From the NCBI GenBank assembly GCA_014436445.1, contig GCA_014436445.1_4089.1: a DNA stretch of 26,673 nucleotides; one strand, 5' to 3'. Source of the DNA: a phage. The position numbers were made by a program, and so were the translations under genes. The notes beneath the pieces are model-generated. The model saw only the letters and a list, made by a program, of their open reading frames with translations. It had not been told where the DNA came from and did no database searches. How positions within the stretch are numbered: the stretch's first letter is position 1; every line of letters begins with the position of its first letter. Positions 1 to 26,673 of the stretch are shown here, piece after piece.

Positions 1-148
1 CATACCTTTCCTGAAAGTTAGTTCCAATGAATAGTGCCATAATTAATTCACGCTTATAGGCAATACCACGGTCATGGGACTTATACATTATCATAGCCAT
101 GTTATTGATAAGTCTTTCGTGGTGCTGTTCTTTAGTTAAAATACGCAT
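1..148 (-). CDS. hypothetical protein, 5' portion (start codon at 148-146, continues past window start)
   Basis: ATG preceded by AAGGGAG Shine-Dalgarno; open frame with no stop to position 1 (MRILTKEQHHERLINNMAMIMYKSHDRGIAYKRELIMALF...). Not in the ORF track because incomplete. Confidence 0.4.
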   Translation of the reverse strand, partial: MRILTKEQHHERLINNMAMIMYKSHDRGIAYKRELIMALFIGTNFQERY

Positions 149-397
149 AGGGACTCCCTTAAAATTAATATCAATCATATTTTATACGATTCATATAAAA
201 AGTCAATAACATTTTATTCGTAATACCCCTTTATCGAAGTCGCTAAGGTTACCCGCCCTTTAGCCCCCTACGCATTTTGCCATAGTCCAATCCCTTTTAT
301 TTCAAAAAAGTCAAGGGATTACCTATGCATTTTTTTAACGCATAATTTTAAAAACGCCTTGACTTTTTTCTGAATCAGTACTAGATCCCTTTACGCA

Positions 398-607
398 TTA
401 ATCCTTCGTTACGCTAACGATTATCTGTGTATCCCCGTAGTCCTGCCATACTTCCACGCCATCCGTCGCCCTGGTTAGTCGTGCTGTCATCTGCTTAACA
501 GTCTTAGGCTTTAGTGGAACCTGTTGCAGTACTGTACGCATAGCATCACTGACGTTATCATGTACGCCAGCAATCGTACCTAGAACGCTGTATACTGTAT
601 AGAACAT
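398..607 (-). CDS. hypothetical small protein (69 aa)
   Basis: Track ORF; AGGAGG Shine-Dalgarno 7 nt upstream of ATG. Confidence 0.55.
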   Translation of the reverse strand: MFYTVYSVLGTIAGVHDNVSDAMRTVLQQVPLKPKTVKQMTARLTRATDGVEVWQDYGDTQIIVSVTKD

Positions 608-675
608 ATGTATGCCCTCCTGATATAGTTAAGGCCGCTAGAGAGCGGCCTATGATGTTTGGTGATGTGTTGTGC

Positions 676-1077
676 TTATAGTCCTAAGATAGTGCGTGCT
701 TCGTTACGTTCCGTCCATAGCTGCATGATGTGAGCAAGTAAGTCCTTACTAATGTATCCGGTGTTCATAGCTTCACGGATAGATACATCATAAGCACCGA
801 ACCCCGTGCGAACGATACGCACATCATTTAGGTTAGTGTTATAGATACCGCCAAGATCAACGGCTTCGAATACTGCATCAACTGAATACTCATTGTTACC
901 ATCGTTGAAGTTTTCTAGTGCAATAGTATTGGATACCGCCCAACGTTTGCAGTTTCCAATGATGCGGCATTGTTCCGGTTGGAGAGTGCCATTACTTACA
1001 GCGTACTCCAGTGCATCTTTACCAAAAGTCCGAGCCAGTACTAAAACGTCAGCGAAGGAAGTGATTGAGAAGGTCAT
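676..1077 (-). CDS. hypothetical protein (133 aa)
   Basis: Track ORF 676..1110 trimmed to the internal ATG at 1077, which has an AAGGAG Shine-Dalgarno and lies downstream of the leader hairpin and promoter at 1096-1158. Confidence 0.6.
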   Translation of the reverse strand: MTFSITSFADVLVLARTFGKDALEYAVSNGTLQPEQCRIIGNCKRWAVSNTIALENFNDGNNEYSVDAVFEAVDLGGIYNTNLNDVRIVRTGFGAYDVSIREAMNTGYISKDLLAHIMQLWTERNEARTILGL

Positions 1078-1095
1078 GATAAAACTCCTTAATTT

Positions 1096-1118
1096 AGGAG
1101 GGAGAACCATTTCCCCCT
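1096..1118 (-). promoter_or_regulatory. conserved palindromic 5'-leader hairpin (representative of about 20 copies)
   Basis: GGAGGGAGAACCATTTCCCCCTC lies between the -10 element and the Shine-Dalgarno site; the same position holds GGGGAGAACTATTCTCCCC, GGGGAAACCGTTTCCCC and GCGGGAACTATTCCCGC variants elsewhere, with stem pairing preserved. Confidence 0.6.
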
Positions 1119-1130
1119 CTCTATGTAAAA

Positions 1131-1158
1131 CATTATACTTGATTCTAAGTACTATGCA
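1131..1158 (-). promoter_or_regulatory. sigma70-type promoter (TTGCAT, 16 nt, TATAAT), representative of the hairpin-leader class
   Basis: Minus-strand reading is TTGCAT AGTACTTAGAATCAAG TATAAT; the same architecture recurs upstream of most minus-strand genes in 1-18800. Confidence 0.6.
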
Positions 1159-1166
1159 AGTACTTT

Positions 1167-1493
1167 TTACATTTTAATTCCTGGATTCAGGTAGCGGTGA
1201 GATCCATATTCTGGATCGGTTTCGGTCCAGTACTGTAAATCTATAGTACCCTTTGCGTTAATCTTGTCTACCAGCTTATTCATCTTACTGTAGACTACTT
1301 CGCTAGGGATGTAGTGTAATCCTTTATTATAGAAGTAGTGGTTAGCTTCACTGTCATTTAAGATATAGCGTGCACCGTTTGCGGTTTGTGCAACGATGAA
1401 AGAGTATTCTACTTCCCGATCATTACCATCAACAGTAATGCGGTCGAAATTGGTACGGATGAAAGCTTTAACGATAGCGATTGAAGTACTCAT
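1167..1493 (-). CDS. hypothetical protein (108 aa)
   Basis: Track ORF; AGGAGA Shine-Dalgarno; upstream promoter TTGACA, 17 nt, AATAAT at about 1540-1570. Confidence 0.6.
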   Translation of the reverse strand: MSTSIAIVKAFIRTNFDRITVDGNDREVEYSFIVAQTANGARYILNDSEANHYFYNKGLHYIPSEVVYSKMNKLVDKINAKGTIDLQYWTETDPEYGSHRYLNPGIKM

Positions 1494-1593
1494 GGTGAAT
1501 CTCCTAACTTTGTGGGCCGTCGCACCATTGCCGCCCTACGAGATACATTATTGCAGTACTGATATACTTTGTCAATACTTTTTCCATTAAAAT

Positions 1594-1809
1594 TTATTTA
1601 CAGAACTGTAGCCCGACTGTGTTCGGATAGTACACACATCTTTCACGCTTACCGCTAAACGCAGATATCCAGGATAATTTGTATGCCACTGGCTCAGGTG
1701 CAAGAGGATTATTTGAATAATCGAGAACTTTAACAATTAAACGGTCCCCAACATACCAGCCAGTTGACTCTTTGATACGGTCGATAATTTCTTGTTTGGT
1801 TAACGCCAT
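1594..1809 (-). CDS. hypothetical small protein (71 aa)
   Basis: Track ORF 1594..1842 trimmed to the ATG at 1809 (MALTKQEII...); the promoter and leader at 1843-1900 are near-identical to those upstream of 1167..1493. Confidence 0.5.
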   Translation of the reverse strand: MALTKQEIIDRIKESTGWYVGDRLIVKVLDYSNNPLAPEPVAYKLSWISAFSGKRERCVYYPNTVGLQFCK

Positions 1810-2023
1810 TTTATATCTCGCTCTTTTGGAGGTGGGCTGCACTATTGCCGCCCTACGAGATACATTATCGCAGTACTGATATACTTTGTCAATACTTTTT
1901 TTGAAATAGTTTTGAGTACTGGCATTACATCCACCAGCAGATAGTTACTCACCGTTATTAACTATCTTATAGATACTTCTCTGCACCCTGTGGGCTAGTT
2001 TTTGTCTATGCGTATATAATAGC

Positions 2024-2056
2024 AAAGGGACTGACCGGAGTCAATCCCTTTTTTTT
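2024..2056 (-). terminator. intrinsic terminator hairpin that also contains a promoter -35 (composite repeat, copy 1 of 4)
   Basis: GGGACTGACCGGAGTCAATCCC stem-loop flanked by A and T runs directly after the stop of 2068..2268. On the minus strand the hairpin contains TTGACT, followed 17 nt later by TATTAT. Copies at 4283-4312, 7424-7453 and 11120-11148. Confidence 0.55.
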
Positions 2057-2067
2057 ATTCTTTTTTG

Positions 2068-2268
2068 TTAGATGATTCTCCAATCTTCTACCAGGATTTT
2101 AATATACCGTACCAGTGATTCGAGTGATTCCACTTCCCGATAATCGGTAGCCGTTTGCACGGAACAAGTACAGCCGATCAAGCCATTGCCAAGCTCTTTG
2201 ATCTGTACATCGATGCAGTTGGCTTTTGCTTCATTCAGTACTGCAACCAATTCGTTAGCGATTGACAT
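2068..2268 (-). CDS. hypothetical small protein (66 aa)
   Basis: Track ORF; AGGAG Shine-Dalgarno; leader hairpin and promoter at 2288-2340. Confidence 0.6.
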   Translation of the reverse strand: MSIANELVAVLNEAKANCIDVQIKELGNGLIGCTCSVQTATDYREVESLESLVRYIKILVEDWRII

Positions 2269-2356
2269 AATGTTTTACTCCTAAAGGTGCGGGAGAACTA
2301 TTCCCCCGCTCTATGTAAAACATTATACATTATCTTGTAGTACTGTCAAATAGTTT

Positions 2357-2614
2357 TTATGAGATATCTTCGATATAGTCGGCCCATGTCATTTGTTCAG
2401 TACTATCGAGTGCACCAGGATTATTTGGATCAAACCATTCGCCATCCCCTAAGTACATTGCAGCGGATACCGCTTTATAGCCATTATAGGCGTTATTCCA
2501 CTGCATAGCACGATAGATACGGCCTTTGATTGGTGTCTGTACTGGTAATGTTTTATGGTCTTCTACGTAGGCCATAGCTTGAGGATTTACCCGATATTGT
2601 GTGAACTGTTCCAT
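2357..2614 (-). CDS. hypothetical protein (85 aa)
   Basis: Track ORF; AAGGGGAAA Shine-Dalgarno; promoter TTGACA at about 2650-2680. Confidence 0.6.
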   Translation of the reverse strand: MEQFTQYRVNPQAMAYVEDHKTLPVQTPIKGRIYRAMQWNNAYNGYKAVSAAMYLGDGEWFDPNNPGALDSTEQMTWADYIEDIS

Positions 2615-2689
2615 TATGTTTCCCCTTGTAGTTAGTAAAGTTATTACATCAGTACTATCAAGCTATGTCAATAGTACTGAAATAAAACT

Positions 2690-2914
2690 TTAGATTAGAT
2701 TATTGATGCCGTTGATGGTAGACTCGCTTTCTTCTTTCTCCCATTGGCGGTAATACTTCCATGCTTCATGATAGGTGGCGATCAGTTCATCTTTTTGATC
2801 CTGAGTACATGCCAGTACTGAATCACTGTAAGCGGTGTTATAGATAGAATCAAATGATTTCTTCTCTTCTGCCAGGGTAGCTACTTCCCGCATCAGTTCA
2901 TCAAAGTTAGCCAT
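2690..2914 (-). CDS. hypothetical small protein (74 aa)
   Basis: Track ORF 2690..2959 trimmed to the ATG at 2914 (MANFDELM...); the longer form would read through the leader hairpin at 2931-2953. AAGGAG Shine-Dalgarno. Confidence 0.6.
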   Translation of the reverse strand: MANFDELMREVATLAEEKKSFDSIYNTAYSDSVLACTQDQKDELIATYHEAWKYYRQWEKEESESTINGINNLI

Positions 2915-2982
2915 TTTAGTACTCCTTATTAGTGGGGGAGGATATCTCCCCCTATGCAAAACATTATACTTTGTTTTAGTTA

Positions 2983-3246
2983 TTATGCAAGTACTTTTTT
3001 CATATAAACATTGTATTCTACACCGCCGTAACCTTCGCAGATGATATGTTTTGAGTTATCACGTTTGCACATCGTAAAGGCATCGTTGACGTGTTTTGCA
3101 TTTTCCAGGGCAACATCACCGATAGCGGCACATACTGAACTAATAACGATATTCCGCAAAGTACTGGTATCATTAGCGGTCATAGTAGTTTGCAGTACTA
3201 CGTTGTCGTATACGTGTGCATTGATAGTGATTTCGATAGTGTTCAT
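2983..3246 (-). CDS. hypothetical protein (87 aa)
   Basis: Track ORF; AGGAGA Shine-Dalgarno; hairpin leader and TTGCAT/TATAAT promoter at 3266-3330. Confidence 0.6.
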   Translation of the reverse strand: MNTIEITINAHVYDNVVLQTTMTANDTSTLRNIVISSVCAAIGDVALENAKHVNDAFTMCKRDNSKHIICEGYGGVEYNVYMKKVLA

Positions 3247-3334
3247 GGTGTATCTCCTGGACTTGAGGGGAAACCATTTCCCCCCTCTCGATATAAAACA
3301 TTATACGTTAATCTAACTACAATGCAAGTACTTT

Positions 3335-3526
3335 TTAAATTTTATTTCCGATATAGTCCGGCCTATTCTTTTCGGTCATACGCTTTGCTAATGTTTGCAT
3401 ATAGCTTATCGCGTTTAAGGTGTCTTCCTCCAGGGATGAATCAACATAATCAGGATCATTCTTCACCTTGCAATGATTATGATAGCGTAGTACTGCCAGT
3501 ACTTTTTTAACTTCTTCAACTGTCAT
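3335..3526 (-). CDS. hypothetical small protein (63 aa), overlaps the upstream stop by 4 nt
   Basis: Track ORF; start and stop overlap with 3523..3795 suggests translational coupling. Confidence 0.5.
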   Translation of the reverse strand: MTVEEVKKVLAVLRYHNHCKVKNDPDYVDSSLEEDTLNAISYMQTLAKRMTEKNRPDYIGNKI

Positions 3527-3795
3527 AATAAGTATTCCACTTCGTTAGCTTTCAGGTTAGTATCGATCATCAGTGGTTTTTTGTAGTCCACAAAACGATT
3601 AGTTTTCTCGATAGCGAAGCCCATATAATCCAGTTTGCTTACAGTACATTCATTCTTAAAAACTTCTTTCGCGGCATTGATGGCTGATTCAATTGATAAC
3701 CGCCCATCTAAATTAATGTTACCAAATGATCCACCAGCAGAAGTAGGATTACCGTTCATATCTTTAATAATCATAGTAGCGGAGTAGCTGGACAT
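3523..3795 (-). CDS. hypothetical protein (90 aa), first gene of a two-gene operon
   Basis: Track ORF; leader hairpin GGGGAGAACTATTCTCCCC and TTGACA/TATAAT promoter at 3816-3880. Confidence 0.6.
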   Translation of the reverse strand: MSSYSATMIIKDMNGNPTSAGGSFGNINLDGRLSIESAINAAKEVFKNECTVSKLDYMGFAIEKTNRFVDYKKPLMIDTNLKANEVEYLL

Positions 3796-3878
3796 AATTT
3801 TGTTTCCTTTTATTGTGGGGAGAACTATTCTCCCCTTGATGTAAACTATTATACAGTACTGATATACTTTGTCAATAC

Positions 3879-4100
3879 TTAATTACGTTTAAAATGATAT
3901 GTACCGTTATCATCCTGTACGCCCCATACTGATTTACCATCAACACCAGTGAAGCCGGATTGTAATTCAATATGGAAACCATTATTATCAACTACAAAAA
4001 CTTTTTTATTTTCATCCCGATAACATTGATATTCTGAATCAACATTAAAGGCCGCATCATTCAGAAGATTGGAAGCGTAAATGCAAGTCATTGTAGTCAT
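3879..4100 (-). CDS. hypothetical small protein (73 aa)
   Basis: Track ORF 3879..4175 trimmed to the ATG at 4100, which has an AAGGAA Shine-Dalgarno; the longer form overlaps the leader hairpin at 4118-4140. Confidence 0.55.
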   Translation of the reverse strand: MTTMTCIYASNLLNDAAFNVDSEYQCYRDENKKVFVVDNNGFHIELQSGFTGVDGKSVWGVQDDNGTYHFKRN

Positions 4101-4321
4101 GATTTTATTCCTTATTGCCAGGGAGAACCGTTTCCCCCTCTCGATATAAAACATTATACTTGATTCTAAGTACAATGCAAGTACTTTTTATCAAATAGTT
4201 TTCAGTACTGAATACTTATATAATATATACATTTATGCACCCTGTGGGTCAGTGAGCTATCTCTCAATGAATATATAATAGCAAAGGGACTGACCGGAGT
4301 CAATCCCTTTTTTAATCTTTT

Positions 4322-4906
4322 TTATCGTGTTATAGTTACGGCTTTTACATCACGCTTTTTATAGTACTGATTCCAGATATTGCGGGTTAAACCGTAATCA
4401 AGTACTTTAATAAGGCCGTTGCGATCCTGGCCGATATTCTGTTTTCTGATATCTCTTATCGTCAGTGTTGATAAGGTATCATCAACGTGTTGTAGTGCAT
4501 CAGCAAAGCGGTGCTGGCGTTCAATGGCATTACGTTTAATATTGTACTTTAATTCGTTGCACGCGTTAACGTGCTTTACACTGCCTTTACTTGCAGTACT
4601 CAACCGATCCATAACAATAAACATATTATCAGGATCGCTTAAATGCATATGCACTTTAGCGAAGAACTGTTTCAACTGAGGGCGGTCATAGTCTAAAAAA
4701 TTCCATACCCTACATTCTGTTTCATTTTGTTCTACACCCGCATCACAATTCGCGACCTTGATCACTAACCGATCATTTAAAGCGAATACAATACGGGAAG
4801 AACCCGCACCGATGATCTCCAGACCAGCTAACCGACAAGCTGAAAGGATCTCTTTGTTGGTTTCCATTTCTGACAGTGTACGGATGAATTTAGTATAATT
4901 ACGCAT
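4322..4906 (-). CDS. minimal protein-kinase-like protein (194 aa)
   Basis: Track ORF trimmed to the ATG at 4906 (AAGGAG Shine-Dalgarno). Motifs in order: glycine-rich loop IIGAGSSRIVF, beta3 lysine LVIKV, catalytic-loop-like IRDIRKQNIG (compare HRDLKPENI), DYG about 20 residues later (compare DFG). The protein ends soon after DYG. Confidence 0.55.
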   Translation of the reverse strand: MRNYTKFIRTLSEMETNKEILSACRLAGLEIIGAGSSRIVFALNDRLVIKVANCDAGVEQNETECRVWNFLDYDRPQLKQFFAKVHMHLSDPDNMFIVMDRLSTASKGSVKHVNACNELKYNIKRNAIERQHRFADALQHVDDTLSTLTIRDIRKQNIGQDRNGLIKVLDYGLTRNIWNQYYKKRDVKAVTITR

Positions 4907-4937
4907 TGTTTTATCTCCTTGAGTTAATGAAACTATA

Positions 4938-5180
4938 TTACAGTACTTTACTATCAATGGCAACTACTTTTTTAACACTTACAGCGTGAATCACTTCCTT
5001 AGTGTTTTTAGTACTGAATACTTTCGCTGTTCCTTGTTCTACTGCAATGCGATAACGACCGTTAACATCAACCATATTAATAAAGTCCGGTGTACTAAAC
5101 CGAGTAGTACGGCATTTCAGTACTGTTAACAGTTCCACCAGCGATGTAGTTTCTTTGATACGTTTTTCTAAAGTAATCAT
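4938..5180 (-). CDS. hypothetical protein (80 aa)
   Basis: Track ORF; second promoter class (TTGACAGTACTCAAATGTTTTAGTACTATG...) at 5195-5240, repeated at 5470-5520. Confidence 0.55.
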   Translation of the reverse strand: MITLEKRIKETTSLVELLTVLKCRTTRFSTPDFINMVDVNGRYRIAVEQGTAKVFSTKNTKEVIHAVSVKKVVAIDSKVL

Positions 5181-5238
5181 TTTGTTTTCCCCCGTGTTGG
5201 TATAGATACATAGTACTAAAACATTTGAGTACTGTCAA

Positions 5239-5457
5239 TTAGATAATATTATATTTCTTAAAATAAAATGCGTCCTGTGTTGGTTGATACTCGATACCGT
5301 TCCCGTTATTGACTTCAACTAATAAACCTTTGTCAATTAGTTTTTTAATAGTACGATACCCCTGTTGAAAATTGGTAAAATGTGAATCATTACGAAAGGT
5401 ATAACCGTGCTTAACTGCTTCATCAATAGTTTTCTTTTCGATTTTAGATAATTTCAT
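5239..5457 (-). CDS. hypothetical small protein (72 aa), possibly a winged-helix DNA-binding protein
   Basis: Track ORF trimmed to the ATG at 5457 (MKLSKIEKKTIDEAVKHGYTF...); the TIKKLIDKGLLVEV segment resembles a winged-helix recognition helix and wing. Weak. Confidence 0.45.
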   Translation of the reverse strand: MKLSKIEKKTIDEAVKHGYTFRNDSHFTNFQQGYRTIKKLIDKGLLVEVNNGNGIEYQPTQDAFYFKKYNII

Positions 5458-5513
5458 TTTGTTTCTCTCTCTGTGTTGGTATAGATACATAATACTAAAA
5501 CAATTGAGTACTG

Positions 5514-5768
5514 TCAACGTGATATTAGTTTTATTTTTTTATTGTATTGTTGGTGTTCATATAGATTAATTTTTCCAGTACTCTCGATCACTATTCTATT
5601 GTTAGTGTCTACGTCGATTACACGTAGTTTCCCGTTGCTTAACTTCCTAGGCAATAGACTACCATTAATAAACTCATTAGCAAGCTGTACGGCCTTTGTG
5701 ATGATTCTCTGTGGGGCTTTATAGTGTACCCGTAATACATTATCGTTTGATAGTTGAACCTTAATCAT
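5514..5768 (-). CDS. hypothetical protein (84 aa)
   Basis: Track ORF; preceded by the hairpin at 5783-5807. Confidence 0.5.
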   Translation of the reverse strand: MIKVQLSNDNVLRVHYKAPQRIITKAVQLANEFINGSLLPRKLSNGKLRVIDVDTNNRIVIESTGKINLYEHQQYNKKIKLISR

Positions 5769-5782
5769 TTTGTTTATCCTAT

Positions 5783-5807
5783 AAAAAAGGCGGGAACAGT
5801 TCCCGCC
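5783..5807 (-). terminator. intrinsic terminator or attenuator hairpin
   Basis: GGCGGGAACAGTTCCCGCC followed on the minus strand by TTTTTTAT, between the stop of 5831..6226 and the start of 5514..5768. Confidence 0.5.
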
Positions 5808-5830
5808 GTGTTGTTAGTACTGCAAAGTTA

Positions 5831-6226
5831 TTAGATAACCTGGCGGCGTTTACTGTATACTGTTACACGGTTTCCTTTACGGTCATGACGGATCTCTTTC
5901 TGGTTACGAATCAGTTCACTTGGACGCTTAAGGTTTGCCAGGTGATCCGCGTGAGTCCATGCATTTGCGTTAACTGTAACTTCAATATCAGAACCTTTCA
6001 AAAAGTCATCTTGAGCGTTCAGTACTTCAGCCAGTTCTTGAGCTTGCTTTAGTTCTGCTGCTGTAAGTACAGGCTCAGGTGAATTCACAATATCAGAGAT
6101 CTCTTTGAACTGTACCGCCCAGCGTTGTCCTTTCGGTGCATCTTTGCCCATGTCTTTAAATGTTTCACCTTCTTCACGGGCAACGATGCGAGCTTGTTCA
6201 CGGGTAGCGAAGAATTTAGTAATCAT
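5831..6226 (-). CDS. hypothetical protein (131 aa), paralog of 17753..18019
   Basis: Track ORF trimmed to the ATG at 6226 (AGGATG Shine-Dalgarno). Shares FATRExARI.AR..G.TFKDMG...G.RWAV and HDRKGNRVTVYS with 17753..18019, and the two promoter regions are near-identical. Confidence 0.6.
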   Translation of the reverse strand: MITKFFATREQARIVAREEGETFKDMGKDAPKGQRWAVQFKEISDIVNSPEPVLTAAELKQAQELAEVLNAQDDFLKGSDIEVTVNANAWTHADHLANLKRPSELIRNQKEIRHDRKGNRVTVYSKRRQVI

Positions 6227-6325
6227 GGTGTACATCCTATTAGTTAAGTTAATTAGTACTACAAGTTAGAGTCTATTATAAAGTACTATCTGGGCAATGT
6301 CAAATAGTACTTTAAATGGATTCTA

Positions 6326-6649
6326 TTACATGTCTTTCTTACGTTTTACATCGTAGTAACGAACTGTAATTTCTTTGTTGATCTCTTCCTCGATGCGGTG
6401 AATAACTTTTTCTTTCGGGTTGAAACCTATAACGGTTTCTTTAATGATCTCCAAGCCCGTGTATTCGCCTTGTGTACCGTAACCGTAAGTAAAGGTTTCA
6501 TGTCCCAGGTCTTCCCAGCGGTCACCAATCAATGCAGACACGTAGCATGAGTGGTAAGTATTGCCGTGGCTATCAGTCCACCGATTAACTTTAATGTCAA
6601 AGGAAGTTACAATTTTCATTTCTACTTTCTGGGTAAGGATCATAGTCAT
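6326..6649 (-). CDS. hypothetical protein (107 aa), paralog of 12703..13047
   Basis: Track ORF; shared motifs RW...GNTY.S, Y.YGYG and a C-terminal DVKRKKD(M/L); leader hairpin at 6671-6695. Confidence 0.6.
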   Translation of the reverse strand: MTMILTQKVEMKIVTSFDIKVNRWTDSHGNTYHSCYVSALIGDRWEDLGHETFTYGYGTQGEYTGLEIIKETVIGFNPKEKVIHRIEEEINKEITVRYYDVKRKKDM

Positions 6650-6736
6650 TTTAATTTCTCTCTTTTTGTTAGGAGGGGAACCATTCCCCTCACTTGATGT
6701 AAACTATTATACAGTACTAAGATACTTTGTCAATAC

Positions 6737-6871
6737 TTATTTGTTTTCTTTTCGTAATTTCTTTTCAGCTTCAACTACATTACGATTTGTGCAAACCACT
6801 TCATCGGATAAATCTAACTTCCAGCCAGCCAGGGGATTGGTTGCTTTTTTAGTGTTGTTTGCTGCTTTCAT
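6737..6871 (-). CDS. hypothetical small protein (44 aa; MKAANNTKKATNPLAGWKLDLSDEVVCTNRNVVEAEKKLRKENK)
   Basis: Not in the track (under 60 aa). Own promoter TTGACAATAGTTTTTAGTACTGTATAAT at 6890-6935 and an AAGGAAACATC Shine-Dalgarno before the ATG. Confidence 0.4.
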   Translation of the reverse strand: MKAANNTKKATNPLAGWKLDLSDEVVCTNRNVVEAEKKLRKENK

Positions 6872-6938
6872 GATGTTTCCTTATTAATTAAGATGTAAAC
6901 TATTATACAGTACTAAAAACTATTGTCAAACTATTTTA

Positions 6939-7139
6939 TCAAATTGTTTCCCATTTCATGTTACCCGCTTTACGCTGTGCAACAGGAATAAACATGTTAT
7001 TAATGTTACTAATATAACCGACCTGTAAGTCACGCTGTGAACCATACGCCCGACTTGCTGCATTTTTAGCACCGCGTTCTGATTTATAAACGCCGCTGGA
7101 TACTGTAAAGCCTACTACACCGAAAGTAAAATGTTTCAT
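6939..7139 (-). CDS. hypothetical small protein (66 aa)
   Basis: Track ORF; AAAGAGGAA Shine-Dalgarno; promoter TTGACA, 16 nt, TATAAT at 7160-7195. Confidence 0.55.
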   Translation of the reverse strand: MKHFTFGVVGFTVSSGVYKSERGAKNAASRAYGSQRDLQVGYISNINNMFIPVAQRKAGNMKWETI

Positions 7140-7205
7140 TTTGTATTCCTCTTTGTGGTTTATGTAAGTATTATACTCGTTTAATTTCTATTGTCAAACT
7201 ATTTT

Positions 7206-7281
7206 ATCAGGGGAGGTTTTCGTATGTCTTACTCCTGGACTACTTAACGGGGAGTTACTTGTTTCGTTCCCCGTCCTGATG
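7206..7281 (-). ncRNA. candidate structured RNA or leader element, copy 1 (copy 2 at 17522-17597)
   Basis: A ~76-nt element bounded by the inverted termini ATCAGG...CCTGAT, with an internal CGGGGA...TCCCCG stem, transcribed from the TTGCAT/TATAAT promoter at about 7283-7320. It differs from the 17522-17597 copy at only 4 positions. Confidence 0.35.
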
Positions 7282-7462
7282 TAAAACATTATACTTGATT
7301 CTAAGTACAATGCAAGTACTTTTTAAAAATAGTTTTCAGTACTTGATAGTACTAGCCACCAGCATATAATAGATACATTTATGCACCCTGTGGGCTGATT
7401 TGTTTCTATGCGTATATAATAGCAAAGGGACTGACCGGAGTCAATCCCTTTTTTAAATCTTT

Positions 7463-7612
7463 TTAAACTTGTTTTGGGTTGCGATATGTGATAGCGTTCG
7501 GGTACATTTGTTTAATGTTATTCCATGCCTGGTTAACATTGTAACCACTTGATCGAATCAGTTGGTTACTACCGACACCTTGAAACACTACTTCAAATAA
7601 GAATTCTTTCAT
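7463..7612 (-). CDS. hypothetical small protein (49 aa)
   Basis: Not in the track. GAGGTG Shine-Dalgarno; followed by the terminator repeat at 7424-7453. Confidence 0.4.
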   Translation of the reverse strand: MKEFLFEVVFQGVGSNQLIRSSGYNVNQAWNNIKQMYPNAITYRNPKQV

Positions 7613-7782
7613 GCTTTCACCTCGCTATCTGCTTTGCCTTTACGCCAGGCCGTTGCTAATTGTTCGCGTTGCCATAAGTCGAGTGATACGTAAAGTTTTG
7701 CATTATCACCCTTCGGATATTCGCCAGTAGTGCCTAACCGATAAAACAGATCTTTCAGTACTGATAATTCTACTTGGATCAT
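7609..7782 (-). CDS. hypothetical small protein (57 aa)
   Basis: Not in the track. AGGAG Shine-Dalgarno; ATGA overlap with the downstream ORF. Confidence 0.4.
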   Translation of the reverse strand: MIQVELSVLKDLFYRLGTTGEYPKGDNAKLYVSLDLWQREQLATAWRKGKADSEVKA

Positions 7783-7871
7783 TGTATTACTCCTGATTGT
7801 GTTAGTACTTCTACGATGGCATGAATGATCATAAGTACAGCTAACACAACAATCATCGGATTCATTTGCAT
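7779..7871 (-). CDS. 30-aa hydrophobic peptide (MQMNPMIVVLAVLMIIHAIVEVLTQSGVIQ), predicted single-pass membrane peptide
   Basis: Not in the track. AAGGAG Shine-Dalgarno 8 nt before the ATG; about 20 consecutive hydrophobic residues; its stop overlaps the next start (ATGA). Confidence 0.4.
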   Translation of the reverse strand: MQMNPMIVVLAVLMIIHAIVEVLTQSGVIQ

Positions 7872-7888
7872 AAGCTGTACTCCTTCTA

Positions 7889-8101
7889 TTAATCTTTCAG
7901 CCAATGATCTTGAATGAATTTTTCACAGAATCCCTGTTTCATAGATTCTAACAGGCGTTCACGGTGAGCGGCGGCATATTGCTCAGTACTATGCGTTACG
8001 CCAGGTTGATAACGTGAAACACCGTCTGGTCCGATATATTGAACATCCCACGGTTTTTCGTTAGTATCAGACCATTTACGAACGATTAGTTGACCTTGCA
8101 T
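7889..8101 (-). CDS. hypothetical small protein (70 aa), first gene of a four-gene micro-operon
   Basis: Track ORF; AAGAGGAAAG Shine-Dalgarno; leader hairpin GGGGAGAATCATTTCTCCCC and promoter at 8110-8180. Confidence 0.6.
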   Translation of the reverse strand: MQGQLIVRKWSDTNEKPWDVQYIGPDGVSRYQPGVTHSTEQYAAAHRERLLESMKQGFCEKFIQDHWLKD

Positions 8102-8186
8102 GTTTCTTTCCTCTTAGTGGGGAGAATCATTTCTCCCCTTCATGTAAACTATTATACAGTACTACGATGCTTTGTCAAATACTTTT

Positions 8187-8375
8187 TTAAAGTTTATGAA
8201 TCAATTCTTTATCTAAGCGATAGCGAACATTATTGATTGTAACTGCATTGTTTTTAATGCTACGCTGTACAGGTCCACCAGCAATAACAAACGTTGCCTT
8301 ATTGCCCCGAACGATGATAGCACTTCCAGGATTACCAAAATCATCTTGTACTAAAATACTTGATAAGTTTTGCAT
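8187..8375 (-). CDS. hypothetical small protein (62 aa)
   Basis: Track ORF; leader hairpin and promoter at 8390-8450. Confidence 0.55.
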   Translation of the reverse strand: MQNLSSILVQDDFGNPGSAIIVRGNKATFVIAGGPVQRSIKNNAVTINNVRYRLDKELIHKL

Positions 8376-8454
8376 TTGTCTTTCCTTGTAGTGGGGAGAA
8401 CTATTCTCCCCTTCATGTAAACTATTATACAGTACTTAAAACTAAATGCAAGTA

Positions 8455-8811
8455 CTAGGATAAAATCATTATAGGATATTCACAGTTAATCAGTACTTCA
8501 AAACCAAAACTTTCATACCATTCTTTAAGATTAAACTCGTTATCTTCTCCCGTATCGCATTCTAAGATGATACAATCTGAATCATCGGCGGCATCAATAA
8601 AGGCATTCATTAATTCAGTACCTTCACCGTTACCGCGATTATCGGGATCAACATAAAGAGAATCAATAAACGCTACACGATCATAATCAAGATCCGGTGC
8701 AACAATGCCACGTTTAACAAACCAGTACTGCAATTGTGCTACTTTGCCTTGTACTTGATAGCCAGTGATCTCACCATTGTCTGTAGTACGCGTGATATGT
8801 TGTATACCCAT
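8455..8811 (-). CDS. small protein with a GNAT acetyltransferase-like motif (118 aa)
   Basis: The segment LYVDPDNRGNGEGTELMNAF resembles GNAT motif A (the acetyl-CoA-binding R/Q-x-x-G-x-G/A loop), but the protein is shorter than a typical GNAT. GAGGA Shine-Dalgarno; TTGACA/TATAAT promoter at 8835-8870. Confidence 0.5.
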   Translation of the reverse strand: MGIQHITRTTDNGEITGYQVQGKVAQLQYWFVKRGIVAPDLDYDRVAFIDSLYVDPDNRGNGEGTELMNAFIDAADDSDCIILECDTGEDNEFNLKEWYESFGFEVLINCEYPIMILS

Positions 8812-8874
8812 GATTTCAATCCTCAGTTAAGATATAAAATATTATACACTAACTAACAGCACTGTCAATACTTT

Positions 8875-9132
8875 TTATCTCATAGATCTATGCCAACAAT
8901 TACGGGGATTGCGTTTGAATATGCTATCATGATCAGCCTGGCAAGTGATGCAGTACTTACACCCCTTAACGGCCAGGCGGCGATTCTCAGGGATTTTATC
9001 GCCGCAGTCGAGGCAATGTATCAGTGATTCTATTTGTGCGTTAATTTGCGTTCTAGCGTGGTTTACAGCGGCCTGAATCACTGCGTTAATCTCGTCTTGC
9101 TCGGCCCCGTCCTTCGCGAATCCAACAGCCAT
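8875..9132 (-). CDS. TraR/DksA-family C4 zinc-finger protein (85 aa)
   Basis: CLDCGDKIPENRRLAVKGCKYCITCQ matches the TraR/DksA C-x2-C-x17-C-x2-C zinc finger with the conserved IPE.RR core. GAGGT Shine-Dalgarno. Confidence 0.75.
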   Translation of the reverse strand: MAVGFAKDGAEQDEINAVIQAAVNHARTQINAQIESLIHCLDCGDKIPENRRLAVKGCKYCITCQADHDSIFKRNPRNCWHRSMR

Positions 9133-9295
9133 TATTTTAACCTCATTATAAAAATACTATAGTACTGTAATGCTACAATAATACTACTAGTACTGATTTT
9201 ATTCAAACCGTATGATACTACATATTCCCCAGCATTACCACGAATGGTAACGCCTTTGTACTTTCTATATAATTTCAACTACGTTTATTGCCTTT

Positions 9296-9366
9296 GATCA
9301 AGATTTGATCAGAATTATACGCCTTATGCTAAATTGATCCAGTACTTTTTTGATCATTTATTGATC
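9296..9366. repeat. cluster of five TTGATC(A) repeats (five GATC sites in 71 bp)
   Basis: GATC at 9296, 9307, 9336, 9352 and 9363, each within a TTGATC heptamer context; roughly 20-fold denser than expected at this base composition. Confidence 0.6.
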
Positions 9367-9461
9367 GATATTATATAGTTACATTTGTGCACCCTATGGG
9401 TTAGTGACGTTCTCGTCTTGATGTAAGTATTATGCTAGTACTGGCATAATTTGTCAATAGA

Positions 9462-9659
9462 TTATTTTAACTTTTTTCTGTCATTGATTAATGCTTTCAG
9501 TACTATACTAATGATTTGCAATGATTCATCAATGACTATAAAATTATTTTCTTTCATTAGATGATAGTTACCATTGATTGTATATTCTAAGGAGTACTGT
9601 TTACGTTTAATTTTTGATAATGTTTCTATTTGTTTTTGTACTGATTTCATGCTAATCAT
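9462..9659 (-). CDS. hypothetical small lysine-rich protein (65 aa), weakly supported
   Basis: Track ORF with no convincing Shine-Dalgarno or promoter; very AT-rich. Confidence 0.3.
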   Translation of the reverse strand: MISMKSVQKQIETLSKIKRKQYSLEYTINGNYHLMKENNFIVIDESLQIISIVLKALINDRKKLK

Positions 9660-9764
9660 TGTTAAACGTCCTGTAACGCATTCTAACGAGTTAAACGGTT
9701 TAGTACTGGCATTGTATAGGGTAAATGATTATAGCCCACCAGCGTTAACCAGTGGGCTATAATC

Positions 9765-9908
9765 TTACATCTTGCGGATAATCTTAACAGTATCTTTCAC
9801 CGATTTACCGTCTTGCTGGCATTGCTCGATCATCGCGTATTGTTCTGCGGTCAGATCCTCGCCAGTTTTTGCCAGTACTGCGTCGATGAATGAATCCAGT
9901 GCGATCAT
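9765..9908 (-). CDS. hypothetical small protein (47 aa; MIALDSFIDAVLAKTGEDLTAEQYAMIEQCQQDGKSVKDTVKIIRKM)
   Basis: Not in the track. Promoter TTGACA, 16 nt, TATAAT at about 9940-9985; stop followed by hairpin AGCCCAC...GTGGGCT at 9731-9758. Confidence 0.4.
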   Translation of the reverse strand: MIALDSFIDAVLAKTGEDLTAEQYAMIEQCQQDGKSVKDTVKIIRKM

Positions 9909-10007
9909 TTTATTTCTCTCTTAGGTTAAGTTAACTACTGTTGATAAAAGTTATTATACAGTACTATCAAACATTGTCAATAGATTTAATAGTACTGGTA
10001 ATATATT

Positions 10008-10187
10008 TTAGCGGTAATCGTCGTATGCTTTATTAACCTGGCGAATGTAACTTTCAAAGGCTTCGTCTACCGTTTCATACTCCCGAACATAATCACCATA
10101 GGAAACTACATACATCCCTTTTTGATCTTCAAACGTCATGATGATAGAATCCAGGCCGATGATTTCAGTTTTTGCGATAATAGCCAT
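10008..10187 (-). CDS. hypothetical small protein (59 aa)
   Basis: Track ORF 10008..10259 trimmed to the ATG at 10187 (AAGGAA Shine-Dalgarno); the extension would cover the promoter (TTGACA, 17 nt, CATAAT) and leader. Confidence 0.5.
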   Translation of the reverse strand: MAIIAKTEIIGLDSIIMTFEDQKGMYVVSYGDYVREYETVDEAFESYIRQVNKAYDDYR

Positions 10188-10278
10188 TTTAGTATTCCTT
10201 AAATTAATATGCGTTGTCTTGATAAAAGTTATTATGCCAGTACTATCAAACGTTGTCAATAGTACTGTGATAATATTT

Positions 10279-10491
10279 TTAGTTAATGATAGTCAGTGTA
10301 AAATTGTAATCCCCTGCCTGGTATAGTACTTTATCGCCGAACGTGCCAACACGTTTCATATTGCAATAGATACCCATAACATTTTTTACATCTTTGATAT
10401 TCCGAACGCCAGTGATATCCTTGTTGAAATTTTCATGATCAGAAAATAAAACTTGTTTTGCATTTTTCAGTACAGTGCGGATATTAGCCAT
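10279..10491 (-). CDS. hypothetical small protein (70 aa)
   Basis: Track ORF; leader hairpin GGGGAGAACTATTCTCCCC and TTGACA/TATAAT promoter at 10511-10575. Confidence 0.6.
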   Translation of the reverse strand: MANIRTVLKNAKQVLFSDHENFNKDITGVRNIKDVKNVMGIYCNMKRVGTFGDKVLYQAGDYNFTLTIIN

Positions 10492-10586
10492 TTTGTTTTC
10501 TCTCTCTGTTAGTGGGGAGAACTATTCTCCCCTTGATGTAAACTATTATACAGTACTAAAAACTATTGTCAAACTATTTTTTAATA

Positions 10587-10928
10587 TTATTCGAAATCTT
10601 CTGGACCGGACTGATAATCATCTTCACCGTATGCACTTTCTAACTTCTCGCCAGTATGATCATCAGTTAGTGAGTCATCCTCATAGTTCACGTCTACGCC
10701 CGTGATGTAAAACTGGCTATCGTCTGGATCATTGAAATTAATTTTCTGAATGTTTACAATAACTGTATTGATACCCAGGACACAGCCATCAGCCGTTACA
10801 AAGTACTGATATTTTTCACATCCACCACTATTGAAACCGTAATTGATTTCGGCCCGACCATCATTTAAACGCAGTGCCTGAGCGATGATTTCGTTTTCAA
10901 AGTTAGATTGAGCAATTGCAATAGTCAT
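10587..10928 (-). CDS. hypothetical protein with a strongly acidic C-terminal tail (113 aa)
   Basis: Track ORF; C-terminal ~40 residues are rich in D/E (YEDDSLTDDHTGEKLESAYGEDDYQSGPEDFE); leader hairpin and promoter at 10947-11010. Confidence 0.6.
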   Translation of the reverse strand: MTIAIAQSNFENEIIAQALRLNDGRAEINYGFNSGGCEKYQYFVTADGCVLGINTVIVNIQKINFNDPDDSQFYITGVDVNYEDDSLTDDHTGEKLESAYGEDDYQSGPEDFE

Positions 10929-11157
10929 GATTCGTTTCCTTATTACCAGGGGAAACCGTTTCCCCTTGCGATGTAAAACATTATACGCCTATTGAGATAG
11001 TATGCAAGTACTTTTTATCAAATACTTTAAAATAGTTTTCTGTACTCAATCATTATACAATAGATACACTCCTGCACCCTGTGGGCTAGTGAGCTATCTC
11101 TCAATGAATATATAATAGCAAAATGGCTGACCGAAGTCAACCACTTTTTCATTTATT

Positions 11158-11286
11158 TTTAGCTTTCAGAATCGCCGCCTTTCGCGTCATGCCTTGCTTG
11201 ATGTACTCCTTTACTTTCGCTTTACGTGCTTTCGCTTTATCTGCTTTCGTTTTAGGAGTACTGTAAATTAAACCGTTAGGATTCAT
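11158..11286 (-). CDS. hypothetical very basic small protein (42 aa; MNPNGLIYSTPKTKADKAKARKAKVKEYIKQGMTRKAAILKA)
   Basis: Not in the track. GGTGA Shine-Dalgarno; lysine- and arginine-rich; followed by the terminator repeat at 11120-11148. Confidence 0.35.
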
Positions 11287-11376
11287 TTAAATCACCATAA
11301 AGAATAGATAGGTTACTAACAATGCCGCGATCAATGCACCGACCAGGGCCGAACTGTAATAAGCTAATGATTTCAT
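11287..11376 (-). CDS. 29-aa hydrophobic peptide (MKSLAYYSSALVGALIAALLVTYLFFMVI), predicted membrane peptide
   Basis: Not in the track. ATGA overlap with the upstream gene; continuous hydrophobic stretch; stop abuts the next ATG. Confidence 0.4.
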   Translation of the reverse strand: MKSLAYYSSALVGALIAALLVTYLFFMVI

Positions 11377-11525
11377 TTTTTAGCCTGAAAGTAATGTTTA
11401 ATTTGTGCGGCGGTCAGTGCACAATTACGCAGGAAGTTTTCTGTATAACTCCTACGAGTACTGAAAGAAAATTGACCTTTGCCGTTGCCGATAGTAACAT
11501 CAAACCGAGCGTTGTATTGTTTCAT
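11373..11525 (-). CDS. hypothetical small protein (50 aa)
   Basis: Track ORF 11373..11555 trimmed to the ATG at 11525 (AGGAG Shine-Dalgarno) downstream of the leader hairpin at 11543-11565. Confidence 0.5.
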   Translation of the reverse strand: MKQYNARFDVTIGNGKGQFSFSTRRSYTENFLRNCALTAAQIKHYFQAKK

Positions 11526-11608
11526 TTTGATTCTCCTAGTATCGGGGAGAACCATTCCCCCCCCCTCTATGTAAACAATTATACAGTACTGAAAACTAAT
11601 TGCAAGTA

Positions 11609-11851
11609 TTATTTTAAACTTTGTGCGACTAATTTCGCACGGTCAATCATATACTGCCATTTTTGGATCTCTTCTGGCAGAAAACGATATTCACCAATCA
11701 CAATAGTGATACACTTTTCAGCCTGGTCAATGTATGTAGTATCAATCTCAACCTGAACGGGTACACGTTCGCCGTATTCAGTACCAGGGACAATGCAATC
11801 ATTATCATAAGTAACCGTAAGTGCGGTATCTTTAATTAAAATAGTTTCCAT
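11609..11851 (-). CDS. hypothetical protein (80 aa)
   Basis: Track ORF 11609..11902 trimmed to the ATG at 11851 (GAGGAAAG Shine-Dalgarno); leader hairpin GCGGGAACTATTCCCGC at 11870-11888. Confidence 0.55.
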   Translation of the reverse strand: METILIKDTALTVTYDNDCIVPGTEYGERVPVQVEIDTTYIDQAEKCITIVIGEYRFLPEEIQKWQYMIDRAKLVAQSLK

Positions 11852-11919
11852 TATTCTTTCCTCGTTATAGGCGGGAACTATTCCCGCTCTCGATGTAAAC
11901 AATTATACAGTACTAAAAA

Positions 11920-12129
11920 CTAATTGCAAGTATTATTTTCTAAAAAATGTTTGTATGCTTCATCAACCACTCTTTCGATAACATACGCTAACGGCACGTA
12001 TCCAACTACATGACTACAATAAAAAGGACTACGATTAGAATCATCGTATGCAAATACTTTTTCAGGATCTGCATCAATCACATACATATTAACCTTTAAG
12101 ATGTCGATCTTATCCTGTACAGTAAGCAT
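11920..12129 (-). CDS. hypothetical small protein (69 aa)
   Basis: Track ORF 11920..12207 trimmed to the ATG at 12129, one nucleotide after the stop of 12131..12301 (coupled). Confidence 0.45.
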   Translation of the reverse strand: MLTVQDKIDILKVNMYVIDADPEKVFAYDDSNRSPFYCSHVVGYVPLAYVIERVVDEAYKHFLENNTCN

Positions 12130-12130
12130 A

Positions 12131-12301
12131 TTACGCCGCCTTATCAGTACTGGCAACCGGACGGATACGGGCCATTTCCTGGGCTTGTTCCACACTGTAA
12201 CGCTCATAAAGGCGGCATTCTTCCGGTGTTAGCATTGCATCAATACGTTTCATTGGTTTAATGATGCTTTCAACTTCATTTAGTACTTGATTAACATTCA
12301 T
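12131..12301 (-). CDS. hypothetical small protein (56 aa)
   Basis: Track ORF 12131..12334 trimmed to the ATG at 12301 (GAGGA Shine-Dalgarno). Confidence 0.45.
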   Translation of the reverse strand: MNVNQVLNEVESIIKPMKRIDAMLTPEECRLYERYSVEQAQEMARIRPVASTDKAA

Positions 12302-12352
12302 AGTATTATCCTCAAAATTAGCGGCCCAAATCAACCGCTAACGTTGTTTTGA

Positions 12353-12622
12353 TTAATAGGTGTATGGTTGACGCTCAAACAATGATTGCACGTTGTACGC
12401 CCCGCTAATGGGCTTCGCTGGTAAATCAATTTTATATTGTTCACGCTTAAAGATAATAAAACGGCAATTGTTTTTAACATCAAAATTGATTGAACGTTCC
12501 AGGAGTTTACCATCGTGCACAAATACAAGATAACCGCTCGCTACTTGTTTTGTAGTACTGGTTGCAACCATAGACCGCCGAACATGTGTACCTGCATCGA
12601 TTAAAGTACTGATATTTTTCAT
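12353..12622 (-). CDS. hypothetical protein (89 aa)
   Basis: Track ORF; AAGAGGAA Shine-Dalgarno. Confidence 0.55.
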   Translation of the reverse strand: MKNISTLIDAGTHVRRSMVATSTTKQVASGYLVFVHDGKLLERSINFDVKNNCRFIIFKREQYKIDLPAKPISGAYNVQSLFERQPYTY

Positions 12623-12702
12623 TATACGTTCCTCTTAAGTTAATTTAATTTCTTTCCCCTATGCAGACACTATATCAAAGTATCTGCATAAAGTAAAGCT
12701 AA

Positions 12703-13047
12703 TTAAAGATCTTTTTTGCGTTTAACATCACTAACAGAACTATAAACAGTGATATTATTATCACGGCAAAAACGGGAAAGATAAGAACCGCGTAAAAACT
12801 CTTTACCTTCCATATTAATAACCTTGCTAAATTCTTCCATTGCTACAGTGTCAAAATGATCCCCGTATCCATATTGGAACGGCACGTTTACTACTTCAAT
12901 AAAATTACCATCAATTTCTACGTCTACACTTAAAGAGAAATAAGTGTTACCATATGAAGCCTGGAACCAACGCCGAGCGGCAATATGTACAACTTCAACA
13001 GAAGACAGGTTGATATTTTGTGCTGAGATAGTGTTGATGTTAGCCAT
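12703..13047 (-). CDS. hypothetical protein (114 aa), paralog of 6326..6649
   Basis: Track ORF; family motifs as for 6326..6649; promoter of the TTGACA, 17 nt, CATAAT class inside the 13042-13138 repeat. Confidence 0.6.
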   Translation of the reverse strand: MANINTISAQNINLSSVEVVHIAARRWFQASYGNTYFSLSVDVEIDGNFIEVVNVPFQYGYGDHFDTVAMEEFSKVINMEGKEFLRGSYLSRFCRDNNITVYSSVSDVKRKKDL

Positions 13048-13138
13048 TTTTTGTTTCCTCTTAGTTGTCTTGATAAAATCTATTATGCCAGTACTATCAA
13101 ACTATGTCAATAGTACTGTGATAATAATTTTACTTACT
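13042..13138. repeat. ~96-bp direct repeat, copy A (copy B at 13337-13432)
   Basis: Near-identical promoter, leader and first-codon cassette (CCATTTTTTGTTTCCTCTTAGTTGTCTTGATAAAATCTATTATGCCAGTACTATCAA...) flanking gene 13130..13342; the copies differ only at about 2-3 positions. Confidence 0.7.
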
Positions 13139-13342
13139 TTGCTTTGATGCTTTATGTTGTGCAACTGCCATCACTACATCAGCACGAACAAAGTTAGCAA
13201 CCGTATCAGTATAATATTTGATTGCATCGTCAATATCTGCGAACATCCGATACATTCCGCACCATGATACTTTATAACCCGCTTTCACTTGTTCCAGTTT
13301 AACCAGTGAATTGTTTACTTTGATTTTTGTAATGATAGCCAT
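13130..13342 (-). CDS. hypothetical small protein (70 aa)
   Basis: Track ORF; Shine-Dalgarno and promoter lie within repeat copy B. Confidence 0.55.
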   Translation of the reverse strand: MAIITKIKVNNSLVKLEQVKAGYKVSWCGMYRMFADIDDAIKYYTDTVANFVRADVVMAVAQHKASKQSK

Positions 13343-13423
13343 TTTTGTTTCCTCTTAGTTGTCTTGATAAAATCTATTATGCCAGTACTATCAATCTATG
13401 TCAATAGTACTGTGATAATAATT

Positions 13424-13567
13424 TTACTTACTTTTTGCTTTCTTTATTGCTTCCACCTGGTCGGCCCACTCTTTACCCCATACTTGAGCGTTATAGTGAT
13501 ACTGACAAAGAGCAACGCCCCGTTTCAAACCAGTGATAGATTTTTTACCACATTGACAAGTTTTCAT
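13424..13567 (-). CDS. hypothetical small Cys/His-containing protein (47 aa; MKTCQCGKKSITGLKRGVALCQYHYNAQVWGKEWADQVEAIKKAKSK)
   Basis: Not in the track. GAGGA Shine-Dalgarno; leader hairpin and TTGCAA/TATAAT promoter at 13585-13650; CxC...CxxH could bind a metal. Confidence 0.4.
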   Translation of the reverse strand: MKTCQCGKKSITGLKRGVALCQYHYNAQVWGKEWADQVEAIKKAKSK

Positions 13568-13652
13568 ATTAGTTTCCTCATTATCAGGGAGAACCATTTC
13601 TCCCCTTGATGTAATGTATTATACTTTATCTGATTTACTTTGCAAGTACTTT

Positions 13653-13880
13653 TTAGTTTAATTCATCCAGGCATAAGATACGATCTACGCCGAGATCCGT
13701 TAAGCTAATGGTTGGCACTTGATAGGTTTCAATGTATTCTACACTAGCCCACTGACCGAACTCATTCACCGCCCAGGTATTCATTGCAAAATGTAATTCC
13801 GCACCTTTATTATTAGTAATTACAGCAACAGTAGAAGAATTGCCAGTAGTACCAGATACGCGAGTGATTACGATAGCCAT
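13653..13880 (-). CDS. hypothetical protein (75 aa)
   Basis: Track ORF; promoter TTGACAATAGTTTTAAGTACTG..TATAAT at 13905-13950. Confidence 0.55.
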   Translation of the reverse strand: MAIVITRVSGTTGNSSTVAVITNNKGAELHFAMNTWAVNEFGQWASVEYIETYQVPTISLTDLGVDRILCLDELN

Positions 13881-13950
13881 TGTTTTGATTCCTATTCAGT
13901 AGTTGATGTATGTATTATGTCAGTACTTAAAACTATTGTCAAACTATTTT

Positions 13951-14103
13951 TTAAAGTTTATCAATGATTGATGCCGTTTCATTGATAGTCTTGCCGTGTT
14001 TTGCACACGCAATAACTGCTTTAAATTCCTTTGATGACCAATCTTTCTTGCTGCATACTGACATTACTTGTAACGTGAAACAATCCAGTTCATAAGTATT
14101 CAT
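13951..14103 (-). CDS. hypothetical small protein (50 aa)
   Basis: Not in the track. GAGGA Shine-Dalgarno; TTGCAC/TATAAT promoter at 14140-14190. Confidence 0.4.
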   Translation of the reverse strand: MNTYELDCFTLQVMSVCSKKDWSSKEFKAVIACAKHGKTINETASIIDKL

Positions 14104-14330
14104 CTTTATATCCTCAGTTAGTTAAGGTGTTTCGCCTTGATGTAAAACATTATACGCTAATCTCTGAATCGTGCAAGTACTTTTTATTACTTTTTGCAAA
14201 ATACTTTAAACGCTCTAAATCGCATTCTAACGACCTTAACTCCACCAGCTAGGGCGATGCATCAGATAATCAGTTTAATGCGTTAGAATCGATTCTATGA
14301 GGTGCTGACGGCATGGAATACTATAGACAC

Positions 14331-14355
14331 AAAAAAGCCCACTGTATAAGTGGGC
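14331..14355 (-). terminator. intrinsic terminator
   Basis: GCCCACTTATACAGTGGGC stem followed by TTTTTT on the minus strand, directly after the stop of 14378..14860. Confidence 0.6.
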
Positions 14356-14377
14356 TAGTGATTCAGTACTTTAATTG

Positions 14378-14860
14378 TTATGCTTCAACTTTGCGGTGAG
14401 CTTCGATCCATTCCTCGCGAGTCATACCGCTTTCTTTGATTGCATCCAGTACTACCGCAATGCAGTTACCGCGTACAGGAATCAAATGTTCTTCCCCGTT
14501 ATCAAGGACAACCGTAACACGTTCTTGAATCCATTTTTTAGGCTTAGATTCCGGCTTATCTTCACCGTACTTAACCGCCAGGGCTTTATGTGCCATTTCA
14601 ATCACCACTTCCAGATCTAAACCAGACACCGCCGCCTGAATACTTTCTATTGTTGCTTGCAGTTCTGCTTCACGGGCTTTTTTCTGTTCTTCCAGTTCTG
14701 CTACCTTTTTGGCTTGTAGTTCTTTCGCTTCACTGTAAGCAATGTTAAAATTGTTGCGTACTGCTTTCATGGTATCATTATCCAGGTCAGCCAGCAATTC
14801 AGCAGCAATAACAGTATCGTTAGAAATCAGTGCTTTCAGAAATGATTTTACATTAGCCAT
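14378..14860 (-). CDS. hypothetical protein with a central coiled-coil-like segment (160 aa)
   Basis: Track ORF trimmed to the ATG at 14860 (GAGGA Shine-Dalgarno); the central KELQAKKVAELEEQKKAREAELQATIESIQ segment is heptad-like; promoter TTGACA, 16 nt, TAGAAT at about 14965-15000. Confidence 0.6.
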   Translation of the reverse strand: MANVKSFLKALISNDTVIAAELLADLDNDTMKAVRNNFNIAYSEAKELQAKKVAELEEQKKAREAELQATIESIQAAVSGLDLEVVIEMAHKALAVKYGEDKPESKPKKWIQERVTVVLDNGEEHLIPVRGNCIAVVLDAIKESGMTREEWIEAHRKVEA

Positions 14861-15055
14861 TTTATAAATCCTCAATTAAAGTTTAAGTTAGTGTATCAAA
14901 GTTTTATTGACGTGTCCAGTTTTTCATTCGACTTACTGGCGGTCTACTTAGTGTTCCCCGTCTTGATGTAATACATTCTACGCTTTTCCCTGGTAATGTC
15001 AACTACTTTTTTAAAACTATTTTCAAAGTATACCAGTACTACAATACTACAAAAA

Positions 15056-15082
15056 CAAAAAAGCCCACTGCTTATAGTGGGC
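15056..15082 (-). terminator. intrinsic terminator
   Basis: GCCCACTATAAGCAGTGGGC stem followed by a T-run on the minus strand after the stop of 15104..15403. Confidence 0.6.
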
Positions 15083-15103
15083 TAGTGATTCAGTACTGAT
15101 GTA

Positions 15104-15403
15104 TTATAGACAGTTAATTACACCTGTGTGCGTTACTTTCTCCGTATCCATTACAGTGACAGAACCACGTTTAGCACTGGCATCATAATAAATTGTTGTG
15201 CTACCTTTATCATCTTCTTCATGGAACGGGCCATTTTTAAATGCTTCCGGCTGCAATTCCAGATCCTTTAAAACAATCTCGCCAGTACTTTCATCTGTCA
15301 TTGCTACGGTGCACTGAATGAATTTATCACCAGGTACATCTAACGACGCATTAACAGCGAAAGAGGAAACAGATAAAGCCAGGGCGATGATTGCAACTTT
15401 CAT
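15104..15403 (-). CDS. small secreted or periplasmic protein with a Sec signal peptide (99 aa)
   Basis: N-terminus MKVAIIALALSVSSFAVNA-S has a basic n-region, hydrophobic core and AxA-like cleavage site; two Cys in the mature part; leader hairpin and promoter at 15420-15480. Confidence 0.6.
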   Translation of the reverse strand: MKVAIIALALSVSSFAVNASLDVPGDKFIQCTVAMTDESTGEIVLKDLELQPEAFKNGPFHEEDDKGSTTIYYDASAKRGSVTVMDTEKVTHTGVINCL

Positions 15404-15516
15404 TTGATTATCCTTAGTTACCAGGGGAAACCGTTTCCCCGTGCGATGTAAAACATTATACGCGTTTAAAAACTATTATCAAGTACTTTAATATAAAAGT
15501 ATTTGAAAAAAAAGTC

Positions 15517-15545
15517 TTGACAACTGCATCCAGTACTGGCATAAT
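15517..15545 (+). promoter_or_regulatory. plus-strand sigma70-type promoter (TTGACA, 17 nt, CATAAT)
   Basis: Consensus -35, 17-nt spacer and CATAAT -10; no plus-strand ORF follows, only the CCCACAGGGTGCA leader motif and a hairpin. Confidence 0.5.
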
Positions 15546-15551
15546 ACTTAC

Positions 15552-15650
15552 ATAAAGACGAGATAGTCACTAACCCACAGGGTGCATAGATCCGTCTATT
15601 AAATGATTCAGTACAAAAAATATAAAGGGGATCAATTGATCCCCCTGGTT
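15552..15650 (+). ncRNA. candidate ~100-nt small RNA
   Basis: Predicted transcript from the 15517-15545 promoter, containing GAGATAGTCACTAACCCACAGGGTGCA and ending at the palindromic hairpin GGGGATCAATTGATCCCCC (15627-15645), which also terminates minus gene 15652..15873. Confidence 0.3.
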
Positions 15651-15651
15651 A

Positions 15652-15873
15652 TTACTTAGTAAGATATAAACAGAAGTCACCTTTATTTGCTACGCCGCCA
15701 GTGTAACGCGATGAATAGTTAGAAACGTCCTGGACTTCTGCTATTACCAGTGTATCATCATTCAATTCGTCGCAGAAGCAAACGGCTGGATCTTTTACGC
15801 CGATATTGTCGGCATGTTCCCGCATAGATTTAACCAGTGCTTCAAGTTGGGAAAGAGTAGTGATATTAGCCAT
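15652..15873 (-). CDS. hypothetical protein (73 aa)
   Basis: Track ORF 15652..15903 trimmed to the ATG at 15873 (GAGGAAAA Shine-Dalgarno) downstream of the leader hairpin at 15885-15906. Confidence 0.55.
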   Translation of the reverse strand: MANITTLSQLEALVKSMREHADNIGVKDPAVCFCDELNDDTLVIAEVQDVSNYSSRYTGGVANKGDFCLYLTK

Positions 15874-15958
15874 TTTATTTTCCTCATTACCAGGGAGAAC
15901 CATTTCCCCCTTGATGTAAACTATTATACAGTACTAAAAACTAATTGCAAGTACTTTT

Positions 15959-16162
15959 TTAATTTAATTGCTTTAAAACATACTCAAAGACACCACGCAC
16001 ATCATTGATCATCGCCTGGCGGTTAGCAGGTAACGCATCAGGATCGCCACTATCCCAGGCATTGATAAAACTCCCCAAATCATGATAGATTTTATTCTGT
16101 AAGCCGATCAACTGCAATTCTTTTTCTTCAAGCTCTTTGATACGTTCAATTAAATCACTCAT
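15959..16162 (-). CDS. hypothetical small protein (67 aa)
   Basis: Track ORF 15959..16198 trimmed to the ATG at 16162 (AAGGA Shine-Dalgarno), 17 nt after the stop of 16180..16461. Confidence 0.5.
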   Translation of the reverse strand: MSDLIERIKELEEKELQLIGLQNKIYHDLGSFINAWDSGDPDALPANRQAMINDVRGVFEYVLKQLN

Positions 16163-16179
16163 TATATAATCCTTAGTAC

Positions 16180-16461
16180 TTAATTGTAAGATCCGCAACG
16201 GTCGCAGTAGTGCCCCTCGTCATCGTCAACGAATTGACCAACGAAATTATCTACTTTCGCTTTCAGGTTATTATAATCGTTTTCTACTTCCTTTAAACGC
16301 TTCTGGTAGTATTCCAGTGCTTTAAGATATGCCGCATCAGTAGTTTTCTCCTGCATAGCTAAATTCATGCCACGCGTTTCATCGTACAGCCAAAAACCAT
16401 CGGTGCACTCACTTATAGACAATGACTTGCTTAACACATTGTACTTTATTACTTTACTCAT
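16180..16461 (-). CDS. hypothetical protein (93 aa)
   Basis: Track ORF; GAGGA Shine-Dalgarno; leader hairpin GCGGGAACTATTCCCGC and TTGCAA/TATAAT promoter at 16480-16545. Confidence 0.6.
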   Translation of the reverse strand: MSKVIKYNVLSKSLSISECTDGFWLYDETRGMNLAMQEKTTDAAYLKALEYYQKRLKEVENDYNNLKAKVDNFVGQFVDDDEGHYCDRCGSYN

Positions 16462-16546
16462 TAGATAATCCTCAGTAAAGGCGGGAACTATTCCCGCTCT
16501 CGATATAAAGTATTATACGTTAATCTAATTACTTTGCAAGTACTTT

Positions 16547-16783
16547 TTAGTGCTTTTTATAAAACATCTCAGCGGTAATATCTTTACCCGTTGGCTGTAC
16601 TTTATCCAGGATCTTTTGGTGTGCACTACGCCCGAAAGAATAAGAACCGTAAACCGTTAGCCAGTAGTCGCCATTTTGGTTTACATGTACCGCACAATAG
16701 GGAACGCCCCGCGAATCGTCACCAATGAAGTGTGATACTGTACCCGTTACGTTTGGCGTTGTAGTTTTGATTTGTTCGATCAT
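16547..16783 (-). CDS. hypothetical protein (78 aa)
   Basis: Track ORF 16547..16816 trimmed to the ATG at 16783 (AGGAG Shine-Dalgarno); the hairpin GGCGGGAACCATTCCCCGCC at 16806-16825 precedes it without a separate promoter. Confidence 0.55.
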   Translation of the reverse strand: MIEQIKTTTPNVTGTVSHFIGDDSRGVPYCAVHVNQNGDYWLTVYGSYSFGRSAHQKILDKVQPTGKDITAEMFYKKH

Positions 16784-16826
16784 TTCTCTTACTCCTGGGA
16801 TATAGGCGGGAACCATTCCCCGCCAG

Positions 16827-16844
16827 TGATTCAGTACTGAATTA
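16827..16844. promoter_or_regulatory. near-perfect copy of the 18-bp palindrome TGATTCAGTACTGAATCA (candidate operator)
   Basis: TGATTCAGTACTGAATTA here; full or half copies also at 14359, 15087, 15604, 18961, 19257, 20103, 20138 and 20381. Confidence 0.4.
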
Positions 16845-17453
16845 ATATGCGATAGATTCTACTACACCATCGATAACATTAAATTGATATTCGTTACCCT
16901 CAATCAGTCCTACAATGTTTTCAGTAGTAAACTGGTCTTCATAAGCATTTTCTAAATCACGGTACAACTTACGAGATAATTCACGGATCGTCTCAGTCAG
17001 TAAGTTTTCCAGATCCTCAGCCAATGCCGCCTGTTTTACAGTTAAATCAGTGTAGCGAGTATCAACGCAACCGCCTACCGTGTTTTCGTGTGCATAACGC
17101 GATTGGGAACGTTCTACACTCATTTCTAAATCATCTACGTTCAACAGGTGACGGATAGTGCGATACTTAGTTAACGCCTTAACCTTGCGTAAAAACTTCT
17201 CAGCGTCAACGTGGTCAGTACTGATTGATGCACCGTCACCTTGCGACCAAAAACCACTGTATTGCAATTCAGCTTCATCTATGCCGTATTCTGGCAGTAC
17301 TGTTTCTTTATAGTATTCCAGTACTGACTCAGCAAAGAAATTATCCTCACTTGCACGTTCCCGATCCCGAACCAGTTCGATAGCCGCCGTTTGTTGTTCT
17401 GCGTTCAGTTCAGAAAAAGCCATAACAAAAGTAGTAGTAGTGATAGTTTTCAT
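16842..17453 (-). CDS. hypothetical protein (203 aa)
   Basis: Track ORF; GAGGGT Shine-Dalgarno; tandem promoter module at 17455-17650 duplicated from 7140-7330. Confidence 0.65.
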   Translation of the reverse strand: MKTITTTTFVMAFSELNAEQQTAAIELVRDRERASEDNFFAESVLEYYKETVLPEYGIDEAELQYSGFWSQGDGASISTDHVDAEKFLRKVKALTKYRTIRHLLNVDDLEMSVERSQSRYAHENTVGGCVDTRYTDLTVKQAALAEDLENLLTETIRELSRKLYRDLENAYEDQFTTENIVGLIEGNEYQFNVIDGVVESIAY

Positions 17454-17521
17454 TTTGTAACCCTCATTCAGTGGTTGATGTAAGTATTATACTTGTTTAC
17501 TTTCTATTGTCAAACTATTTT

Positions 17522-17597
17522 ATCAGGGGAGTTTTTCGTAAGTCTTACTCCTGGACTACTTAACAGGGAGTTACTTATTTCGTTCCCCGTCCTGATG
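17522..17597 (-). ncRNA. candidate structured RNA or leader element, copy 2
   Basis: Differs from the 7206-7281 copy at only 4 positions; same flanking promoters. Confidence 0.35.
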
Positions 17598-17752
17598 TAA
17601 AACATTATACGCCTTTAAACATAGTTGGCAAGTACTTTTTGAAAATAGTTTTTAGTACTTTCATATAGATACACTCCCGCACCCTATGGGCTATCGCCTA
17701 GTGTCCGGCTTGTAAGTATTATCTCACTAAGCCGGATAACTGTCAAGTACTT

Positions 17753-18019
17753 TTATTCAAGTACTGCAATCTTTTTAGTACTGTACACAGTAACGCGGTT
17801 GCCCTTGCGGTCGTGCTTTATTTCTACCACGCGACGCGATACACTATCAGGACGCTTTAAAGCAGATAGCCAGTACTGAATTGATCGGGCTGTACTTTGC
17901 TTTACTACGGCCCAACGTTTACCACGTTCAGATTGTACGCCCATATCTTTAAACGTCGCCCCGTCCTGGCGTGCGGCAATCCGAGCAAGTTCACGCGTTG
18001 CAAAGTATATAATATTCAT
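17753..18019 (-). CDS. hypothetical protein (88 aa), paralog of 5831..6226
   Basis: Track ORF 17753..18073 trimmed to the ATG at 18019 (MNIIYFATRELARIAAR...); promoter region paralogous to the one upstream of 5831..6226. Confidence 0.55.
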   Translation of the reverse strand: MNIIYFATRELARIAARQDGATFKDMGVQSERGKRWAVVKQSTARSIQYWLSALKRPDSVSRRVVEIKHDRKGNRVTVYSTKKIAVLE

Positions 18020-18101
18020 GCTGTTACCCCTATCGTTGTTGTATAAAAGAAATCTATTATAAAGTACTATCACCGTGCAATAGTACTTTTAATCTATTCT
18101 C

Positions 18102-18341
18102 TTACATTCCAACCATCGCCGCACGGATCGCAGTAGTGCTATACTTAAAGCCGTCCGGTGTTTTATCTTGTCCAGTCTGTTCTAAAAATAGCATCATATG
18201 ACGGGCCGCATCATTACGATTAGTGTTAGCGGCAATAAAGTCCTGGGCCAACCGGTATAATGATTCGTCGTTATTAATCCAAAGGCTTACATTCCATTGA
18301 GTTTTGTTTTTGTGTCCTAAGAACATTTTTGATTTAGCCAT
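18102..18341 (-). CDS. hypothetical protein (79 aa)
   Basis: Track ORF; AAGAGGA Shine-Dalgarno; leader hairpin GTGGGGAACTATTCCCCAC and TTGCAA/TATAAT promoter at 18362-18430. Confidence 0.6.
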   Translation of the reverse strand: MAKSKMFLGHKNKTQWNVSLWINNDESLYRLAQDFIAANTNRNDAARHMMLFLEQTGQDKTPDGFKYSTTAIRAAMVGM

Positions 18342-18435
18342 TTTTAAATCCTCTTAATTATAGTGGGGAACTATTCCCCACCTGATGTAAAGTATTATAC
18401 GCTTTTAAACTTAGTTTGCAAGTACTTTATTAAAC

Positions 18436-18798
18436 TTATTCGTAAATCTTGCCACTGTCAGCCCATACCAGGAAACGAGGCATATTATCCCATGCATCTT
18501 GTTTTAAGTTTAAGCCGTGCAATACTTCTGTACTTTCCATTCCTGGTACTGGCTTGCTATACACTGCAAACATTTCGCCCATGTACTGATAAGCCATCGT
18601 TAAATCAGTCTGGATCATCTTATGGATCATTGCATCCAGCATTGCAGTAGCGGCGTACTGTTCACGCTTAAGCGGCAACATTGCAATCAATTCCCGATAA
18701 GCTGCAATGTGAATCCGTACAGTCTCAGCGGGAAGATCTTTCATCTCTTCACGGAAAGAAACCAGGTTAAGCATGATAGTATTGATTTTAGTAGCCAT
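18436..18798 (-). CDS. hypothetical protein (120 aa)
   Basis: Track ORF; leader hairpin CGGGAGCGTCTCCCCCG and TTGCAA promoter at 18826-18890. Confidence 0.6.
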   Translation of the reverse strand: MATKINTIMLNLVSFREEMKDLPAETVRIHIAAYRELIAMLPLKREQYAATAMLDAMIHKMIQTDLTMAYQYMGEMFAVYSKPVPGMESTEVLHGLNLKQDAWDNMPRFLVWADSGKIYE

Positions 18799-19116
18799 CG
18801 TTTTAATCTCTTTTAAAAGTGAGTCGGGAGCGTCTCCCCCGTCTCGATGTAAAACATTCTACACCTTTCCCAATACTTTGCAAGTACTTTCTACAAATAC
18901 TTTTAAAATAGTTTTCTTTCTATATAGGAGTACTGGAACAATCCAGGGAGAACAATCTTTCAGTACTGAATCATTAAGATACCCGTAAAACGGCCTCAAT
19001 CGCATTCTAACGCATTAATACACCTAAGCTATACATTTGCACCGCCACCAGCTAACCAGGGCTTTACGGGCCGTTTAAACGCGTTAAATTATTTTCAATT
19101 ATTTTGTTTTTAGCTA

Positions 19117-19144
19117 TTGACTCAGCACCGAAAAAGCGTATAAT
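19117..19144 (+). promoter_or_regulatory. plus-strand promoter (TTGACT, 16 nt, TATAAT)
   Basis: Consensus elements within the non-coding block; no ORF downstream. Confidence 0.45.
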
Positions 19145-19332
19145 TACTACATAGACGCGAGAAAGCGGATACCCCTGGGGGTGCGGAATTACGCCCAAAA
19201 TTCAGTAAATTTAAAAAGGATACACTCCCGCACCTTAGCAGGTCATAGCACTTTCTCAGTACTGAATCATAGTACCATAGTACGCCCCAGGATGGCAAGC
19301 AAATTAATTAAAACTTTTTGCGTTTAGGGTAT

Positions 19333-19360
19333 TGCTTTATTTTTTCAGTACTGCTATAAT
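19333..19360 (+). promoter_or_regulatory. plus-strand promoter (TTGCTT, 16 nt, TATAAT)
   Basis: Followed by GAGAAAGACTCTAGCCCACCGGGTGCATAA, i.e. the same leader motif as at 15552. Confidence 0.45.
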
Positions 19361-19457
19361 ATTTTCATCAAGTCGAGAAAGACTCTAGCCCACCGGGTGC
19401 ATAATTGTATCTAAAATTCAGTACTAGATTATTTTTTAAAATTATTCATCCAGGCGG

Positions 19458-19486
19458 TTGACATTGCCCCCAGTTTATTAGATAAT
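19458..19486 (+). promoter_or_regulatory. plus-strand promoter (TTGACA, 17 nt, GATAAT) reading toward the iteron array
   Basis: Consensus elements; downstream lie a GGGGAAACCATCCCC hairpin and the iteron-like array. Confidence 0.45.
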
Positions 19487-19580
19487 GATTCCAGATTCAG
19501 AAAAATCTAACTCCAGATACTGCGGGGAAACCATCCCCACGCGGTAGGGGAACTATTGGAAAAACAAAATAAAATTTTGA

Positions 19581-19712
19581 TTTAGCCGTCTATACTTCCA
19601 GACGTGTAACCATCTAGCCGTTTAGCCGTCCAAACGTCTAGCAGTACAGCCATCTAGAAATCTAGCCATCCAGCCGCCTAGAGGGATAGCCATCTTTACT
19701 TCCAGCCATCTG
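19581..19712. repeat. iteron-like array of about 8 YAGCCRTC octamers with interspersed GTCTAG/CATCTAG
   Basis: TTTAGCCGTC occurs exactly twice (19581, 19621); TAGCCGTT, CAGCCATC, TAGCCATC (twice), CAGCCGCC and CAGCCATC follow within about 130 bp of non-coding DNA. Confidence 0.55.
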
Positions 19713-19881
19713 GAGGTCTAGACATCTCTACGTCTAAATTTAACCTAGGGTTACTACGCCCAAAATCCGTCAGTACTATACCATAGATCTATCTTTAAGA
19801 AGGGAGTATTCAGTACTCCCACAATAGCCCTCACTGTTACTGTAGGAGGATGAAGACTATCATGTAGTACTGAATACTGTT

Positions 19882-19911
19882 AGTGGATAATCCACCAGCT
19901 TGTGCTGGTGG
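19882..19911. promoter_or_regulatory. DnaA-box-like 9-mer inside palindrome TGGATAATCCA, followed by hairpin CCACCAGCTTGTGCTGGTGG
   Basis: AGTGGATAA matches the DnaA box (TGTGGATAA, the complement of TTATCCACA) at 8 of 9 positions; an 8-bp-stem hairpin lies immediately 3'. Confidence 0.3.
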
Positions 19912-20398
19912 CATAATGCGTTAGATTAATATCAGTACTGCTACCATTCTGTTAATAACAGTACTGTTCATATTACGAAAAAAGAGGTTATAAAAAGATG
20001 TACCACCCATAGGAGGAACTATCCTTTCAGTACTGTCTCACGACAGGAGGTAGAGTGAATGAATTGTTTGCGGCAACTCATCTCTCTATGTAGAACATTA
20101 TACAGTACTGAATCATAATGTCAATAGCTTTCTTTCATTATTCAGTACTGAAATCGTATAATCTGTATCGCTACAAAACTCATTATATCCCACAAATCCT
20201 ATATGTCCCAACGTAAATTTCAACTTTCGAAGATCCAACTTTTATTTCATAGGTACTCCAAAATTTTTAGGATCGAGATTTAGGATGGAGTACTAACCAA
20301 CTTTTTGCTGGAGCCTCAAGGGGTAATTGAATTTTACCCCGAAGGGTAAAGGGGTAATTGAAATTAAGGTGAAAGTAATAATTCAGTACTAATCATTG

Positions 20399-20628
20399 CG
20401 TGATTACTTTTGATTACATTTGATGTAATTTGCAAAATGGAAAAGGAGCTTGGAAACTACAAAGTACGGCAGACTTCCTCTGCCTACTTAGTGGCATATC
20501 AGTACTGCTACGTTCTTGATTAAACGTGAACATTCCTGTACTCTAGTACTCAATACTAATCACTACCGTGCGTATGAATGATTACATAAATGTTTATATA
20601 TGATTACTTATGACTACCTATGATTACG
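20399..20628. repeat. two clusters of helically phased (A)TGATTAC repeats (20399-20428 and 20578-20628)
   Basis: GATTAC at 20401 and 20411 plus GATGTAAT at 20421; ATGATTAC at 20578, 20601 and 20621 plus ATGACTAC at 20611, with 10-bp spacing in the second cluster. Confidence 0.5.
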
Positions 20629-20743
20629 GGGTTTAGCCTGGGGAGAATCCTAGTGATCGCATTTGTCCAGGCTGAATTTTAACATATGCAACATATGTTA
20701 AAGCCTGTATAATGCTTCCACTACGGAGCTTCCCCTAGCTATA

Positions 20744-20944
20744 TTACTTCCTATATATAATCATTAAGATATAGTAGTACTGATTGTACTGTACATTCTC
20801 TTTAATATTATAAGGGTCTATAGCAATCTCGGTACATCTGTTAAATGCATATCTATTAAATGCCAGTGGAATTATAGATCTAATCCATACTTGTTCATTT
20901 TCTTTTAGTTTACTTATATAGAATTCTTTATGTTCTTTATTCAT
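20744..20944 (-). CDS. small-protein paralog array, member 15 (66 aa)
   Basis: Track ORF; N-terminus MNKEHKEFY, central Cys motif (NRCTEIAI), C-terminus YYILMIIYRK. Confidence 0.6.
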   Translation of the reverse strand: MNKEHKEFYISKLKENEQVWIRSIIPLAFNRYAFNRCTEIAIDPYNIKENVQYNQYYYILMIIYRK

Positions 20945-20949
20945 ATTAG

Positions 20950-21135
20950 TTAGTGTCTGTATATAAGTAATAGTAAGAATACGTACTGCACATCTTCATC
21001 TTTAGTATTGAGTACTGTACGTATTGCGTCATTAAACAAGAATATAGTACTTGGGTCATGAGAATTTAAAGGGGTTCTGGGTACGGCATGTTTGTAGTTC
21101 CCTTTAACAAATTGTGTGTAGTATTCTCTATGCAT
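20950..21135 (-). CDS. small-protein paralog array, member 14 (61 aa)
   Basis: Track ORF; MHREYYTQF...LLLLIYRH. Confidence 0.6.
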   Translation of the reverse strand: MHREYYTQFVKGNYKHAVPRTPLNSHDPSTIFLFNDAIRTVLNTKDEDVQYVFLLLLIYRH

Positions 21136-21136
21136 A

Positions 21137-21322
21137 TTAGTACCTATATATTAGGGCGAGAATGTAGTACAATTCATATGGAATGTAATTTGGGGTGATC
21201 GCACACTGTGTATGGTAAATGAATTGTTCGGTATTTTTCTTATCCTTGATATCTATTGGGATTTGTGGTATAAGCATTTGGGAGTTTAGATCGAGATGGC
21301 TTAAGTAGAATTCTTTATGCAT
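21137..21322 (-). CDS. small-protein paralog array, member 13 (61 aa)
   Basis: Track ORF; MHKEFYLSHL...QCAI...YYILALIYRY. Confidence 0.6.
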   Translation of the reverse strand: MHKEFYLSHLDLNSQMLIPQIPIDIKDKKNTEQFIYHTQCAITPNYIPYELYYILALIYRY

Positions 21323-21331
21323 ATTGTTCTC

Positions 21332-21520
21332 TTAGAATACGAAAGCTAGGTACAGGGTATGATACAGTACTCGATGATAGCTGTCAAAATCTAGTATACA
21401 TGCTTTAGTGCACATAGTAAAGTACACTTTATCATTTTGTGCATTGATACCGCGAGGTTTATCTAATAGATTAGTTCTGAGGTACATTGGGAAATATTTT
21501 GTGTAGTATTCTTTATGCAT
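21332..21520 (-). CDS. small-protein paralog array, member 12 (62 aa)
   Basis: Track ORF 21332..21565 trimmed to the family-conserved start MHKEYYTKYF at 21520; ends ...YHTLYLAFVF. Confidence 0.6.
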   Translation of the reverse strand: MHKEYYTKYFPMYLRTNLLDKPRGINAQNDKVYFTMCTKACILDFDSYHRVLYHTLYLAFVF

Positions 21521-21521
21521 G

Positions 21522-21704
21522 TTAGTACCTGAATATAAGTAGGATAGTGTTATATAGCTGGTCATAACTACTACTATTTTCTATACTTCGTTCTATGCAG
21601 TTATTGAATCCCAGTACTGCCAAATCGTTATCCATAGGGACTTTATATCTGGCGTAGTGTTCAAAAATGCTGGGGAGAAATTGTGTGTAGTATTCTTTGT
21701 GCAT
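21522..21704 (-). CDS. small-protein paralog array, member 11 (60 aa)
   Basis: Track ORF; MHKEYYTQFLP...NNCIERSI...ILLIFRY. Confidence 0.6.
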   Translation of the reverse strand: MHKEYYTQFLPSIFEHYARYKVPMDNDLAVLGFNNCIERSIENSSSYDQLYNTILLIFRY

Positions 21705-21705
21705 A

Positions 21706-21891
21706 TTAGTACCTATATATTAGTAAAAGGATGTGATACAGTACTCGATTATAGTCGTCAATATATATCGAGGATTTAGTGCACTGAATGAAGTAGTCTT
21801 TTTCGTAGTTTTTTTCTATACCCAATGGTTCTGTTGGTACAAGGTGTTGGAGATACATTGGGAGTTTCTCTATGTAGTATTCTTTATACAT
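21706..21891 (-). CDS. small-protein paralog array, member 10 (61 aa)
   Basis: Track ORF; MYKEYYIEKLPMYLQ...QCTKSSI...YHILLLIYRY. Confidence 0.6.
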   Translation of the reverse strand: MYKEYYIEKLPMYLQHLVPTEPLGIEKNYEKDYFIQCTKSSIYIDDYNRVLYHILLLIYRY

Positions 21892-21900
21892 ATATTATCC

Positions 21901-22101
21901 TTAGTACTGGAACGCAAGGTACAGGGTGTGGTAAAGTTGTACTTGATAATTGTTTTCATTAGCTTCTTCATTAAGTACTTGTTCAGTACATGTACGGAAG
22001 TAATCAGCTTCATATATACAGTCAATACCGCGAGGTTCATCTTCTAATAGATTTCCTTGTAGAAACTTTGGTAGTTCTTTTATGTAGAATTCTTTATACA
22101 T
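21901..22101 (-). CDS. small-protein paralog array, member 9 (66 aa)
   Basis: Track ORF 21901..22164 trimmed to the family-conserved start MYKEFYIKELPKFLQ at 22101; ...RTCTEQVL...YHTLYLAFQY. Confidence 0.6.
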   Translation of the reverse strand: MYKEFYIKELPKFLQGNLLEDEPRGIDCIYEADYFRTCTEQVLNEEANENNYQVQLYHTLYLAFQY

Positions 22102-22765
22102 AGTTTGTAATATACGTAATGAGGTGATGCATTTTCTTATCAGTACTGATAATTTCCTGTACATGTTTTGTCAGATTGTACGCGTTTTTATAGAGTACTG
22201 GATTATCGATTACAGTACTGTACATGAATAGTTCTTCTTCCTGTAGTTCTTTGTGTTCTAGTTCTTTGAGGAATTGTAGTACTGTATCAGTTTCTTCTGT
22301 ACGTTGTGCTTGCCAGAAGTGCATATTCTCGTGTACTTTTTCTGCATCAGTAGAGTATATGCCACCCATTTGGAATTGTGCTGTATTGACATCGTGGGAG
22401 GTGTTACAATTCCCGAAGAAGTATGTATTCCCGAAGTATAGCATTAAAGTGCACGGGGTATTATCCAACTGCATATTGATGATGAAGGATGCGTTCTTTA
22501 GTACCTTTGTGCTCGTATTAGTACTCAATACTTTTAAATCAGTATTATAGATATTCATATAATGAACAGCTATATTATTTTTCTTCATGTACAATTCAAG
22601 GTTCTTTGATACGTTAACTCCATTTGTACTGGATTTTTCCTTTTTATTTCGTTTCTTTAGTACATTCGGGTGATACGTATATGCAGATGTAACTGATTCT
22701 GCCTGAATACTATTGAGGTACTTAAAGTGCTTAAGGTATTGTTTGCTGTGTGCATTAAGTTTCAT
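22094..22765 (-). CDS. 223-aa protein with an HExxH motif, embedded in the paralog array
   Basis: Track ORF; AAGGAAA Shine-Dalgarno; contains AEKVHENMHFWQA (HExxH, the zincin metallopeptidase signature); does not share the array-family termini. Confidence 0.55.
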   Translation of the reverse strand: MKLNAHSKQYLKHFKYLNSIQAESVTSAYTYHPNVLKKRNKKEKSSTNGVNVSKNLELYMKKNNIAVHYMNIYNTDLKVLSTNTSTKVLKNASFIINMQLDNTPCTLMLYFGNTYFFGNCNTSHDVNTAQFQMGGIYSTDAEKVHENMHFWQAQRTEETDTVLQFLKELEHKELQEEELFMYSTVIDNPVLYKNAYNLTKHVQEIISTDKKMHHLITYITNYV

Positions 22766-22775
22766 TTGGTTTCCT

Positions 22776-22955
22776 TTATATAGATGCCAGGGCGAGGATT
22801 TCCCTGTAGGGATTATCTTGTGTTAGTACAGCATAAATGCAGTTATTGAGATTAATATTTTTAGTACTTTTTGTTCCTAGTTTGTAGTACTTCACGAAGG
22901 TGTCGTACATGAAACGGTCTTTTATGGTTATACGTTCTCTATAGAATTGTTGCAT
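22776..22955 (-). CDS. small-protein paralog array, member 7 (59 aa; MQQFYRERITIKDRFMYDTFVKYYKLGTKSTKNINLNNCIYAVLTQDNPYREILALASI)
   Basis: Not in the track (59 aa). AAGGAA Shine-Dalgarno; central NNCIYAVL and C-terminal ILALASI fit the family. Confidence 0.5.
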   Translation of the reverse strand: MQQFYRERITIKDRFMYDTFVKYYKLGTKSTKNINLNNCIYAVLTQDNPYREILALASI

Positions 22956-22963
22956 AGTATTCC

Positions 22964-23146
22964 TTAAATAGCGATTAGTTTCATTACTTCTCTGTATGTG
23001 TACTTTTCGTTTTGTGCATCTCTTGTGACGACATATAGGAAGGTGTGTTTATCTTTTTTGTTCCCGCAATTGTAGAAAATATTGAACTTATTGAAGTTGA
23101 ATCTTTCGGCGTGTTGTAGTTTAGTTAAATAGAATTCTATATTCAT
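22964..23146 (-). CDS. small-protein paralog array, member 6 (60 aa)
   Basis: Track ORF; MNIEFYLTKL...YNCGN...MKLIAI. Confidence 0.55.
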   Translation of the reverse strand: MNIEFYLTKLQHAERFNFNKFNIFYNCGNKKDKHTFLYVVTRDAQNEKYTYREVMKLIAI

Positions 23147-23154
23147 TTTCTTCC

Positions 23155-23340
23155 TTACATTTCAATAAGTTTAAGTACTGCTCGGTACGTGTACTTAGTT
23201 GTTAGTGCTTCTTTAATAGAAATACAGAAGTAATGTTGTTTGTCTCTTATACTGCCGCGTTTGTAGTACCACACATGGGAGTTGTGACTGTACTTGTCTC
23301 TGTCGGATAGTTGTTGGTAGTAGTAGCTTATATGATTCAT
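23155..23340 (-). CDS. small-protein paralog array, member 5 (61 aa)
   Basis: Track ORF; MNHISYYYQQL...FCISIKEAL...LKLIEM. Confidence 0.55.
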   Translation of the reverse strand: MNHISYYYQQLSDRDKYSHNSHVWYYKRGSIRDKQHYFCISIKEALTTKYTYRAVLKLIEM

Positions 23341-23392
23341 TATAATGTAATTAGCCTTACTATATTAAAGTACTCGGTCCCTGGTGTACCTT

Positions 23393-23587
23393 TTAGAACT
23401 TAAAGATGAGGTTCAGGATAGAGCGGTACTTAGTTGCAGGGAACGTATGTTCTATTGCATAACGTGTCACCATCCTGAAATCGTAATTATAATACAGATT
23501 ATCCTTTCTCATAGGTGGTGCTAAAGAGAATGATAGCTGTTCTTGTTTGGGTAGTTTACTACAATAGAAATCTTTATGATTATTCAT
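23393..23587 (-). CDS. small-protein paralog array, member 4 (64 aa)
   Basis: Track ORF; MNNHKDFYCSKLPKQEQ...ILNLIFKF. Confidence 0.55.
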   Translation of the reverse strand: MNNHKDFYCSKLPKQEQLSFSLAPPMRKDNLYYNYDFRMVTRYAIEHTFPATKYRSILNLIFKF

Positions 23588-23789
23588 AGAAATATATTAG
23601 TCCTATTAAACCAGAGTACATAATATTTTTGTTATTACATTCGATTGCTTCTAGAGTACTACGTATACAATTATTAAAGCAATCTCTGGCGTGTGGTGTA
23701 TCTATACTTAAAGGTGATACACTCCTTAGAAACAATTGTTCTTCGTTGCTAAGGTATTTGGTGTAGAATTCTTTATGTTCAGTATTCAT
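23580..23789 (-). CDS. small-protein paralog array, member 3 (69 aa)
   Basis: Track ORF; MNTEHKEFYTKYLSNEEQ...NNCIRSTL...LIGLIYFYE; 8-nt overlap with member 4. Confidence 0.6.
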   Translation of the reverse strand: MNTEHKEFYTKYLSNEEQLFLRSVSPLSIDTPHARDCFNNCIRSTLEAIECNNKNIMYSGLIGLIYFYE

Positions 23790-23790
23790 A

Positions 23791-23994
23791 TTAGTACTCG
23801 ATTAAAAGGGCAAGGATATAATAGTATTGCATACTTTCTGCCCCTTGTAAAGCATTTCTTATGATATTATTCCTGTACGAGTTCAGGAGTTTAGGACAAC
23901 GTTTGTAGTGTATAATAGTATTTTGTGTATACAGTAGGCTTTCTCGTAGACCTTTTGTTGGTAGTGCATCGATGTAGTACTGTTCGATATTCAT
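23791..23994 (-). CDS. small-protein paralog array, member 2 (67 aa)
   Basis: Track ORF; MNIEQYYIDALP...YYILALLIEY. Confidence 0.6.
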   Translation of the reverse strand: MNIEQYYIDALPTKGLRESLLYTQNTIIHYKRCPKLLNSYRNNIIRNALQGAESMQYYYILALLIEY

Positions 23995-24218
23995 ATAGAT
24001 AGCAGTACTAAGATTTTTGATAATTGTTTATTGCTATCCCCGCAGATGTTGCTGTGTAAAATACTCACAATGAGGGTATCAATTGCATTGTTCATCATAA
24101 GGGTGCATCCTGGACTATTATAATTTTTTAGCTCAATTAGCCACGAACTATCCGAGAGAAACTCCCCGTACTCTAGTTCATTTAGAGTATTGAGGTAGTA
24201 CTTAAGAGTATTTGTCAT
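23991..24218 (-). CDS. small-protein paralog array, member 1 (75 aa), first gene after the array promoter
   Basis: Track ORF; AAGGAG Shine-Dalgarno; MTNTLKYYLNTL...PGCTLMMNNAI...ILVLLSI. Confidence 0.55.
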   Translation of the reverse strand: MTNTLKYYLNTLNELEYGEFLSDSSWLIELKNYNSPGCTLMMNNAIDTLIVSILHSNICGDSNKQLSKILVLLSI

Positions 24219-24243
24219 GTGTAGTTCTCCTTATATTCCTTCT

Positions 24244-24272
24244 ATAGTACAACAGTACTGAAAGGATGTCAA
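24244..24272 (-). promoter_or_regulatory. promoter for the paralog array (TTGACA, 17 nt, TACTAT)
   Basis: Minus-strand TTGACA at 24272-24267 and TACTAT at 24249-24244 in the divergent intergenic region; no further consensus promoter was seen inside the array. Confidence 0.45.
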
Positions 24273-24274
24273 GG

Positions 24275-24304
24275 GTTTTCTTTATTGGGTAAATATGATA
24301 TAAT
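24275..24304 (+). promoter_or_regulatory. candidate TG-extended -10 promoter (TGATATAAT) for the first RCC1-like gene
   Basis: TGATATAAT at 24296-24304 about 16 nt before the GGAGGG Shine-Dalgarno; the -35 is poor. Confidence 0.35.
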
Positions 24305-24320
24305 GAATAAGGAGGGAATT

Positions 24321-25469
24321 ATGTTACCTTTTGCAAGAATGGTTAAGTACGGGAATATTGCCCCTGGTGATGATGGACGTTTTAAAATATATTCCAGTGA
24401 TTCCATGTATCTTCATGATACTTATACTGATAAGTTGTATGCATCTTCTGCGACGAATTGGGGTACTGGAACAGGTGTAGCATCGAGTAAATTTATTCTT
24501 TGTGCGGAGAATGTTAAACGAGTTCTATTGGAAGATAACAGTAGTGATTGTCAATTGTATGAAGAGAAAGGTACTGGAAAAGTTTTTATCACTGGTAACA
24601 CGAAGGCATTCACTGGTGTAACTGATAGAAAAACTTTGTGGACGGACTGTACTACGTGGATAACATCAAGTGGTATTAATGTTTCTGATATAAAATACAT
24701 GAGTAGTTTTTATGATATGAAGGTGAATTTGATAACAAACGATGGTACATTGTATTGTTGTGGAGCTAACAATATATCGAACATATCATCATTTGGTGAT
24801 GGCACAAACATTAATTCTTTTAACACATTCAAAAGAGTAGATACTATAACTTCGGTTAAAAAGGCAGTTGGTAACATTTATTTGCGAGAAGATAATACTT
24901 TATGGGGTTGTGGTTTTAACTATTACTACCAGTTGGGCACGGGTAATCAAACTTCTATTACTGGGGTGACGATGATTTCTTCGGATGTTATAGATTTTAA
25001 TGTAAGTTATCAGAGTACATTTTTTATCAAATCGGATAATAATTTGTACGCTTGTGGTAAACAGTTCGGTGCACAATATGGGAACGAATTTGGTACAGGT
25101 GGTACTTCTACATCTACAGATATACAATATCAAACTCCGACATTATTGAGTTCAGGAGTTTATACTCTATATACTTGTGTTGGTAACATGGCATCACATA
25201 TTGTCAAAGCAGATGAAGTTCTATATGCTTCTGGAACGAATGGGTTTGGGCAATTAGGTGTTGGTAATAATAATAATCAGTACTCCTATACTCCTTCTTA
25301 TACTTCTTTTAATAGTTCGTGTGATTTGGTACGCAGTCCATCTGGATCACTTATACTTACGGATACTGGAAAATTATATTATTGTGGCATTGCAATAGTA
25401 GTAATGGGTGGTATTTCTGGACAGAACGTTCTTAATTATACAGAAGTAGATATGTCATTTATACAATGA
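24321..25469 (+). CDS. RCC1-like repeat (beta-propeller) protein, paralog 1 (382 aa)
   Basis: Track ORF 24285..25469 trimmed to the ATG at 24321 (GGAGGG Shine-Dalgarno; identical start context to paralog 2). Repeats fit the RCC1 blade signature: TLYCCGANN...FGDG, TLWGCGFNYYYQLGTG, NLYACGKQFGAQYGNEFGTG, VLYASGTNGFGQLGVG, KLYYCG. Confidence 0.7.
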   Translation: MLPFARMVKYGNIAPGDDGRFKIYSSDSMYLHDTYTDKLYASSATNWGTGTGVASSKFILCAENVKRVLLEDNSSDCQLYEEKGTGKVFITGNTKAFTGVTDRKTLWTDCTTWITSSGINVSDIKYMSSFYDMKVNLITNDGTLYCCGANNISNISSFGDGTNINSFNTFKRVDTITSVKKAVGNIYLREDNTLWGCGFNYYYQLGTGNQTSITGVTMISSDVIDFNVSYQSTFFIKSDNNLYACGKQFGAQYGNEFGTGGTSTSTDIQYQTPTLLSSGVYTLYTCVGNMASHIVKADEVLYASGTNGFGQLGVGNNNNQYSYTPSYTSFNSSCDLVRSPSGSLILTDTGKLYYCGIAIVVMGGISGQNVLNYTEVDMSFIQ

Positions 25470-25477
25470 ATTAATAT

Positions 25478-25506
25478 GCCAGTACTTGATACTGGCTTTT
25501 CTTTTT
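25478..25506 (+). terminator. intrinsic terminator
   Basis: GCCAGTACTTGATACTGGC stem followed by TTTTCTTTTT directly after the stop at 25469. Confidence 0.6.
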
Positions 25507-25541
25507 GTATTAAATATAGTATAATGAATAAAGGAGGAATT

Positions 25542-26673
25542 ATGTTACCTTTTGCAAGAATGGTTAAGTACGGGAATATTGCACCTGCACAAATCGGTAG
25601 ATATAAAATATACAGTTCATCTTCTTCACTATTTTTATTGGATACCCAAAAACACAATTTGTACAGTACATCGAACATTAATTATACTAGTGGTACAGGT
25701 AATGTTGAGCCTAAATTTGTGTTAAGTGCAACTAATGTTAAAAGATTATTACTATCTGATAATAGTTGTGCAATGCAAATATATGAAGATATGAATGGGC
25801 GTGCAGCGATGTGTGGCACAAGAACTGCATATAGTGGGGTTGCAAATGATAATGTACTGGTATGGACGGATTGCACTACATGGTTCACAAATGTAGGGTT
25901 GAATGTATCAGATATTCAGTACATGTCTGGTTTTTATAATCTGAAACTAAACATAGTTATGAATAATGGTGATTTGTGGTGTAGTGGGAAAAACAACACT
26001 ACTACTATGTCATCATTTGGTAATAGCACAAATATCGATTCATTCAATCAGTTTACCAAAATAACAACAATATCAAATGTTATTAAAGCCACCGGGAATA
26101 TATACTTATGTGCAGATAATACTTTATGGGGATGTGGTTTTAACTCTTACTATCAGTTAGGGACAGGTAATCAAACATCCAGTATTAATTTGATTATGAT
26201 GGCTTCTAATGTTATCGACTGTAATGTTGGTCTTCAAAATACTTATTACTTGACTAATAATAAAGAACTTTATGGATGTGGTACACAATTTGGTACAACT
26301 TACGGGAATGAATTTGGAACAGGAAGGCAGGGAACAGCAATACAATATAAGACTCCTACTATAATTTTCACAAATGCAGATGGTATGGCTGTTTGTGTCG
26401 GTAATATGTCTACTCATGTTATTCAATATGATAAAGTTTTTAGTTCTGGTAATAATGCCCTTGCACAGTTGGGTGTAGGCAACCGTGACAATGTGTACAC
26501 ATATACACAATCATTTGATAATTTCAAAATGGATTCTTCTATAGTACGTGCAAACGTTGGAACATTGATAATGACAGCGGACAATAAGTTATATTACAGT
26601 GGGAGAAATGATGTTGTTATGGGTGGAACAAGCACACAATACACGACGGTTTTCAGTGAAGTTAATATGTCAT
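25542..26673 (+). CDS. RCC1-like repeat protein, paralog 2 (5' portion, runs off window end)
   Basis: ATG at 25542 after an AAGGAGG Shine-Dalgarno; first 14 residues MLPFARMVKYGNIA identical to paralog 1; repeats TLWGCGFNSYYQLGTGNQTS and ELYGCGTQFGTTYGNEFGTG; open to the window end. Not in the track because incomplete. Confidence 0.65.
   Translation, partial: MLPFARMVKYGNIAPAQIGRYKIYSSSSSLFLLDTQKHNLYSTSNINYTSGTGNVEPKFVLSATNVKRLLLSDNSCAMQIYEDMNGRAAMCGTRTAYSGVANDNVLVWTDCTTWFTNVGLNVSDIQYMSGFYNLKLNIVMNNGDLWCSGKNNTTTMSSFGNSTNIDSFNQFTKITTISNVIKATGNIYLCADNTLWGCGFNSYYQLGTGNQTSSINLIMMASNVIDCNVGLQNTYYLTNNKELYGCGTQFGTTYGNEFGTGRQGTAIQYKTPTIIFTNADGMAVCVGNMSTHVIQYDKVFSSGNNALAQLGVGNRDNVYTYTQSFDNFKMDSSIVRANVGTLIMTADNKLYYSGRNDVVMGGTSTQYTTVFSEVNMS

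Follow-up and report, generated by a model that had tools for sequence, protein, structure and literature searches.

A reversed promoter in the early-gene region of an Asteriusvirus-like phage carries a member of a conserved leader-RNA family and probably yields a short noncoding RNA

The DNA analysed here, a stretch of 26,673 nucleotides that we refer to as the window, comes from an Asteriusvirus-like jumbo phage: sequence comparison shows 94% identity to Escherichia phage 121Q and 85 to 90% identity to other Asteriusvirus jumbo phages. The subject of this report is the interval 15517–15650, which is an unannotated gap in related Asteriusvirus records, where the surrounding region carries small hypothetical genes only and sits within the direct terminal repeat. 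In the CBB genome, RpoD-like early promoters with UP-like elements are reported to cluster among short early genes, and three more to lie on the terminal repeat (PMC5259590). No tRNA or tmRNA was detected in a scan of the window. Its distal part has several peculiarities of its own. The stretch 19500–20740 (about 1.2 kb) holds a single open reading frame of at least 40 aa (20113–20238) and short tandem repeats, of the CTAGCC/CCAGCC type at 19647–19736 and of TGATTAC at 20401–20627; judging by the offset from the Muenster record, it could be close to the physical genome end or to the terminal-repeat boundary. Positions 20744–24218 contain a series of minus-strand open reading frames of about 60 aa with internal repeats, and GC skew flips sign at about 21000 while the strand of the open reading frames stays constant.

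The interval is flanked by two minus-strand genes, each with its own promoter and ribosome-binding site: 15104–15403, identified from the list of open reading frames and the annotation of relatives, and 15652–15903, which encodes 83 aa and has an annotated homolog in 121Q. The first-pass annotation had placed a consensus promoter here, pointing the opposite way to all neighboring genes, and this description was correct. The sigma-70-type promoter on the plus strand (15517–15545) consists of TTGACA (15517–15522), a 17-nt spacer, and CATAAT (15540–15545), for 11 of 12 consensus matches in a promoter scan, and a TG at 15537–15538 makes an extended -10 element. Only three plus-strand sites between positions 10000 and 21000 score at least 11/12 (at 15517, 19117, and 19458). 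Across the 10 aligned orthologous sequences, TTGAC and CAGTACTGGCATAAT are invariant. An A/T-rich, UP-element-like tract upstream of the -35 element (15500–15516, plus strand; GAAAAA-rich in orthologs) is common to this promoter and to the back-to-back minus-strand promoter of gene 15104–15403 (TTGATA-16-TATAAT, 15455–15482). The two promoters thus form a divergent pair, with 35 bp between the minus-strand -35 element and the plus-strand -35 element at 15517. From the spacing, plus-strand transcription is predicted to start at position 15552, the A of a CAT that is located 7 nt past the -10 element and is conserved in most members of the leader family described below.

The spacer of this promoter contains the palindromic octamer CAGTACTG at 15531–15538. 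There are 34 copies of the octamer in the window versus 0.44 expected (other examples are at 4203–4210 and 20103–20110); they lie in promoter spacers, immediately upstream of the -10 element, and may be factor-binding or DNA-modification sites. The string AGTAC recurs immediately upstream of -35 elements and also within leaders. The ordinary gene promoters of the window (about 28 sites, e.g., 15893–15960 and 10515–10591) make up a second repeat family with a layout of TTGCAA or TTGACA, 16 nt, and TATAAT, followed by a 5' hairpin, GGGGAGAAC..TTCTCCCC, and a ribosome-binding site.

Downstream of the predicted start, the unit consists of a conserved, structured leader domain (15552–15602), an A/U-rich linker (15603–15626), and a GC-rich hairpin (15625–15646). 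Alignment of orthologs revealed a degenerate TTCAGTAC box in the linker (15607–15614) at the place where the orthologs have the full palindrome TTCAGTACTGAA. The hairpin, about 75 nt past the start, contains the perfect palindrome GGGGATCAATTGATCCCC (15627–15644) and is terminator-like on both strands in a terminator scan, and the G17 and Muenster records list it as a terminator. Termination in both directions, as had been proposed from the palindrome, is nevertheless likely to be unequal. On the minus strand, a stem of 9 bp (-14.5 kcal/mol) precedes UUUAUAUUUUUU, whereas on the plus strand the stem has 7 bp (-12.7 kcal/mol) and is followed by a poorer U-tract, CUGGUUAUUACUU. The plus-strand U-tract is also poor in 121Q and Muenster, whereas it is good in RaK2, G17, and EJP2. 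By its predicted properties, then, the hairpin is mainly the canonical intrinsic terminator of gene 15652–15903, whose stop codon (15652–15654) is 6 nt away, and would be a weaker one for the plus-strand RNA; much plus-strand transcription may run on into this convergent gene. Because the plus-strand U-tract is weak, where the RNA ends, and hence its length of about 100 nt, is inferred from the combination of promoter and terminator. The RNA predicted in this way (15552–15655) has a minimum free energy of -26.7 kcal/mol (z = -2.6).

The claim that the unit contains no open reading frame was also confirmed. A small open reading frame in the transcript was considered and rejected: the sole plus-strand ATG (15603) opens a frame of 18 codons that is not preceded by a Shine-Dalgarno sequence, and in the aligned orthologs this frame shrinks to 11 codons in 121Q and 4 codons in G17 and is absent from RaK2. 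With respect to known RNA families, Rfam returned no match at the gathering score in the window and none at any leader copy at E ≤ 5. Two sub-threshold matches to Trp_leader on the minus strand (14329–14393 and 15055–15144; 29 and 22 bits versus a gathering score of 41) overlie two near-identical terminators, AGCCCACT..AGTGGGCT, and most likely reflect mere resemblance to a terminator.

The leader domain is not confined to this unit. Its first 27-mer description, as a conserved sequence behind the promoter, was right as to conservation: allowing three mismatches, the window holds one further match to the 27-mer (9388–9414, minus strand) versus 0 expected by chance, and the leader core CCCAYAGGGTGC occurs eight times versus 0.06 expected, in every case about 20 to 30 nt downstream of its own strong promoter. 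However, the leader is a multi-copy module that mostly heads mRNAs or faces a second copy, and therefore its conservation is not evidence for a unique base-pairing small RNA. We gathered further jumbo-phage loci by a pattern scan of viral contigs and built a covariance model (R1) from 17 copies. With filters off, the model detected eight copies in the window, with E values from 4e-15 to 2e-5, and 52 matches in 14 sources; these copies, too, sit behind their own strong promoters. It also gave one match in Serratia phage BF. The leader domain of the 15552 unit scored 65.9 bits (E = 4e-15). Its closest paralog within the window is the minus-strand copy at 9372–9422, to which it is related as an inverted repeat of 99 nt with 78% complementarity. 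On the minus strand, the copies at 4220–4270, 7366–7411, and 11057–11107 each have a second promoter and then a gene downstream; the copy at 1966–2005 (36.6 bits), likewise co-directional with genes, belongs to a short class with a reduced P1 stem (described below), and the one at 17662–17713 lacks the convergent partner that is present in its 121Q counterpart. A second plus-strand copy (19367–19417, 58.8 bits) lies at the edge of the gene-poor region. By eye, we also recognized a diverged ninth copy at 19151–19196 on the plus strand, behind the promoter at 19117–19144, with the stems P1 CGC/GCG, P2 ACCC-CUGG-GGGU, and P3 GGGUG/CGCCC; the model did not detect it at E ≤ 1.

The copies of the family occur in four contexts. 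Stand-alone copies comprise a promoter, the leader, a 20- to 25-nt A/U-rich linker, and a GC-rich terminator hairpin, 85 to 105 nt in all; they are antisense to the surrounding open reading frames and tail-to-tail with a gene end. The 15552 unit belongs here, together with at least 10 further copies that have a GC-rich hairpin 20 to 25 nt past the domain and are antisense to local open reading frames. Most copies in the window instead point the same way as the genes, and downstream of them come a second promoter, a 5' hairpin, and a gene. Others form convergent pairs with about 45 nt separating the cores (in 121Q, G17, and metagenomic relatives), and at two loci the leader directly forms the 5' untranslated region of a gene. 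Thus, most family copies head mRNAs, and the 15552 copy is the stand-alone form. Copies within one genome are up to 95 to 99% identical, and part of the conservation of the family may reflect gene conversion and not selection.

Several features of individual copies are worth recording. In co-directional copies on the minus strand (11120–11147 and about 2010–2045, 4275–4310, and 7415–7450), the -35 element TTGACT lies inside the GC-rich hairpin GGGATTGACTCCGGTCAGTCCC, the T-tract of which runs into the -10 element, so that a single element is both terminator and promoter. An inverted repeat of 7 to 9 bp brackets the -10 element and the start in the minus-strand copy at 17718–17746 with 17705–17712 and in copies at loci L006, L007, L018, and L021 (e.g., CCGGCTT..AAGCCGG and CTGCCAATG..CATTGGCAG); its arms change compensatorily among copies, and it could sequester P1 in read-through transcripts. 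At locus L008 (2122–2658), a gene for a 178-aa basic protein was found behind a leader. We discarded this protein as a candidate N-like regulator: it has no Pfam domain, bears a virion-structural-protein annotation throughout the clade, is missing from the window, and is encoded without a leader in 121Q, RaK2, BF, and Yen9-04. At 19210–19237, an apparent minus-strand leader fragment, GGATACACTCCCGCACC, is fused to a piece resembling the start of the clade's gene for this virion protein (GATLAGHS), which is probably a recombination scar. Resemblances to a CRP site, RfaH ops, boxA, and a CRISPR repeat, checked by eye on the alignment of the copies, were dropped as partial matches in single copies only.

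The RNA fold of the family is built from two hairpins. P1 (15557–15568) pairs GAC (15557–15559) with GUC (15566–15568) around the loop GAGAUA, upstream of the core; P2 (15573–15583) has the form ACCC-ACA-GGGU. The stem sequence of P1 varies freely, while its loop is purine-rich and 6 to 8 nt long. The stems that we observed include GAC/GUC, the flipped GUC/GAC (in the window copy at 19367), GCC/GGC (in the RaK2 orthologs), UGAG/CUCA, UGGC/GCCA, GGAG/CUCC, AGCA/UGCU, ACCAC/GUGGU, ACAAA/UUUGU, AGACG/CGUCU, and CCG/CGG. At the set threshold, a P1 hairpin was present in 69% of all 51 copies defined by a regular expression versus 27% (maximum 41%) in mononucleotide shuffles, and it is missing or reduced in about one-third of the copies. 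P2 behaves differently: its 4-bp stem is near-invariant and its 3-nt loop variable (consensus RCCC-AYR-GGGU), it is found unaided by RNAalifold, and 99.5% of its alignment cells are paired. Because P2 varies so little, its pairing support consists of one copy with a double change from C-G to U-A and of the alternation at the closing pair, which is A-U in 30 sequences and G·U in 16 of 47. For P1 and P2 together, 94% of cells are paired versus 16 to 53% with slid partners, five pairs show two-sided changes, and none of 500 shuffles reached the covariation score; these figures come from alignments that favor structure, as presence of P1 was the criterion for choosing the seed sequences, and the alignment of 52 sequences was made by fitting to the model. 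G·U pairs are common in the fold, with eight in P1 in addition to those that close P2. Read from the opposite strand, a G·U pair becomes an A·C mismatch, which assigns the fold to RNA of the promoter sense; it is, on this reasoning, not a DNA palindrome and would not form in transcripts that read through from the other strand.

A third helix, P3, is possible between GGGUGC (15580–15585) and CCGUCU (15592–15597); it excludes P2 and could compete with it as an alternative helix. The 3' hexamer, located 6 nt downstream of GGGUGC, is GUAUCU, CCGUCU, GCGUCC, or GUACCU in different copies, and 89% of cells are paired in register versus 31 to 66% when slid, with all one-sided changes wobble-compatible. 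The 5' arm is invariant and the shuffle control is therefore uninformative for P3, so that these counts hint at the helix but lend it weak support. Two further helices were abandoned as features of the family: when the 15552 copy is folded as a single sequence, the long-range closing stem AGACG/CGUCU is dominant, but it is not conserved in paralogs sharing P1, and a hairpin in ATAGA..TCTAT is found in a few copies only.

The conservation of the unit extends beyond its leader domain. Orthologs of 15517–15650 were found in 121Q, G17, EJP2, PBECO4, SP27, and CMSTMSU and in the Klebsiella phages RaK2, Muenster, and KP13-7, so that the anatomy is kept in at least nine other phages from two genera, and the core is invariant across 10 sequences. 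Among these orthologs, P1 shifts from GAC/GUC to GCC/GGC, and GGGGAUC in the terminator stem is replaced by GGGGAG(U), with a matching change in the opposite arm (GGGGAG..CUCCCC in G17, SP27, and EJP2). In RaK2-type phages, the whole unit including the terminator is about 76% identical. The proteins encoded on either side of it in RaK2 are unrelated to those in the window, and yet the unit once more points against its neighbors and abuts a gene end. That a reversed unit is kept between unrelated genes indicates that the whole cassette, terminator included, is the conserved entity and speaks against the unit being left over from a chance inversion. In G17, where we checked this arrangement, the edge of the cassette is the exact site at which a small gene has been inserted; two-piece matches of similar span suggest the same insertion in PBECO4 and others. 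A stringent pattern scan of 185,579 bacterial and archaeal species genomes gave 0 matches, whereas the same pattern matched eight metagenome stretches, four of which are on contigs of 360 to 366 kb. The literature search returned no mention of the motif and no expression data for the RaK2-like phage group.

Taken together, the comparisons indicate that the unit is a real conserved RNA unit and a member of a previously undescribed RNA family scattered through the early-gene region of RaK2-like giant phages; the reverse promoter is real and probably yields a noncoding RNA of about 100 bases. The original suggestion of a small RNA gene thus survives in part. On the one hand, the unit has its own promoter, no conserved open reading frame, and a sequence and structure conserved beyond the flanking genes, with covariation, all of which match an independent small RNA gene. 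On the other hand, its leader is not unique and its terminator is weak on the plus strand. Our preferred reading, which we hold tentatively and with somewhat less than even confidence, is that the unit is a self-contained early cassette producing a folded noncoding RNA of about 100 nt, the free form of the leader-RNA family, which would act in trans as a protein handle. Host sigma-70 RNA polymerase would start at about 15552, transcribe the folded 5' domain (P1, P2, and the hexamer able to form the competing P3) and then the A/U-rich linker, and terminate, at least in part, at the hairpin that also serves the convergent gene 15652–15903; the RNA would be made early in infection. As all copies share the folded 5' domain and not a variable seed, the RNA may be expected to work through this domain, as a handle for a host or phage protein; stand-alone copies would then supply free RNA that titrates or regulates a factor also acting on the leader-bearing mRNAs.

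Other explanations assign the function, if any, to the DNA arrangement. The reverse promoter might be an insulator that fires into the terminator of 15652–15903, with colliding polymerases shielding the promoter at 15482–15455 and the RNA arising as a by-product; the back-to-back placement may also stimulate that promoter through supercoiling. In its favor, the stand-alone copies meet a gene end tail-to-tail and run antisense to the local genes, convergent module pairs recur in 121Q, G17, and metagenomic relatives, and the -35 elements of the divergent promoters are only 35 bp apart. However, collision needs a promoter only and leaves the covarying P1, the strand-specific G·U pairs, and the conserved linker and P2 unexplained, and the minus-strand terminator is already canonical; we consider an insulator unlikely. 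Nor does it seem probable that the unit is a functionless relic of a mobile promoter cassette, one copy of which was flipped by recombination among dispersed promoter/terminator cassettes. The copies do act as cassettes that are shuffled: there are long near-identical repeats in the window, and small-gene insertion exactly at the cassette edge is seen in G17 and, from two-piece matches, apparently in PBECO4 and others, a pattern that matches the one described for PeSL elements (PMC4122927). Yet two genera share the reversed arrangement although the genes around it are unrelated, the promoter is invariant, compensatory changes are seen, and relatives carry several independent stand-alone copies per genome, which makes a relic a very doubtful explanation.

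The leader itself could also work in cis. A nut/put-type antitermination leader, in which the folded RNA, alone or with a phage protein, makes polymerase terminator-resistant, would let co-directional copies drive read-through of the many terminators between small genes, and the reversed copy would give timed antisense read-through that silences upstream early genes. The position of the module, immediately downstream of strong early promoters and in a block rich in terminators, the layout of a hairpin followed by a conserved single-stranded motif, a plus-strand terminator weak enough to permit read-through, and a P2/P3 alternative that could serve as a switch all suit such a role. What argues against it is the detail: the boxA consensus CGCTCTT(T)A is absent from the alignment, where the nearest strings are CCGTCTATTAA (in this copy) and GTATCTATTA; P2, with its 4-bp stem and 3-nt loop, is unlike boxB, which has a 5-bp stem and a purine-rich pentaloop; many copies directly precede a strong terminator or are paired face to face, an arrangement hard to reconcile with constitutive antitermination; and the only arginine-rich protein whose gene was found immediately after a leader is the virion protein mentioned above, its gene leaderless in four phages. 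We therefore regard antitermination as improbable, to about the same degree as the relic. Least probable of all, in our estimate, is a DNA operator, in which a dimeric regulator would bind the palindrome ACCCNNNGGGT at +22 to +32 and block elongation from this class of promoter. A near-invariant P2 stem with a variable loop would fit two half-sites and a spacer, but the outer pair alternates between A-T and G·T, which is non-palindromic in DNA, one copy has a compensatory change at an inner pair, and P1 varies freely in sequence while its pairing is kept.

The preferred reading, a free folded RNA acting through a protein, can be extended to the family as a whole, and we offer this extension as a speculation that is more likely wrong than right by a wide measure. 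The family might constitute a class of regulatory RNAs new to phages and equipped with a P2/P3 switch, in which the leader programs host RNA polymerase or recruits an RNA-binding protein of host or phage, free 100-nt RNA titrates the factor, and convergent pairs make an anti-leader RNA able to pair with all other copies; this RNA-based circuit would time early expression in RaK2-like jumbo phages and, in some relatives, would be coupled to host iron status. Iron coupling is proposed because a Fur-box-like palindrome sits between convergent copies in some relatives. Perfect matches to the Fur-box core AATGATWATCATT occur in L006 (2825–2837 and 8083–8095), L021 (6094–6106), and L010 (915–927 and 961–973); they are centered in the convergent leader pairs of L006 and L021, whereas those in L010 lie about 300 nt outside its pair. 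The window has only matches with two mismatches, none of them at any leader copy.

RaK2-like jumbo phages include large coliphages and Klebsiella phages of therapeutic interest, and their early gene control is essentially unstudied. With about eight copies per 26 kb and conservation across Escherichia, Klebsiella, Salmonella, Cronobacter-like, and Serratia phages, the module offers a concrete, testable handle on early transcription and is a candidate addition to the small catalogue of phage noncoding RNAs. Should a host factor prove to be its binding partner, a new mechanism of host takeover could come to light.

Among known systems, one is found in the jumbo phage PA5oct, a distant relative of the 121Q/RaK2 clade, in which two noncoding RNAs of the terminal repeat, ncRNA1 and ncRNA2, are highly transcribed; they are 236 to 451 nt long and have no reported promoter (PMC7318152). 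The location in the terminal-repeat or early region is a likeness, whereas the predicted RNA of the window is about 100 nt long with its own promoter; PA5oct shows no nucleotide similarity to the unit and is absent from the matches to it. The PeSL (promoter-early stem-loop) cassettes of T4-type phages combine a terminator with a promoter (Arbiol 2010, PMC2839356; Comeau 2014, PMC4122927). Like them, the family described here joins dispersed near-consensus sigma-70 early promoters to stem-loops or terminators, is concentrated among small variable open reading frames, with indels between related phages at cassette edges, and includes several window copies with the -35 element inside a terminator-like hairpin (e.g., 11147–11120). 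It differs in that a structured RNA domain of 50 nt follows the promoter, while no conserved transcribed leader fold has been described for PeSLs, and in its phages, as the window matches Asteriusvirus and RaK2-like jumbo phages and not the T4 type (Tquatrovirinae). The 15552 copy departs further, being reversed and ending at a terminator, with its hairpin about 75 nt downstream of the start, whereas the hairpin of the co-directional copies is over the -35 element.

The nut sites of lambda and the put sites of HK022 are leader RNAs. The family resembles them as a hairpin-containing RNA element immediately downstream of early promoters, but it has neither a boxA nor a boxB consensus, its hairpin geometry is different, and many of its copies lie directly before a terminator. 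OOP RNA of lambda, 77 nt long and transcribed against the rightward operon, works by antisense pairing; its sequence overlaps that of cII at the 3' end of the coding region. The predicted RNA of the 15552 unit resembles OOP in being a short phage RNA with its own promoter (constitutive in OOP), opposite to the neighboring genes, and with a putative intrinsic terminator at its end. However, if terminated, it would overlap only the shared hairpin at 15625–15646, short of the stop codon of the convergent gene at 15652–15654, and the conserved part of the window family is a fold that is repeated in many sense-oriented copies.

Follow-up and report, generated by a model that had tools for sequence, protein, structure and literature searches.

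The question raised by this locus is whether the palindrome found at positions 16827-16844 is itself a recognition site or one instance of a shorter word spread over a phage chromosome, and what kind of reader such a word would have. An earlier note on the DNA analysed here (26,673 bp, hereafter the window) had described a family of 18-bp palindromes together with a heavy over-representation of their core hexamer AGTACT, and had taken this to suggest either a recognition sequence for a dimeric DNA-binding protein or selection related to a restriction or modification specificity.

Positions 14000-21000 of the window match Escherichia phage 121Q, an Asteriusvirus (a Rak2-like jumbo myovirus of 348.5 kb), with 94% identity over 99% of the length, and the window corresponds to the region of ~130-156 kb of 121Q. 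About 70 tiny hypothetical genes lie here on the minus strand, every one of them with a sigma-70-type promoter to itself, and an RCC1-like gene lies on the plus strand; by analogy with the description of phage CBB, this is probably the early region. The gene at 5514-5768 (minus strand) encodes an 84-aa protein in which a ParE-like toxin domain was recognized (PF24732, E = 3e-10), and is followed, with a 4-nt overlap, by a 92-aa gene (5239-5517, minus strand), so the two may form a toxin-antitoxin pair among the early genes. A tandem array of ~14 paralogous genes of 56-77 aa (about 61 aa) occupies positions 20744-24218 (minus strand), its products having MHKEYY at the start and LLIYR-like motifs at the end; it has a lower G+C content (34%) and a GC skew opposite to that of the remaining window, and is still rich in AGTACT (22 sites).

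Next to this array lies a gene-free block of 1.9 kb (18800-20743) with 18 copies of AGTACT, many in the form of TCAGTACTGAA. Inside it, ~18 units of a degenerate 8-bp tandem repeat (TCTAGCCR) at 19581-19724 are followed by an A+T-rich stretch; the arrangement resembles iterons, which would suit an origin or some other array for protein binding. The window further contains ten copies of the Chi sequence GCTGGTGG (well under one expected from base composition), nine of them in one orientation (minus strand, at 1931, 3731, 5135, 7356, 8275, 9736, 14242, 19045 and 19892) and one in the other (plus strand, at 19904). In the complete 121Q genome there are 29 Chi copies versus ~2.3 expected, and 9 of 18 same-orientation copies fall within 136-154 kb; Chi clustered in this way may protect early-entering DNA against RecBCD arriving from one end.

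Excess and exactness of the hexamer

AGTACT occurs 153 times in the window, dispersed from end to end (1-26673) at one copy per 174 bp, versus 9.1 ± 2.75 copies in dinucleotide-preserving shuffles (the shuffle maximum being 15), a 17-fold excess. The expectations of Markov models of order 0, 1, 2 and 3 are 9.0, 9.3, 25.3 and 62.2 copies, respectively, and at orders 1-3 the word has the top z-score among all 4096 hexamers (66.7, 35.9 and 16.3). The excess concerns both the non-coding DNA (7.5 kb; 78 copies versus 2.5 expected) and the coding DNA (19.2 kb; 75 copies versus 22.6 ± 4.0 in synonymous codon shuffles), where the sites fall in all three codon phases. The over-representation is thus confirmed as real and is larger than the earlier note had supposed; it persists after dinucleotide and higher-order modelling, which rules out an artefact of composition as its cause.

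The 18-bp palindrome fared differently. Its consensus TGATTCAGTACTGAATCA has no exact copy in the window, and five copies have three or fewer mismatches (shuffles gave none). The best of them, TGATTCAGTACTGAATTA at 16827-16844, has one mismatch, overlaps the stop codon of a 203-aa gene (16842-17453, minus strand) and adjoins a G+C-rich hairpin. The copies at 18956-18973 (two mismatches) and 19252-19269 (three mismatches) lie in the gene-free block. That at 15086-15103 (three mismatches) has its AGTACT 9 nt upstream, in the minus-strand sense, of a terminator stem (15083-15062), and in that at 20098-20115 (two mismatches) the AGTACT (20104-20109) serves as the -19 box for a minus-strand promoter of perfect TTGACA-16-TATAAT sequence (20124-20097). 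Four further places claimed for the family (14359, 15604, 20138 and 20381) hold one exact or near-exact half each, with AGTACA at 15604. The supposed location mostly after terminators applies to 15604; the hexamers at 14365 and 15092 are each transcribed shortly before a terminator stem. The 18-mer is, in fact, a small cassette-like subfamily of AGTACT sites.

To delimit the unit, the flanks of all 903 AGTACT sites of 121Q were analysed. The base at position -1 is C in 46% and G in 8% of the sites, mirrored on the 3' side, with a purine in 32%. Beyond ±1, the flank information does not exceed 0.03 bit per position in coding DNA and 0.13 bit in non-coding DNA, and the dyad symmetry of the flanks (2.43 matches of 8) is about that expected by chance (2.19). 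Single-mismatch variants of the hexamer occur at 0.5-2.0 times expectation, as compared to 7.6 for the exact word. The C(-1)/G(+1) flanks are symmetric whatever the direction of transcription, with no orientation bias. Symmetric flanks, a preference confined to C and G at ±1 and sharp exactness together establish that the functional unit is an exact palindrome of 6-8 bp, (C)AGTACT(G), with the preferred form CAGTACTG, on double-stranded DNA. With the information confined to 6-8 bp, no exact copy, negligible flank information and a flank symmetry barely above chance, the 18-bp palindrome is rejected both as recognition unit and as functional unit.

Several other kinds of element could be set aside on the same data. 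An RNA-level motif is ruled out by the symmetric flanks and the lack of orientation bias, and the window gave no Rfam and no tRNA hits. A dispersed repeat element (REP- or MITE-like) was rejected because extended shared sequence is seen only in a handful of intergenic cassettes, while 741 coding sites share nothing beyond ±1. An oriented genome word of the Chi, KOPS or DNA uptake sequence (DUS) type was rejected since the word is a palindrome and its flanks remain symmetric when oriented by transcription.

Spread over the genome and the clade

The whole 121Q record (NC_025447.1), assembled from eight stretches, contains the 903 copies of AGTACT where ~118 are expected (7.65-fold). Every 10-kb bin has at least 11 of them (3.4 expected), with a peak of 65 per 10 kb at 130-150 kb, the region of the window. 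The density is 2.4 per kb in coding and 4.5 per kb in non-coding DNA. Within ORFs there are 743 sites, where synonymous shuffling within genes gives 215 ± 13 and shuffling of the codon order 125 ± 11, and the three codon phases, with 361, 148 and 234 copies versus 113, 38 and 65, are all enriched.

These numbers bear directly on the explanation of the excess as a passive by-product of duplicated promoter and terminator cassettes combined with Ser-Thr, Val-Leu or Tyr dipeptide and codon preferences. It draws some plausibility from several promoters being near-identical copies (see below), from the cassette-like character of the 18-mer subfamily and from AGT and ACT being the commonest Ser and Thr codons. 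On the other hand, the coding excess of 3.5-fold over synonymous and 6-fold over codon-order shuffles, in all phases, rejects codon or dipeptide bias; the coding sites share no sequence beyond ±1 and are better conserved than hexamers of the same composition, and the excess extends to every 10-kb bin of 121Q and to three genera. As a sufficient explanation the by-product is therefore refuted by the shuffles, the conservation and the spread, and we attach hardly any probability to it. The same genome-wide and clade-wide spread disposes of the view of the motif as a feature of promoters and terminators alone.

The commonest Ser codon, AGT, occurs 2419 times in 121Q, 361 of these as in-frame AGT-ACT, and the record contains a tRNA-Ser with anticodon ACT (75464-75555); the phage tRNA set may be adapted to the word.

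Comparison with other phages delimits the phenomenon. AGTACT is enriched 6.7-fold in RaK2, 6.9-fold in CBB and 14.9-fold in GAP32 (early region). It is not enriched in the more distant relatives PA5oct (0.07-fold) and Atu_ph07 (0.22-fold), both of which are depleted, nor in rV5 (0.66-fold) or E. coli K-12 (0.87-fold, in one 50-kb sample). The excess, present in RaK2, CBB and GAP32 and absent from PA5oct, Atu_ph07, rV5 and E. coli, is therefore a property of a phage clade, and belongs neither to the host nor to E. coli phages generally.

Among the phages compared, all those with the excess infect Enterobacterales, and the hosts of the relatives that lack it are Pseudomonas or Agrobacterium. This host range is what one would expect if a host protein conserved in Enterobacterales were reading AGTACT, for example the nucleoid-occlusion factor SlmA, which could be titrated or activated to block cell division. 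The 12-bp SlmA site GTGAGTACTCAC indeed has AGTACT at its centre; it strongly requires G1 and T2 (also A4 and G5) and prefers a purine at position 3 (PMC3020112). However, G is the rarest base right before the phage hexamer, positions -2 and -3 are at background, and 121Q has no match to GTRAGYRCTYAC and a single match to the consensus at up to one mismatch. SlmA-binding sites are thus largely refuted on the flank requirements. Moreover, the excess is lacking in rV5, although this phage also grows on E. coli and has early genes in common with the window, and we regard a host reader of any kind as very improbable.

The kinship with rV5 deserves mention in its own right. Five early proteins of the window (16842-17453, 18436-18798, 3335-3526, 10008-10259 and 16547-16816, all on the minus strand) are 54-73% identical to homologues in this unrelated phage (gp179, gp180 and others), and early genes have therefore been exchanged between phage families. 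Several early genes are thus common to rV5 and the window, yet rV5 has neither the AGTACT excess nor the promoter boxes described below.

Within 121Q, two AGTACT-free islands of 4.1 and 7.6 kb (155502-159569 and 161800-169384) are situated just past the left end of the window. The Poisson expectation is ~0.02 gaps longer than 4 kb. Both islands are occupied by arrays of small paralogous genes that overlap one another, and they may have been acquired or expanded recently.

Conservation of individual sites was assessed at two distances. Between the window and 121Q (95.8% identity overall), 142 of 149 aligned AGTACT sites (95%) are intact, as compared to 83-84% of control hexamers, whether all or flanking ones (p = 1.8e-5), and the per-base identity inside the sites is 98.5%. 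In codon alignments of orthologues, 40% of the 121Q sites are AGTACT at the equivalent position of RaK2 versus 15.9% of hexamers of the same composition (p = 1.7e-5), and for CBB the proportion is 33% versus 15.2% (p = 7e-4). There is also turnover, the majority of sites not being common to different genera. This pattern supports purifying selection acting on the sites; biased gene conversion or repair toward AGTACT would give the same positional conservation, and is inseparable from it here. The same argument from conservation beyond control words has been used for HIP1, the highly iterated palindrome of cyanobacteria, where gene conversion is likewise inseparable from selection (PMC5861425).

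Boxes in the early promoters

The earlier note had placed the hexamer in nearly every promoter spacer. Of 44 sigma-70-like minus-strand sites in the window, 31 carry AGTACT starting between -45 and -14, 19 of them with the box starting at -19/-20; the spacer claim is overstated. Of the others, eight start at -39/-40 and four at -42/-43, and since many of the boxed promoters are duplicated cassettes these counts are not independent observations. The boxes thus occupy fixed offsets. Those at -19/-20 abut the -10 element, and those at -39 to -43 overlap or abut the -35 element; in dual-box promoters the two flank the -35 element at a distance of 20-24 bp from each other.

Four promoters, all on the minus strand, illustrate the arrangements. 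In a single-box promoter (10545-10572), TTGACA (10567-10572) is followed by atagttttt, AGTACT (10552-10557), a single g and TATAAT (10545-10550), so that the box spans -19 to -14. In an upstream-box promoter (16512-16544), AGTACT (16539-16544), preceded by aaa and starting at -39, overlaps TTGCAA (16534-16539) by one base, and a 16-nt spacer leads to TATAAT (16512-16517). A dual-box promoter (15923-15955) combines both, with AGTACT (15950-15955) joined to TTGCAA (15945-15950), then ttagttttt, a second AGTACT (15930-15935), g and TATAAT (15923-15928), the boxes being 20 bp apart. In a dual-box promoter of the -42/-20 type (13082-13117), the boxes at 13112 and 13090 are 22 bp apart and flank TTGACA; near-identical copies of this promoter have their boxes at 13406/13384 and 10261/10239.

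The early region of GAP32, a phage of a different genus and host, has equal offsets (-19 in seven promoters and -39 to -41 in 17). No such promoter boxes were seen on the opposite strand of this GAP32 region, in a non-early region of 121Q or in rV5. A search of 2.9 million viral contigs with the dual-box promoter pattern gave matches only on jumbo contigs of 348-378 kb and on two shorter contigs of unclear affiliation.

Two conventional interpretations of the boxes were considered and rejected. The -19 box does not act as an extended -10 element, since its TG is displaced by one base from the canonical TGn position and a TG is missing from the boxes of GAP32. Neighbouring sites do not compose a LexA box, which would need an 18-bp spacing, the observed excess being at 20-24 bp with no CTG-N10-CAG pattern.

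The window also contains a separate, AGTACT-free promoter family, aaaaaagggaTTGACTccggtcagtccctttgcTATTAT, with -10 elements at 2021, 4280, 7421 and 11117 on the minus strand. An imperfect hairpin (GGGATTGAC/GTCAGTCCC) extends across its -35 element.

The promoter boxes are superimposed on a background of another character. Outside the early region, the density of AGTACT is flat along genes (2.0-2.8 per kb per decile) with no peak at gene starts. In the early region, the mid-gene density is similar, at 2.5-3 per kb, but it peaks 30-80 bp ahead of start codons and within the final third of the gene before. Short-range spacing in 121Q, where there is about one site per 385 bp, is random except for an excess at 18-23 bp due to promoter pairs, and periodic or cooperative spacing is accordingly rejected outside these pairs. 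Overall, the sites form two layers, a uniform background of ~2 sites per kb and fixed boxes in early sigma-70 promoters.

Possible readers and comparison with known systems

For a symmetric, strand-independent and sharply defined word whose fixed positions touch the two core promoter elements, the best explanation is a clade-specific protein reading the duplex. We therefore give an even chance to the reading of AGTACT as a signature word under selection in the enterobacterial Rak2-like jumbo phages (Asteriusvirus, Alcyoneusvirus and Mimasvirus), recognized symmetrically on the duplex by such a protein and serving also as an early-promoter operator. A phage-encoded dimer, or dimer of dimers, would bind the sites; in early promoters, its competition with host RNA polymerase would set the timing of early transcription or end it. 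Through the dispersed sites, the phage chromosome would become the preferred substrate, allowing the reader to tell viral from host DNA for coating, compaction or protection. The site density is 2.6 per kb in the phage versus 0.22 per kb in the one 50-kb host sample (~12-fold). The original proposal of a dimeric protein thus gains from the symmetric flanks, the fixed promoter positions and the signs of purifying selection, with the amendment that the unit is 6-8 bp rather than 18 bp.

A search for the reader among 30 proteins from the window and from the neighbourhood of the phage sigma factor, out of ~600 genes, revealed no DNA-binding domain, including HTH and RHH (Pfam; 20 of the proteins also against PHROGs). 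Precomputed Pfam hits for a 20-kb stretch (~40 early genes) of a 350,334-bp contig (GCA_036253855.1), which encodes one of the window's proteins with identical sequence and is probably its source, likewise include no DNA-binding domain. Two features of the sites themselves weigh against the operator reading. The extended degenerate half-sites (~14-20 bp in total) expected of classical operators are absent, and an all-or-none specificity over 6-8 bp is more typical of enzymes of the restriction-modification type and of HIP1 than of degenerate 14-20 bp operators. The uniform intragenic spread, moreover, has no obvious regulatory logic.

The sharp 6-bp specificity keeps alive a HIP1-type origin, in which an orphan methyltransferase with AGTACT or a GTAC core as its target, together with short-patch mismatch repair, would create and maintain the palindrome, the sites possibly serving a methylation-dependent function. 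All-or-none recognition with almost no flank information is characteristic of restriction-modification targets and HIP1 alike. The most enriched one-off variants (~2-fold) are outer-position changes, TGTACT and GGTACT, and HIP1 variants have the same outer-position bias according to Elhai (PMC4390886). These phages do encode DNA methyltransferases, and RaK2 DNA is reportedly methylated (PMC3622015). However, only two methyltransferases, gp91 and gp417, are annotated in 121Q, and neither looks AGTACT-specific, which also speaks against the modification specificity put forward in the earlier note. The former is a C5 enzyme with a full-length alignment to the catalytic domains of Dnmt3 and is probably CpG-specific, judging from this match and the CpG methylation reported for RaK2 (PMC3622015); AGTACT contains no CpG, and gp91 was rejected as the AGTACT methyltransferase on account of its being a Dnmt3-like C5 enzyme. 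The latter is an N6A enzyme of the phage Dam type (PF05869). A small DNA methyltransferase, similar to one of Vibrio phage K139, is listed in the RefSeq record of rV5 too, a phage without the excess. As to repair, the deamination precursor AGTATT/AATACT is not depleted in 121Q (observed/expected 1.06), which excludes Vsr-type repair of deaminated 5-methylcytosine, and no Vsr-like nuclease is annotated in this phage. Taken together, we hold a HIP1-type origin to be unlikely.

AGTACT might, alternatively, be an entry point for an enzyme of phage DNA metabolism, such as a nickase or endonuclease whose cut at the site initiates recombination-dependent replication, or a primase that recognizes an unusually long sequence. 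Being palindromic, the word would work on both strands, and frequent sites could be selected across a 350-kb genome; the distribution is indeed uniform and independent of gene and strand, with about one site per 385 bp, and the specificity is enzyme-like. The gene complement of these phages includes T4-type functions for replication and recombination as well as many nucleases, and sequence-specific nicks at short motifs occur in phages T5 and tf. On the other hand, nothing indicates a particular enzyme, known primases read ~3 nt and are not known to cause a word excess, and an entry point does not predict the fixed early-promoter positions conserved in GAP32. We judge this possibility to be quite unlikely.

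A broader formulation, which we put forward only tentatively and as doubtful, is that AGTACT constitutes a "self" tag of enterobacterial Rak2-like jumbo phages written in the sequence and read by a dedicated phage protein or by an enzyme of the restriction-modification type, so that the phage would treat its own 350-kb chromosome differently (early shut-off, nuclease protection, compaction or replication). Such a tag would be comparable to the hydroxymethylcytosine of T4, with the difference that the T4 tag is a modified base and here it would be the sequence itself. If true, no HIP-like system would have been seen in a virus before, and its reader would be experimentally findable. The identity of the reader could show how early transcription is timed, or phage DNA distinguished from that of the host, in jumbo phages that have neither modified bases nor a phage nucleus. 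In practical terms, AGTACT density and the dual-box promoter provide a clean metagenome signature for the clade and its early promoters, and ScaI sites are expected at intervals of about 400 bp in the DNA of these phages, so that digestion, which should succeed on unmodified DNA, offers a quick test for modification.

No mention of AGTACT, ScaI or the palindrome was found in the literature on these phages, including that on RaK2, CBB, Sharanji and fEgEco12 and a comparative survey of jumbo phages. Among known systems, the hexamer is identical to the specificity of the ScaI and Eco255I restriction-modification systems, with which it also shares the enzyme-like, all-or-none recognition of a 6-bp palindrome. 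The difference is that phages normally lose the sites of host restriction enzymes, whereas AGTACT is enriched in 121Q; selection related to restriction, as the earlier note had it, would deplete the word, which is enriched 7-17-fold. An ordinary signature of restriction avoidance, the opposite of the behaviour of AGTACT, is the absence from 121Q of GGTACC and CGTACG (no copies versus 32 expected of each) and of many other G+C-rich 6-bp palindromes.

Chi, KOPS and DUS are likewise short words selected genome-wide at high density for a DNA-level function, but they are asymmetric and strand-biased, whereas AGTACT is palindromic with symmetric flanks. Phage repressor operators, including the many dispersed C1 operators of P1, are 14-20 bp long, degenerate, overlap -35 and -10 elements and are not enriched inside genes. 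The boxes resemble them in the fixed overlap with core promoters, in pairs about two helical turns apart and in bringing many promoters under one word; they differ in that no more than 6-8 bp carry information and that the word lies mostly inside genes. With the SlmA sites and the Noc sites (NBS), AGTACT has in common that palindromic, dimer-read sites are scattered over a chromosome, and with SlmA also the central hexamer. In contrast to the phage sites, which lack or avoid it, the 12-bp SlmA site has an essential GT(R) flank, and there are ~50 such sites per 4.6-Mb genome, none of them in a promoter, versus the 903 sites of 121Q in 0.35 Mb (PMC3020112).

Overall, the phenomenon most resembles HIP1 (GCGATCGC; Xu, Lawrence and Durand 2018, PMC5861425; Elhai 2015, PMC4390886). 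Each is a short exact palindrome whose hyper-abundance extends over coding as well as non-coding DNA and is unaccounted for by codon usage, and each has sites conserved beyond control words. There are several differences. AGTACT has a different, AT-rich sequence and a lower excess (7-17-fold versus 15-300-fold), and it belongs to a virus clade, whereas HIP1 belongs to a cellular phylum. HIPs co-occur with a cognate methyltransferase, and none was found for AGTACT among the annotated 121Q enzymes. Finally, AGTACT has a layer of fixed promoter positions, whereas no role in gene expression has been found for HIP1. The function of HIP1 was still unresolved in the 2018 analysis (PMC5861425), and a culturable, compact clade of E. 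coli phages, with ~900 sites in 350 kb, a sharp boundary with relatives lacking or avoiding the word and fixed promoter positions, would be a much easier experimental system.

Follow-up and report, generated by a model that had tools for sequence, protein, structure and literature searches.

What is the function of a cluster of short direct repeats that lies in non-coding DNA near the end of a phage genome? We addressed this question for a phage sequence of 26,673 nucleotides, analyzed over its whole length and referred to here as the window. An initial annotation of this DNA had described a cluster of YAGCCRTC octamers and interpreted it as a set of iterons, the sites at which an initiator protein binds a replication origin. 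The cluster and its coordinates proved to be correct. The window contains 9 copies of the octamer against 1.5 expected, a number that was reached in 0 of 100 shuffles of the window, and six of the nine copies lie within 19583-19710. The 10-mer TTTAGCCGTC, which had been noted as an exact repeat, has just two occurrences in the window, at 19581 and 19621. An octamer of similar density throughout the DNA had been named as the outcome that would speak against a discrete site; the octamer is not dispersed through the window, so the description holds on its own test.

The direct-repeat array is therefore real, as described, and its extent had been understated: it comprises 19 phased units and reaches 19735 (Table 1). 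On the plus strand, the units read, in order, AGCCGTCT ATACTTCC AGACGTGT AACCATCT AGCCGTTT AGCCGTCC AAACGTCT AGCAGTAC AGCCATCT AGAAATCT, followed by AGCCATCC AGCCGCCT AGAGGGAT AGCCATCT TTACTTCC AGCCATCT GGAGGTCT AGACATCT CTACGTCT. GTCTAG and CATCTAG, previously thought to be interleaved with the octamers, are present, but as the junctions of neighboring units and not as elements of their own. Autocorrelation analysis gave an identity of 0.53 at a lag of 8 bp within the array, compared to a window mean of 0.27 (sd 0.04), and the identities at lags of 16, 24, 32 and 40 bp were equal to or above the lag-8 value. This 8-bp periodicity is confined to the array locus in the 26.7-kb window tested. 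The array sits in a non-coding stretch of ~1.7 kb in the terminal region, with no ORF of at least 30 aa (codons) between 19327 and 20113. Its GC content of 0.455 exceeds that of the flanks and makes it the most GC-rich part of the region. A tRNA scan of the window returned no hits.

Shifting the register of the octamer by three bases converts the repeats into units such as AGCCGTCT, AGACGTGT, AAACGTCT, AGACATCT and AGCCATCT, which are close to the met-box consensus AGACGTCT. The operators of the methionine repressor MetJ are built from tandem 8-bp met boxes at contiguous spacing (PMC4239095, PMC2775130), and E. coli MetJ binds as one dimer per 8-bp box of this consensus. We scored the window with a symmetrised half-metbox matrix and the site rule of Augustus & Spicer 2011 (PMC3228920), under which no box may score below a quarter of the consensus and the site as a whole must score no less than the consensus. 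By this matrix, 16 of the 19 units score at least 3.15 bits and the array totals 113 bits. It is the sole site in the 26.7 kb that passes the published rule, which it does with 7, 4 and 4 consecutive boxes in a common phase. As a control, the 6.3-kb metJ-metF region of E. coli yielded the metBJ (31 bits) and metF (25 bits) operators and nothing else. Shuffled versions of the window (n = 200) reached a maximum of 20 bits. Since shuffling destroys any repeat, simulated tandem-octamer arrays of equal degeneracy are the fairer control: among 20,000 of these, none reached 113 bits and 0.05% reached 60 bits. At the level of sequence, the resemblance to the met box is specific and is not a by-product of being an octamer repeat.

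The base preferences within the array were compared to those of natural MetJ boxes. Position 1 is A more often than G, position 2 is G more often than A or T, and position 4 is C more often than T, with the complementary purine at position 5; positions 6 and 7 are T and C, respectively, and position 8 is T more often than C. The second choices of the array copy those of natural MetJ boxes at positions 1, 2 and 4-8. Position 3 is C in ~50% of units on one strand (AGCC) and otherwise A, never T and almost never G, in comparison to 87% A and 10% C in natural met boxes (PMC3228920). This bias could stem from a different binder or from a founder effect. Box quality in the array is 6-10 bits per box versus 6-8 in natural operators. 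In its 8-bp unit, contiguous head-to-tail order and tolerated substitutions, the array is like the E. coli metF and metBJ operators. Unlike the E. coli operators, which contain 2-5 boxes (5 in metF), it has 19 boxes, and the arrays that we found in other phages range from 9 to 36 units. It also differs in the excess of C at position 3 and in its location in a phage terminal repeat, away from methionine genes and their promoters. Natural met boxes are further recognized by their context: they lie in promoters of methionine-related genes, as a rule no more than ~75 bp from the start codon. The array fails on this point, lying outside any methionine-gene promoter. As judged from its bases, the array is a MetJ operator in unit and architecture, several-fold longer than the known ones and in a wholly new context.

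The tetranucleotide CTAG is rare in the window (38 copies versus 90 expected), yet 7 copies lie inside the 150-bp array, each at the junction between two met boxes. GATC occurs at expectation (87 versus 90). CTAG at 8-bp spacing is also used in the sites of TrpR. This repressor was ruled out as a candidate; the CTAG flanks here are TCTAGM and not ACTAGT.

To which part of the phage genome does the array belong? The window region is 88-93% identical to the 121Q/PBECO4-like jumbo coliphages of the genus Asteriusvirus. Among these, fEgEco12 has an experimentally confirmed left terminus, which maps onto the minus strand of the window (Table 1). From this point the terminal repeat extends toward lower coordinates, and the unique right end of the genome lies to the right; thus, the window assembly either is collapsed or runs through a concatemer junction. 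Relative to the left genome end, the array is 753-904 bp inward, within a direct terminal repeat of ~21 kb, and each virion DNA should therefore carry two copies of it. In the records of relatives with determined ends, the homologous array is likewise found ~700-1060 bp from the record start, with two copies per record.

Table 1 Positions of the array, of neighboring features in the window and of the arrays found in other phages.
Feature	Sequence	Position	Strand	Description
Met-box-like tandem array	Window	19584..19735	+	19 contiguous 8-bp units, strict register, no phase break
Conserved flanking motif CCAATAGTTCCCCTACCGCG	Window	19540..19559	-	~24 bp from interior ("cap") end of array
Conserved flanking motif ATTTTGGGCGTA	Window	19755..19766	-	Terminus side of array; second copy at 19190-19201
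Sigma-70-like promoter, TTGACA-17-GATAAT	Window	19458..19486	+	Reads through array toward genome end
Sigma-70-like promoter, perfect consensus TTGACA-16-TATAAT	Window	20097..20124	-	365-392 bp from terminus; reads inward to array
Inverted Chi octamer pair CCACCAGC-ttgt-GCTGGTGG	Window	19892..19911	.	Hairpin ~580 bp from terminus, between inward promoter and array
Left physical genome end (left boundary of direct terminal repeat)	Window	20488	-	First fEgEco12 bases match here
Chi octamers	Window	1931, 3731, 5135, 7356, 8275, 9736, 14242, 19045, 19892	-	
Chi octamer	Window	19904	+	
Met-box array	CBB, BF, Erwinia SNUABM_12, XbC2 (jumbo)	Start 648-685 bp from record start		15-17 units
Met-box array	GAP32, fHe-Yen9-04, two IMG/VR jumbo contigs			Same array; record start not a determined terminus
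Met-box array	Providencia PR1 (T5-like)	End 770 bp from annotated repeat boundary		9 boxes, 88 bits
Met-box array	Vibrio Pontus (T5-like)			15 boxes
Met-box array	Aeromonas AhSzq-1 (T5-like)			28 boxes, 221 bits
Met-box array	PGT2 and phiKT (T7-like)	38-109		9 boxes within exact 260-bp terminal repeat
Met-box array	Metagenomic viral contig IMGVR_UViG_3300031658_004036 (L039)	7257-7544		36 contiguous AGATGTCY units, 356 bits

Comparable arrays are present in three phage families (Table 1). Within Asteriusvirus, arrays of 12, 16, 18, 19 or 24 units lie between conserved flanks; they vary by whole units, and the positions that define the box are fixed. CBB, BF, SNUABM_12 and XbC2 are too diverged from the window for BLAST to align them outside the array. 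Among T5-like phages, PSTCR5 also has a met-box array, and in PR1, Pontus and AhSzq-1 the array occupies the region equivalent to T5 Repeat Region 3. T5 itself has no met-box array. An exact 19-mer "cap", AGACGTTTAGACGGCTAAA, is found at one array end in members of all three families. This cap always faces the interior of the terminal repeat, and the opposite end of the array faces the nearest repeat boundary. The distance to the terminus is 38 bp in PGT2 and 648-773 bp, measured from the array start to the record start, in six jumbo phage records (fEgEco12, vB_Ec-M-J, CBB, XbC2, BF and SNUABM_12), in five of which the record start is a determined terminus; the terminus of BF was inferred in this analysis, and SNUABM_12 is deposited as a circular record. 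In PR1, 770 bp separate the array end from the repeat boundary as annotated in its record. With this spread, from 38 to ~770 bp, a rigid architectural role at the cut site is less likely. A search for termini data on Thalassavirus and AhSzq-1 returned nothing useful.

The survey rests on BLAST and two pattern scans, and a degenerate-pattern scan of IMG/VR returned 4 loci. The longest and most regular met-box array that we found is on a 17-kb metagenomic contig (L039), where it lies ~90 bp from the contig end and consists of nearly identical units. The array had no BLAST match in 5,426 E. coli genomes or 72,556 plasmids, and long met-box arrays appear to be phage-specific at that BLAST sensitivity. 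Full-text searches that paired MetJ or met boxes with phages, with terminal repeats or with host-factor screens yielded no relevant paper, and the passages retrieved from the CBB, fEgEco12 and XbC2 genome papers make no mention of the array.

These observations bear on the interpretation of the array as iterons at a phage origin, to which a replication initiator would bind and where the upstream promoter might provide priming. The array does consist of direct repeats downstream of a strong promoter, and some phage origins combine a promoter with repeats. The plus-strand promoter in the initial annotation was found as described (TTGACA-17-GATAAT, 19458-19486), but it is kept in the 121Q-like genus only and is absent from the equivalent place in CBB and BF. 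The array units are 8 bp long and contiguous, rather than ~17-22 bp long and helically phased, and they match the MetJ met box instead. There is no DnaA box within 2 kb of the array, the nearest matches being at 17089 and 24053, nor is there an AT-rich unwinding segment, as the array is locally GC-rich. No Rep-like gene was recognized among the 30 window ORFs, which counts for little given that most of them are unassignable. Placement and polarity of the array relative to the genome terminus are fixed across several phage families, and a T7-like phage has the same array within its 260-bp terminal repeat. We consider an origin very improbable and retain from the earlier interpretation that the clustered direct repeats form a putative protein-binding site.

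It is similarly hard to believe that the array acts as RNA, in the form of a repeat-containing non-coding transcript or protein sponge, or that it is a functionless minisatellite generated by slippage. Both strands are probably transcribed from flanking promoters, and the minus strand folds with a z-score of -2.8. However, the quasi-palindromic units make fold stability expected, the plus strand reaches a z-score of only -1.5 with the best structure making up 0.1% of the ensemble, and folding of both strands of the array gave no convincing structure. Rfam has no match in the scanned region (18000-21500) beyond a chance miRNA match (E = 0.53). Gains and losses of whole units are the kind of change that slippage generates. 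Against this, unit number and order vary freely but the box-critical positions stay fixed, and convergence on the met-box consensus in three phage families would not be expected of a satellite evolving neutrally.

The surroundings of the array are also conserved (Table 1). The sequence CCAWTAGYTCCCCTWCCGCG is at the equivalent position in fEgEco12, vB_Ec-M-J, CBB, BF, SNUABM_12, XbC2, GAP32, fHe-Yen9-04 and the two IMG/VR jumbo contigs, and ATTTTGGGYGTA is located 10-35 bp before the array in fEgEco12, vB_Ec-M-J, CBB, BF, SNUABM_12, GAP32 and EJP2. Jumbo-phage arrays thus have ATTTTGGGYGTA toward the terminus and CCAWTAGYTCCCCTWCCGCG toward the interior. An inward promoter 270-400 bp from the terminus is present in all jumbo genera examined, and the order from the terminus inward is this sigma-70-like promoter, the array, more promoters and the first gene at 1.4-1.8 kb. 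In the window, no ORF of at least 30 aa lies downstream of the inward promoter (20097-20124). Its transcript would be ~200 nt long, with CCUCC stretches, ending near the Chi hairpin (~19890), and may be an early non-coding RNA. The hairpin is shared with fEgEco12 and vB_Ec-M-J; it is present in Asteriusvirus and absent from CBB and BF. By coordinate arithmetic, a minus-strand terminator predicted in the G17 record corresponds to approximately 19878-19897 of the window and overlaps the Chi hairpin.

Which protein would bind such an array? The phages that carry it infect Escherichia, Salmonella, Erwinia, Serratia, Pectobacterium, Cronobacter, Yersinia, Providencia, Vibrio and Aeromonas. All of these genera belong to the orders Enterobacterales, Vibrionales and Aeromonadales, in which MetJ is found throughout and its motif is conserved (PMC4239095), and the E. 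coli host encodes metJ. Nearly all hosts thus belong to MetJ-bearing orders, the exception being that of XbC2, which was isolated on Xanthomonas and keeps an intact array although Xanthomonadales are without MetJ (PMC4239095). The GC content of XbC2 is 37.5%, that of the reported host ~65%, and the phage shares more than 50% similarity with enterobacterial phages, so a recent host shift or a misidentified host is possible. On the phage side, a tblastn search with E. coli MetJ against 50,697 phage records returned bacterial contaminants only and no phage homolog. Pfam scans of the 30 window ORFs, and of 10 ORFs beside arrays in five other phages, found no ribbon-helix-helix (RHH) or MetJ-like domain and no further recognizable DNA-binding family. 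With no MetJ gene found in phages, we propose that the protein comes from the host. A host factor would be the simplest reason for the presence of one and the same array in three families whose packaging and replication genes are unrelated.

Alternatively, the 8-bp repeats may be read by a phage-encoded protein, such as an unrecognized RHH protein or a small terminase subunit, with the array serving as a pac-like or centromere-like site that resembles met boxes. The strand-asymmetric AGCC half-site is atypical for MetJ, the XbC2 array is kept in a host order without MetJ, the array adjoins the packaging terminus, and most window ORFs have no recognizable family (21 of the 30 scanned matched none). 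Contiguous short repeats are moreover typical of RHH centromere and operator binders such as omega and ParG. In the omega heptads of pSM19035 and the ParG/ParR centromere repeats, very short contiguous repeats each bind one RHH dimer in a cooperative spiral, and the met-box array shares with them the contiguous short direct repeats. The omega heptads differ in their 7-bp unit and sequence, in having their binder encoded adjacently and in their ParA partner; no RHH or ParA Pfam match was found in the window ORFs or beside the arrays in other phages. The terminases of the three families are unrelated and no identified DNA-binding gene is common to them. Together with the lack of RHH domains and MetJ homologs in the searches above, the detailed copying of the secondary base preferences of MetJ sites, and hosts that come almost exclusively from MetJ-bearing orders, this makes a phage-encoded reader unlikely in our assessment.

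Returning to host MetJ, we infer its binding and the role of the array from the met-box identity, phase, position and distribution described above. Taken together, these make it probable that the array is a giant MetJ-type operator, whose most likely role is that of a cis-acting, SAM-dependent nucleoprotein landmark at the boundary of the terminal repeat. By analogy to MetJ-operator complexes (PDB 1cma, 1mj2), each box would be occupied by one SAM-loaded host MetJ dimer. Several MetJ dimers are known to be arranged around adjacent boxes (PMC2775130). Adjoining dimers on the array would be expected to contact each other, which would make binding cooperative, and ~150 bp of DNA would be coated by a continuous MetJ protein spiral. 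The resulting landmark could serve DNA entry or pausing, end handling or concatemer processing, and the sequestration of MetJ would be an unavoidable side effect after genome replication.

The region equivalent to the array in T5 provides a point of comparison. T5 Repeat Region 3 is untranslated and holds the injection-stop signal along with clusters of host DnaA boxes (Davison, bioRxiv 10.1101/866236). Both it and the array region are untranslated, repeat-rich and inside the terminal repeat near its boundary, with clustered sites for host proteins, which in the array are predicted. They differ in that the T5 DnaA boxes are in inverted repeats (IRD'-spacer-IRC') without met boxes, whereas the jumbo phage has no DnaA boxes within 2 kb. 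Two-step DNA transfer is also a feature of T5 that is not known for jumbo phages. A near-copy of the T5 DRC repeat, GTCGGATTTGCAC, lies beside the met-box array of Pontus (L006, ~440-470), and a G-rich stretch like the T5 DRD repeats, GAGATTTGGGGAGGCT, lies beside that of AhSzq-1 (L007, ~2660-2700). These DRC- and DRD-like repeats place the two arrays in the region equivalent to the T5 injection stop. Other precedents concern phage ends more generally. At lambda cosB, IHF provides an example of a host-factor site in a packaging region, and short repeats flank the T7 terminal repeat. Like the array, these elements lie beside the ends of phages with defined termini; their proteins and sequences differ from those considered here. 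A literature search found no report of a role for MetJ in packaging.

The same boxes might instead work as a MetJ sink. Replicated to thousands, they would titrate the repressor and derepress the host methionine/SAM regulon (metA, metB, metC, metE, metF, metK and others) in support of phage protein synthesis and DNA methylation. That met operators present in many copies can titrate MetJ is known, and the 2 x 19 boxes per virion genome are, by estimate, roughly the count of the whole host met regulon. Box quality equals or exceeds that of natural operators, and XbC2 and relatives encode several SAM-dependent methyltransferases. A sink, however, has no need for a fixed position and polarity beside the repeat boundary in three families, nor for conserved flanking motifs. 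Early in infection a single genome carries too few boxes, and metJ autoregulation buffers titration. Late derepression of host genes would also be pointless in T5-like and T7-like infections, since within minutes these phages break down the host DNA or silence the host RNA polymerase. We therefore regard titration as the purpose of the array as rather improbable, and favor a cis-acting role because of the conserved placement and the positional equivalence to the T5 injection-stop region.

The arrays beside terminal repeats in other phage families suggest that phages recruit a host metabolic repressor to their DNA ends. More tentatively, and as a possibility that we hold at lower confidence than the operator itself, three unrelated families (Rak2-like jumbo myoviruses, T5-like siphoviruses and T7-like podoviruses) may have co-opted MetJ as a structural host factor. 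MetJ·SAM, assembled cooperatively into a filament on a polar array at the repeat boundary, would then form a landmark or checkpoint for an end transaction, such as a transfer pause, end protection or concatemer cutting, coupled to the SAM status of the cell. MetJ is a textbook repressor with recognized sites of 2-5 boxes at methionine genes, and, if the proposal is true, the 9-36 perfectly phased boxes at the genome ends of virulent phages from three families would give it a role that had not been suspected, as a host factor for phages or as their target. The proposal would also offer a testable handle on the function of the conserved non-coding repeats at the ends of terminal-repeat phages, and on what defines the injection stop and the terminal-repeat boundary in T5-like phages. 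Finally, it would link phage DNA handling to SAM, which matters in restriction, BREX and the SAM-degrading enzymes of phages.

Several other features of the window were observed. Nine copies of the RecBCD Chi octamer GCTGGTGG lie on the minus strand and a single one on the plus strand, compared to ~0.4 expected per strand (Table 1). This orientation is what would stop RecBCD entering from either physical genome end. The palindrome AGTACT is present in 153 copies versus 8.8 expected, and CAGTACTG in 34 versus 0.3 expected (window 1-24300). AGTACT has a density of ~6 per kb, which falls to 0-3 per kb past 24 kb, and is mostly intergenic: the larger ORFs take up 53% of the sequence, and 75 of 110 copies lie outside them. 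The terminal region of CBB is likewise rich in AGTACT, which may be part of early promoters (AAGTACTTGAC...). A family of at least 14 paralogous ORFs in tandem, 59-87 aa long and encoded on the minus strand (20744-24218), fills the unique right end just outside the terminal repeat; the seven that were aligned (20744-22164) start with MHKEYY/MNxEFY and end with LIYRY. Pfam matches at 5517-5768, 8458-8811, 8878-9132 and 24285-25466 correspond to a ParE-like toxin domain, a GNAT acetyltransferase, a DksA/TraR zinc finger and an RCC1-repeat protein, respectively. The first three are among the early genes, and the RCC1-repeat protein, of 394 aa, is encoded outside the repeat.

Follow-up and report, generated by a model that had tools for sequence, protein, structure and literature searches.

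TGATTAC arrays in helical phase on both sides of the packaged-genome end of an Asteriusvirus jumbo phage: a candidate terminus-recognition region

Why should one short word, TGATTAC, recur at the pitch of the DNA helix in two separate clusters of a phage genome, and what might be reading it? The question bears on a wider one, since little is understood of how the ends are recognised and duplicated in phages whose terminal repeats are exact and very long (T5, SPO1, the Twort-like phages and jumbo phages of about 350 kb). For the Asteriusvirus and Rak2-like jumbo phages, previous reports give the existence and the length of the direct terminal repeat (DTR) only. The window, that is, the whole stretch of DNA analysed here (26,673 nucleotides; contig GCA_014436445.1_4089.1 of GenBank assembly GCA_014436445.1), belongs to an Asteriusvirus jumbo phage of the 121Q/PBECO4/G17 group, which infects E. 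coli and carries direct terminal repeats of about 20.7 kb. An earlier note, made from the letters of the window, had pointed out two clusters of phased (A)TGATTAC repeats, and these repeats were confirmed: five same-strand copies of TGATTAC and two degenerate units lie within 230 bp, arranged as listed below.

20390–20431, plus strand: cluster 1, TAATCA-N5-TGATTAC-N3-TGATTAC-N3-TGATGTAAT, inside the DTR, 61–88 bp from the cut
20579–20585, plus strand: outlying TGATTAC unit, preceding the cluster 2 core by 22 bp
20600–20628, plus strand: cluster 2 core, ATGATTACtt ATGACTACct ATGATTACg, outside the DTR, 112–140 bp from the cut

In cluster 1 (gTGATTACtttTGATTACattTGATGTAAT), the two exact TGATTAC units begin at 20401 and 20411 and are followed at 20421 by a third, degenerate one, TGATGTAAT. 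The periodic repeats claimed for this cluster are real, but the third unit is not a further GATTAC; it is an inverted ATTACA/TGTAAT partner. Cluster 1 combines two 6-N5-6 dyads with direct repeats of 10-bp period and with T-tracts phased at 10–11 bp. Its predicted DNA fold has a z-score of -3.8, and its A/T-tract phasing falls in the top 0.3–0.5% of all windows scored (99.5th–99.7th percentile). In cluster 2, TGATTAC starts at 20579, 20601 and 20621 and TGACTAC at 20611, so that the core consists of three direct units of 10-bp period and, with the 20579 unit included, the cluster spans 91–140 bp outside the DTR. The positions 20601, 20611 and 20621 had been given correctly for the T of TGATTAC, but ATGATTAC, the word to which they were attached, begins one base earlier. 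Spacing of units within the clusters is exactly 10 bp, the step from 20579 to 20601 is 22 bp, and at 10.5 bp per turn the seven units share one helical phase (resultant 0.96). TRF recovers both arrays at period 10, with scores of 41 and 44.

Each cluster taken alone is unremarkable, its TRF score resembling those of a dozen further two-copy arrays of the window. It is the conjunction of a common unit, strand, phase, position and conservation that is exceptional, rather than either tandem repeat by itself. When the window was shuffled 500 times with dinucleotide content preserved, one shuffle had a 7-mer, of whatever sequence, in five non-overlapping same-strand copies within 230 bp; in the real window only TGATTAC and the AGTACTG family reach five copies per 230 bp. 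The signal is one of clustering, because the word GATTAC shows no enrichment across the window (20 observed versus 17.3 expected). Seven further TGATTAC sites are scattered singly through the rest of the window. The motif scan was carried to genome scale on a composite covering a whole related Asteriusvirus genome. There, this locus is the only one with same-strand TGATTAC pairs within 40 bp, except for two isolated pairs at the non-helical spacings of 18 and 16 bp, and no TGATTAC triple within 250 bp was found elsewhere. The outcome that the earlier note had named as telling against its claim, the motif at comparable density and phasing in coding DNA, did not appear in that scan. The array is therefore unique or nearly so in its genome, a property expected of terminase sites in general.

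The earlier note placed the two clusters between an iteron array and a paralog array. That context proved inadequate; the decisive fact, which it missed, is that the right boundary of the DTR falls between cluster 1 and cluster 2. The two DTR boundaries are given below, with a slash marking the cut here and in the rest of the text.

20488–20489, no strand: physical terminus, the right DTR boundary, ...GGCAGACTTCCTCTGCCTACT / TAGTGGCATATC...
245–246, no strand: the other (left) DTR boundary, ...gtcgCTA/AGGttacccgcc

Eight deposited genomes start or end exactly at 20488/20489. In G17, positions 1–20668 are identical to 350150–370817 and the record ends at this base; the same exact start or end base is found in the records of fEgEco12, vB_Ec-M-J, BF17, WPEC3, WPEC5, CRJP21 and E9.1, some of which may follow the G17 orientation by analogy, without independent terminus mapping. 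The termini of at least four relatives were derived from read data, and those of one additionally from restriction digests. These include fEgEco12 (PhageTerm and restriction digests; PMC13070987), G17 (coverage; PMC6563267) and Sharanji (PhageTerm; PMC11895373), and determinations of their own are stated for fEgEco12, Sharanji, vB_Ec-M-J and fENko-Kae01. The locus thus holds or adjoins the site of the virion end, as a pac- or cos-type site in the generic sense would, and the eight records and the published determinations agree on that site. The DTR ends are exact and non-permuted, unlike the permuted and terminally redundant ends that headful packaging produces. About 1.4 kb of repeat-rich DNA without ORFs (about 19300 to 20743) surrounds the inner end of the terminal repeat.

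The left boundary differs. Position 1 of the G17 record corresponds to window position 246, and the DTR lengths of fEgEco12 (20,993 bp) and vB_Ec-M-J (21,525 bp) map to 245/246 within 1 base. No TGATTAC array is present at this boundary. A single protein reading identical arrays at both DTR ends was considered and rejected, because the 8–10-mers common to the left and right boundaries are at background level. The three bases just outside the DTR, read toward the repeat, are CTA at both boundaries, in the window phage as well as in fENko-Kae01, whose equivalent left boundary reads ggCTA/AGGca.

Conservation was assessed in an alignment of 12 Asteriusvirus genomes, which are close relatives of one another. 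Both clusters lie in conserved blocks, with mean pairwise identities of 92.7% for cluster 1 and 94.1% for the cluster 2 core, while the DNA beyond these blocks (63%) and the spacer between the cut and cluster 2 (69%, with 151 inserted alignment columns) have diverged.

20495–20578, no strand: hypervariable spacer on the unique side, with AGTACT sites and copy-variable 10-bp units (ACTCTAGTAC)

Unit 1 of cluster 1 is invariant in all 12 genomes, and in 10 of them cluster 1 keeps a constant distance of 88 bp from the cut. A4, the most divergent genome, keeps TGATT at period 10 while the flanks and the adjacent linker have diverged. All 12 genomes have an intact unit 1 in the cluster 2 core, and 10 have an intact unit 3, the exceptions being UE-S1 and TH47, where a 30-bp hairpin insertion splits it; the middle unit varies among GACTAC, GATTAC and GCGTAC. 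The 20579 unit is an exact TGATTAC in the window, 121Q, BF17, UE-S1, A4, CMSTMSU and TH47. It is dispensable or accessory, since it is degenerate (TGATTAT) in Turkey5 and replaced in G17, slurp01, PBECO4 and phAPEC6.

The spacer itself is fluid, with ACTCTAGTAC present in 1 to 3 copies among the relatives and a duplication of about 130 bp in slurp01. Despite these indels, the distance between cluster 1 and cluster 2 (200, 210, 210, 340, 210, 241, 230, 219, 253, 240, 210 and 250 bp in the 12 genomes) is 0, +1 or -1 modulo 10 in 11 of the 12. Eight of the nine distinct lengths are near-multiples of 10, for which the probability would be about 4e-4 if lengths were uniform modulo 10, although the lengths are not independent because the genomes are close relatives. 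The earlier reading of same-face phasing as the mark of a cooperative binding array is in part supported by these results: the units are phased, unique in the genome, conserved in 12 relatives and kept apart by a spacer near multiples of 10 bp, and as judged from sequence they are putative binding sites.

Three further elements accompany the arrays.

20252–20294, no strand: conserved element CE1, inverted repeat GGTACTCC-N25-GGAGTACT, including TTTAGGATnGAG twice in tandem
20457–20494, no strand: imperfect palindrome CTAC-AAGTA-GGCAGA(cttcc)TCTGCC-TACTT-GTGG, with the cut in its 3' arm
20629–20684, no strand: conserved block after cluster 2, hairpin AGCCTGG-N25-CCAGGCT, 94.7% mean pairwise identity

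CE1 lies about 195–235 bp inside the terminus, and 91% of its columns are invariant in the 12 genomes. It is the only part of the region with BLAST matches in other genera, where it adjoins record starts or DTR ends (fENko-Kae01 86–128, Munch 86–128, XbC2 54–120, Hallingskeid 20778–20820, and EJP2); it is also present in L154, a fENko-like contig from IMG/VR. The palindrome has a predicted RNA fold of -17.8 kcal/mol (z = -4.7) and a DNA fold of -8.7 (z = -3.5), and on the minus strand it matches a terminator-like pattern, resembling an intrinsic terminator. At its position, fENko-Kae01 and L154 have a hairpin of different sequence followed by /TAGCGG (also written /TAGYGG), in a cross-genus comparison of three sequences only. 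L154 also carries another period-10 array, GTAGCTTACC in 3.5 copies, just outside its predicted terminus; the same word occurs as a single copy in fENko-Kae01. The minus-strand paralog array ends with a gene whose stop codon is at 20744, and the block at 20629–20684 is downstream of that codon.

The arrays are most likely docking sites for proteins that recognise and cut the genome end, because they bracket the exact cut point of the packaged genome. The reading we favour, held tentatively and at just short of an even chance, is that they form a bipartite, helically phased candidate protein-binding region that positions terminus cleavage. Under such a mechanism, a sequence-specific protein would bind the units cooperatively on one face of the helix. 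Phage early proteins, which the earlier note named for gel-shift assays, are one possibility, but the position of the arrays points first to the packaging and terminus-processing machinery; most probably the binder would be the small subunit of the terminase, or else an accessory protein of packaging or end processing. Cluster 1 would offer it two dyads and direct repeats on intrinsically bent DNA with phased T-tracts, and cluster 2 three or four direct repeats. The arrays, about 19–24 helical turns apart and separated by a near-integral number of turns, would be brought together by looping, which would set the intervening palindrome in a defined geometry; a nuclease would then cut after ...CTGCCTACT, and the arrays would in this way have a causal role in cleavage. 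Besides the contrast between conserved blocks and diverged surroundings, the favoured reading draws support from the location of the cut within a conserved palindrome, whose place is taken by a different hairpin in the other genus, from the period-10 array of another sequence just outside the predicted terminus of L154, and from the precedents of P1 pac, SPP1 pacL/pacR and T5 direct repeat D.

In P1 pac, two blocks of hexamers, HEX4 and HEX3 (TGATCA/G, 6 bp; 4 and 3 copies), flank the terminase cleavage site within about 160 bp, and bending proteins shape the DNA between the blocks (PMC10028697). Here, similarly, a 7-bp motif forms two blocks, of 3–4 and 3–4 copies, on either side of the cut over about 230 bp, and a bend is predicted in cluster 1. 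P1 pac, however, is bound by PacA/PacB, lies inside the pacA gene and serves headful packaging with permuted ends, whereas the TGATTAC locus is non-coding, lacks an IHF consensus, has no sequence similarity to P1 pac and belongs to a phage with exact ends and a 20.7-kb DTR. The P1 hexamers also carry GATC and are regulated by Dam methylation, whereas the TGATTAC units are without GATC. In the Bacillus phage SPP1, the pac region (pacL-pacC-pacR) has box A/B/C direct repeats on both sides of the cleavage, and the small terminase is thought to pick out a segment with intrinsic bending and to bind there repeatedly, at regular intervals (PMC4737164). Cluster 1, with its phased T-tracts and 10-bp-spaced units, resembles this arrangement, binding here being only putative. 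SPP1 is a headful phage whose pac overlaps the promoter and 5' end of a terminase gene, whereas here no terminase gene is adjacent.

The closest overall architecture is that of Repeat Region 3 of T5, at the inner end of its left terminal repeat, with direct repeat D (TGTGCAAATCCGACA). T5 likewise infects E. coli, and its DTR is long and exact; the DTR carries small early genes whose transcription runs toward the end of the genome, and more than 1 kb of untranslated, repeat-rich sequence spans the end of the DTR. Around T5 position 10139, copies 2–6 of direct repeat D lie 244–421 bp inside the end of the LTR and copies 7–9 lie 86–270 bp outside it (T5 annotation). The TGATTAC locus shares with T5 a large untranslated repeat-rich region that straddles the DTR end and has one repeat family on both sides. 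The T5 repeats, however, are 15 bp long, irregularly spaced (25–137 bp) and without helical phasing, and show no sequence similarity to the TGATTAC arrays; T5 also differs in its paired DnaA boxes and its large inverted repeats (IRC/IRD), which were not found here, and for its repeats a role in stopping injection has been proposed only.

In T7 and T3, exact DTR ends arise from sequence-specific cutting of concatemers. Arrays of short repeats reportedly lie just internal to each terminal repetition, packaging is said to require the sequences on both sides of the cut, and processing reportedly involves a pause site for transcription at the junction. The terminator-like hairpin at the cut here recalls that concatemer junction, but the T7 repeat measures 160 bp against 20.7 kb and T7 uses a phage RNA polymerase. 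In lambda, cosB holds the small-terminase sites R3-I1-R2-R1 and a bend beside the cosN nicking site. Repeated units next to the cut are likewise found here, as candidate sites only, but the lambda sites stand on one side, its 12-nt cohesive ends come without a DTR, and motifs and spacing differ. In myoviruses with long DTRs (about 8 kb), short conserved sequences mark the DTR boundaries (PMC7596081); by comparison, inverted symmetry here extends over 3–5 bases, not 12, and the TGATTAC direct repeats stand at one boundary only.

Several findings weigh against the favoured reading. The left boundary, 245/246, must also be cut or defined, yet it has neither a TGATTAC array nor any motif above background. 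The genome of fENko-Kae01 keeps CE1 and the cut-site context without TGATTAC arrays, and for this reason recognition across genera is more likely to depend on the cut-site bases, the hairpin and CE1; the arrays would then be lineage-specific accessories at best. Individual units can be dispensed with (the split unit 3, the 20579 unit missing in four genomes, the variable middle unit), and conservation extends over whole blocks rather than over the repeat units alone. Finally, indels in multiples of 10 bp could reflect slippage of 10-bp units, not selection on phase.

A more far-reaching version, which we regard as possible but doubtful, is that jumbo phages with DTRs of about 20 kb have a new type of signal for defining the terminus, composed of the arrays, the palindrome and CE1. 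In this version the arrays would loop about 20 turns of DNA and the nuclease would cut at the base of an extruded or bent palindrome. Because the signal is found at one DTR boundary only, it would mark the start or the end of packaging, the other boundary being set by a different rule. If this is true, the generation and duplication of very long exact terminal repeats would become directly testable in a phage of E. coli. The locus amounts to a compact candidate signal of about 450 bp (CE1, the bent dyad and direct-repeat array, the cut palindrome, the phase-preserving spacer and the second array), and in E. coli each of its parts is accessible to mutation or to transfer onto a plasmid. Should the arrays prove to be recognition elements, defined packaging substrates and the engineering of jumbo phages would become possible, and the inconsistent genome starts chosen by assemblers and annotators in this group would be explained. 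If they are not, the terminus has still been placed relative to the early-gene region, and the supposed iterons have been recognised as a genome-wide over-represented word.

Among the alternatives, the one that survives best is that the arrays are T5-like regulatory or DNA-entry control sites rather than terminase sites, at which an early phage or host protein controls passage across the DTR boundary. We consider this unlikely, and take the same view of its possible modes, namely a pause in injection, silencing of read-through from the paralog array into the DTR, or an early-to-middle switch. It is attractive in that the layout is T5-like, with a long DTR of small genes transcribed toward the genome end and an untranslated repeat region straddling the DTR end (bioRxiv 10.1101/866236; T5 annotation). 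Strong sigma-70-type promoters in the repeat-rich region are directed leftward (a 12/12 match at 20124–20097), a terminator-like hairpin stands on the transcribed strand at the boundary, and the two 6-N5-6 dyads of cluster 1 are of the type bound by dimeric helix-turn-helix regulators. In the promoter scan, strong promoter-like sites were found only 270–390 bp inside the DTR, with none in the clusters. However, two-step injection is not known for these phages, and the stop signal proposed for T5, consensus DnaA boxes, is absent from 19300–20760, as is an IHF consensus from the arrays. Cluster 2, being outside the DTR, is missing from the virion-end copy, and entry control predicts neither the fixed distance to the cut nor the phase-preserving spacer.

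It is also improbable that the arrays are a non-functional by-product of slippage or template switching near the DTR end, for example during repeat duplication or repair in replication and packaging, which would leave short tandem repeats of 10 bp that are retained among close relatives. Several features are in line with such processes: the ACTCTAGTAC units and the slurp01 duplication in the spacer, the 3.5 copies of GTAGCTTACC in L154 against one in fENko-Kae01, and the two-copy repeats of period 8 to period 16 that are common in the window (19 TRF rows) all fit them, as does the loss or interruption of units. Yet both clusters are among the best-conserved non-coding segments, with a copy number that stays constant while the spacer varies. 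Local slippage also fails to explain one TGATTAC unit on one strand, on both sides of the cut and 200 bp apart, and A4 retains its periodic TGATT in a diverged background.

That the arrays are iteron-like elements of a replication origin at the DTR boundary is very unlikely. The region is AT-rich, repeat-rich and ORF-free, and the minimum of cumulative GC skew, where the skew itself switches sign, falls at about 20,000–20,500, with minus-strand genes on both sides. This inflection is the only feature of the arrays' setting that agrees with membership among origin iterons, and a switch in gene family and the DTR boundary itself fall at the same place, a possible cause of the skew change. Against an origin, the units are 7 bp long at a 10-bp period and number 3 + 4 only, rather than being 17–22-bp iterons, and no initiator gene is evident nearby, the neighbours being paralogs of about 60 aa and small hypothetical genes. 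No DnaA box (TTWTNCACA) was found in 19300–20760, where the nearest approaches are two 8-of-9 matches at 19397 and 19883. The neighbouring "iteron array" does not bear out its name either. Its word, AGTACT, is over-represented throughout the phage genome (1.7–5.9 per kb versus 0.24 expected for a random hexamer), promoter spacers and coding DNA included, so that the array is no set of origin-type iterons. Searches of the arrays for the IHF consensus and the T4 late promoter consensus (TATAAATA) returned nothing, and neither cluster contains a GATC, the only one of 20300–20760 being at 20655; with the DnaA, IHF, GATC and T4-late searches all empty in the arrays, explanations by host-factor sites are not supported.

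The last alternative, that cluster 2 and the hairpin block are the structured 3' end or terminator of a leftward transcript of the paralog array, or a small RNA, with cluster 1 as unrelated promoter-upstream DNA and the common motif a coincidence, is highly improbable: the minus strand of 20600–20745 does fold far better than its shuffles as RNA (-48.5 kcal/mol, z = -5.3), the last paralog gene stops at 20744 and the block at 20629–20684 is highly conserved, but the TGATTAC units (as GUAAUCA) form an unpaired tail in the predicted fold, no Rfam family matches (at a permissive E-value, 19200–20800 gave two sub-threshold chance matches only, of 18.8 and 20.3 bits versus gathering scores of 60–65), the sequences are too similar for a covariation test, and the agreement of cluster 1 in motif, strand and phase and the genome-wide uniqueness are left unexplained.

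Scans of IMG/VR were made with two queries. With TGATTACNNNTGATTAC, more than 120 unrelated contigs were returned, which is the chance level for 14 specified bases. The 19-mer at the terminus matched the 121Q genome itself alone, so that IMG/VR adds no Asteriusvirus diversity. A coding explanation of the clusters was also considered and rejected, as only ORFs of 20–39 aa overlap them, on both strands and without conservation logic. One such small ORF overlapping a cluster is annotated in the UE-S1 record and not in the others.

The two TGATTAC arrays sit on the inner boundary of the direct terminal repeat (DTR), a context that the earlier note had missed. In the phage collection, 19300-21300 matched 37 records by BLAST at 86-94% identity, all of them Escherichia or Salmonella jumbo phages of the genus Asteriusvirus (121Q, PBECO4, G17, slurp01 and others), and vB_Eco_slurp01 was 99.6% identical to a shorter window query. 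The linear G17 record (370,817 bp) carries an exact DTR of 20,668 bp, with 1-20668 equal to 350150-370817 at zero mismatches, and the final base of its end (...GGCAGACTTCCTCTGCCTACT) is window position 20488. Seven further genomes (fEgEco12, vB_Ec-M-J, BF17, WPEC3, WPEC5, CRJP21, E9.1) begin or end precisely at this base. Published terminus determinations are independent at least for fEgEco12 (DTR of 20,993 bp from PhageTerm and restriction digests; PMC13070987), G17 (terminus derived from coverage; PMC6563267), Sharanji (DTR of 20,668 bp from PhageTerm; PMC11895373) and vB_Ec-M-J (annotated DTR of 21,525 bp). The Asteriusvirus terminus papers report DTR lengths only, and a term search of the two on fEgEco12 (PMC13070987) and Sharanji (PMC11895373) found no description of boundary sequence elements. 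With the left boundary placed at 245|246, the window therefore holds one full DTR copy (246-20488). Cluster 1 lies 61-88 bp inside the DTR and is therefore equally far from one of the physical ends of virion DNA. Cluster 2 lies 91-140 bp outside it, in unique DNA, and abuts the DTR only at the internal copy or in a concatemer.

Features around the inner DTR boundary (window coordinates)
20252-20294: CE1, a conserved element, inverted repeat GGTACTCC-N25-GGAGTACT
20390-20431: cluster 1, two 6-N5-6 dyads (TAATCA-N5-TGATTA, ATTACA-N5-TGTAAT) overlapping the direct repeats
20457-20494: imperfect palindrome with the cut (20488|20489) in its 3' arm (RNA fold z = -4.7, DNA fold z = -3.5 against shuffles); fits the intrinsic-terminator pattern on the minus strand
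20495-20578: hypervariable spacer
20579-20585: outlying TGATTAC unit, followed by the cluster 2 core
20600-20628: cluster 2 core, three units
20629-20684: highly conserved block with hairpin AGCCTGG-N25-CCAGGCT, downstream of the stop codon (20744) of the last paralog gene
20744-24218, minus strand: paralog array, about 15 tandem genes with products of ~60 aa, directly outside the DTR

The sequence of cluster 1 is gTGATTACtttTGATTACattTGATGTAAT; its three units start at 20401, 20411 and 20421, the last being degenerate. Cluster 2 has TGATTAC at 20579, 20601 and 20621 and TGACTAC at 20611. The two phased (A)TGATTAC clusters of the earlier note are confirmed in sequence, in period (10 for both arrays by TRF) and in phase, all seven units being aligned at 10.5 bp per turn (resultant 0.96). 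Taken window-wide, GATTAC shows no enrichment (20 copies against 17.3 expected), yet it is extremely clustered. At least five non-overlapping copies of any 7-mer on one strand within 230 bp occurred in 1 of 500 dinucleotide-preserving shuffles, and in the real window this five-copy density is achieved by TGATTAC and the AGTACTG family only. The whole-genome motif scan that the note had proposed was run on a composite Asteriusvirus genome (the window, G17 1-80 kb and 340.8-350.1 kb, and ECO103 4-12-1 1-300 kb, with the tiling verified by BLAST). It returned no TGATTAC triple within 250 bp outside the array locus, same-strand pairs at 40 bp or less were confined to that locus except for two isolated pairs (spacings 18 and 16 bp), and coding DNA held no array of comparable density and phasing. 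No ORF of at least 40 aa covers either cluster; tiny ORFs overlap them, but their annotation is inconsistent, and a small-ORF explanation was rejected. The locus matched no Rfam family, and host-factor consensus sites, including those of IHF and DnaA, were not found at the arrays. IMG/VR was not informative either: the terminus 19-mer hit the 121Q genome alone, and a motif with 14 specified bases gave chance-level matches to more than 120 unrelated contigs.

Conservation was assessed as mean pairwise identity per segment among 12 Asteriusvirus genomes, all close relatives. Cluster 1 (92.7%), the palindrome with the cut (90.4%), the cluster 2 core (94.1%) and the hairpin block after it (94.7%) stand against 69% for the spacer (151 inserted alignment columns), 63% for 20685-20743 and 79% for 20295-20382; conservation thus falls in two blocks, one cluster in each, and not in the units alone. 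Hairpin sequences are nearly identical within the genus. All 12 genomes have unit 1 intact in both clusters, and 10 have an intact unit 3 in cluster 2; the middle unit there comes as GACTAC, GATTAC or GCGTAC, and the 20579 unit is missing from G17, slurp01, PBECO4 and phAPEC6. In UE-S1 and TH47 unit 3 of cluster 2 is split (aligned to 20624/20625) by a 30-bp inserted hairpin with a perfect stem, CAAAGAGAAGC-loop-GCTTCTCTGTAGAG, which could be a tiny mobile palindromic insertion. The most divergent genome, A4, retains period-10 TGATT beside a heavily diverged cluster 1 linker.

The best-supported reading, which we hold tentatively at somewhat under an even chance, is that the TGATTAC arrays are a pair of arms in a putative protein-recognition region, which would set the position of the terminus cut. 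The protein would be a small terminase or an accessory factor, attaching cooperatively along a single face of the helix. Bent DNA at cluster 1 would assist: T-tracts there are phased at 10-11 bp, with A/T-tract periodicity in the top 0.3-0.5% of the window, which predicts intrinsic bending. By analogy, the locus would act as a pac/cos-type recognition region does; its layout resembles the T5 LTR-end repeat region. There are direct precedents for arrays flanking a cut: in P1 pac, the HEX4 and HEX3 hexamer blocks lie on either side of the cleavage site (PMC10028697), and in SPP1, the pacL and pacR direct repeats flank pacC, bent DNA being selected there by its conformation (PMC4737164). In genome organisation T5 comes closest: of its annotated 15-bp direct repeat D, copies 2-6 fall inside the end of the 10,139-bp terminal repeat and copies 7-9 beyond it, in an untranslated repeat region of more than 1 kb. 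Membership of the P1 pac family was rejected: the locus lacks GATC/Dam sites and an IHF consensus, and the genome ends are exact, not permuted. Against the cut-positioning reading, the arrays are missing at the other DTR boundary (245|246), where no common motif rose above background; the sister genus lacks them too, and the loss of single units is tolerated. The interest of the locus lies mainly in its being a compact candidate signal that can be put to the test in an E. coli jumbo phage.

An unlikely alternative is that the arrays make up a regulatory or DNA-entry control region of the T5 type; the T5 iss region has paired DnaA boxes, which are lacking here. Marginally less likely again is that they are a neutral slippage by-product at a recombination- or replication-active boundary. 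Cluster 1 lies 88 bp from the cut in 10 of the 12 genomes, and the distances between the clusters are 200, 210, 210, 340, 210, 241, 230, 219, 253, 240, 210 and 250 bp. Of the nine distinct inter-cluster lengths, eight differ from a multiple of 10 by at most 1 (~4e-4 if lengths were uniform, for genomes that are close relatives). This fits a same-face constraint but is suggestive only, since slippage of the 10-bp units seen in the spacer would give the same lengths. Just outside the terminus (aligned to 20499/20500), slurp01 has an extra ~130 bp of duplicated AGTACTGAATCATTCACACACATTTCCGTGCATTCTTGAGCAATCTTGTCTATACTAATC units, although it is 99.6% identical to the window elsewhere in the region, and other genomes differ there by 10-bp ACTCTAGTAC units. 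A 3'-UTR or terminator structure of the paralog operon is improbable: the TGATTAC repeats are unpaired in the minus-strand RNA fold of 20600-20745. Origin iterons are equally doubtful, with no consensus DnaA box and the wrong unit size.

CE1 is the sole part of the region detected by BLAST in other genera. Its ~43-nt element, GGTACTCCAAAATTTTTAGGATCGAGATTTAGGATGGAGTACT, is 82-95% identical (matches of 43-74 nt) across several jumbo-phage genera, carried by Klebsiella fENko-Kae01, Salmonella Munch, 7t3, SE_PL and PHA46, Xanthomonas XbC2, Erwinia Hallingskeid and E. coli EJP2. In fENko-Kae01, Munch, XbC2, Hallingskeid and EJP2 it again adjoins record starts or DTR ends, and where a record begins at a terminus, 54-128 bp separate the element from the end. 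For a terminus or packaging signal with deep conservation, CE1 is a better candidate than the TGATTAC arrays. The DTR of fENko-Kae01 is 19,736 bp (PhageTerm), with CE1 about 90-130 bp inside it. Its equivalent end, ...ATCTTCT(tatacag)AGAAGATa|TAGCGG, has a hairpin abutting the cut, unlike the Asteriusvirus hairpin in sequence, and shares TAGYGG after the cut with Asteriusvirus. This end has no TGATTAC arrays but two AGTACT copies, spaced 10 bp apart and located 25-44 bp inside the DTR. The same end arrangement is found in a 366-kb uncultivated jumbo phage of the fENko-Kae01 lineage (IMGVR_UViG_3300012988_000001), which has a period-10 tandem array, GTAGCTTACC x3.5, about 45-85 bp past the predicted cut on the unique side; the cultured relative fENko-Kae01 has a single copy. 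The two-genus comparison thus marks the cut-site context and CE1 as the deep, conserved features, and short period-10 arrays recur near the boundary with lineage-specific motifs and labile copy number. At all four boundaries of this phage and fENko-Kae01, the three bases just outside the DTR, read toward the repeat, are CTA (left, gCTA|AGG in both genera; right, in reverse complement, CTA|AGT or CTA|TAT). Such a shared triplet may amount to a minimal rule for the cut site and is reminiscent of the inverted repeats at the DTR boundaries of Twort-like phages.

The ORFs from 398 to 24218 are nearly all small and on the minus strand, and are annotated as hypothetical proteins in G17 and 121Q, as is the paralog array, also present in both. 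Its first gene starts at 24218, with a sigma-70-type promoter (TTGACA...TACTAT) upstream. At the DTR boundary (~20000-20500) GC skew turns from negative to positive; the genes on both sides, the small DTR genes and the paralog array, are all on the minus strand, so the coding strand of the array is unusually C-rich. The inner end of the DTR has a ~1.4-kb stretch free of ORFs of at least 60 aa (19300-20743). A minus-strand promoter that matches the sigma-70 type perfectly (TTGACA-16-TATAAT, 20124-20097) is directed leftward into ORF-free 19300-20100, which contains hairpins and tandem 16/32-bp repeats (19647-19736). Promoter and ORF-free DNA may represent an early non-coding RNA or a counterpart of the untranslated T5 LTR region.

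In the 26.7-kb window there are 153 copies of the palindrome AGTACT (5.7 per kb versus ~0.24 expected), and the rest of the genome has 1.7-2.9 per kb (G17 and ECO103 4-12-1 chunks). Promoter spacers (TTGACA-N9-cAGTACTGTATAAT), a second promoter type (AAAAAGTACTTGCA...TATAAT) and coding DNA all contain AGTACT, which is dense in 19300-20560, the 'iteron array' of the earlier note. Its abundance is a genome-wide word bias, which may stem from a phage-protein binding site, a modification- or restriction-related signal, or promoter architecture.

Follow-up and report, generated by a model that had tools for sequence, protein, structure and literature searches.

A tandem family of diverged small-protein genes beside the terminal repeat of Asteriusvirus jumbo phages

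In jumbo phages, the genes without known function number in the hundreds, and attention has mostly been directed at single ORFans. The locus studied here raises a question about many genes at once: are fourteen small, consecutive reading frames members of one family, and if so, what could a phage do with such a set? We analyzed a window of 26,673 nucleotides (GenBank assembly GCA_014436445.1) from an Asteriusvirus jumbo coliphage of the 121Q group, which is 97.6% identical to phage 121Q. Between positions 20744 and 24218, its minus strand holds 14 small genes encoding 59-75 aa, termed g01 to g14 from 5' to 3', and one gene for a 223-aa protein. A previous sequence-only reading had described these 14 minus-strand genes as packed with gaps of 1-10 nt or short overlaps. 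All reading frames were found where it had placed them, but the starts of g08 and g11 had to be moved, since the mechanically called ORFs extend upstream; their true starts, that of g11 lying inside a 77-aa mechanical ORF, are supported by a family HMM alignment and the 121Q annotation. The tight packing holds as well, with spacings of -8 to +10 nt and a single exception of 52 nt, between g04 and g05. The analysis also corrects GenBank records, in which many members lack annotation.

The fourteen proteins are indeed diverged paralogs in tandem, as had been proposed, with mutual homology far above chance. One group, cluster A, comprises g03 (23580-23789, 69 aa), g04 (23393-23587, 64 aa, overlapping g03 by 8 nt), g08 (21901-22101, 66 aa), g09 (21706-21891, 61 aa), g10 (21522-21704, 60 aa), g11 (21332-21520, 62 aa), g12 (21137-21322, 61 aa), g13 (20950-21135, 61 aa) and g14 (20744-20944, 66 aa), whose products match one another at E values of 1e-3 to 1e-15 and match phrog_11711 over their full length (E 6.5e-9 to 3e-28). 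A second cluster, B, is formed by g05 (23155-23340, 61 aa), g06 (22964-23146, 60 aa) and g07 (22776-22955, 59 aa; mutual E 1e-5 to 1e-10). As g01, g02 and g05-g07 had no PHROG match at E<=1, membership of PHROG 11711 is limited to 9 of the 14 proteins, and the other five are linked to it by profile-profile comparisons alone. Using hhalign profiles enlarged with sequences from the divergent phages A4 and JNE01, cluster A aligned over its full length with cluster B (94.8% probability, E 5e-8) and with the type represented by g02 (23791-23994, 67 aa; 93.4% probability, E 2.6e-7), to which bridging sequences are present in A4 and JNE01. Judged by these profiles, g05-g07 and g02 very probably belong to the same superfamily as the PHROG 11711 proteins. 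The divergent g01 (23991-24218, 75 aa), which shares a 4-nt ATGA overlap with g02, aligned with the g02 type at 21% probability and an E value of 1e-3 over 62 collinear columns, scoring above all 150 of 150 column-shuffled controls, and is a probable family member.

The earlier statement that the family cannot be named still stands. Its sole match is PHROG 11711, which is labelled 'unknown function' and carries no description, and searches of Pfam, NCBIfam, PADLOC and, by sequence, the PDB returned no significant match. Among 5.8 billion proteins searched there were 53 family matches; a search that covered 1.84 billion protein representatives exhaustively gave 29 family clusters, all of 41-69 aa, the most divergent of which trace to A4 and JNE01. 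By tblastn, the family was found in 36 phage records, 36 of them Asteriusvirus, and no additional members were found elsewhere in the window. On these searches, the family occurs only in Asteriusvirus. A CRISPR array, which the sequence-only reading had also dismissed, was rejected: the units are protein-coding genes of ~190 nt with dN/dS below 1, and the repeats are gene junctions that are 60-86% identical, not near-identical non-coding repeats with unique spacers.

The gene interrupting the array (22094-22765, minus strand; PHROG 29152, annotated as of unknown function) had been introduced as encoding an HExxH protein, a label that proved misleading. The motif, HENMH here, reads HDNMH, HDNMY, HNNMY or HDKMY in orthologues and is missing from JNE01, indicating a chance occurrence. 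A zincin metalloprotease was rejected because the motif is not conserved; likewise, no peptidase family in Pfam or NCBIfam matched. No relationship between the 223-aa protein and the small family could be demonstrated. Its gene is conserved and present once in the operon of every Asteriusvirus examined. In 11 of 11 phages, including the most divergent, it has the B block on its upstream side and the A block on its downstream side, and it overlaps the ATG of g08 by 8 nt. This fixed position and translational overlap would suit small proteins that act as interchangeable partners or adaptors of the 223-aa protein in a process of the phage itself, for example regulation of development or assembly, rather than in host antagonism, and the terminal motifs common to all paralogs could contact one such partner. 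However, the putative partner has no recognizable domain and an unusable AlphaFold (AF2) model (pLDDT 39.6), and in some Salmonella-infecting relatives it is shortened, to 190 aa in SD-15_S21 and 137 aa in SD-2_S15, with the array retained. We regard this explanation as decidedly unlikely.

The genomic setting of the array is defined by a terminal-repeat boundary at 20468-20488, which corresponds by homology to the left physical end of phage fEgEco12 and contains a small hairpin, GGCAGAGGAAGTCTGCC (20468-20484). By blastn, nt 1-2804 of fEgEco12, whose termini were determined experimentally (PMC13070987), match window positions 20488-17744. Window positions 1-20488 are the counterpart of a direct terminal repeat of ~21 kb; the array lies just outside it and ends ~250 bp from the right terminal repeat of the genome. 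On the other side, a plus-strand RCC1-like gene (24321-25469) is the divergent first gene of a tandem RCC1-like array.

The number of copies varies among relatives, which the earlier reading had suggested checking: the 11 phages compared carry 14 to 22, most of them with a skeleton of positional orthologues (g01, g02, g05, g09-g11, g13 and g14). Breakpoints fall in shared segments of 5-27 nt, with those of deletions lying in microhomologies where two genes adjoin. The 52 nt that separate g04 from g05 (23341-23392, minus strand) are what remains of the 3' end of a g02-type paralog, which has been deleted here but is intact in phAPEC6 ('x13'); the deletion junction lies in the microhomology AAGGT. 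Similarly, g14 is a recombinant chimera, its first 27 nt matching the 5' end of the phAPEC6 paralog 'x1' and the remainder matching phAPEC6 g14, with the KEFY codons as the crossover site. As shown by these breakpoints, gene number and order have evidently been remodelled by unequal homologous recombination between conserved gene junctions. Part of the conservation of the N-terminal motif could be at the DNA level, where the sequence would help to initiate translation or act as a substrate for recombination.

Orthologue dN/dS values of the array genes lie mostly between 0.1 and 0.7 with a median near 0.37, as compared to 0.15-0.20 in neighbouring genes. The array genes are under purifying selection, weaker than that on their neighbours, and are therefore real but weakly constrained. 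Positive selection left no signal in dN/dS, save for two values that rest on few changes, near 1.0 for g09 and 2.5 for one small group. The arms-race selection that the earlier reading had called typical of such families found no support in these values. Could the array be largely non-adaptive, its duplicates, of little or no function, arising and disappearing through unequal recombination in a stretch beside the terminal repeat that is prone to it, and persisting because a jumbo capsid has room to spare? In keeping with such an account, the genes vary freely in number and order, chimeras and remnants are present, dN/dS exceeds that of the neighbours and the flanking RCC1-like genes are tandemly amplified as well. 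Against it, the ORFs are intact, their length and core are conserved even between the most distant members of the genus, at below 50% identity, dN/dS stays below 1 in most orthologue groups, promoter and coupling signals are conserved and the positional-orthologue skeleton is kept in most phages. We thus assign the non-adaptive account a low probability.

Upstream of g01, a promoter scan and sequence reading identified a sigma-70-like promoter (24244-24272, minus strand) with the consensus -35 hexamer TTGACA, a 17-nt spacer containing CAGTACTG (24253-24260) and the near-consensus -10 hexamer TACTAT, followed 3' by the Shine-Dalgarno (SD) sequence AAGGAG and the ATG of g01. A comparison of 10 Asteriusvirus phages, among them the divergent JNE01 and A4, showed no variation in the -35 hexamer and hardly any in the -10 hexamer; the same TTGACA..CAGTACTG..TATAAT architecture is found on the terminal-repeat side. 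The array had been placed under a single promoter. This one conserved site agrees with that description, but the scan also returned a TTGACA-17-TATCAT site at 21387 within the array, and such candidate internal promoters may contribute. The terminal codons AGG TAC TAA of one gene form the ribosome-binding site for the next, and the spacing fits one polycistronic, translationally coupled operon. This operon would be transcribed by the host RNA polymerase early in infection, jointly with small genes of the same orientation in the neighbouring terminal repeat. The T4-type late motif TATAAATA was not found. A precedent comes from the related phage CBB, where RpoD-like promoters are concentrated on short hypothetical genes for which a role in early host takeover has been proposed. 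The literature searches found no Asteriusvirus transcriptome, and the early timing is proposed from the promoter sequence; moreover, Asteriusvirus phages encode their own RpoD-like sigma factor, so this promoter class could be phage-sigma dependent instead of early.

We selected g09 for structure prediction. Its AF2 model (pLDDT 91.7) is a small helical fold with helices at residues 3-8, 12-15, 28-43 and 47-60, for which no significant match was found in the PDB or BFVD. Three features are conserved throughout the family: a core of hydrophobic residues, an N-terminal motif, K-E-(Y/F)-Y, and, at the C-terminus, a hydrophobic helix terminating in (I/L)-(Y/F)-R-Y. Most remaining positions are highly variable. 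The pI of the array proteins ranges from 4.4 to 9.6, and tyrosine makes up 11% of their residues versus 4.9% in neighbouring ORFs. Mean Kyte-Doolittle hydropathy is at most 1.2 in every 19-residue window, and no transmembrane segments or signal peptides were found. Together, the conserved motifs at the two termini may provide a common docking or oligomerization surface.

A conserved N-terminus on a diverged body recalls the internal head proteins of T4, highly diverse defence proteins that have only a capsid-targeting sequence in common (PMC3012670). By analogy, the small proteins could be packaged and injected, the N-terminal motif targeting them to the capsid and the variable bodies, delivered with the DNA, inhibiting restriction or other defences. 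The locus is likewise polymorphic and cassette-like, and it adjoins RCC1-like genes, two products of which are virion proteins in phAPEC6. Yet the array proteins gp540c-gp548c are absent from the 62-protein phAPEC6 virion proteome (0 of 8 annotated members, 10 of 18 being unannotated in that genome), which includes the neighbouring gp549 and gp551. A protein of only 4.7 kDa was nevertheless detected in that proteome. In addition, no conserved (L/I)-x-E prohead-protease site follows the N-terminal motif, the AF2 model packs the N-terminal helix inside the fold (pLDDT ~89), the C-terminus is conserved too, and the promoter is sigma-70-like, with the late-type motif absent. We consider injected head proteins very unlikely.

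Small, diverse genes in tandem are also found in the orphan immunity-gene arrays of polymorphic toxin loci, and this resemblance is what a reading as toxin/immunity or superinfection-exclusion cassettes draws on. However, the array is a single family instead of alternating toxin/immunity pairs, contains no toxin-like domain (the HExxH of the 223-aa protein not being conserved), has no PADLOC or Pfam matches and is carried by a strictly lytic phage, and its products lack the transmembrane segments or signal peptides that an envelope role in exclusion would call for. This reading, which is the 'immunity' option of the earlier one, is extremely improbable. Among candidates tried, known defence, toxin-antitoxin or immunity proteins were rejected, with no PADLOC, Pfam or NCBIfam matches and one superfamily in place of two-family pairs. 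Known anti-defence proteins (anti-CRISPR, anti-restriction and others) were rejected as well, with no significant PDB match by sequence or fold.

The explanation we favour, tentatively and at somewhat less than an even chance, is that of an Asteriusvirus-specific multigene family, in which one operon encodes cytoplasmic, helical, early accessory binding proteins of ~60 residues together with the conserved 223-aa protein. The array proteins would be non-structural accessory factors built on one scaffold, and their variable, tyrosine-rich surfaces would bind different host or defence targets. The phage would therefore carry a changeable repertoire whose individual members are dispensable, as we propose. 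The array proteins had no match in defence or anti-defence libraries, which speaks against this explanation. A bolder version holds that these are miniature binders on a previously unseen helical scaffold, each neutralizing a different host defence or factor and reshuffled by cassette recombination, and hence a new phage anti-defence multigene family; we rate this version as unlikely. With 14-22 genes per genome, a confidently predicted fold without known relative, a conserved promoter and datable gain, loss and chimera events, the family provides a tractable test case for whether phages, like large eukaryotic viruses, use expandable paralog repertoires against variable hosts, and its natural variants, with anything from 14 to 22 copies, are ready to be compared.

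How does the array relate to systems already described? The T-even internal protein locus resembles it in encoding, in cassette-like fashion, small and highly diverse proteins that have a short conserved N-terminal sequence and are exchanged by recombination among related phages (PMC3012670). It differs in that the array proteins have no sequence or fold similarity to it and no protease cleavage motif, were not found in the phAPEC6 virion, and conserve the whole fold and the C-terminus rather than an N-terminal tag alone. A second parallel is found in the MGF110/360/505 families of African swine fever virus (ASFV) and the 'genomic accordions' of poxviruses, which are tandem paralogs by terminal repeats whose copy number varies between isolates through unequal recombination. 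The array has the same features of a terminal multigene family, namely tandem paralogs ~250 bp from the repeat, 14-22 copies and breakpoints in shared sequence. In ASFV and poxviruses, these families have been connected with host range and evasion of immunity, whereas for the array host antagonism is a putative role. Their proteins are unrelated to those of the array and the hosts belong to another domain; the likeness is a functional analogy, not homology. Finally, SPO1 gp37-60, the Tre genes of Twort-like phages, the T5 pre-early genes and the proposed early region of CBB likewise have runs of many small, co-oriented genes without known function, which lie within or next to the terminal repeat and are preceded by strong promoters of the sigma-70 type. 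Whereas those host-takeover modules consist mostly of unrelated singletons, the Asteriusvirus array is one expanded paralog family, located just outside the repeat.

Megablast of positions 20000-25000 returned 37 phage records, all of them Asteriusvirus jumbo myoviruses of E. coli or Salmonella, with phage 121Q as the closest (97.6% identity). The counterpart stretch in 121Q is annotated as consecutive 'hypothetical protein' genes, followed by RCC1-like genes in divergent orientation. ORF listing and direct translation recovered all 14 small minus-strand ORFs described in the sequence-only reading (20744-24218; here numbered in transcriptional order from g01, 23991-24218, to g14, 20744-20944), together with the 223-aa ORF. 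Family alignment and the 121Q annotation placed the starts of g11 and g08 at 21520 and 22101, the mechanical ORFs being longer than both genes, and two plus-strand ORFs inside the array (104 and 108 aa; 21733-22047 and 22224-22550) were regarded as antisense artefacts. The tight packing described earlier held at spacings of -8 to +10 nt, with the exception of 52 nt between g04 and g05. In many members, the terminal codons ...AGG TAC TAA lie 1-9 nt upstream of the next ATG and double as an AGG or AAGGA Shine-Dalgarno element for the next gene, so that the genes are arranged for translational coupling. Deposited annotations omit many array members: the phAPEC6 record lists 8 of 18, that of BF17 about 12 of 22. 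Some CMSTMSU members are frameshifted or fragmentary, consistent with sequence-quality problems.

All-against-all phmmer searches delineated a cluster A (g03, g04 and g08-g14) with mutual matches at E values of 1e-3 to 1e-15, and a cluster B (g05-g07) with E values of 1e-5 to 1e-10; g01 and g02 had no significant pairwise matches to other members. PHROG 11711 ('unknown function') was matched by all nine cluster-A members, and no PHROG by g01, g02 or g05-g07. Arrays of ten related phages went into rebuilt profiles; two of these phages, the divergent A4 and JNE01, contributed bridging sequences that each match two profiles at once. Using these enlarged profiles, hhalign aligned cluster A over the full length with both cluster B (94.8% probability, E = 5e-8) and the g02 type (93.4% probability, E = 2.6e-7). 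Comparison of g01 with the g02 type gave 62 collinear columns at 21% probability, with a score exceeding all 150 column-shuffled controls. Because of these hhalign links and the shuffle control, we assign 13 of the 14 small proteins to one superfamily by sequence comparison, with g01 as its probable fourteenth member. The remaining 23 kb of the window held no further family member.

A profile search of 5.8 billion proteins yielded 53 hits among 132 candidates, and every hit with a source name came from an Asteriusvirus-type phage. HMMER, run exhaustively over 1.84 billion cluster representatives, matched only 29 clusters, of 59-69 aa bar one truncated protein of 41 aa, the most divergent originating from A4 and JNE01; tblastn against 50,697 phage records matched 36, all Asteriusvirus. 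Searching the small proteins against Pfam, NCBIfam, PADLOC and PDB sequences returned nothing, and we consider it highly improbable that the array represents toxin/immunity cassettes. Since the matches are confined to Asteriusvirus and these libraries gave none, we regard the family as lineage-specific. Literature searches produced no description of the small-protein family or the array.

The interrupting 223-aa gene had been read as encoding an HExxH protein, a label that did not survive comparison: orthologues carry HDNMH, HDNMY, HNNMY or HDKMY, and that of JNE01 lacks such a motif. Because HExxH is not conserved among the orthologues, a zincin protease was ruled out. The protein matches PHROG 29152 (unknown function) and was found only in the Asteriusvirus phage group. 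Its AF2 model, built on a 21-sequence alignment, was unusable at a pLDDT of 39.6, and for this reason no fold search was run. A subfamily-B HMM weakly hit the C-terminal 50 residues; a fused family member was rejected at a profile-profile probability of 11%, and then 3% with the enlarged profiles. The gene is single-copy in every phage examined, is always flanked by the B block and the downstream A block, and is an integral part of the operon. In Salmonella-infecting relatives it is shorter, encoding 190 aa in SD-15_S21 (3892-4464 of its locus L003) and 137 aa in SD-2_S15 (P0075), and both phages retain the small-gene array despite this shortening. A phage-internal role in which the small proteins partner the 223-aa protein appears unlikely.

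Whether array size varies among related phages had been raised as a check. It does, with 14-22 members in 11 phages, counted by HMM scanning for nine loci and from the annotation for the other two: 14 in the window and UE-S1, 15 in SD-15_S21, A4 and JNE01, 16 in 121Q, 18 in phAPEC6, 20 in fEgEco12, 21 in JP4, about 21 in CMSTMSU and 22 in BF17. A skeleton of g01, g02, g05, the 223-aa gene, g09-g11, g13 and g14 is kept in most phages, the B block comprises two to six copies depending on the phage, additional A-type cassettes are present or absent, and a g03-type gene occupies another position in BF17, fEgEco12 and CMSTMSU. The window and phAPEC6 are 98.8% identical in their shared parts, and two deletions mark the window. 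One removed three genes by a crossover within the conserved KEFY codons, making g14 a chimera with its first 27 nt from one paralog and its body from another. The second removed most of a g02-type gene via AAGGT microhomology, leaving the 52-nt g04-g05 'gap' as its remnant. The stop/start junctions are spanned by direct repeats (40-83 nt, 60-86% identity) on which recombination can act.

Among positional orthologues, dN/dS (Nei-Gojobori) was 0.10-0.74 in most groups, with a median near 0.37; the exceptions, all resting on few changes, were g09 near 1.0, one small group at 2.5 and three groups in which non-synonymous changes were absent or nearly so. The same estimate was 0.20 for the RCC1-like neighbour, 0.15 for a gene of the terminal repeat and 0.44 for the 223-aa gene. 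The array genes are real and constrained, but less strongly than their neighbours, and we doubt that the array, however variable in copy number, is largely neutral amplification. The arms race proposed in the sequence-only reading is neither shown nor excluded by these values.

An AlphaFold2 model of g09, built on a 21-sequence paralog alignment, reached a pLDDT of 91.7 and predicts short N-terminal helices (residues 3-8 and 12-15), a loop and a helical hairpin (28-43 and 47-60). Foldseek returned no PDB hit at E<=1 and only own family members from BFVD; as modelled, the small helical fold is new. Column statistics over 99 distinct cluster-A sequences revealed an invariant Tyr6, further conserved positions (K3, E4, Y/F5, L10, P22, F34, C37, T/I38 and I/L42) and a last helix (51-59) that is hydrophobic almost throughout and precedes R/K and Y, with entropy mostly near its maximum at the remaining positions. 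Since nearly all its faces are hydrophobic, a 61-residue monomer cannot bury this C-terminal helix completely, which suggests oligomerisation or docking to a partner. The highest 19-residue mean Kyte-Doolittle hydropathy in the small proteins did not exceed 1.18, so no member resembles a membrane span. Their pI ranges from 4.4 to 9.6, and tyrosine content is 11%, as compared to 4.9% in neighbouring ORFs. Plus-strand GC skew flips near 21 kb and is positive at 21000-24200, although the genes are still on the minus strand. An inversion or replication signal was rejected, as composition accounts for the flip: the array proteins contain little Gly, Ala, Val and Asp (12.8% of residues versus 27% in neighbouring genes) and much Tyr, and third codon positions favour C over G (skew -0.36).

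Immediately upstream of g01, a TTGACA-17-TACTAT promoter followed by AAGGAG was predicted. Ten phages share an identical -35 hexamer and an almost unchanged -10, and the 102-bp intergenic region upstream of g01 is 91% conserved, more than the genes. The promoter spacer contains the palindrome CAGTACTG (24253-24260), which occurs 34 times in the whole window against 0.44 expected (other sites include 1554-1561, 3854-3861, 11584-11591 and 20103-20110). Thirty of these sites lie on the terminal-repeat side (1-20500), coding and intergenic alike, and about six fall in spacers of TTGACA...TATAAT promoters, several of them hexamer-perfect. CAGTACTG looks like an operator recognised by a dimeric DNA-binding protein, or else a promoter element specific to the phage. 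With up to one mismatch allowed, the window has 11 copies of the 12-nt palindrome TTCAGTACTGAA (0.11 expected), and the T4-type late-promoter motif TATAAATA was found 0 times versus 5.8 expected.

The physical end of fEgEco12 has been mapped by PhageTerm and restriction digests, with a direct terminal repeat of 20,993 bp (PMC13070987). Its left end aligns at window position 20488, running down to 17744, which places the array end about 250 bp outside, and before, the right terminal repeat; the array has the same orientation as the many small genes of the repeat. The stretch 18800-20744, which contains the position homologous to this boundary, spans about 1.9 kb without an ORF of at least 80 aa, yet is about 90% conserved in all Asteriusvirus. 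It carries degenerate 8/16/32-nt repeats of the CAGCCATC type (19647-19736), 10-nt repeats of the TGATTAC type (20401-20424 and 20599-20627) and a perfect 12/12 predicted promoter (20124 to 20097). Rfam gave no match on 18000-25000; the stretch may function in packaging, replication or regulation. Within it, 52 nt (19137-19188) overlapping a plus-strand promoter-like site (19117-19144) are 92% identical in the Salmonella jumbo phages Munch, 7t3 and SE_PL, which otherwise have nothing in common with the surrounding region. A small RNA at 19150-19270 (121 nt) was dismissed at an unremarkable fold z-score of -1.96.

The RCC1-like genes adjoining the array (24321-26673, plus strand; 7691-11949 in locus L001) are themselves a tandem paralog array; 121Q has at least four consecutive copies and phAPEC6 eleven. 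The phAPEC6 virion proteome includes RCC1-like gp549 and gp551, neighbours of the array, and none of the annotated array proteins, 8 of 18 members being annotated there (PMC7247149). This absence, together with the lack of a cleavage motif in the small proteins, makes injected, T4-IP-like proteins quite improbable. For CBB, a related phage, early host takeover was the role proposed for comparable runs of short genes rich in promoters (PMC5259590). Given the promoter, the missing late motif, the position beside the terminal repeat, the CBB precedent and the absence from the virion, we favour early, non-structural expression of the array. Against early timing, an RpoD-like sigma factor is encoded by the phages themselves (PMC11895373), and the promoter class could depend on it.

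That the array is one operon of one superfamily with a new small helical fold, and that its repertoire changes by recombination beside the terminal repeat, is well supported. Our preferred, if tentative, reading is that the small proteins would be early accessory proteins sharing a common scaffold, whose variable surfaces may bind different host or defence targets. We rate the array as an accessory multigene family that is specific to its lineage and sits in a plastic part of the genome. As anticipated, the family could not be named from sequence, PHROG 11711 being the sole sequence family matched and carrying no function. ASFV and poxviruses possess terminal multigene families, 'genomic accordions', which the array resembles in organisation and dynamics, not in sequence. 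The same holds for the polymorphic internal-protein locus of T-even phages (PMC3012670); by behaviour, both are the closest analogues of the array.

Follow-up and report, generated by a model that had tools for sequence, protein, structure and literature searches.

Two RCC1-like propeller genes at the start of a leader-tagged cassette array in an Asteriusvirus jumbo coliphage

The stretch of phage DNA analyzed here (the window; 26,673 nucleotides) is a 99.5% match to the jumbo coliphage phAPEC6 (Asteriusvirus, Rak2-like, of the 350-kb class). No tRNA genes were found in the window. It contains two adjacent plus-strand genes, designated A and B, whose positions agree with the preliminary description of this DNA (Table 1); the phAPEC6 orthologue of gene B encodes 380 aa. 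Seven weakly similar genes encoding 59-75 aa form a run on the minus strand at 22776-24218, from which gene A diverges, also as described earlier. The suggested tie between the propellers and this small-protein array found no support here. The small genes are on the other strand and have neither the leader nor the joint discussed below.

Table 1. Coordinates of genes and features in the propeller-gene region of the window
Feature	Position	Strand	Description
Promoter-like motif, cassette 1	24290..24310	+	TAAATATGATATAATGAATAA; array-leading variant, no hairpin upstream
Shine-Dalgarno, gene A	24310..24316	+	AGGAGGG; read from sequence, conserved in alignment with gene B
Gene A	24321..25469	+	382 aa + stop; leader, linker, seven-bladed RCC1-like propeller; orthologue phAPEC6 gp549 / 121Q gp248
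Leader, codons 1-12 of gene A	24321..24356	+	MLPFARMVKYGN; followed to about codon 20 by a variable, often Pro-rich linker
Intrinsic terminator of gene A	25478..25506	+	Hairpin GCCAGTACTTGATACTGGC + T-run; -10 kcal/mol
Promoter-like motif, cassette 2	25511..25531	+	TAAATATAGTATAATGAATAA; internal-joint variant
Shine-Dalgarno, gene B	25533..25537	+	GGAGG; read from sequence and alignment with gene A
Gene B	25542..26673, runs past window end	+	First 377 codons; leader + seven-bladed RCC1-like propeller; orthologue phAPEC6 gp550

Aligned end to end, the two encoded proteins share 53% identity, and the alignment contains only 6 gap positions. Both genes have the common 5' block noted previously, in which a GGAGG ribosome-binding site precedes the start and the first 15 codons are nearly identical. 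Codons 1-13 have the same nucleotides in both genes, codon 14 differs synonymously (GCC/GCA), and codon 15 is again identical, so that the two proteins begin with the same 15 residues, MLPFARMVKYGNIAP. The dN/dS values of gene A were mostly 0.13-0.27 among 7 orthologues. A relative of gene B with 91% identity (P0007) was found in metagenome assemblies.

The repeated blades of these proteins had been read as the signature of an RCC1-type beta-propeller, and this assignment is well supported. Against Pfam, the gene A protein scored 36.4 bits for RCC1_2 (cut-off 22) and 34.6 bits for RCC1 (cut-off 21.7), and the gene B protein scored 26.8 and 26.3 bits, both above the gathering thresholds; the whole-domain model WD40_RLD gave 71 bits for A and 62 bits for B, below its cut-off of 150. 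An alignment profile matched solved RCC1-like domains with E = 5e-72, and BLIP-II was a weak profile match (E = 6e-4). The AF2 models of A and B (pLDDT 89.8 and 92.0; pTM 0.87 and 0.88) each have 28 strands forming an RCC1-like propeller of seven four-stranded blades, and the repeated motif maps onto these blades in both. In a Foldseek search of the PDB, the best 45 matches were all RCC1-like domains, with TM-scores of at most 0.74 and the best being UVR8, RPGR, HERC2, and RCC1. The profile and structure matches being RCC1-like, an unrelated fold, which the preliminary description had named as a refutation, can be set aside.

Like the known RCC1-like proteins (PF00415/PF13540; RCC1, UVR8, RPGR, the RLDs of HERC2, and BLIP-II), the phage proteins have seven four-stranded blades of about 50 residues and the signature (L/V)(Y/W)xxGxNxxGQLGxG. 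They differ in having no Ran, chromatin, or UV-B context, in being single-domain proteins of 380 aa with an extra disordered N-terminal leader, and in being virion-associated and massively paralogous.

Genes A and B had been described as a pair. They are the first two cassettes of a longer array, 15 cassettes long in phAPEC6, and the window stops inside the second. The earlier observation of two propeller genes is therefore confirmed, with an extent larger than first described. The 15 leader-bearing cassettes of phAPEC6, 13 of which are distinct, have a paralog identity of 24-34%. The ends of the phAPEC6 record carry an apparent 2.4-kb duplication of gp550-gp551. Six phages contain 6-17 cassettes each, and 34 cassette types in total. 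Type A occurs in all six phages, type B is restricted to phAPEC6 and the window, and a megablast-level search of 50,697 phage records found the gene B type in phAPEC6 only. All of the differences in cassette order among the six phages are whole-cassette events. When phAPEC6 and 121Q are compared by megablast, the shared blocks for the most part begin 65-100 nt upstream of a cassette ATG and stop 35 to 45 nt downstream of one; most of their ends lie in the interval from -101 to +45 relative to such an ATG, that is, in the joint and leader, although the position of a breakpoint inside the repeat is not resolvable because the alignments run through any shared joint by construction. The body of the type A cassette is joined to four leader variants across different phages. 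A literature match on Ostreococcus viruses that seemed to tie RCC1 to a hypervariable region was discarded, as "RCC" there denotes strain numbers of the Roscoff Culture Collection.

Most cassettes keep a near-invariant joint consisting of a terminator hairpin, a T4-late-like promoter motif, and a ribosome-binding site. The intrinsic terminator reported for gene A was found, with the stem GCCAGTA/TACTGGC at 25478-25496 followed by TTTTCTTTTT. The motif TAAATAT(GA/AG)TATAATGAATAA has 2 matches in the window, upstream of genes A and B only, compared to 0.04 expected by chance. Among 72 cassette starts, the hairpin lies upstream of 50, with the same stem and varying loops, and in 45 of these it comes with a T-run. 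The promoter-like motif precedes 60 of the 72, at a constant 16-17 nt from the ATG. This motif is identical at 13 of 14 positions to Porf_201 (CTAAATATGATATA), a predicted late promoter of phage CBB, and is similar to (A/C)TAAATA, the late motif predicted for CBB and GAP32, the late assignment being a MEME prediction in another genus. In CBB the predicted late promoter belongs to structural genes, and a gp55-like sigma factor is present. A scan for sigma-70 promoters gave no -35 match and nothing convincing at the joints; the candidates were weak 9-10/12 matches located inside coding sequence. Late transcription of the cassettes is thus suggested by the motif, and the combination of a terminator, a T4-late-like motif, and a strong ribosome-binding site leads us to propose that the products are synthesized late, alongside other virion proteins.

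The 12-residue leader, MLPFxRMxxYGN, is present in all of the cassettes and is invariant or nearly so among 70 unique ones. No other segment of the family is as conserved; the entropy is 0.78 bits in the leader and 1.95-2.7 bits in the propeller. The first 17 residues of A and B are predicted to be disordered, and residues 1-17 of the gene A model have pLDDT values below 50. The same leader occurs in Rak2-like jumbo phages on Kelch propellers, on Laminin_G_3 (LamG, lectin-like) domains, on a Gly-rich protein, and on unassigned 220-aa proteins. The Gly-rich 244-aa cassette had no Pfam match and no sequence match in the PDB. In an exhaustive search of 1.84 billion protein representatives, the leader profile found 80 clusters, no more than 50% identical to one another and almost all matched at residue 1. 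The 70 leader clusters scanned included 61 RCC1-like, 2-3 Kelch, and 2 LamG clusters. A 40-aa leader alignment used against a word index of 5.8 billion proteins yielded 8 candidates, all short fragments. In phAPEC6 the leader was found in the array only.

Several observations bear on why the leader is conserved. Its residues are the same across genera with differing codons: the codons of the fixed residues Y10 and G11 vary synonymously in Asteriusvirus, as do those of P3, F4, and G11 in CBB and BF, and CBB keeps the leader though the joint is absent. Judged by these codon patterns, the leader appears to be kept by selection at the protein level. Codons 2-4 and 6 have almost no synonymous variation within Asteriusvirus, and therefore gene conversion or a constraint on translation initiation adds to the nucleotide identity there.

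The preliminary description had named virion proteomics as a check, and published data are positive for the gene A orthologue: phAPEC6 gp549 was found in virions by ESI-MS/MS, with 4 peptides and 13.2% coverage (PMC7247149). The paralogs detected in the same virions, in which 62 proteins were identified by mass spectrometry, are gp549, gp551, gp003, gp005, gp006, gp007, gp009, and gp010; the gene B orthologue gp550 is absent from the detections, and the peptide counts are low, at 1-5 per paralog (PMC7247149). CBB_548, 549, 551, 552, and 553 were detected in CBB virions, as protein-level data in the supplements, and the CBB paper cites virion detection of GAP32 gp001 (PMC5259590). Three JP4 paralogs were detected in virions as well (PMC12648861, supplement). 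Across these data, coverage of leader-family proteins by mass spectrometry reaches 50.7%.

In the Pseudomonas phages PollyC and Littlefix, RCC1-like propellers occur within proteins whose annotation is T7-like tail fibre. Among bacterial homologues, T9SS sorting, SLH, dockerin, and MucBP domains accompany the propeller, and LamG and Kelch are typical binding domains. By analogy, the propellers may be located on the outside of the virion and bind host-surface ligands. Cryo-EM of phAPEC6 has revealed densities for capsid hexamer fibres, sheath hairs, and an inner body, which measures 91 x 18 nm in phAPEC6 and 121Q. The RCC1 propellers are not the hair shaft itself, because CBB is a hairy phage without RCC1 homologues; this rules out their being the tail hairs as such, and they may still be tips or decorations. 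A relative has been reported to be flagellum-dependent (PMC11218385), as has SHEFM2K, according to its citation in PMC11895373.

Taking these findings together, we lean towards the reading, with a little more confidence than doubt, that the leader is a common virion-incorporation tag on swappable binding domains, probably host-surface adhesins, encoded by a hypervariable Asteriusvirus cassette array of late units that recombine through their joints. Each cassette would encode a modular virion-associated protein consisting of the invariant leader, a short variable linker, and a compact ligand-binding domain. Most cassettes would be transcription units of their own, set off by the hairpin terminator of the previous cassette, the TAAATA...TATAAT motif, and a strong ribosome-binding site. 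The leader would serve as a short docking peptide, bringing paralogs of any fold to one virion site or assembly factor, and the variable domains would bind differing ligands, most probably host-surface structures, so that a virion could display a mixed panel of adhesins. The joint-plus-leader repeats of about 140 nt may act as patches of homology, and recombination at them could add, delete, or replace whole cassettes between co-infecting relatives, as at the PeSL of T4-type phages. The "variable interaction module" suggested in the preliminary description is partly supported: it fits all of the findings and the virion detection is positive, while the function itself is something that we infer.

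A broader form of this reading can be put forward tentatively. A universal 12-residue virion-addressing peptide (M-L/I-P-F-x-R-x-x-x-Y-G-N) in the Rak2-like jumbo phages might load at least a dozen exchangeable binding modules of the RCC1, Kelch, LamG, and Gly-rich kinds on one docking site, for example fibres of the capsid hexamers or hairs of the sheath, producing combinatorially mosaic virions with an adhesin repertoire rewired by cassette exchange at late promoter-terminator joints. The ligands might be hypervariable structures of the host, such as flagellin or O-antigen.

The main rival explanation, which we think rather unlikely, is that the proteins are packaged inside the particle. The T4 internal proteins consist of unrelated cargo with a short identical N-terminal capsid-targeting sequence. 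If the leader had the same role as in T4 IPI-III and Alt, the propellers would be in the prohead, where they might form the inner body, and would be ejected with the DNA to bind or inhibit proteins of the host, those of its defence included. An arms race would then drive the diversification of the array. The logic of the T4 locus, whose internal proteins are mentioned in PMC2839356, is indeed similar: a short, near-identical leader on unrelated virion-borne proteins, encoded in a hypervariable or hyperplastic locus. The inner body of phAPEC6 and 121Q, for which these proteins were proposed by the authors who described it, would provide a place for them, the low abundance of each paralog is compatible with packaging, and BLIP-II, despite being a weak match, provides a precedent for tight protein inhibition by an RCC1-like propeller. 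The defining feature of the T4 cargo, a conserved protease site behind the leader, is nevertheless absent. Neither a conserved Glu nor a prohead-protease site ((L/I)-x-E) was found to end the leader; the residue at position 9 can be K, N, D, E, Q, S, or R, the conservation runs beyond it into YGN, and the linker that follows is variable and often Pro-rich. A T4-type site of the form L/I-x-E-Y seemed plausible from CBB and BF, but conservation of it does not extend to Asteriusvirus, where K, N, or D is found instead. The cargo also differs, consisting of binding-domain folds (LamG, Kelch, RCC1) that, like the extracellular bacterial homologues, point outward. The pI values of the family (median 6.7, range 5.0-9.0) are unlike those of DNA-associated internal proteins, and a rigid 40-kDa propeller would presumably have to unfold to cross the tail tube.

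The proteins could also be intracellular effectors and no true virion component, with the 5' block serving expression (as promoter, ribosome-binding site, and context of the start region) and homogenized by gene conversion, and with the mass spectrometric detections due to carry-over. The near-absence of synonymous change in codons 2-4 and 6 in Asteriusvirus agrees with this, as does the grouping of leader variants by genome and neighbourhood, which local conversion predicts; the few peptides and the missing gp550 point the same way. Homogenization of an expression signal, however, does not account for leader residues that are conserved across genera with different codons, for the CBB leader without a joint, or for profile matches at residue 1 in clusters so dissimilar. 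Virion detection in four phages, from three proteomic datasets and the GAP32 report cited in the CBB paper, with coverage of up to 50.7%, likewise argues against carry-over, and we regard this explanation as improbable.

That the proteins are DNA or chromosome condensation regulators organizing the packaged or replicating genome, as they are annotated, is very improbable. This idea derives from the Pfam family name and from speculation in PMC7247149 only. An acidic-to-neutral pI (4.99 for gene A, and the family median given above) argues against DNA binding, Kelch and lectin-like domains share the leader and the locus, and strain-level turnover of cassettes would be unexpected for a core DNA-packaging factor. 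RCC1's role depends on Ran and nucleosomes, neither of which is known from bacteria. Finally, the notion that a frameshift, as entertained in the preliminary description, or a sequencing error has divided a single gene into A and B is refuted: each ORF encodes all seven blades of a propeller behind a leader of its own, a stop codon, terminator, promoter-like motif, and ribosome-binding site lie between them, and phAPEC6 is organized alike.

The multi-copy "DNA condensation" or "RCC1-like" genes of Asteriusvirus and further Rak2-like phages (121Q gp234-248, those of PBECO4, phAPEC6 gp549-gp010, and GAP32 gp001) are the same genes as those of the array described here. Their multiplicity and virion detection have already been published (PMC5259590, PMC7247149), with an interpretation (inner body, DNA condensation) that stems from the family name. 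The papers searched make no mention of the leader, of how the joints are built, of cassette types, or of the leader's use irrespective of fold, all of which appear to be unreported there.

The closest parallel to the joints is the PeSL (promoter-early stem-loop) of T4-type phages, in which terminator and promoter repeats likewise flank variable ORFs in a hyperplastic region (PMC2839356, PMC4122927). In both cases, the repeats mark the limits of the indels and replacements seen among closely related phages. The PeSL promoter is an early sigma-70 promoter, whereas that of the array resembles a late (gp55-type) motif, and the PeSL stem consists of G/C tracts, whereas the array stem is GCCAGTAC/GTACTGGC. 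Unlike PeSL, the array repeat continues for 36-45 nt past the start of the gene, where it encodes the conserved leader peptide, and it flanks members of one protein superfamily rather than ORFans. A further likeness is to phages with several alternative receptor-binding proteins: those of CBA120 (TSP1-4), of G7C, and of Klebsiella phage K64-1 (the depolymerase sets) are fixed to the virion by conserved N-terminal anchors and have variable C-terminal specificity domains. Their anchors are folded domains of at least about 100 residues on trimeric fibres or spikes, whereas the array proteins have in common a linear peptide of 12 residues, attached to globular domains of monomer size.

Dozens of jumbo-phage genomes annotate these genes as chromosome or DNA condensation proteins, and the label feeds the discussion of the inner body and of DNA protection. 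The name "chromosome condensation protein" is probably wrong, because A and B are propeller units of a fast-shuffling, leader-tagged array of virion proteins. The array, its fold-independent leader, and its PeSL-like joints provide a testable model for how 350-kb phages diversify the cargo of their particles, one that bears on the composition or tips of capsid fibres and tail hairs and on the determinants of host range. Should the leader by itself be enough for incorporation, it would be a practical tag for the display of foreign proteins on jumbo phages.

The two plus-strand RCC1-like genes at the 3' end of the window, genes A and B, lie in a segment (24200-26673) that is 99.5% identical over its full length to Escherichia phage vB_EcoM_phAPEC6 (MK817115; genus Asteriusvirus, 352.6 kb). 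Their equivalents there, gp549 and gp550, are each annotated as "regulator of chromosome condensation". A further 36 E. coli and Salmonella jumbo phages match just the first 52-56% of the segment. The tandem arrangement and common start reported in the preliminary description were borne out, with GGAGG ahead of both genes and residues 1-15 (MLPFARMVKYGNIAP) identical, codon 14 differing synonymously; the intrinsic terminator behind gene A is also present. TAAATAT(GA/AG)TATAATGAATAA is found in the window 5' of genes A and B alone (2 matches versus 0.04 expected). Over their full length the two proteins share 53% identity, with six gap positions, and the idea that they are one frameshifted gene fails. 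Gene A is under purifying selection (dN/dS of 0.13-0.27 in most pairs).

Features of the window and of related phages
Feature	Location or identifier	Strand	Description
Gene A	24321-25469	+	382 aa
Gene B	from 25542, past window end	+	377 codons in window; gp550 is 380 aa
Gene A terminator	25478-25496		hairpin, -10 kcal/mol, then T-run
First-cassette promoter motif	24290-24310		TAAATATGATATAAT variant
Internal-joint promoter motif	25511-25531		TAAATATAGTATAAT variant
Small-gene run	22776-24218	-	seven consecutive genes, 59-75 aa, upstream of gene A
phAPEC6 cassettes unannotated or mis-started	phAPEC6 3-1145, 2434-3543, 6063-7253, 7325-8059	+	four members of array
gp550-gp551 copies	phAPEC6 350178-352535 and 3-2360	+	100% protein identity
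CBB leader locus	1637-6905 of the CBB sequence analysed		CBB_554-548
Kelch propellers	CBB_550, 552, 554		leader-bearing
Laminin_G_3 / concanavalin-like domains	CBB_548, 551		leader-bearing
220-aa family without fold assignment	CBB_549, 553; BF_372		leader-bearing
Annotated T7-like tail fibres with RCC1-like propellers	BFVD A0A2K9VI36, A0A2K9VHT9		867 and 1365 aa

Profile searches and structure prediction both agree with the earlier call of an RCC1-type propeller. Both proteins exceed the gathering thresholds of Pfam RCC1 and RCC1_2, and the full-domain model WD40_RLD is significant yet under its cut-off; matches to PHROG 4219 reach 1e-111 and 1e-73 for A and B. A family profile matched solved RCC1-like domains, including RPGR, HERC1/2, UVR8 and RCC1, with E = 5e-72, BLIP-II being just marginal. 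The AlphaFold2 models (pLDDT 89.8 and 92.0, pTM 0.87 and 0.88) each place 28 strands in seven four-stranded blades over residues ~21-375, with pLDDT below 50 for residues 1-17. The best Foldseek matches in the PDB were all RCC1-like domains (TM-scores of at most 0.74), not an unrelated fold. RCC1-like propellers also occur inside annotated T7-like tail fibres of the unrelated Pseudomonas podophages PollyC and Littlefix, and RCC1-like proteins are numerous in giant eukaryotic viruses, some with F-boxes.

Two genes are indeed present, but the supposed pair is part of a larger array. When phAPEC6 was scanned across the record origin, 15 consecutive plus-strand ORFs, 13 of them distinct, were found to start MLPF(A/G)RM..YGN; we call an ORF headed by this 12-residue leader (MLPFxRMxxYGN) a cassette, genes A and B being cassettes 1 and 2. 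gp550-gp551 recur at the record ends, either through a genuine 2.4-kb tandem duplication or as an artefact of assembly or terminal redundancy. The phAPEC6 paralogs share 24-34% mutual identity, A and B (54%) being the closest pair, and despite this low identity a near-invariant joint of ~70 nt lies between most cassettes, in the order hairpin (GCCAGTAC-loop-GTACTGGC), T-run, GTATTAAATATAGTATAATGAATAA and GGAGG. Among 72 cassette starts in seven sequences (the window and six phages), the hairpin occurs at 50, with a T-run in 45 of these, and the promoter-like motif at 60, typically 16-17 nt 5' of the ATG. About a dozen cassettes with neither hairpin nor promoter motif sit close behind the preceding cassette. 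The hairpin stems are conserved and the loops variable, the pattern expected of a selected structure. Array-first cassettes carry the motif variant TAAATATGATATAAT without an upstream hairpin in four of the five arrays with a captured start (the PBECO4 array was captured without its start) and in the window; internal joints carry TAAATATAGTATAAT. The first G17 cassette is of another type and has the "GA" variant all the same, so the variant tracks position, not cassette type.

The neighbouring run of small paralogs on the opposite strand was likewise recovered, as seven weakly similar genes that share (F/Y)Y at the N-terminus and a Y(R)xILxLI motif at the C-terminus; the 121Q version is longer (about 17 genes, gp249-265). 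The MLPF leader and the joint are absent from these small genes, and this analysis gave no evidence of a link between them and the propeller array. The other coding capacity of 1-24218 is almost wholly short minus-strand ORFs; only 20 ORFs in the 26.7 kb reach 100 aa, no tRNA genes were found in the window, and the propeller array forms a plus-strand island flanked by minus-strand blocks.

Conservation in this family is highest in the leader, which has an entropy of 0.78 bits versus 1.95-2.7 bits for every propeller strand and loop class. M1 and L2 are invariant in 70 unique Asteriusvirus cassettes, and P3, F4, R6, M7, Y10, G11 and N12 are kept in at least 66, with synonymous variation at Y10 (TAC 44, TAT 24) and G11 (GGG 48, GGA 19). 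A tblastn search with the leader matched exactly 15 sites in phAPEC6, none outside the array, and 61 phage records; among the matches listed, all are jumbo genomes (310-386 kb), with hosts in Escherichia, Salmonella, Erwinia, Cronobacter, Serratia, Yersinia, Klebsiella, Xanthomonas and Pectobacterium. Folds other than RCC1 follow the leader in Pectobacterium phage CBB and Serratia phage BF, BF having RCC1-like members too. Their leader genes are 8-9 nt apart without the joint and use other codons (Pro CCG, CCA, CCT or CCC; Phe TTT or TTC), which indicates that the leader is conserved as protein, independently of the Asteriusvirus joint. Kelch propellers with the leader also occur as cassettes 8 and 9 of the otherwise RCC1-type Turkey3 array (reverse strand of the locus), annotated as "NS1A-binding protein". 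All six arrays contain a Gly-rich 244-aa cassette (GGxGG runs; phAPEC6 7325-8059; 121Q gp243) that has this leader and the joint; it had no Pfam or PDB sequence match and falls in phrog_4474. Among 1.84 billion representative proteins, a profile of the leader hit 80 clusters at E <= 0.001, nearly always at residue 1; 70 were scanned with Pfam, yielding 61 RCC1-like, 2-3 Kelch and 2 Laminin_G_3.

The seven leader genes CBB_554-548 (three Kelch, two LamG, two unassigned) adjoin the terminal repeat, are 8-9 nt apart or overlapping, and lack terminator-promoter joints; five are MS-verified in virions. This may be a simpler form of the locus.

Clustered at >=70% identity, the 72 cassettes fall into 34 types, in arrays of 6-17. 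Comparison across related phages, as proposed earlier, placed type A in all six phages (fifth in the G17 array) and type B in phAPEC6 and the window only. The arrays are syntenic in part and differ by insertions, deletions and replacements of cassettes. Aligned by megablast, phAPEC6 and 121Q share blocks that mostly begin 65-100 nt 5' of a cassette ATG and stop 35-45 nt 3' of one; block ends on the flanks of the array, and a single one 25 nt 5' of an ATG, depart from this. Inside the array it is thus mainly in the joint-plus-leader repeat that homology breaks off and resumes, although alignments cross the like joints by construction and breakpoints resolve no finer than the repeat. Type A bodies (>92% identical) carry four leader variants across phages (A..VK, G..VK, A..MN and V..FD, at positions 5, 8 and 9), and variants group by genome and neighbourhood, not cassette type: V..FD is in 9 of 17 Turkey3 cassettes, and A..MN in adjacent PBECO4 and G17 cassettes. 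The grouping points to local gene conversion or to inheritance in blocks. Such a turnover signature, seen here at a resolution of the repeat length, has been described for the promoter-early stem-loop (PeSL) elements of T4-type phages (PMC2839356, PMC4122927).

Published ESI-MS/MS of phAPEC6 virions, the kind of data the preliminary description had called for, detected the gene A orthologue gp549 (4 peptides, 13.2% coverage) and not the gene B orthologue gp550; gp551, gp003, gp005, gp006, gp007, gp009 and gp010 were detected as well (PMC7247149). CBB virions contain CBB_548, 549, 551, 552 and 553, with coverage up to 50.7% (PMC5259590), the same paper lists GAP32 gp001 as structural, and the JP4 virion dataset includes three leader-bearing proteins (PMC12648861 supplement). 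The CBB authors found a gp55-like sigma factor and, 5' of structural genes including CBB_551-553, predicted a late motif in which AT-rich sequence comes after (A/C)TAAATA. One example, CTAAATATGATATA, matches the gene A motif GTAAATATGATATA at 13 of 14 positions, from which we infer that cassettes would be transcribed late, each autonomously, the motif prediction coming from another genus.

The best-supported model combines leader docking, variable ligand binding and repeat-driven exchange. The leader would serve as a short linear peptide for docking or addressing, through which binding modules of diverse fold enter the particle, the variable domains would bind different ligands, and the joint-plus-leader repeats would drive exchange of cassettes. 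An external, adhesin-like role is favoured because RCC1-like propellers occur in annotated T7-like tail fibres of Pseudomonas phages, because gene A's bacterial relatives carry secretion or cell-surface domains, and because binding is the classic role of LamG and Kelch modules. It is also favoured by the flagellum dependence reported for at least two relatives (PMC11218385; SHEFM2K via PMC11895373). The phAPEC6 particle has a fibre at each of 270 capsid hexamers, sheath hair rings and collar decorations, all candidate docking sites. The hairs of CBB cannot consist of RCC1 propellers, since CBB has none.

The serious rival is a system like the T4 internal proteins, with the leader as a capsid-targeting sequence (CTS) and the cargo packaged and ejected. 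This would agree with the leader logic and with the unexplained inner body; we consider it rather improbable. The defining protease site is missing here, and the cargo types are atypical. A leader explained by expression alone or by gene conversion is contradicted by its cross-genus conservation with different codons. For DNA condensation the name is the sole support; the pI of gene A is 4.99, in a family ranging from 5.0 to 9.0.

Earlier publications already cover the genes, the fact that they are RCC1-like, their multiplicity (pointed out for 121Q and PBECO4 in 2017; PMC5259590) and their virion presence, under the label of DNA condensation proteins or with an inner-body role suggested from the family name. 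We found no mention of the shared leader and joint in the literature searched on these phages' proteins. Within that literature, the fold-independent N-terminal leader shared among Rak2-like phages, the terminator-late-promoter-leader joint as a cassette-shuffling unit, and the extent of the diversity, with 34 types in six phages and 80 clusters in public data, appear to be new. The whole resembles PeSL-like shuffling of RCC1-like propellers that bear a CTS-like or anchor-like tag. A widely mis-annotated family thus gains a solid, testable re-interpretation, in which the functional roles are proposals.
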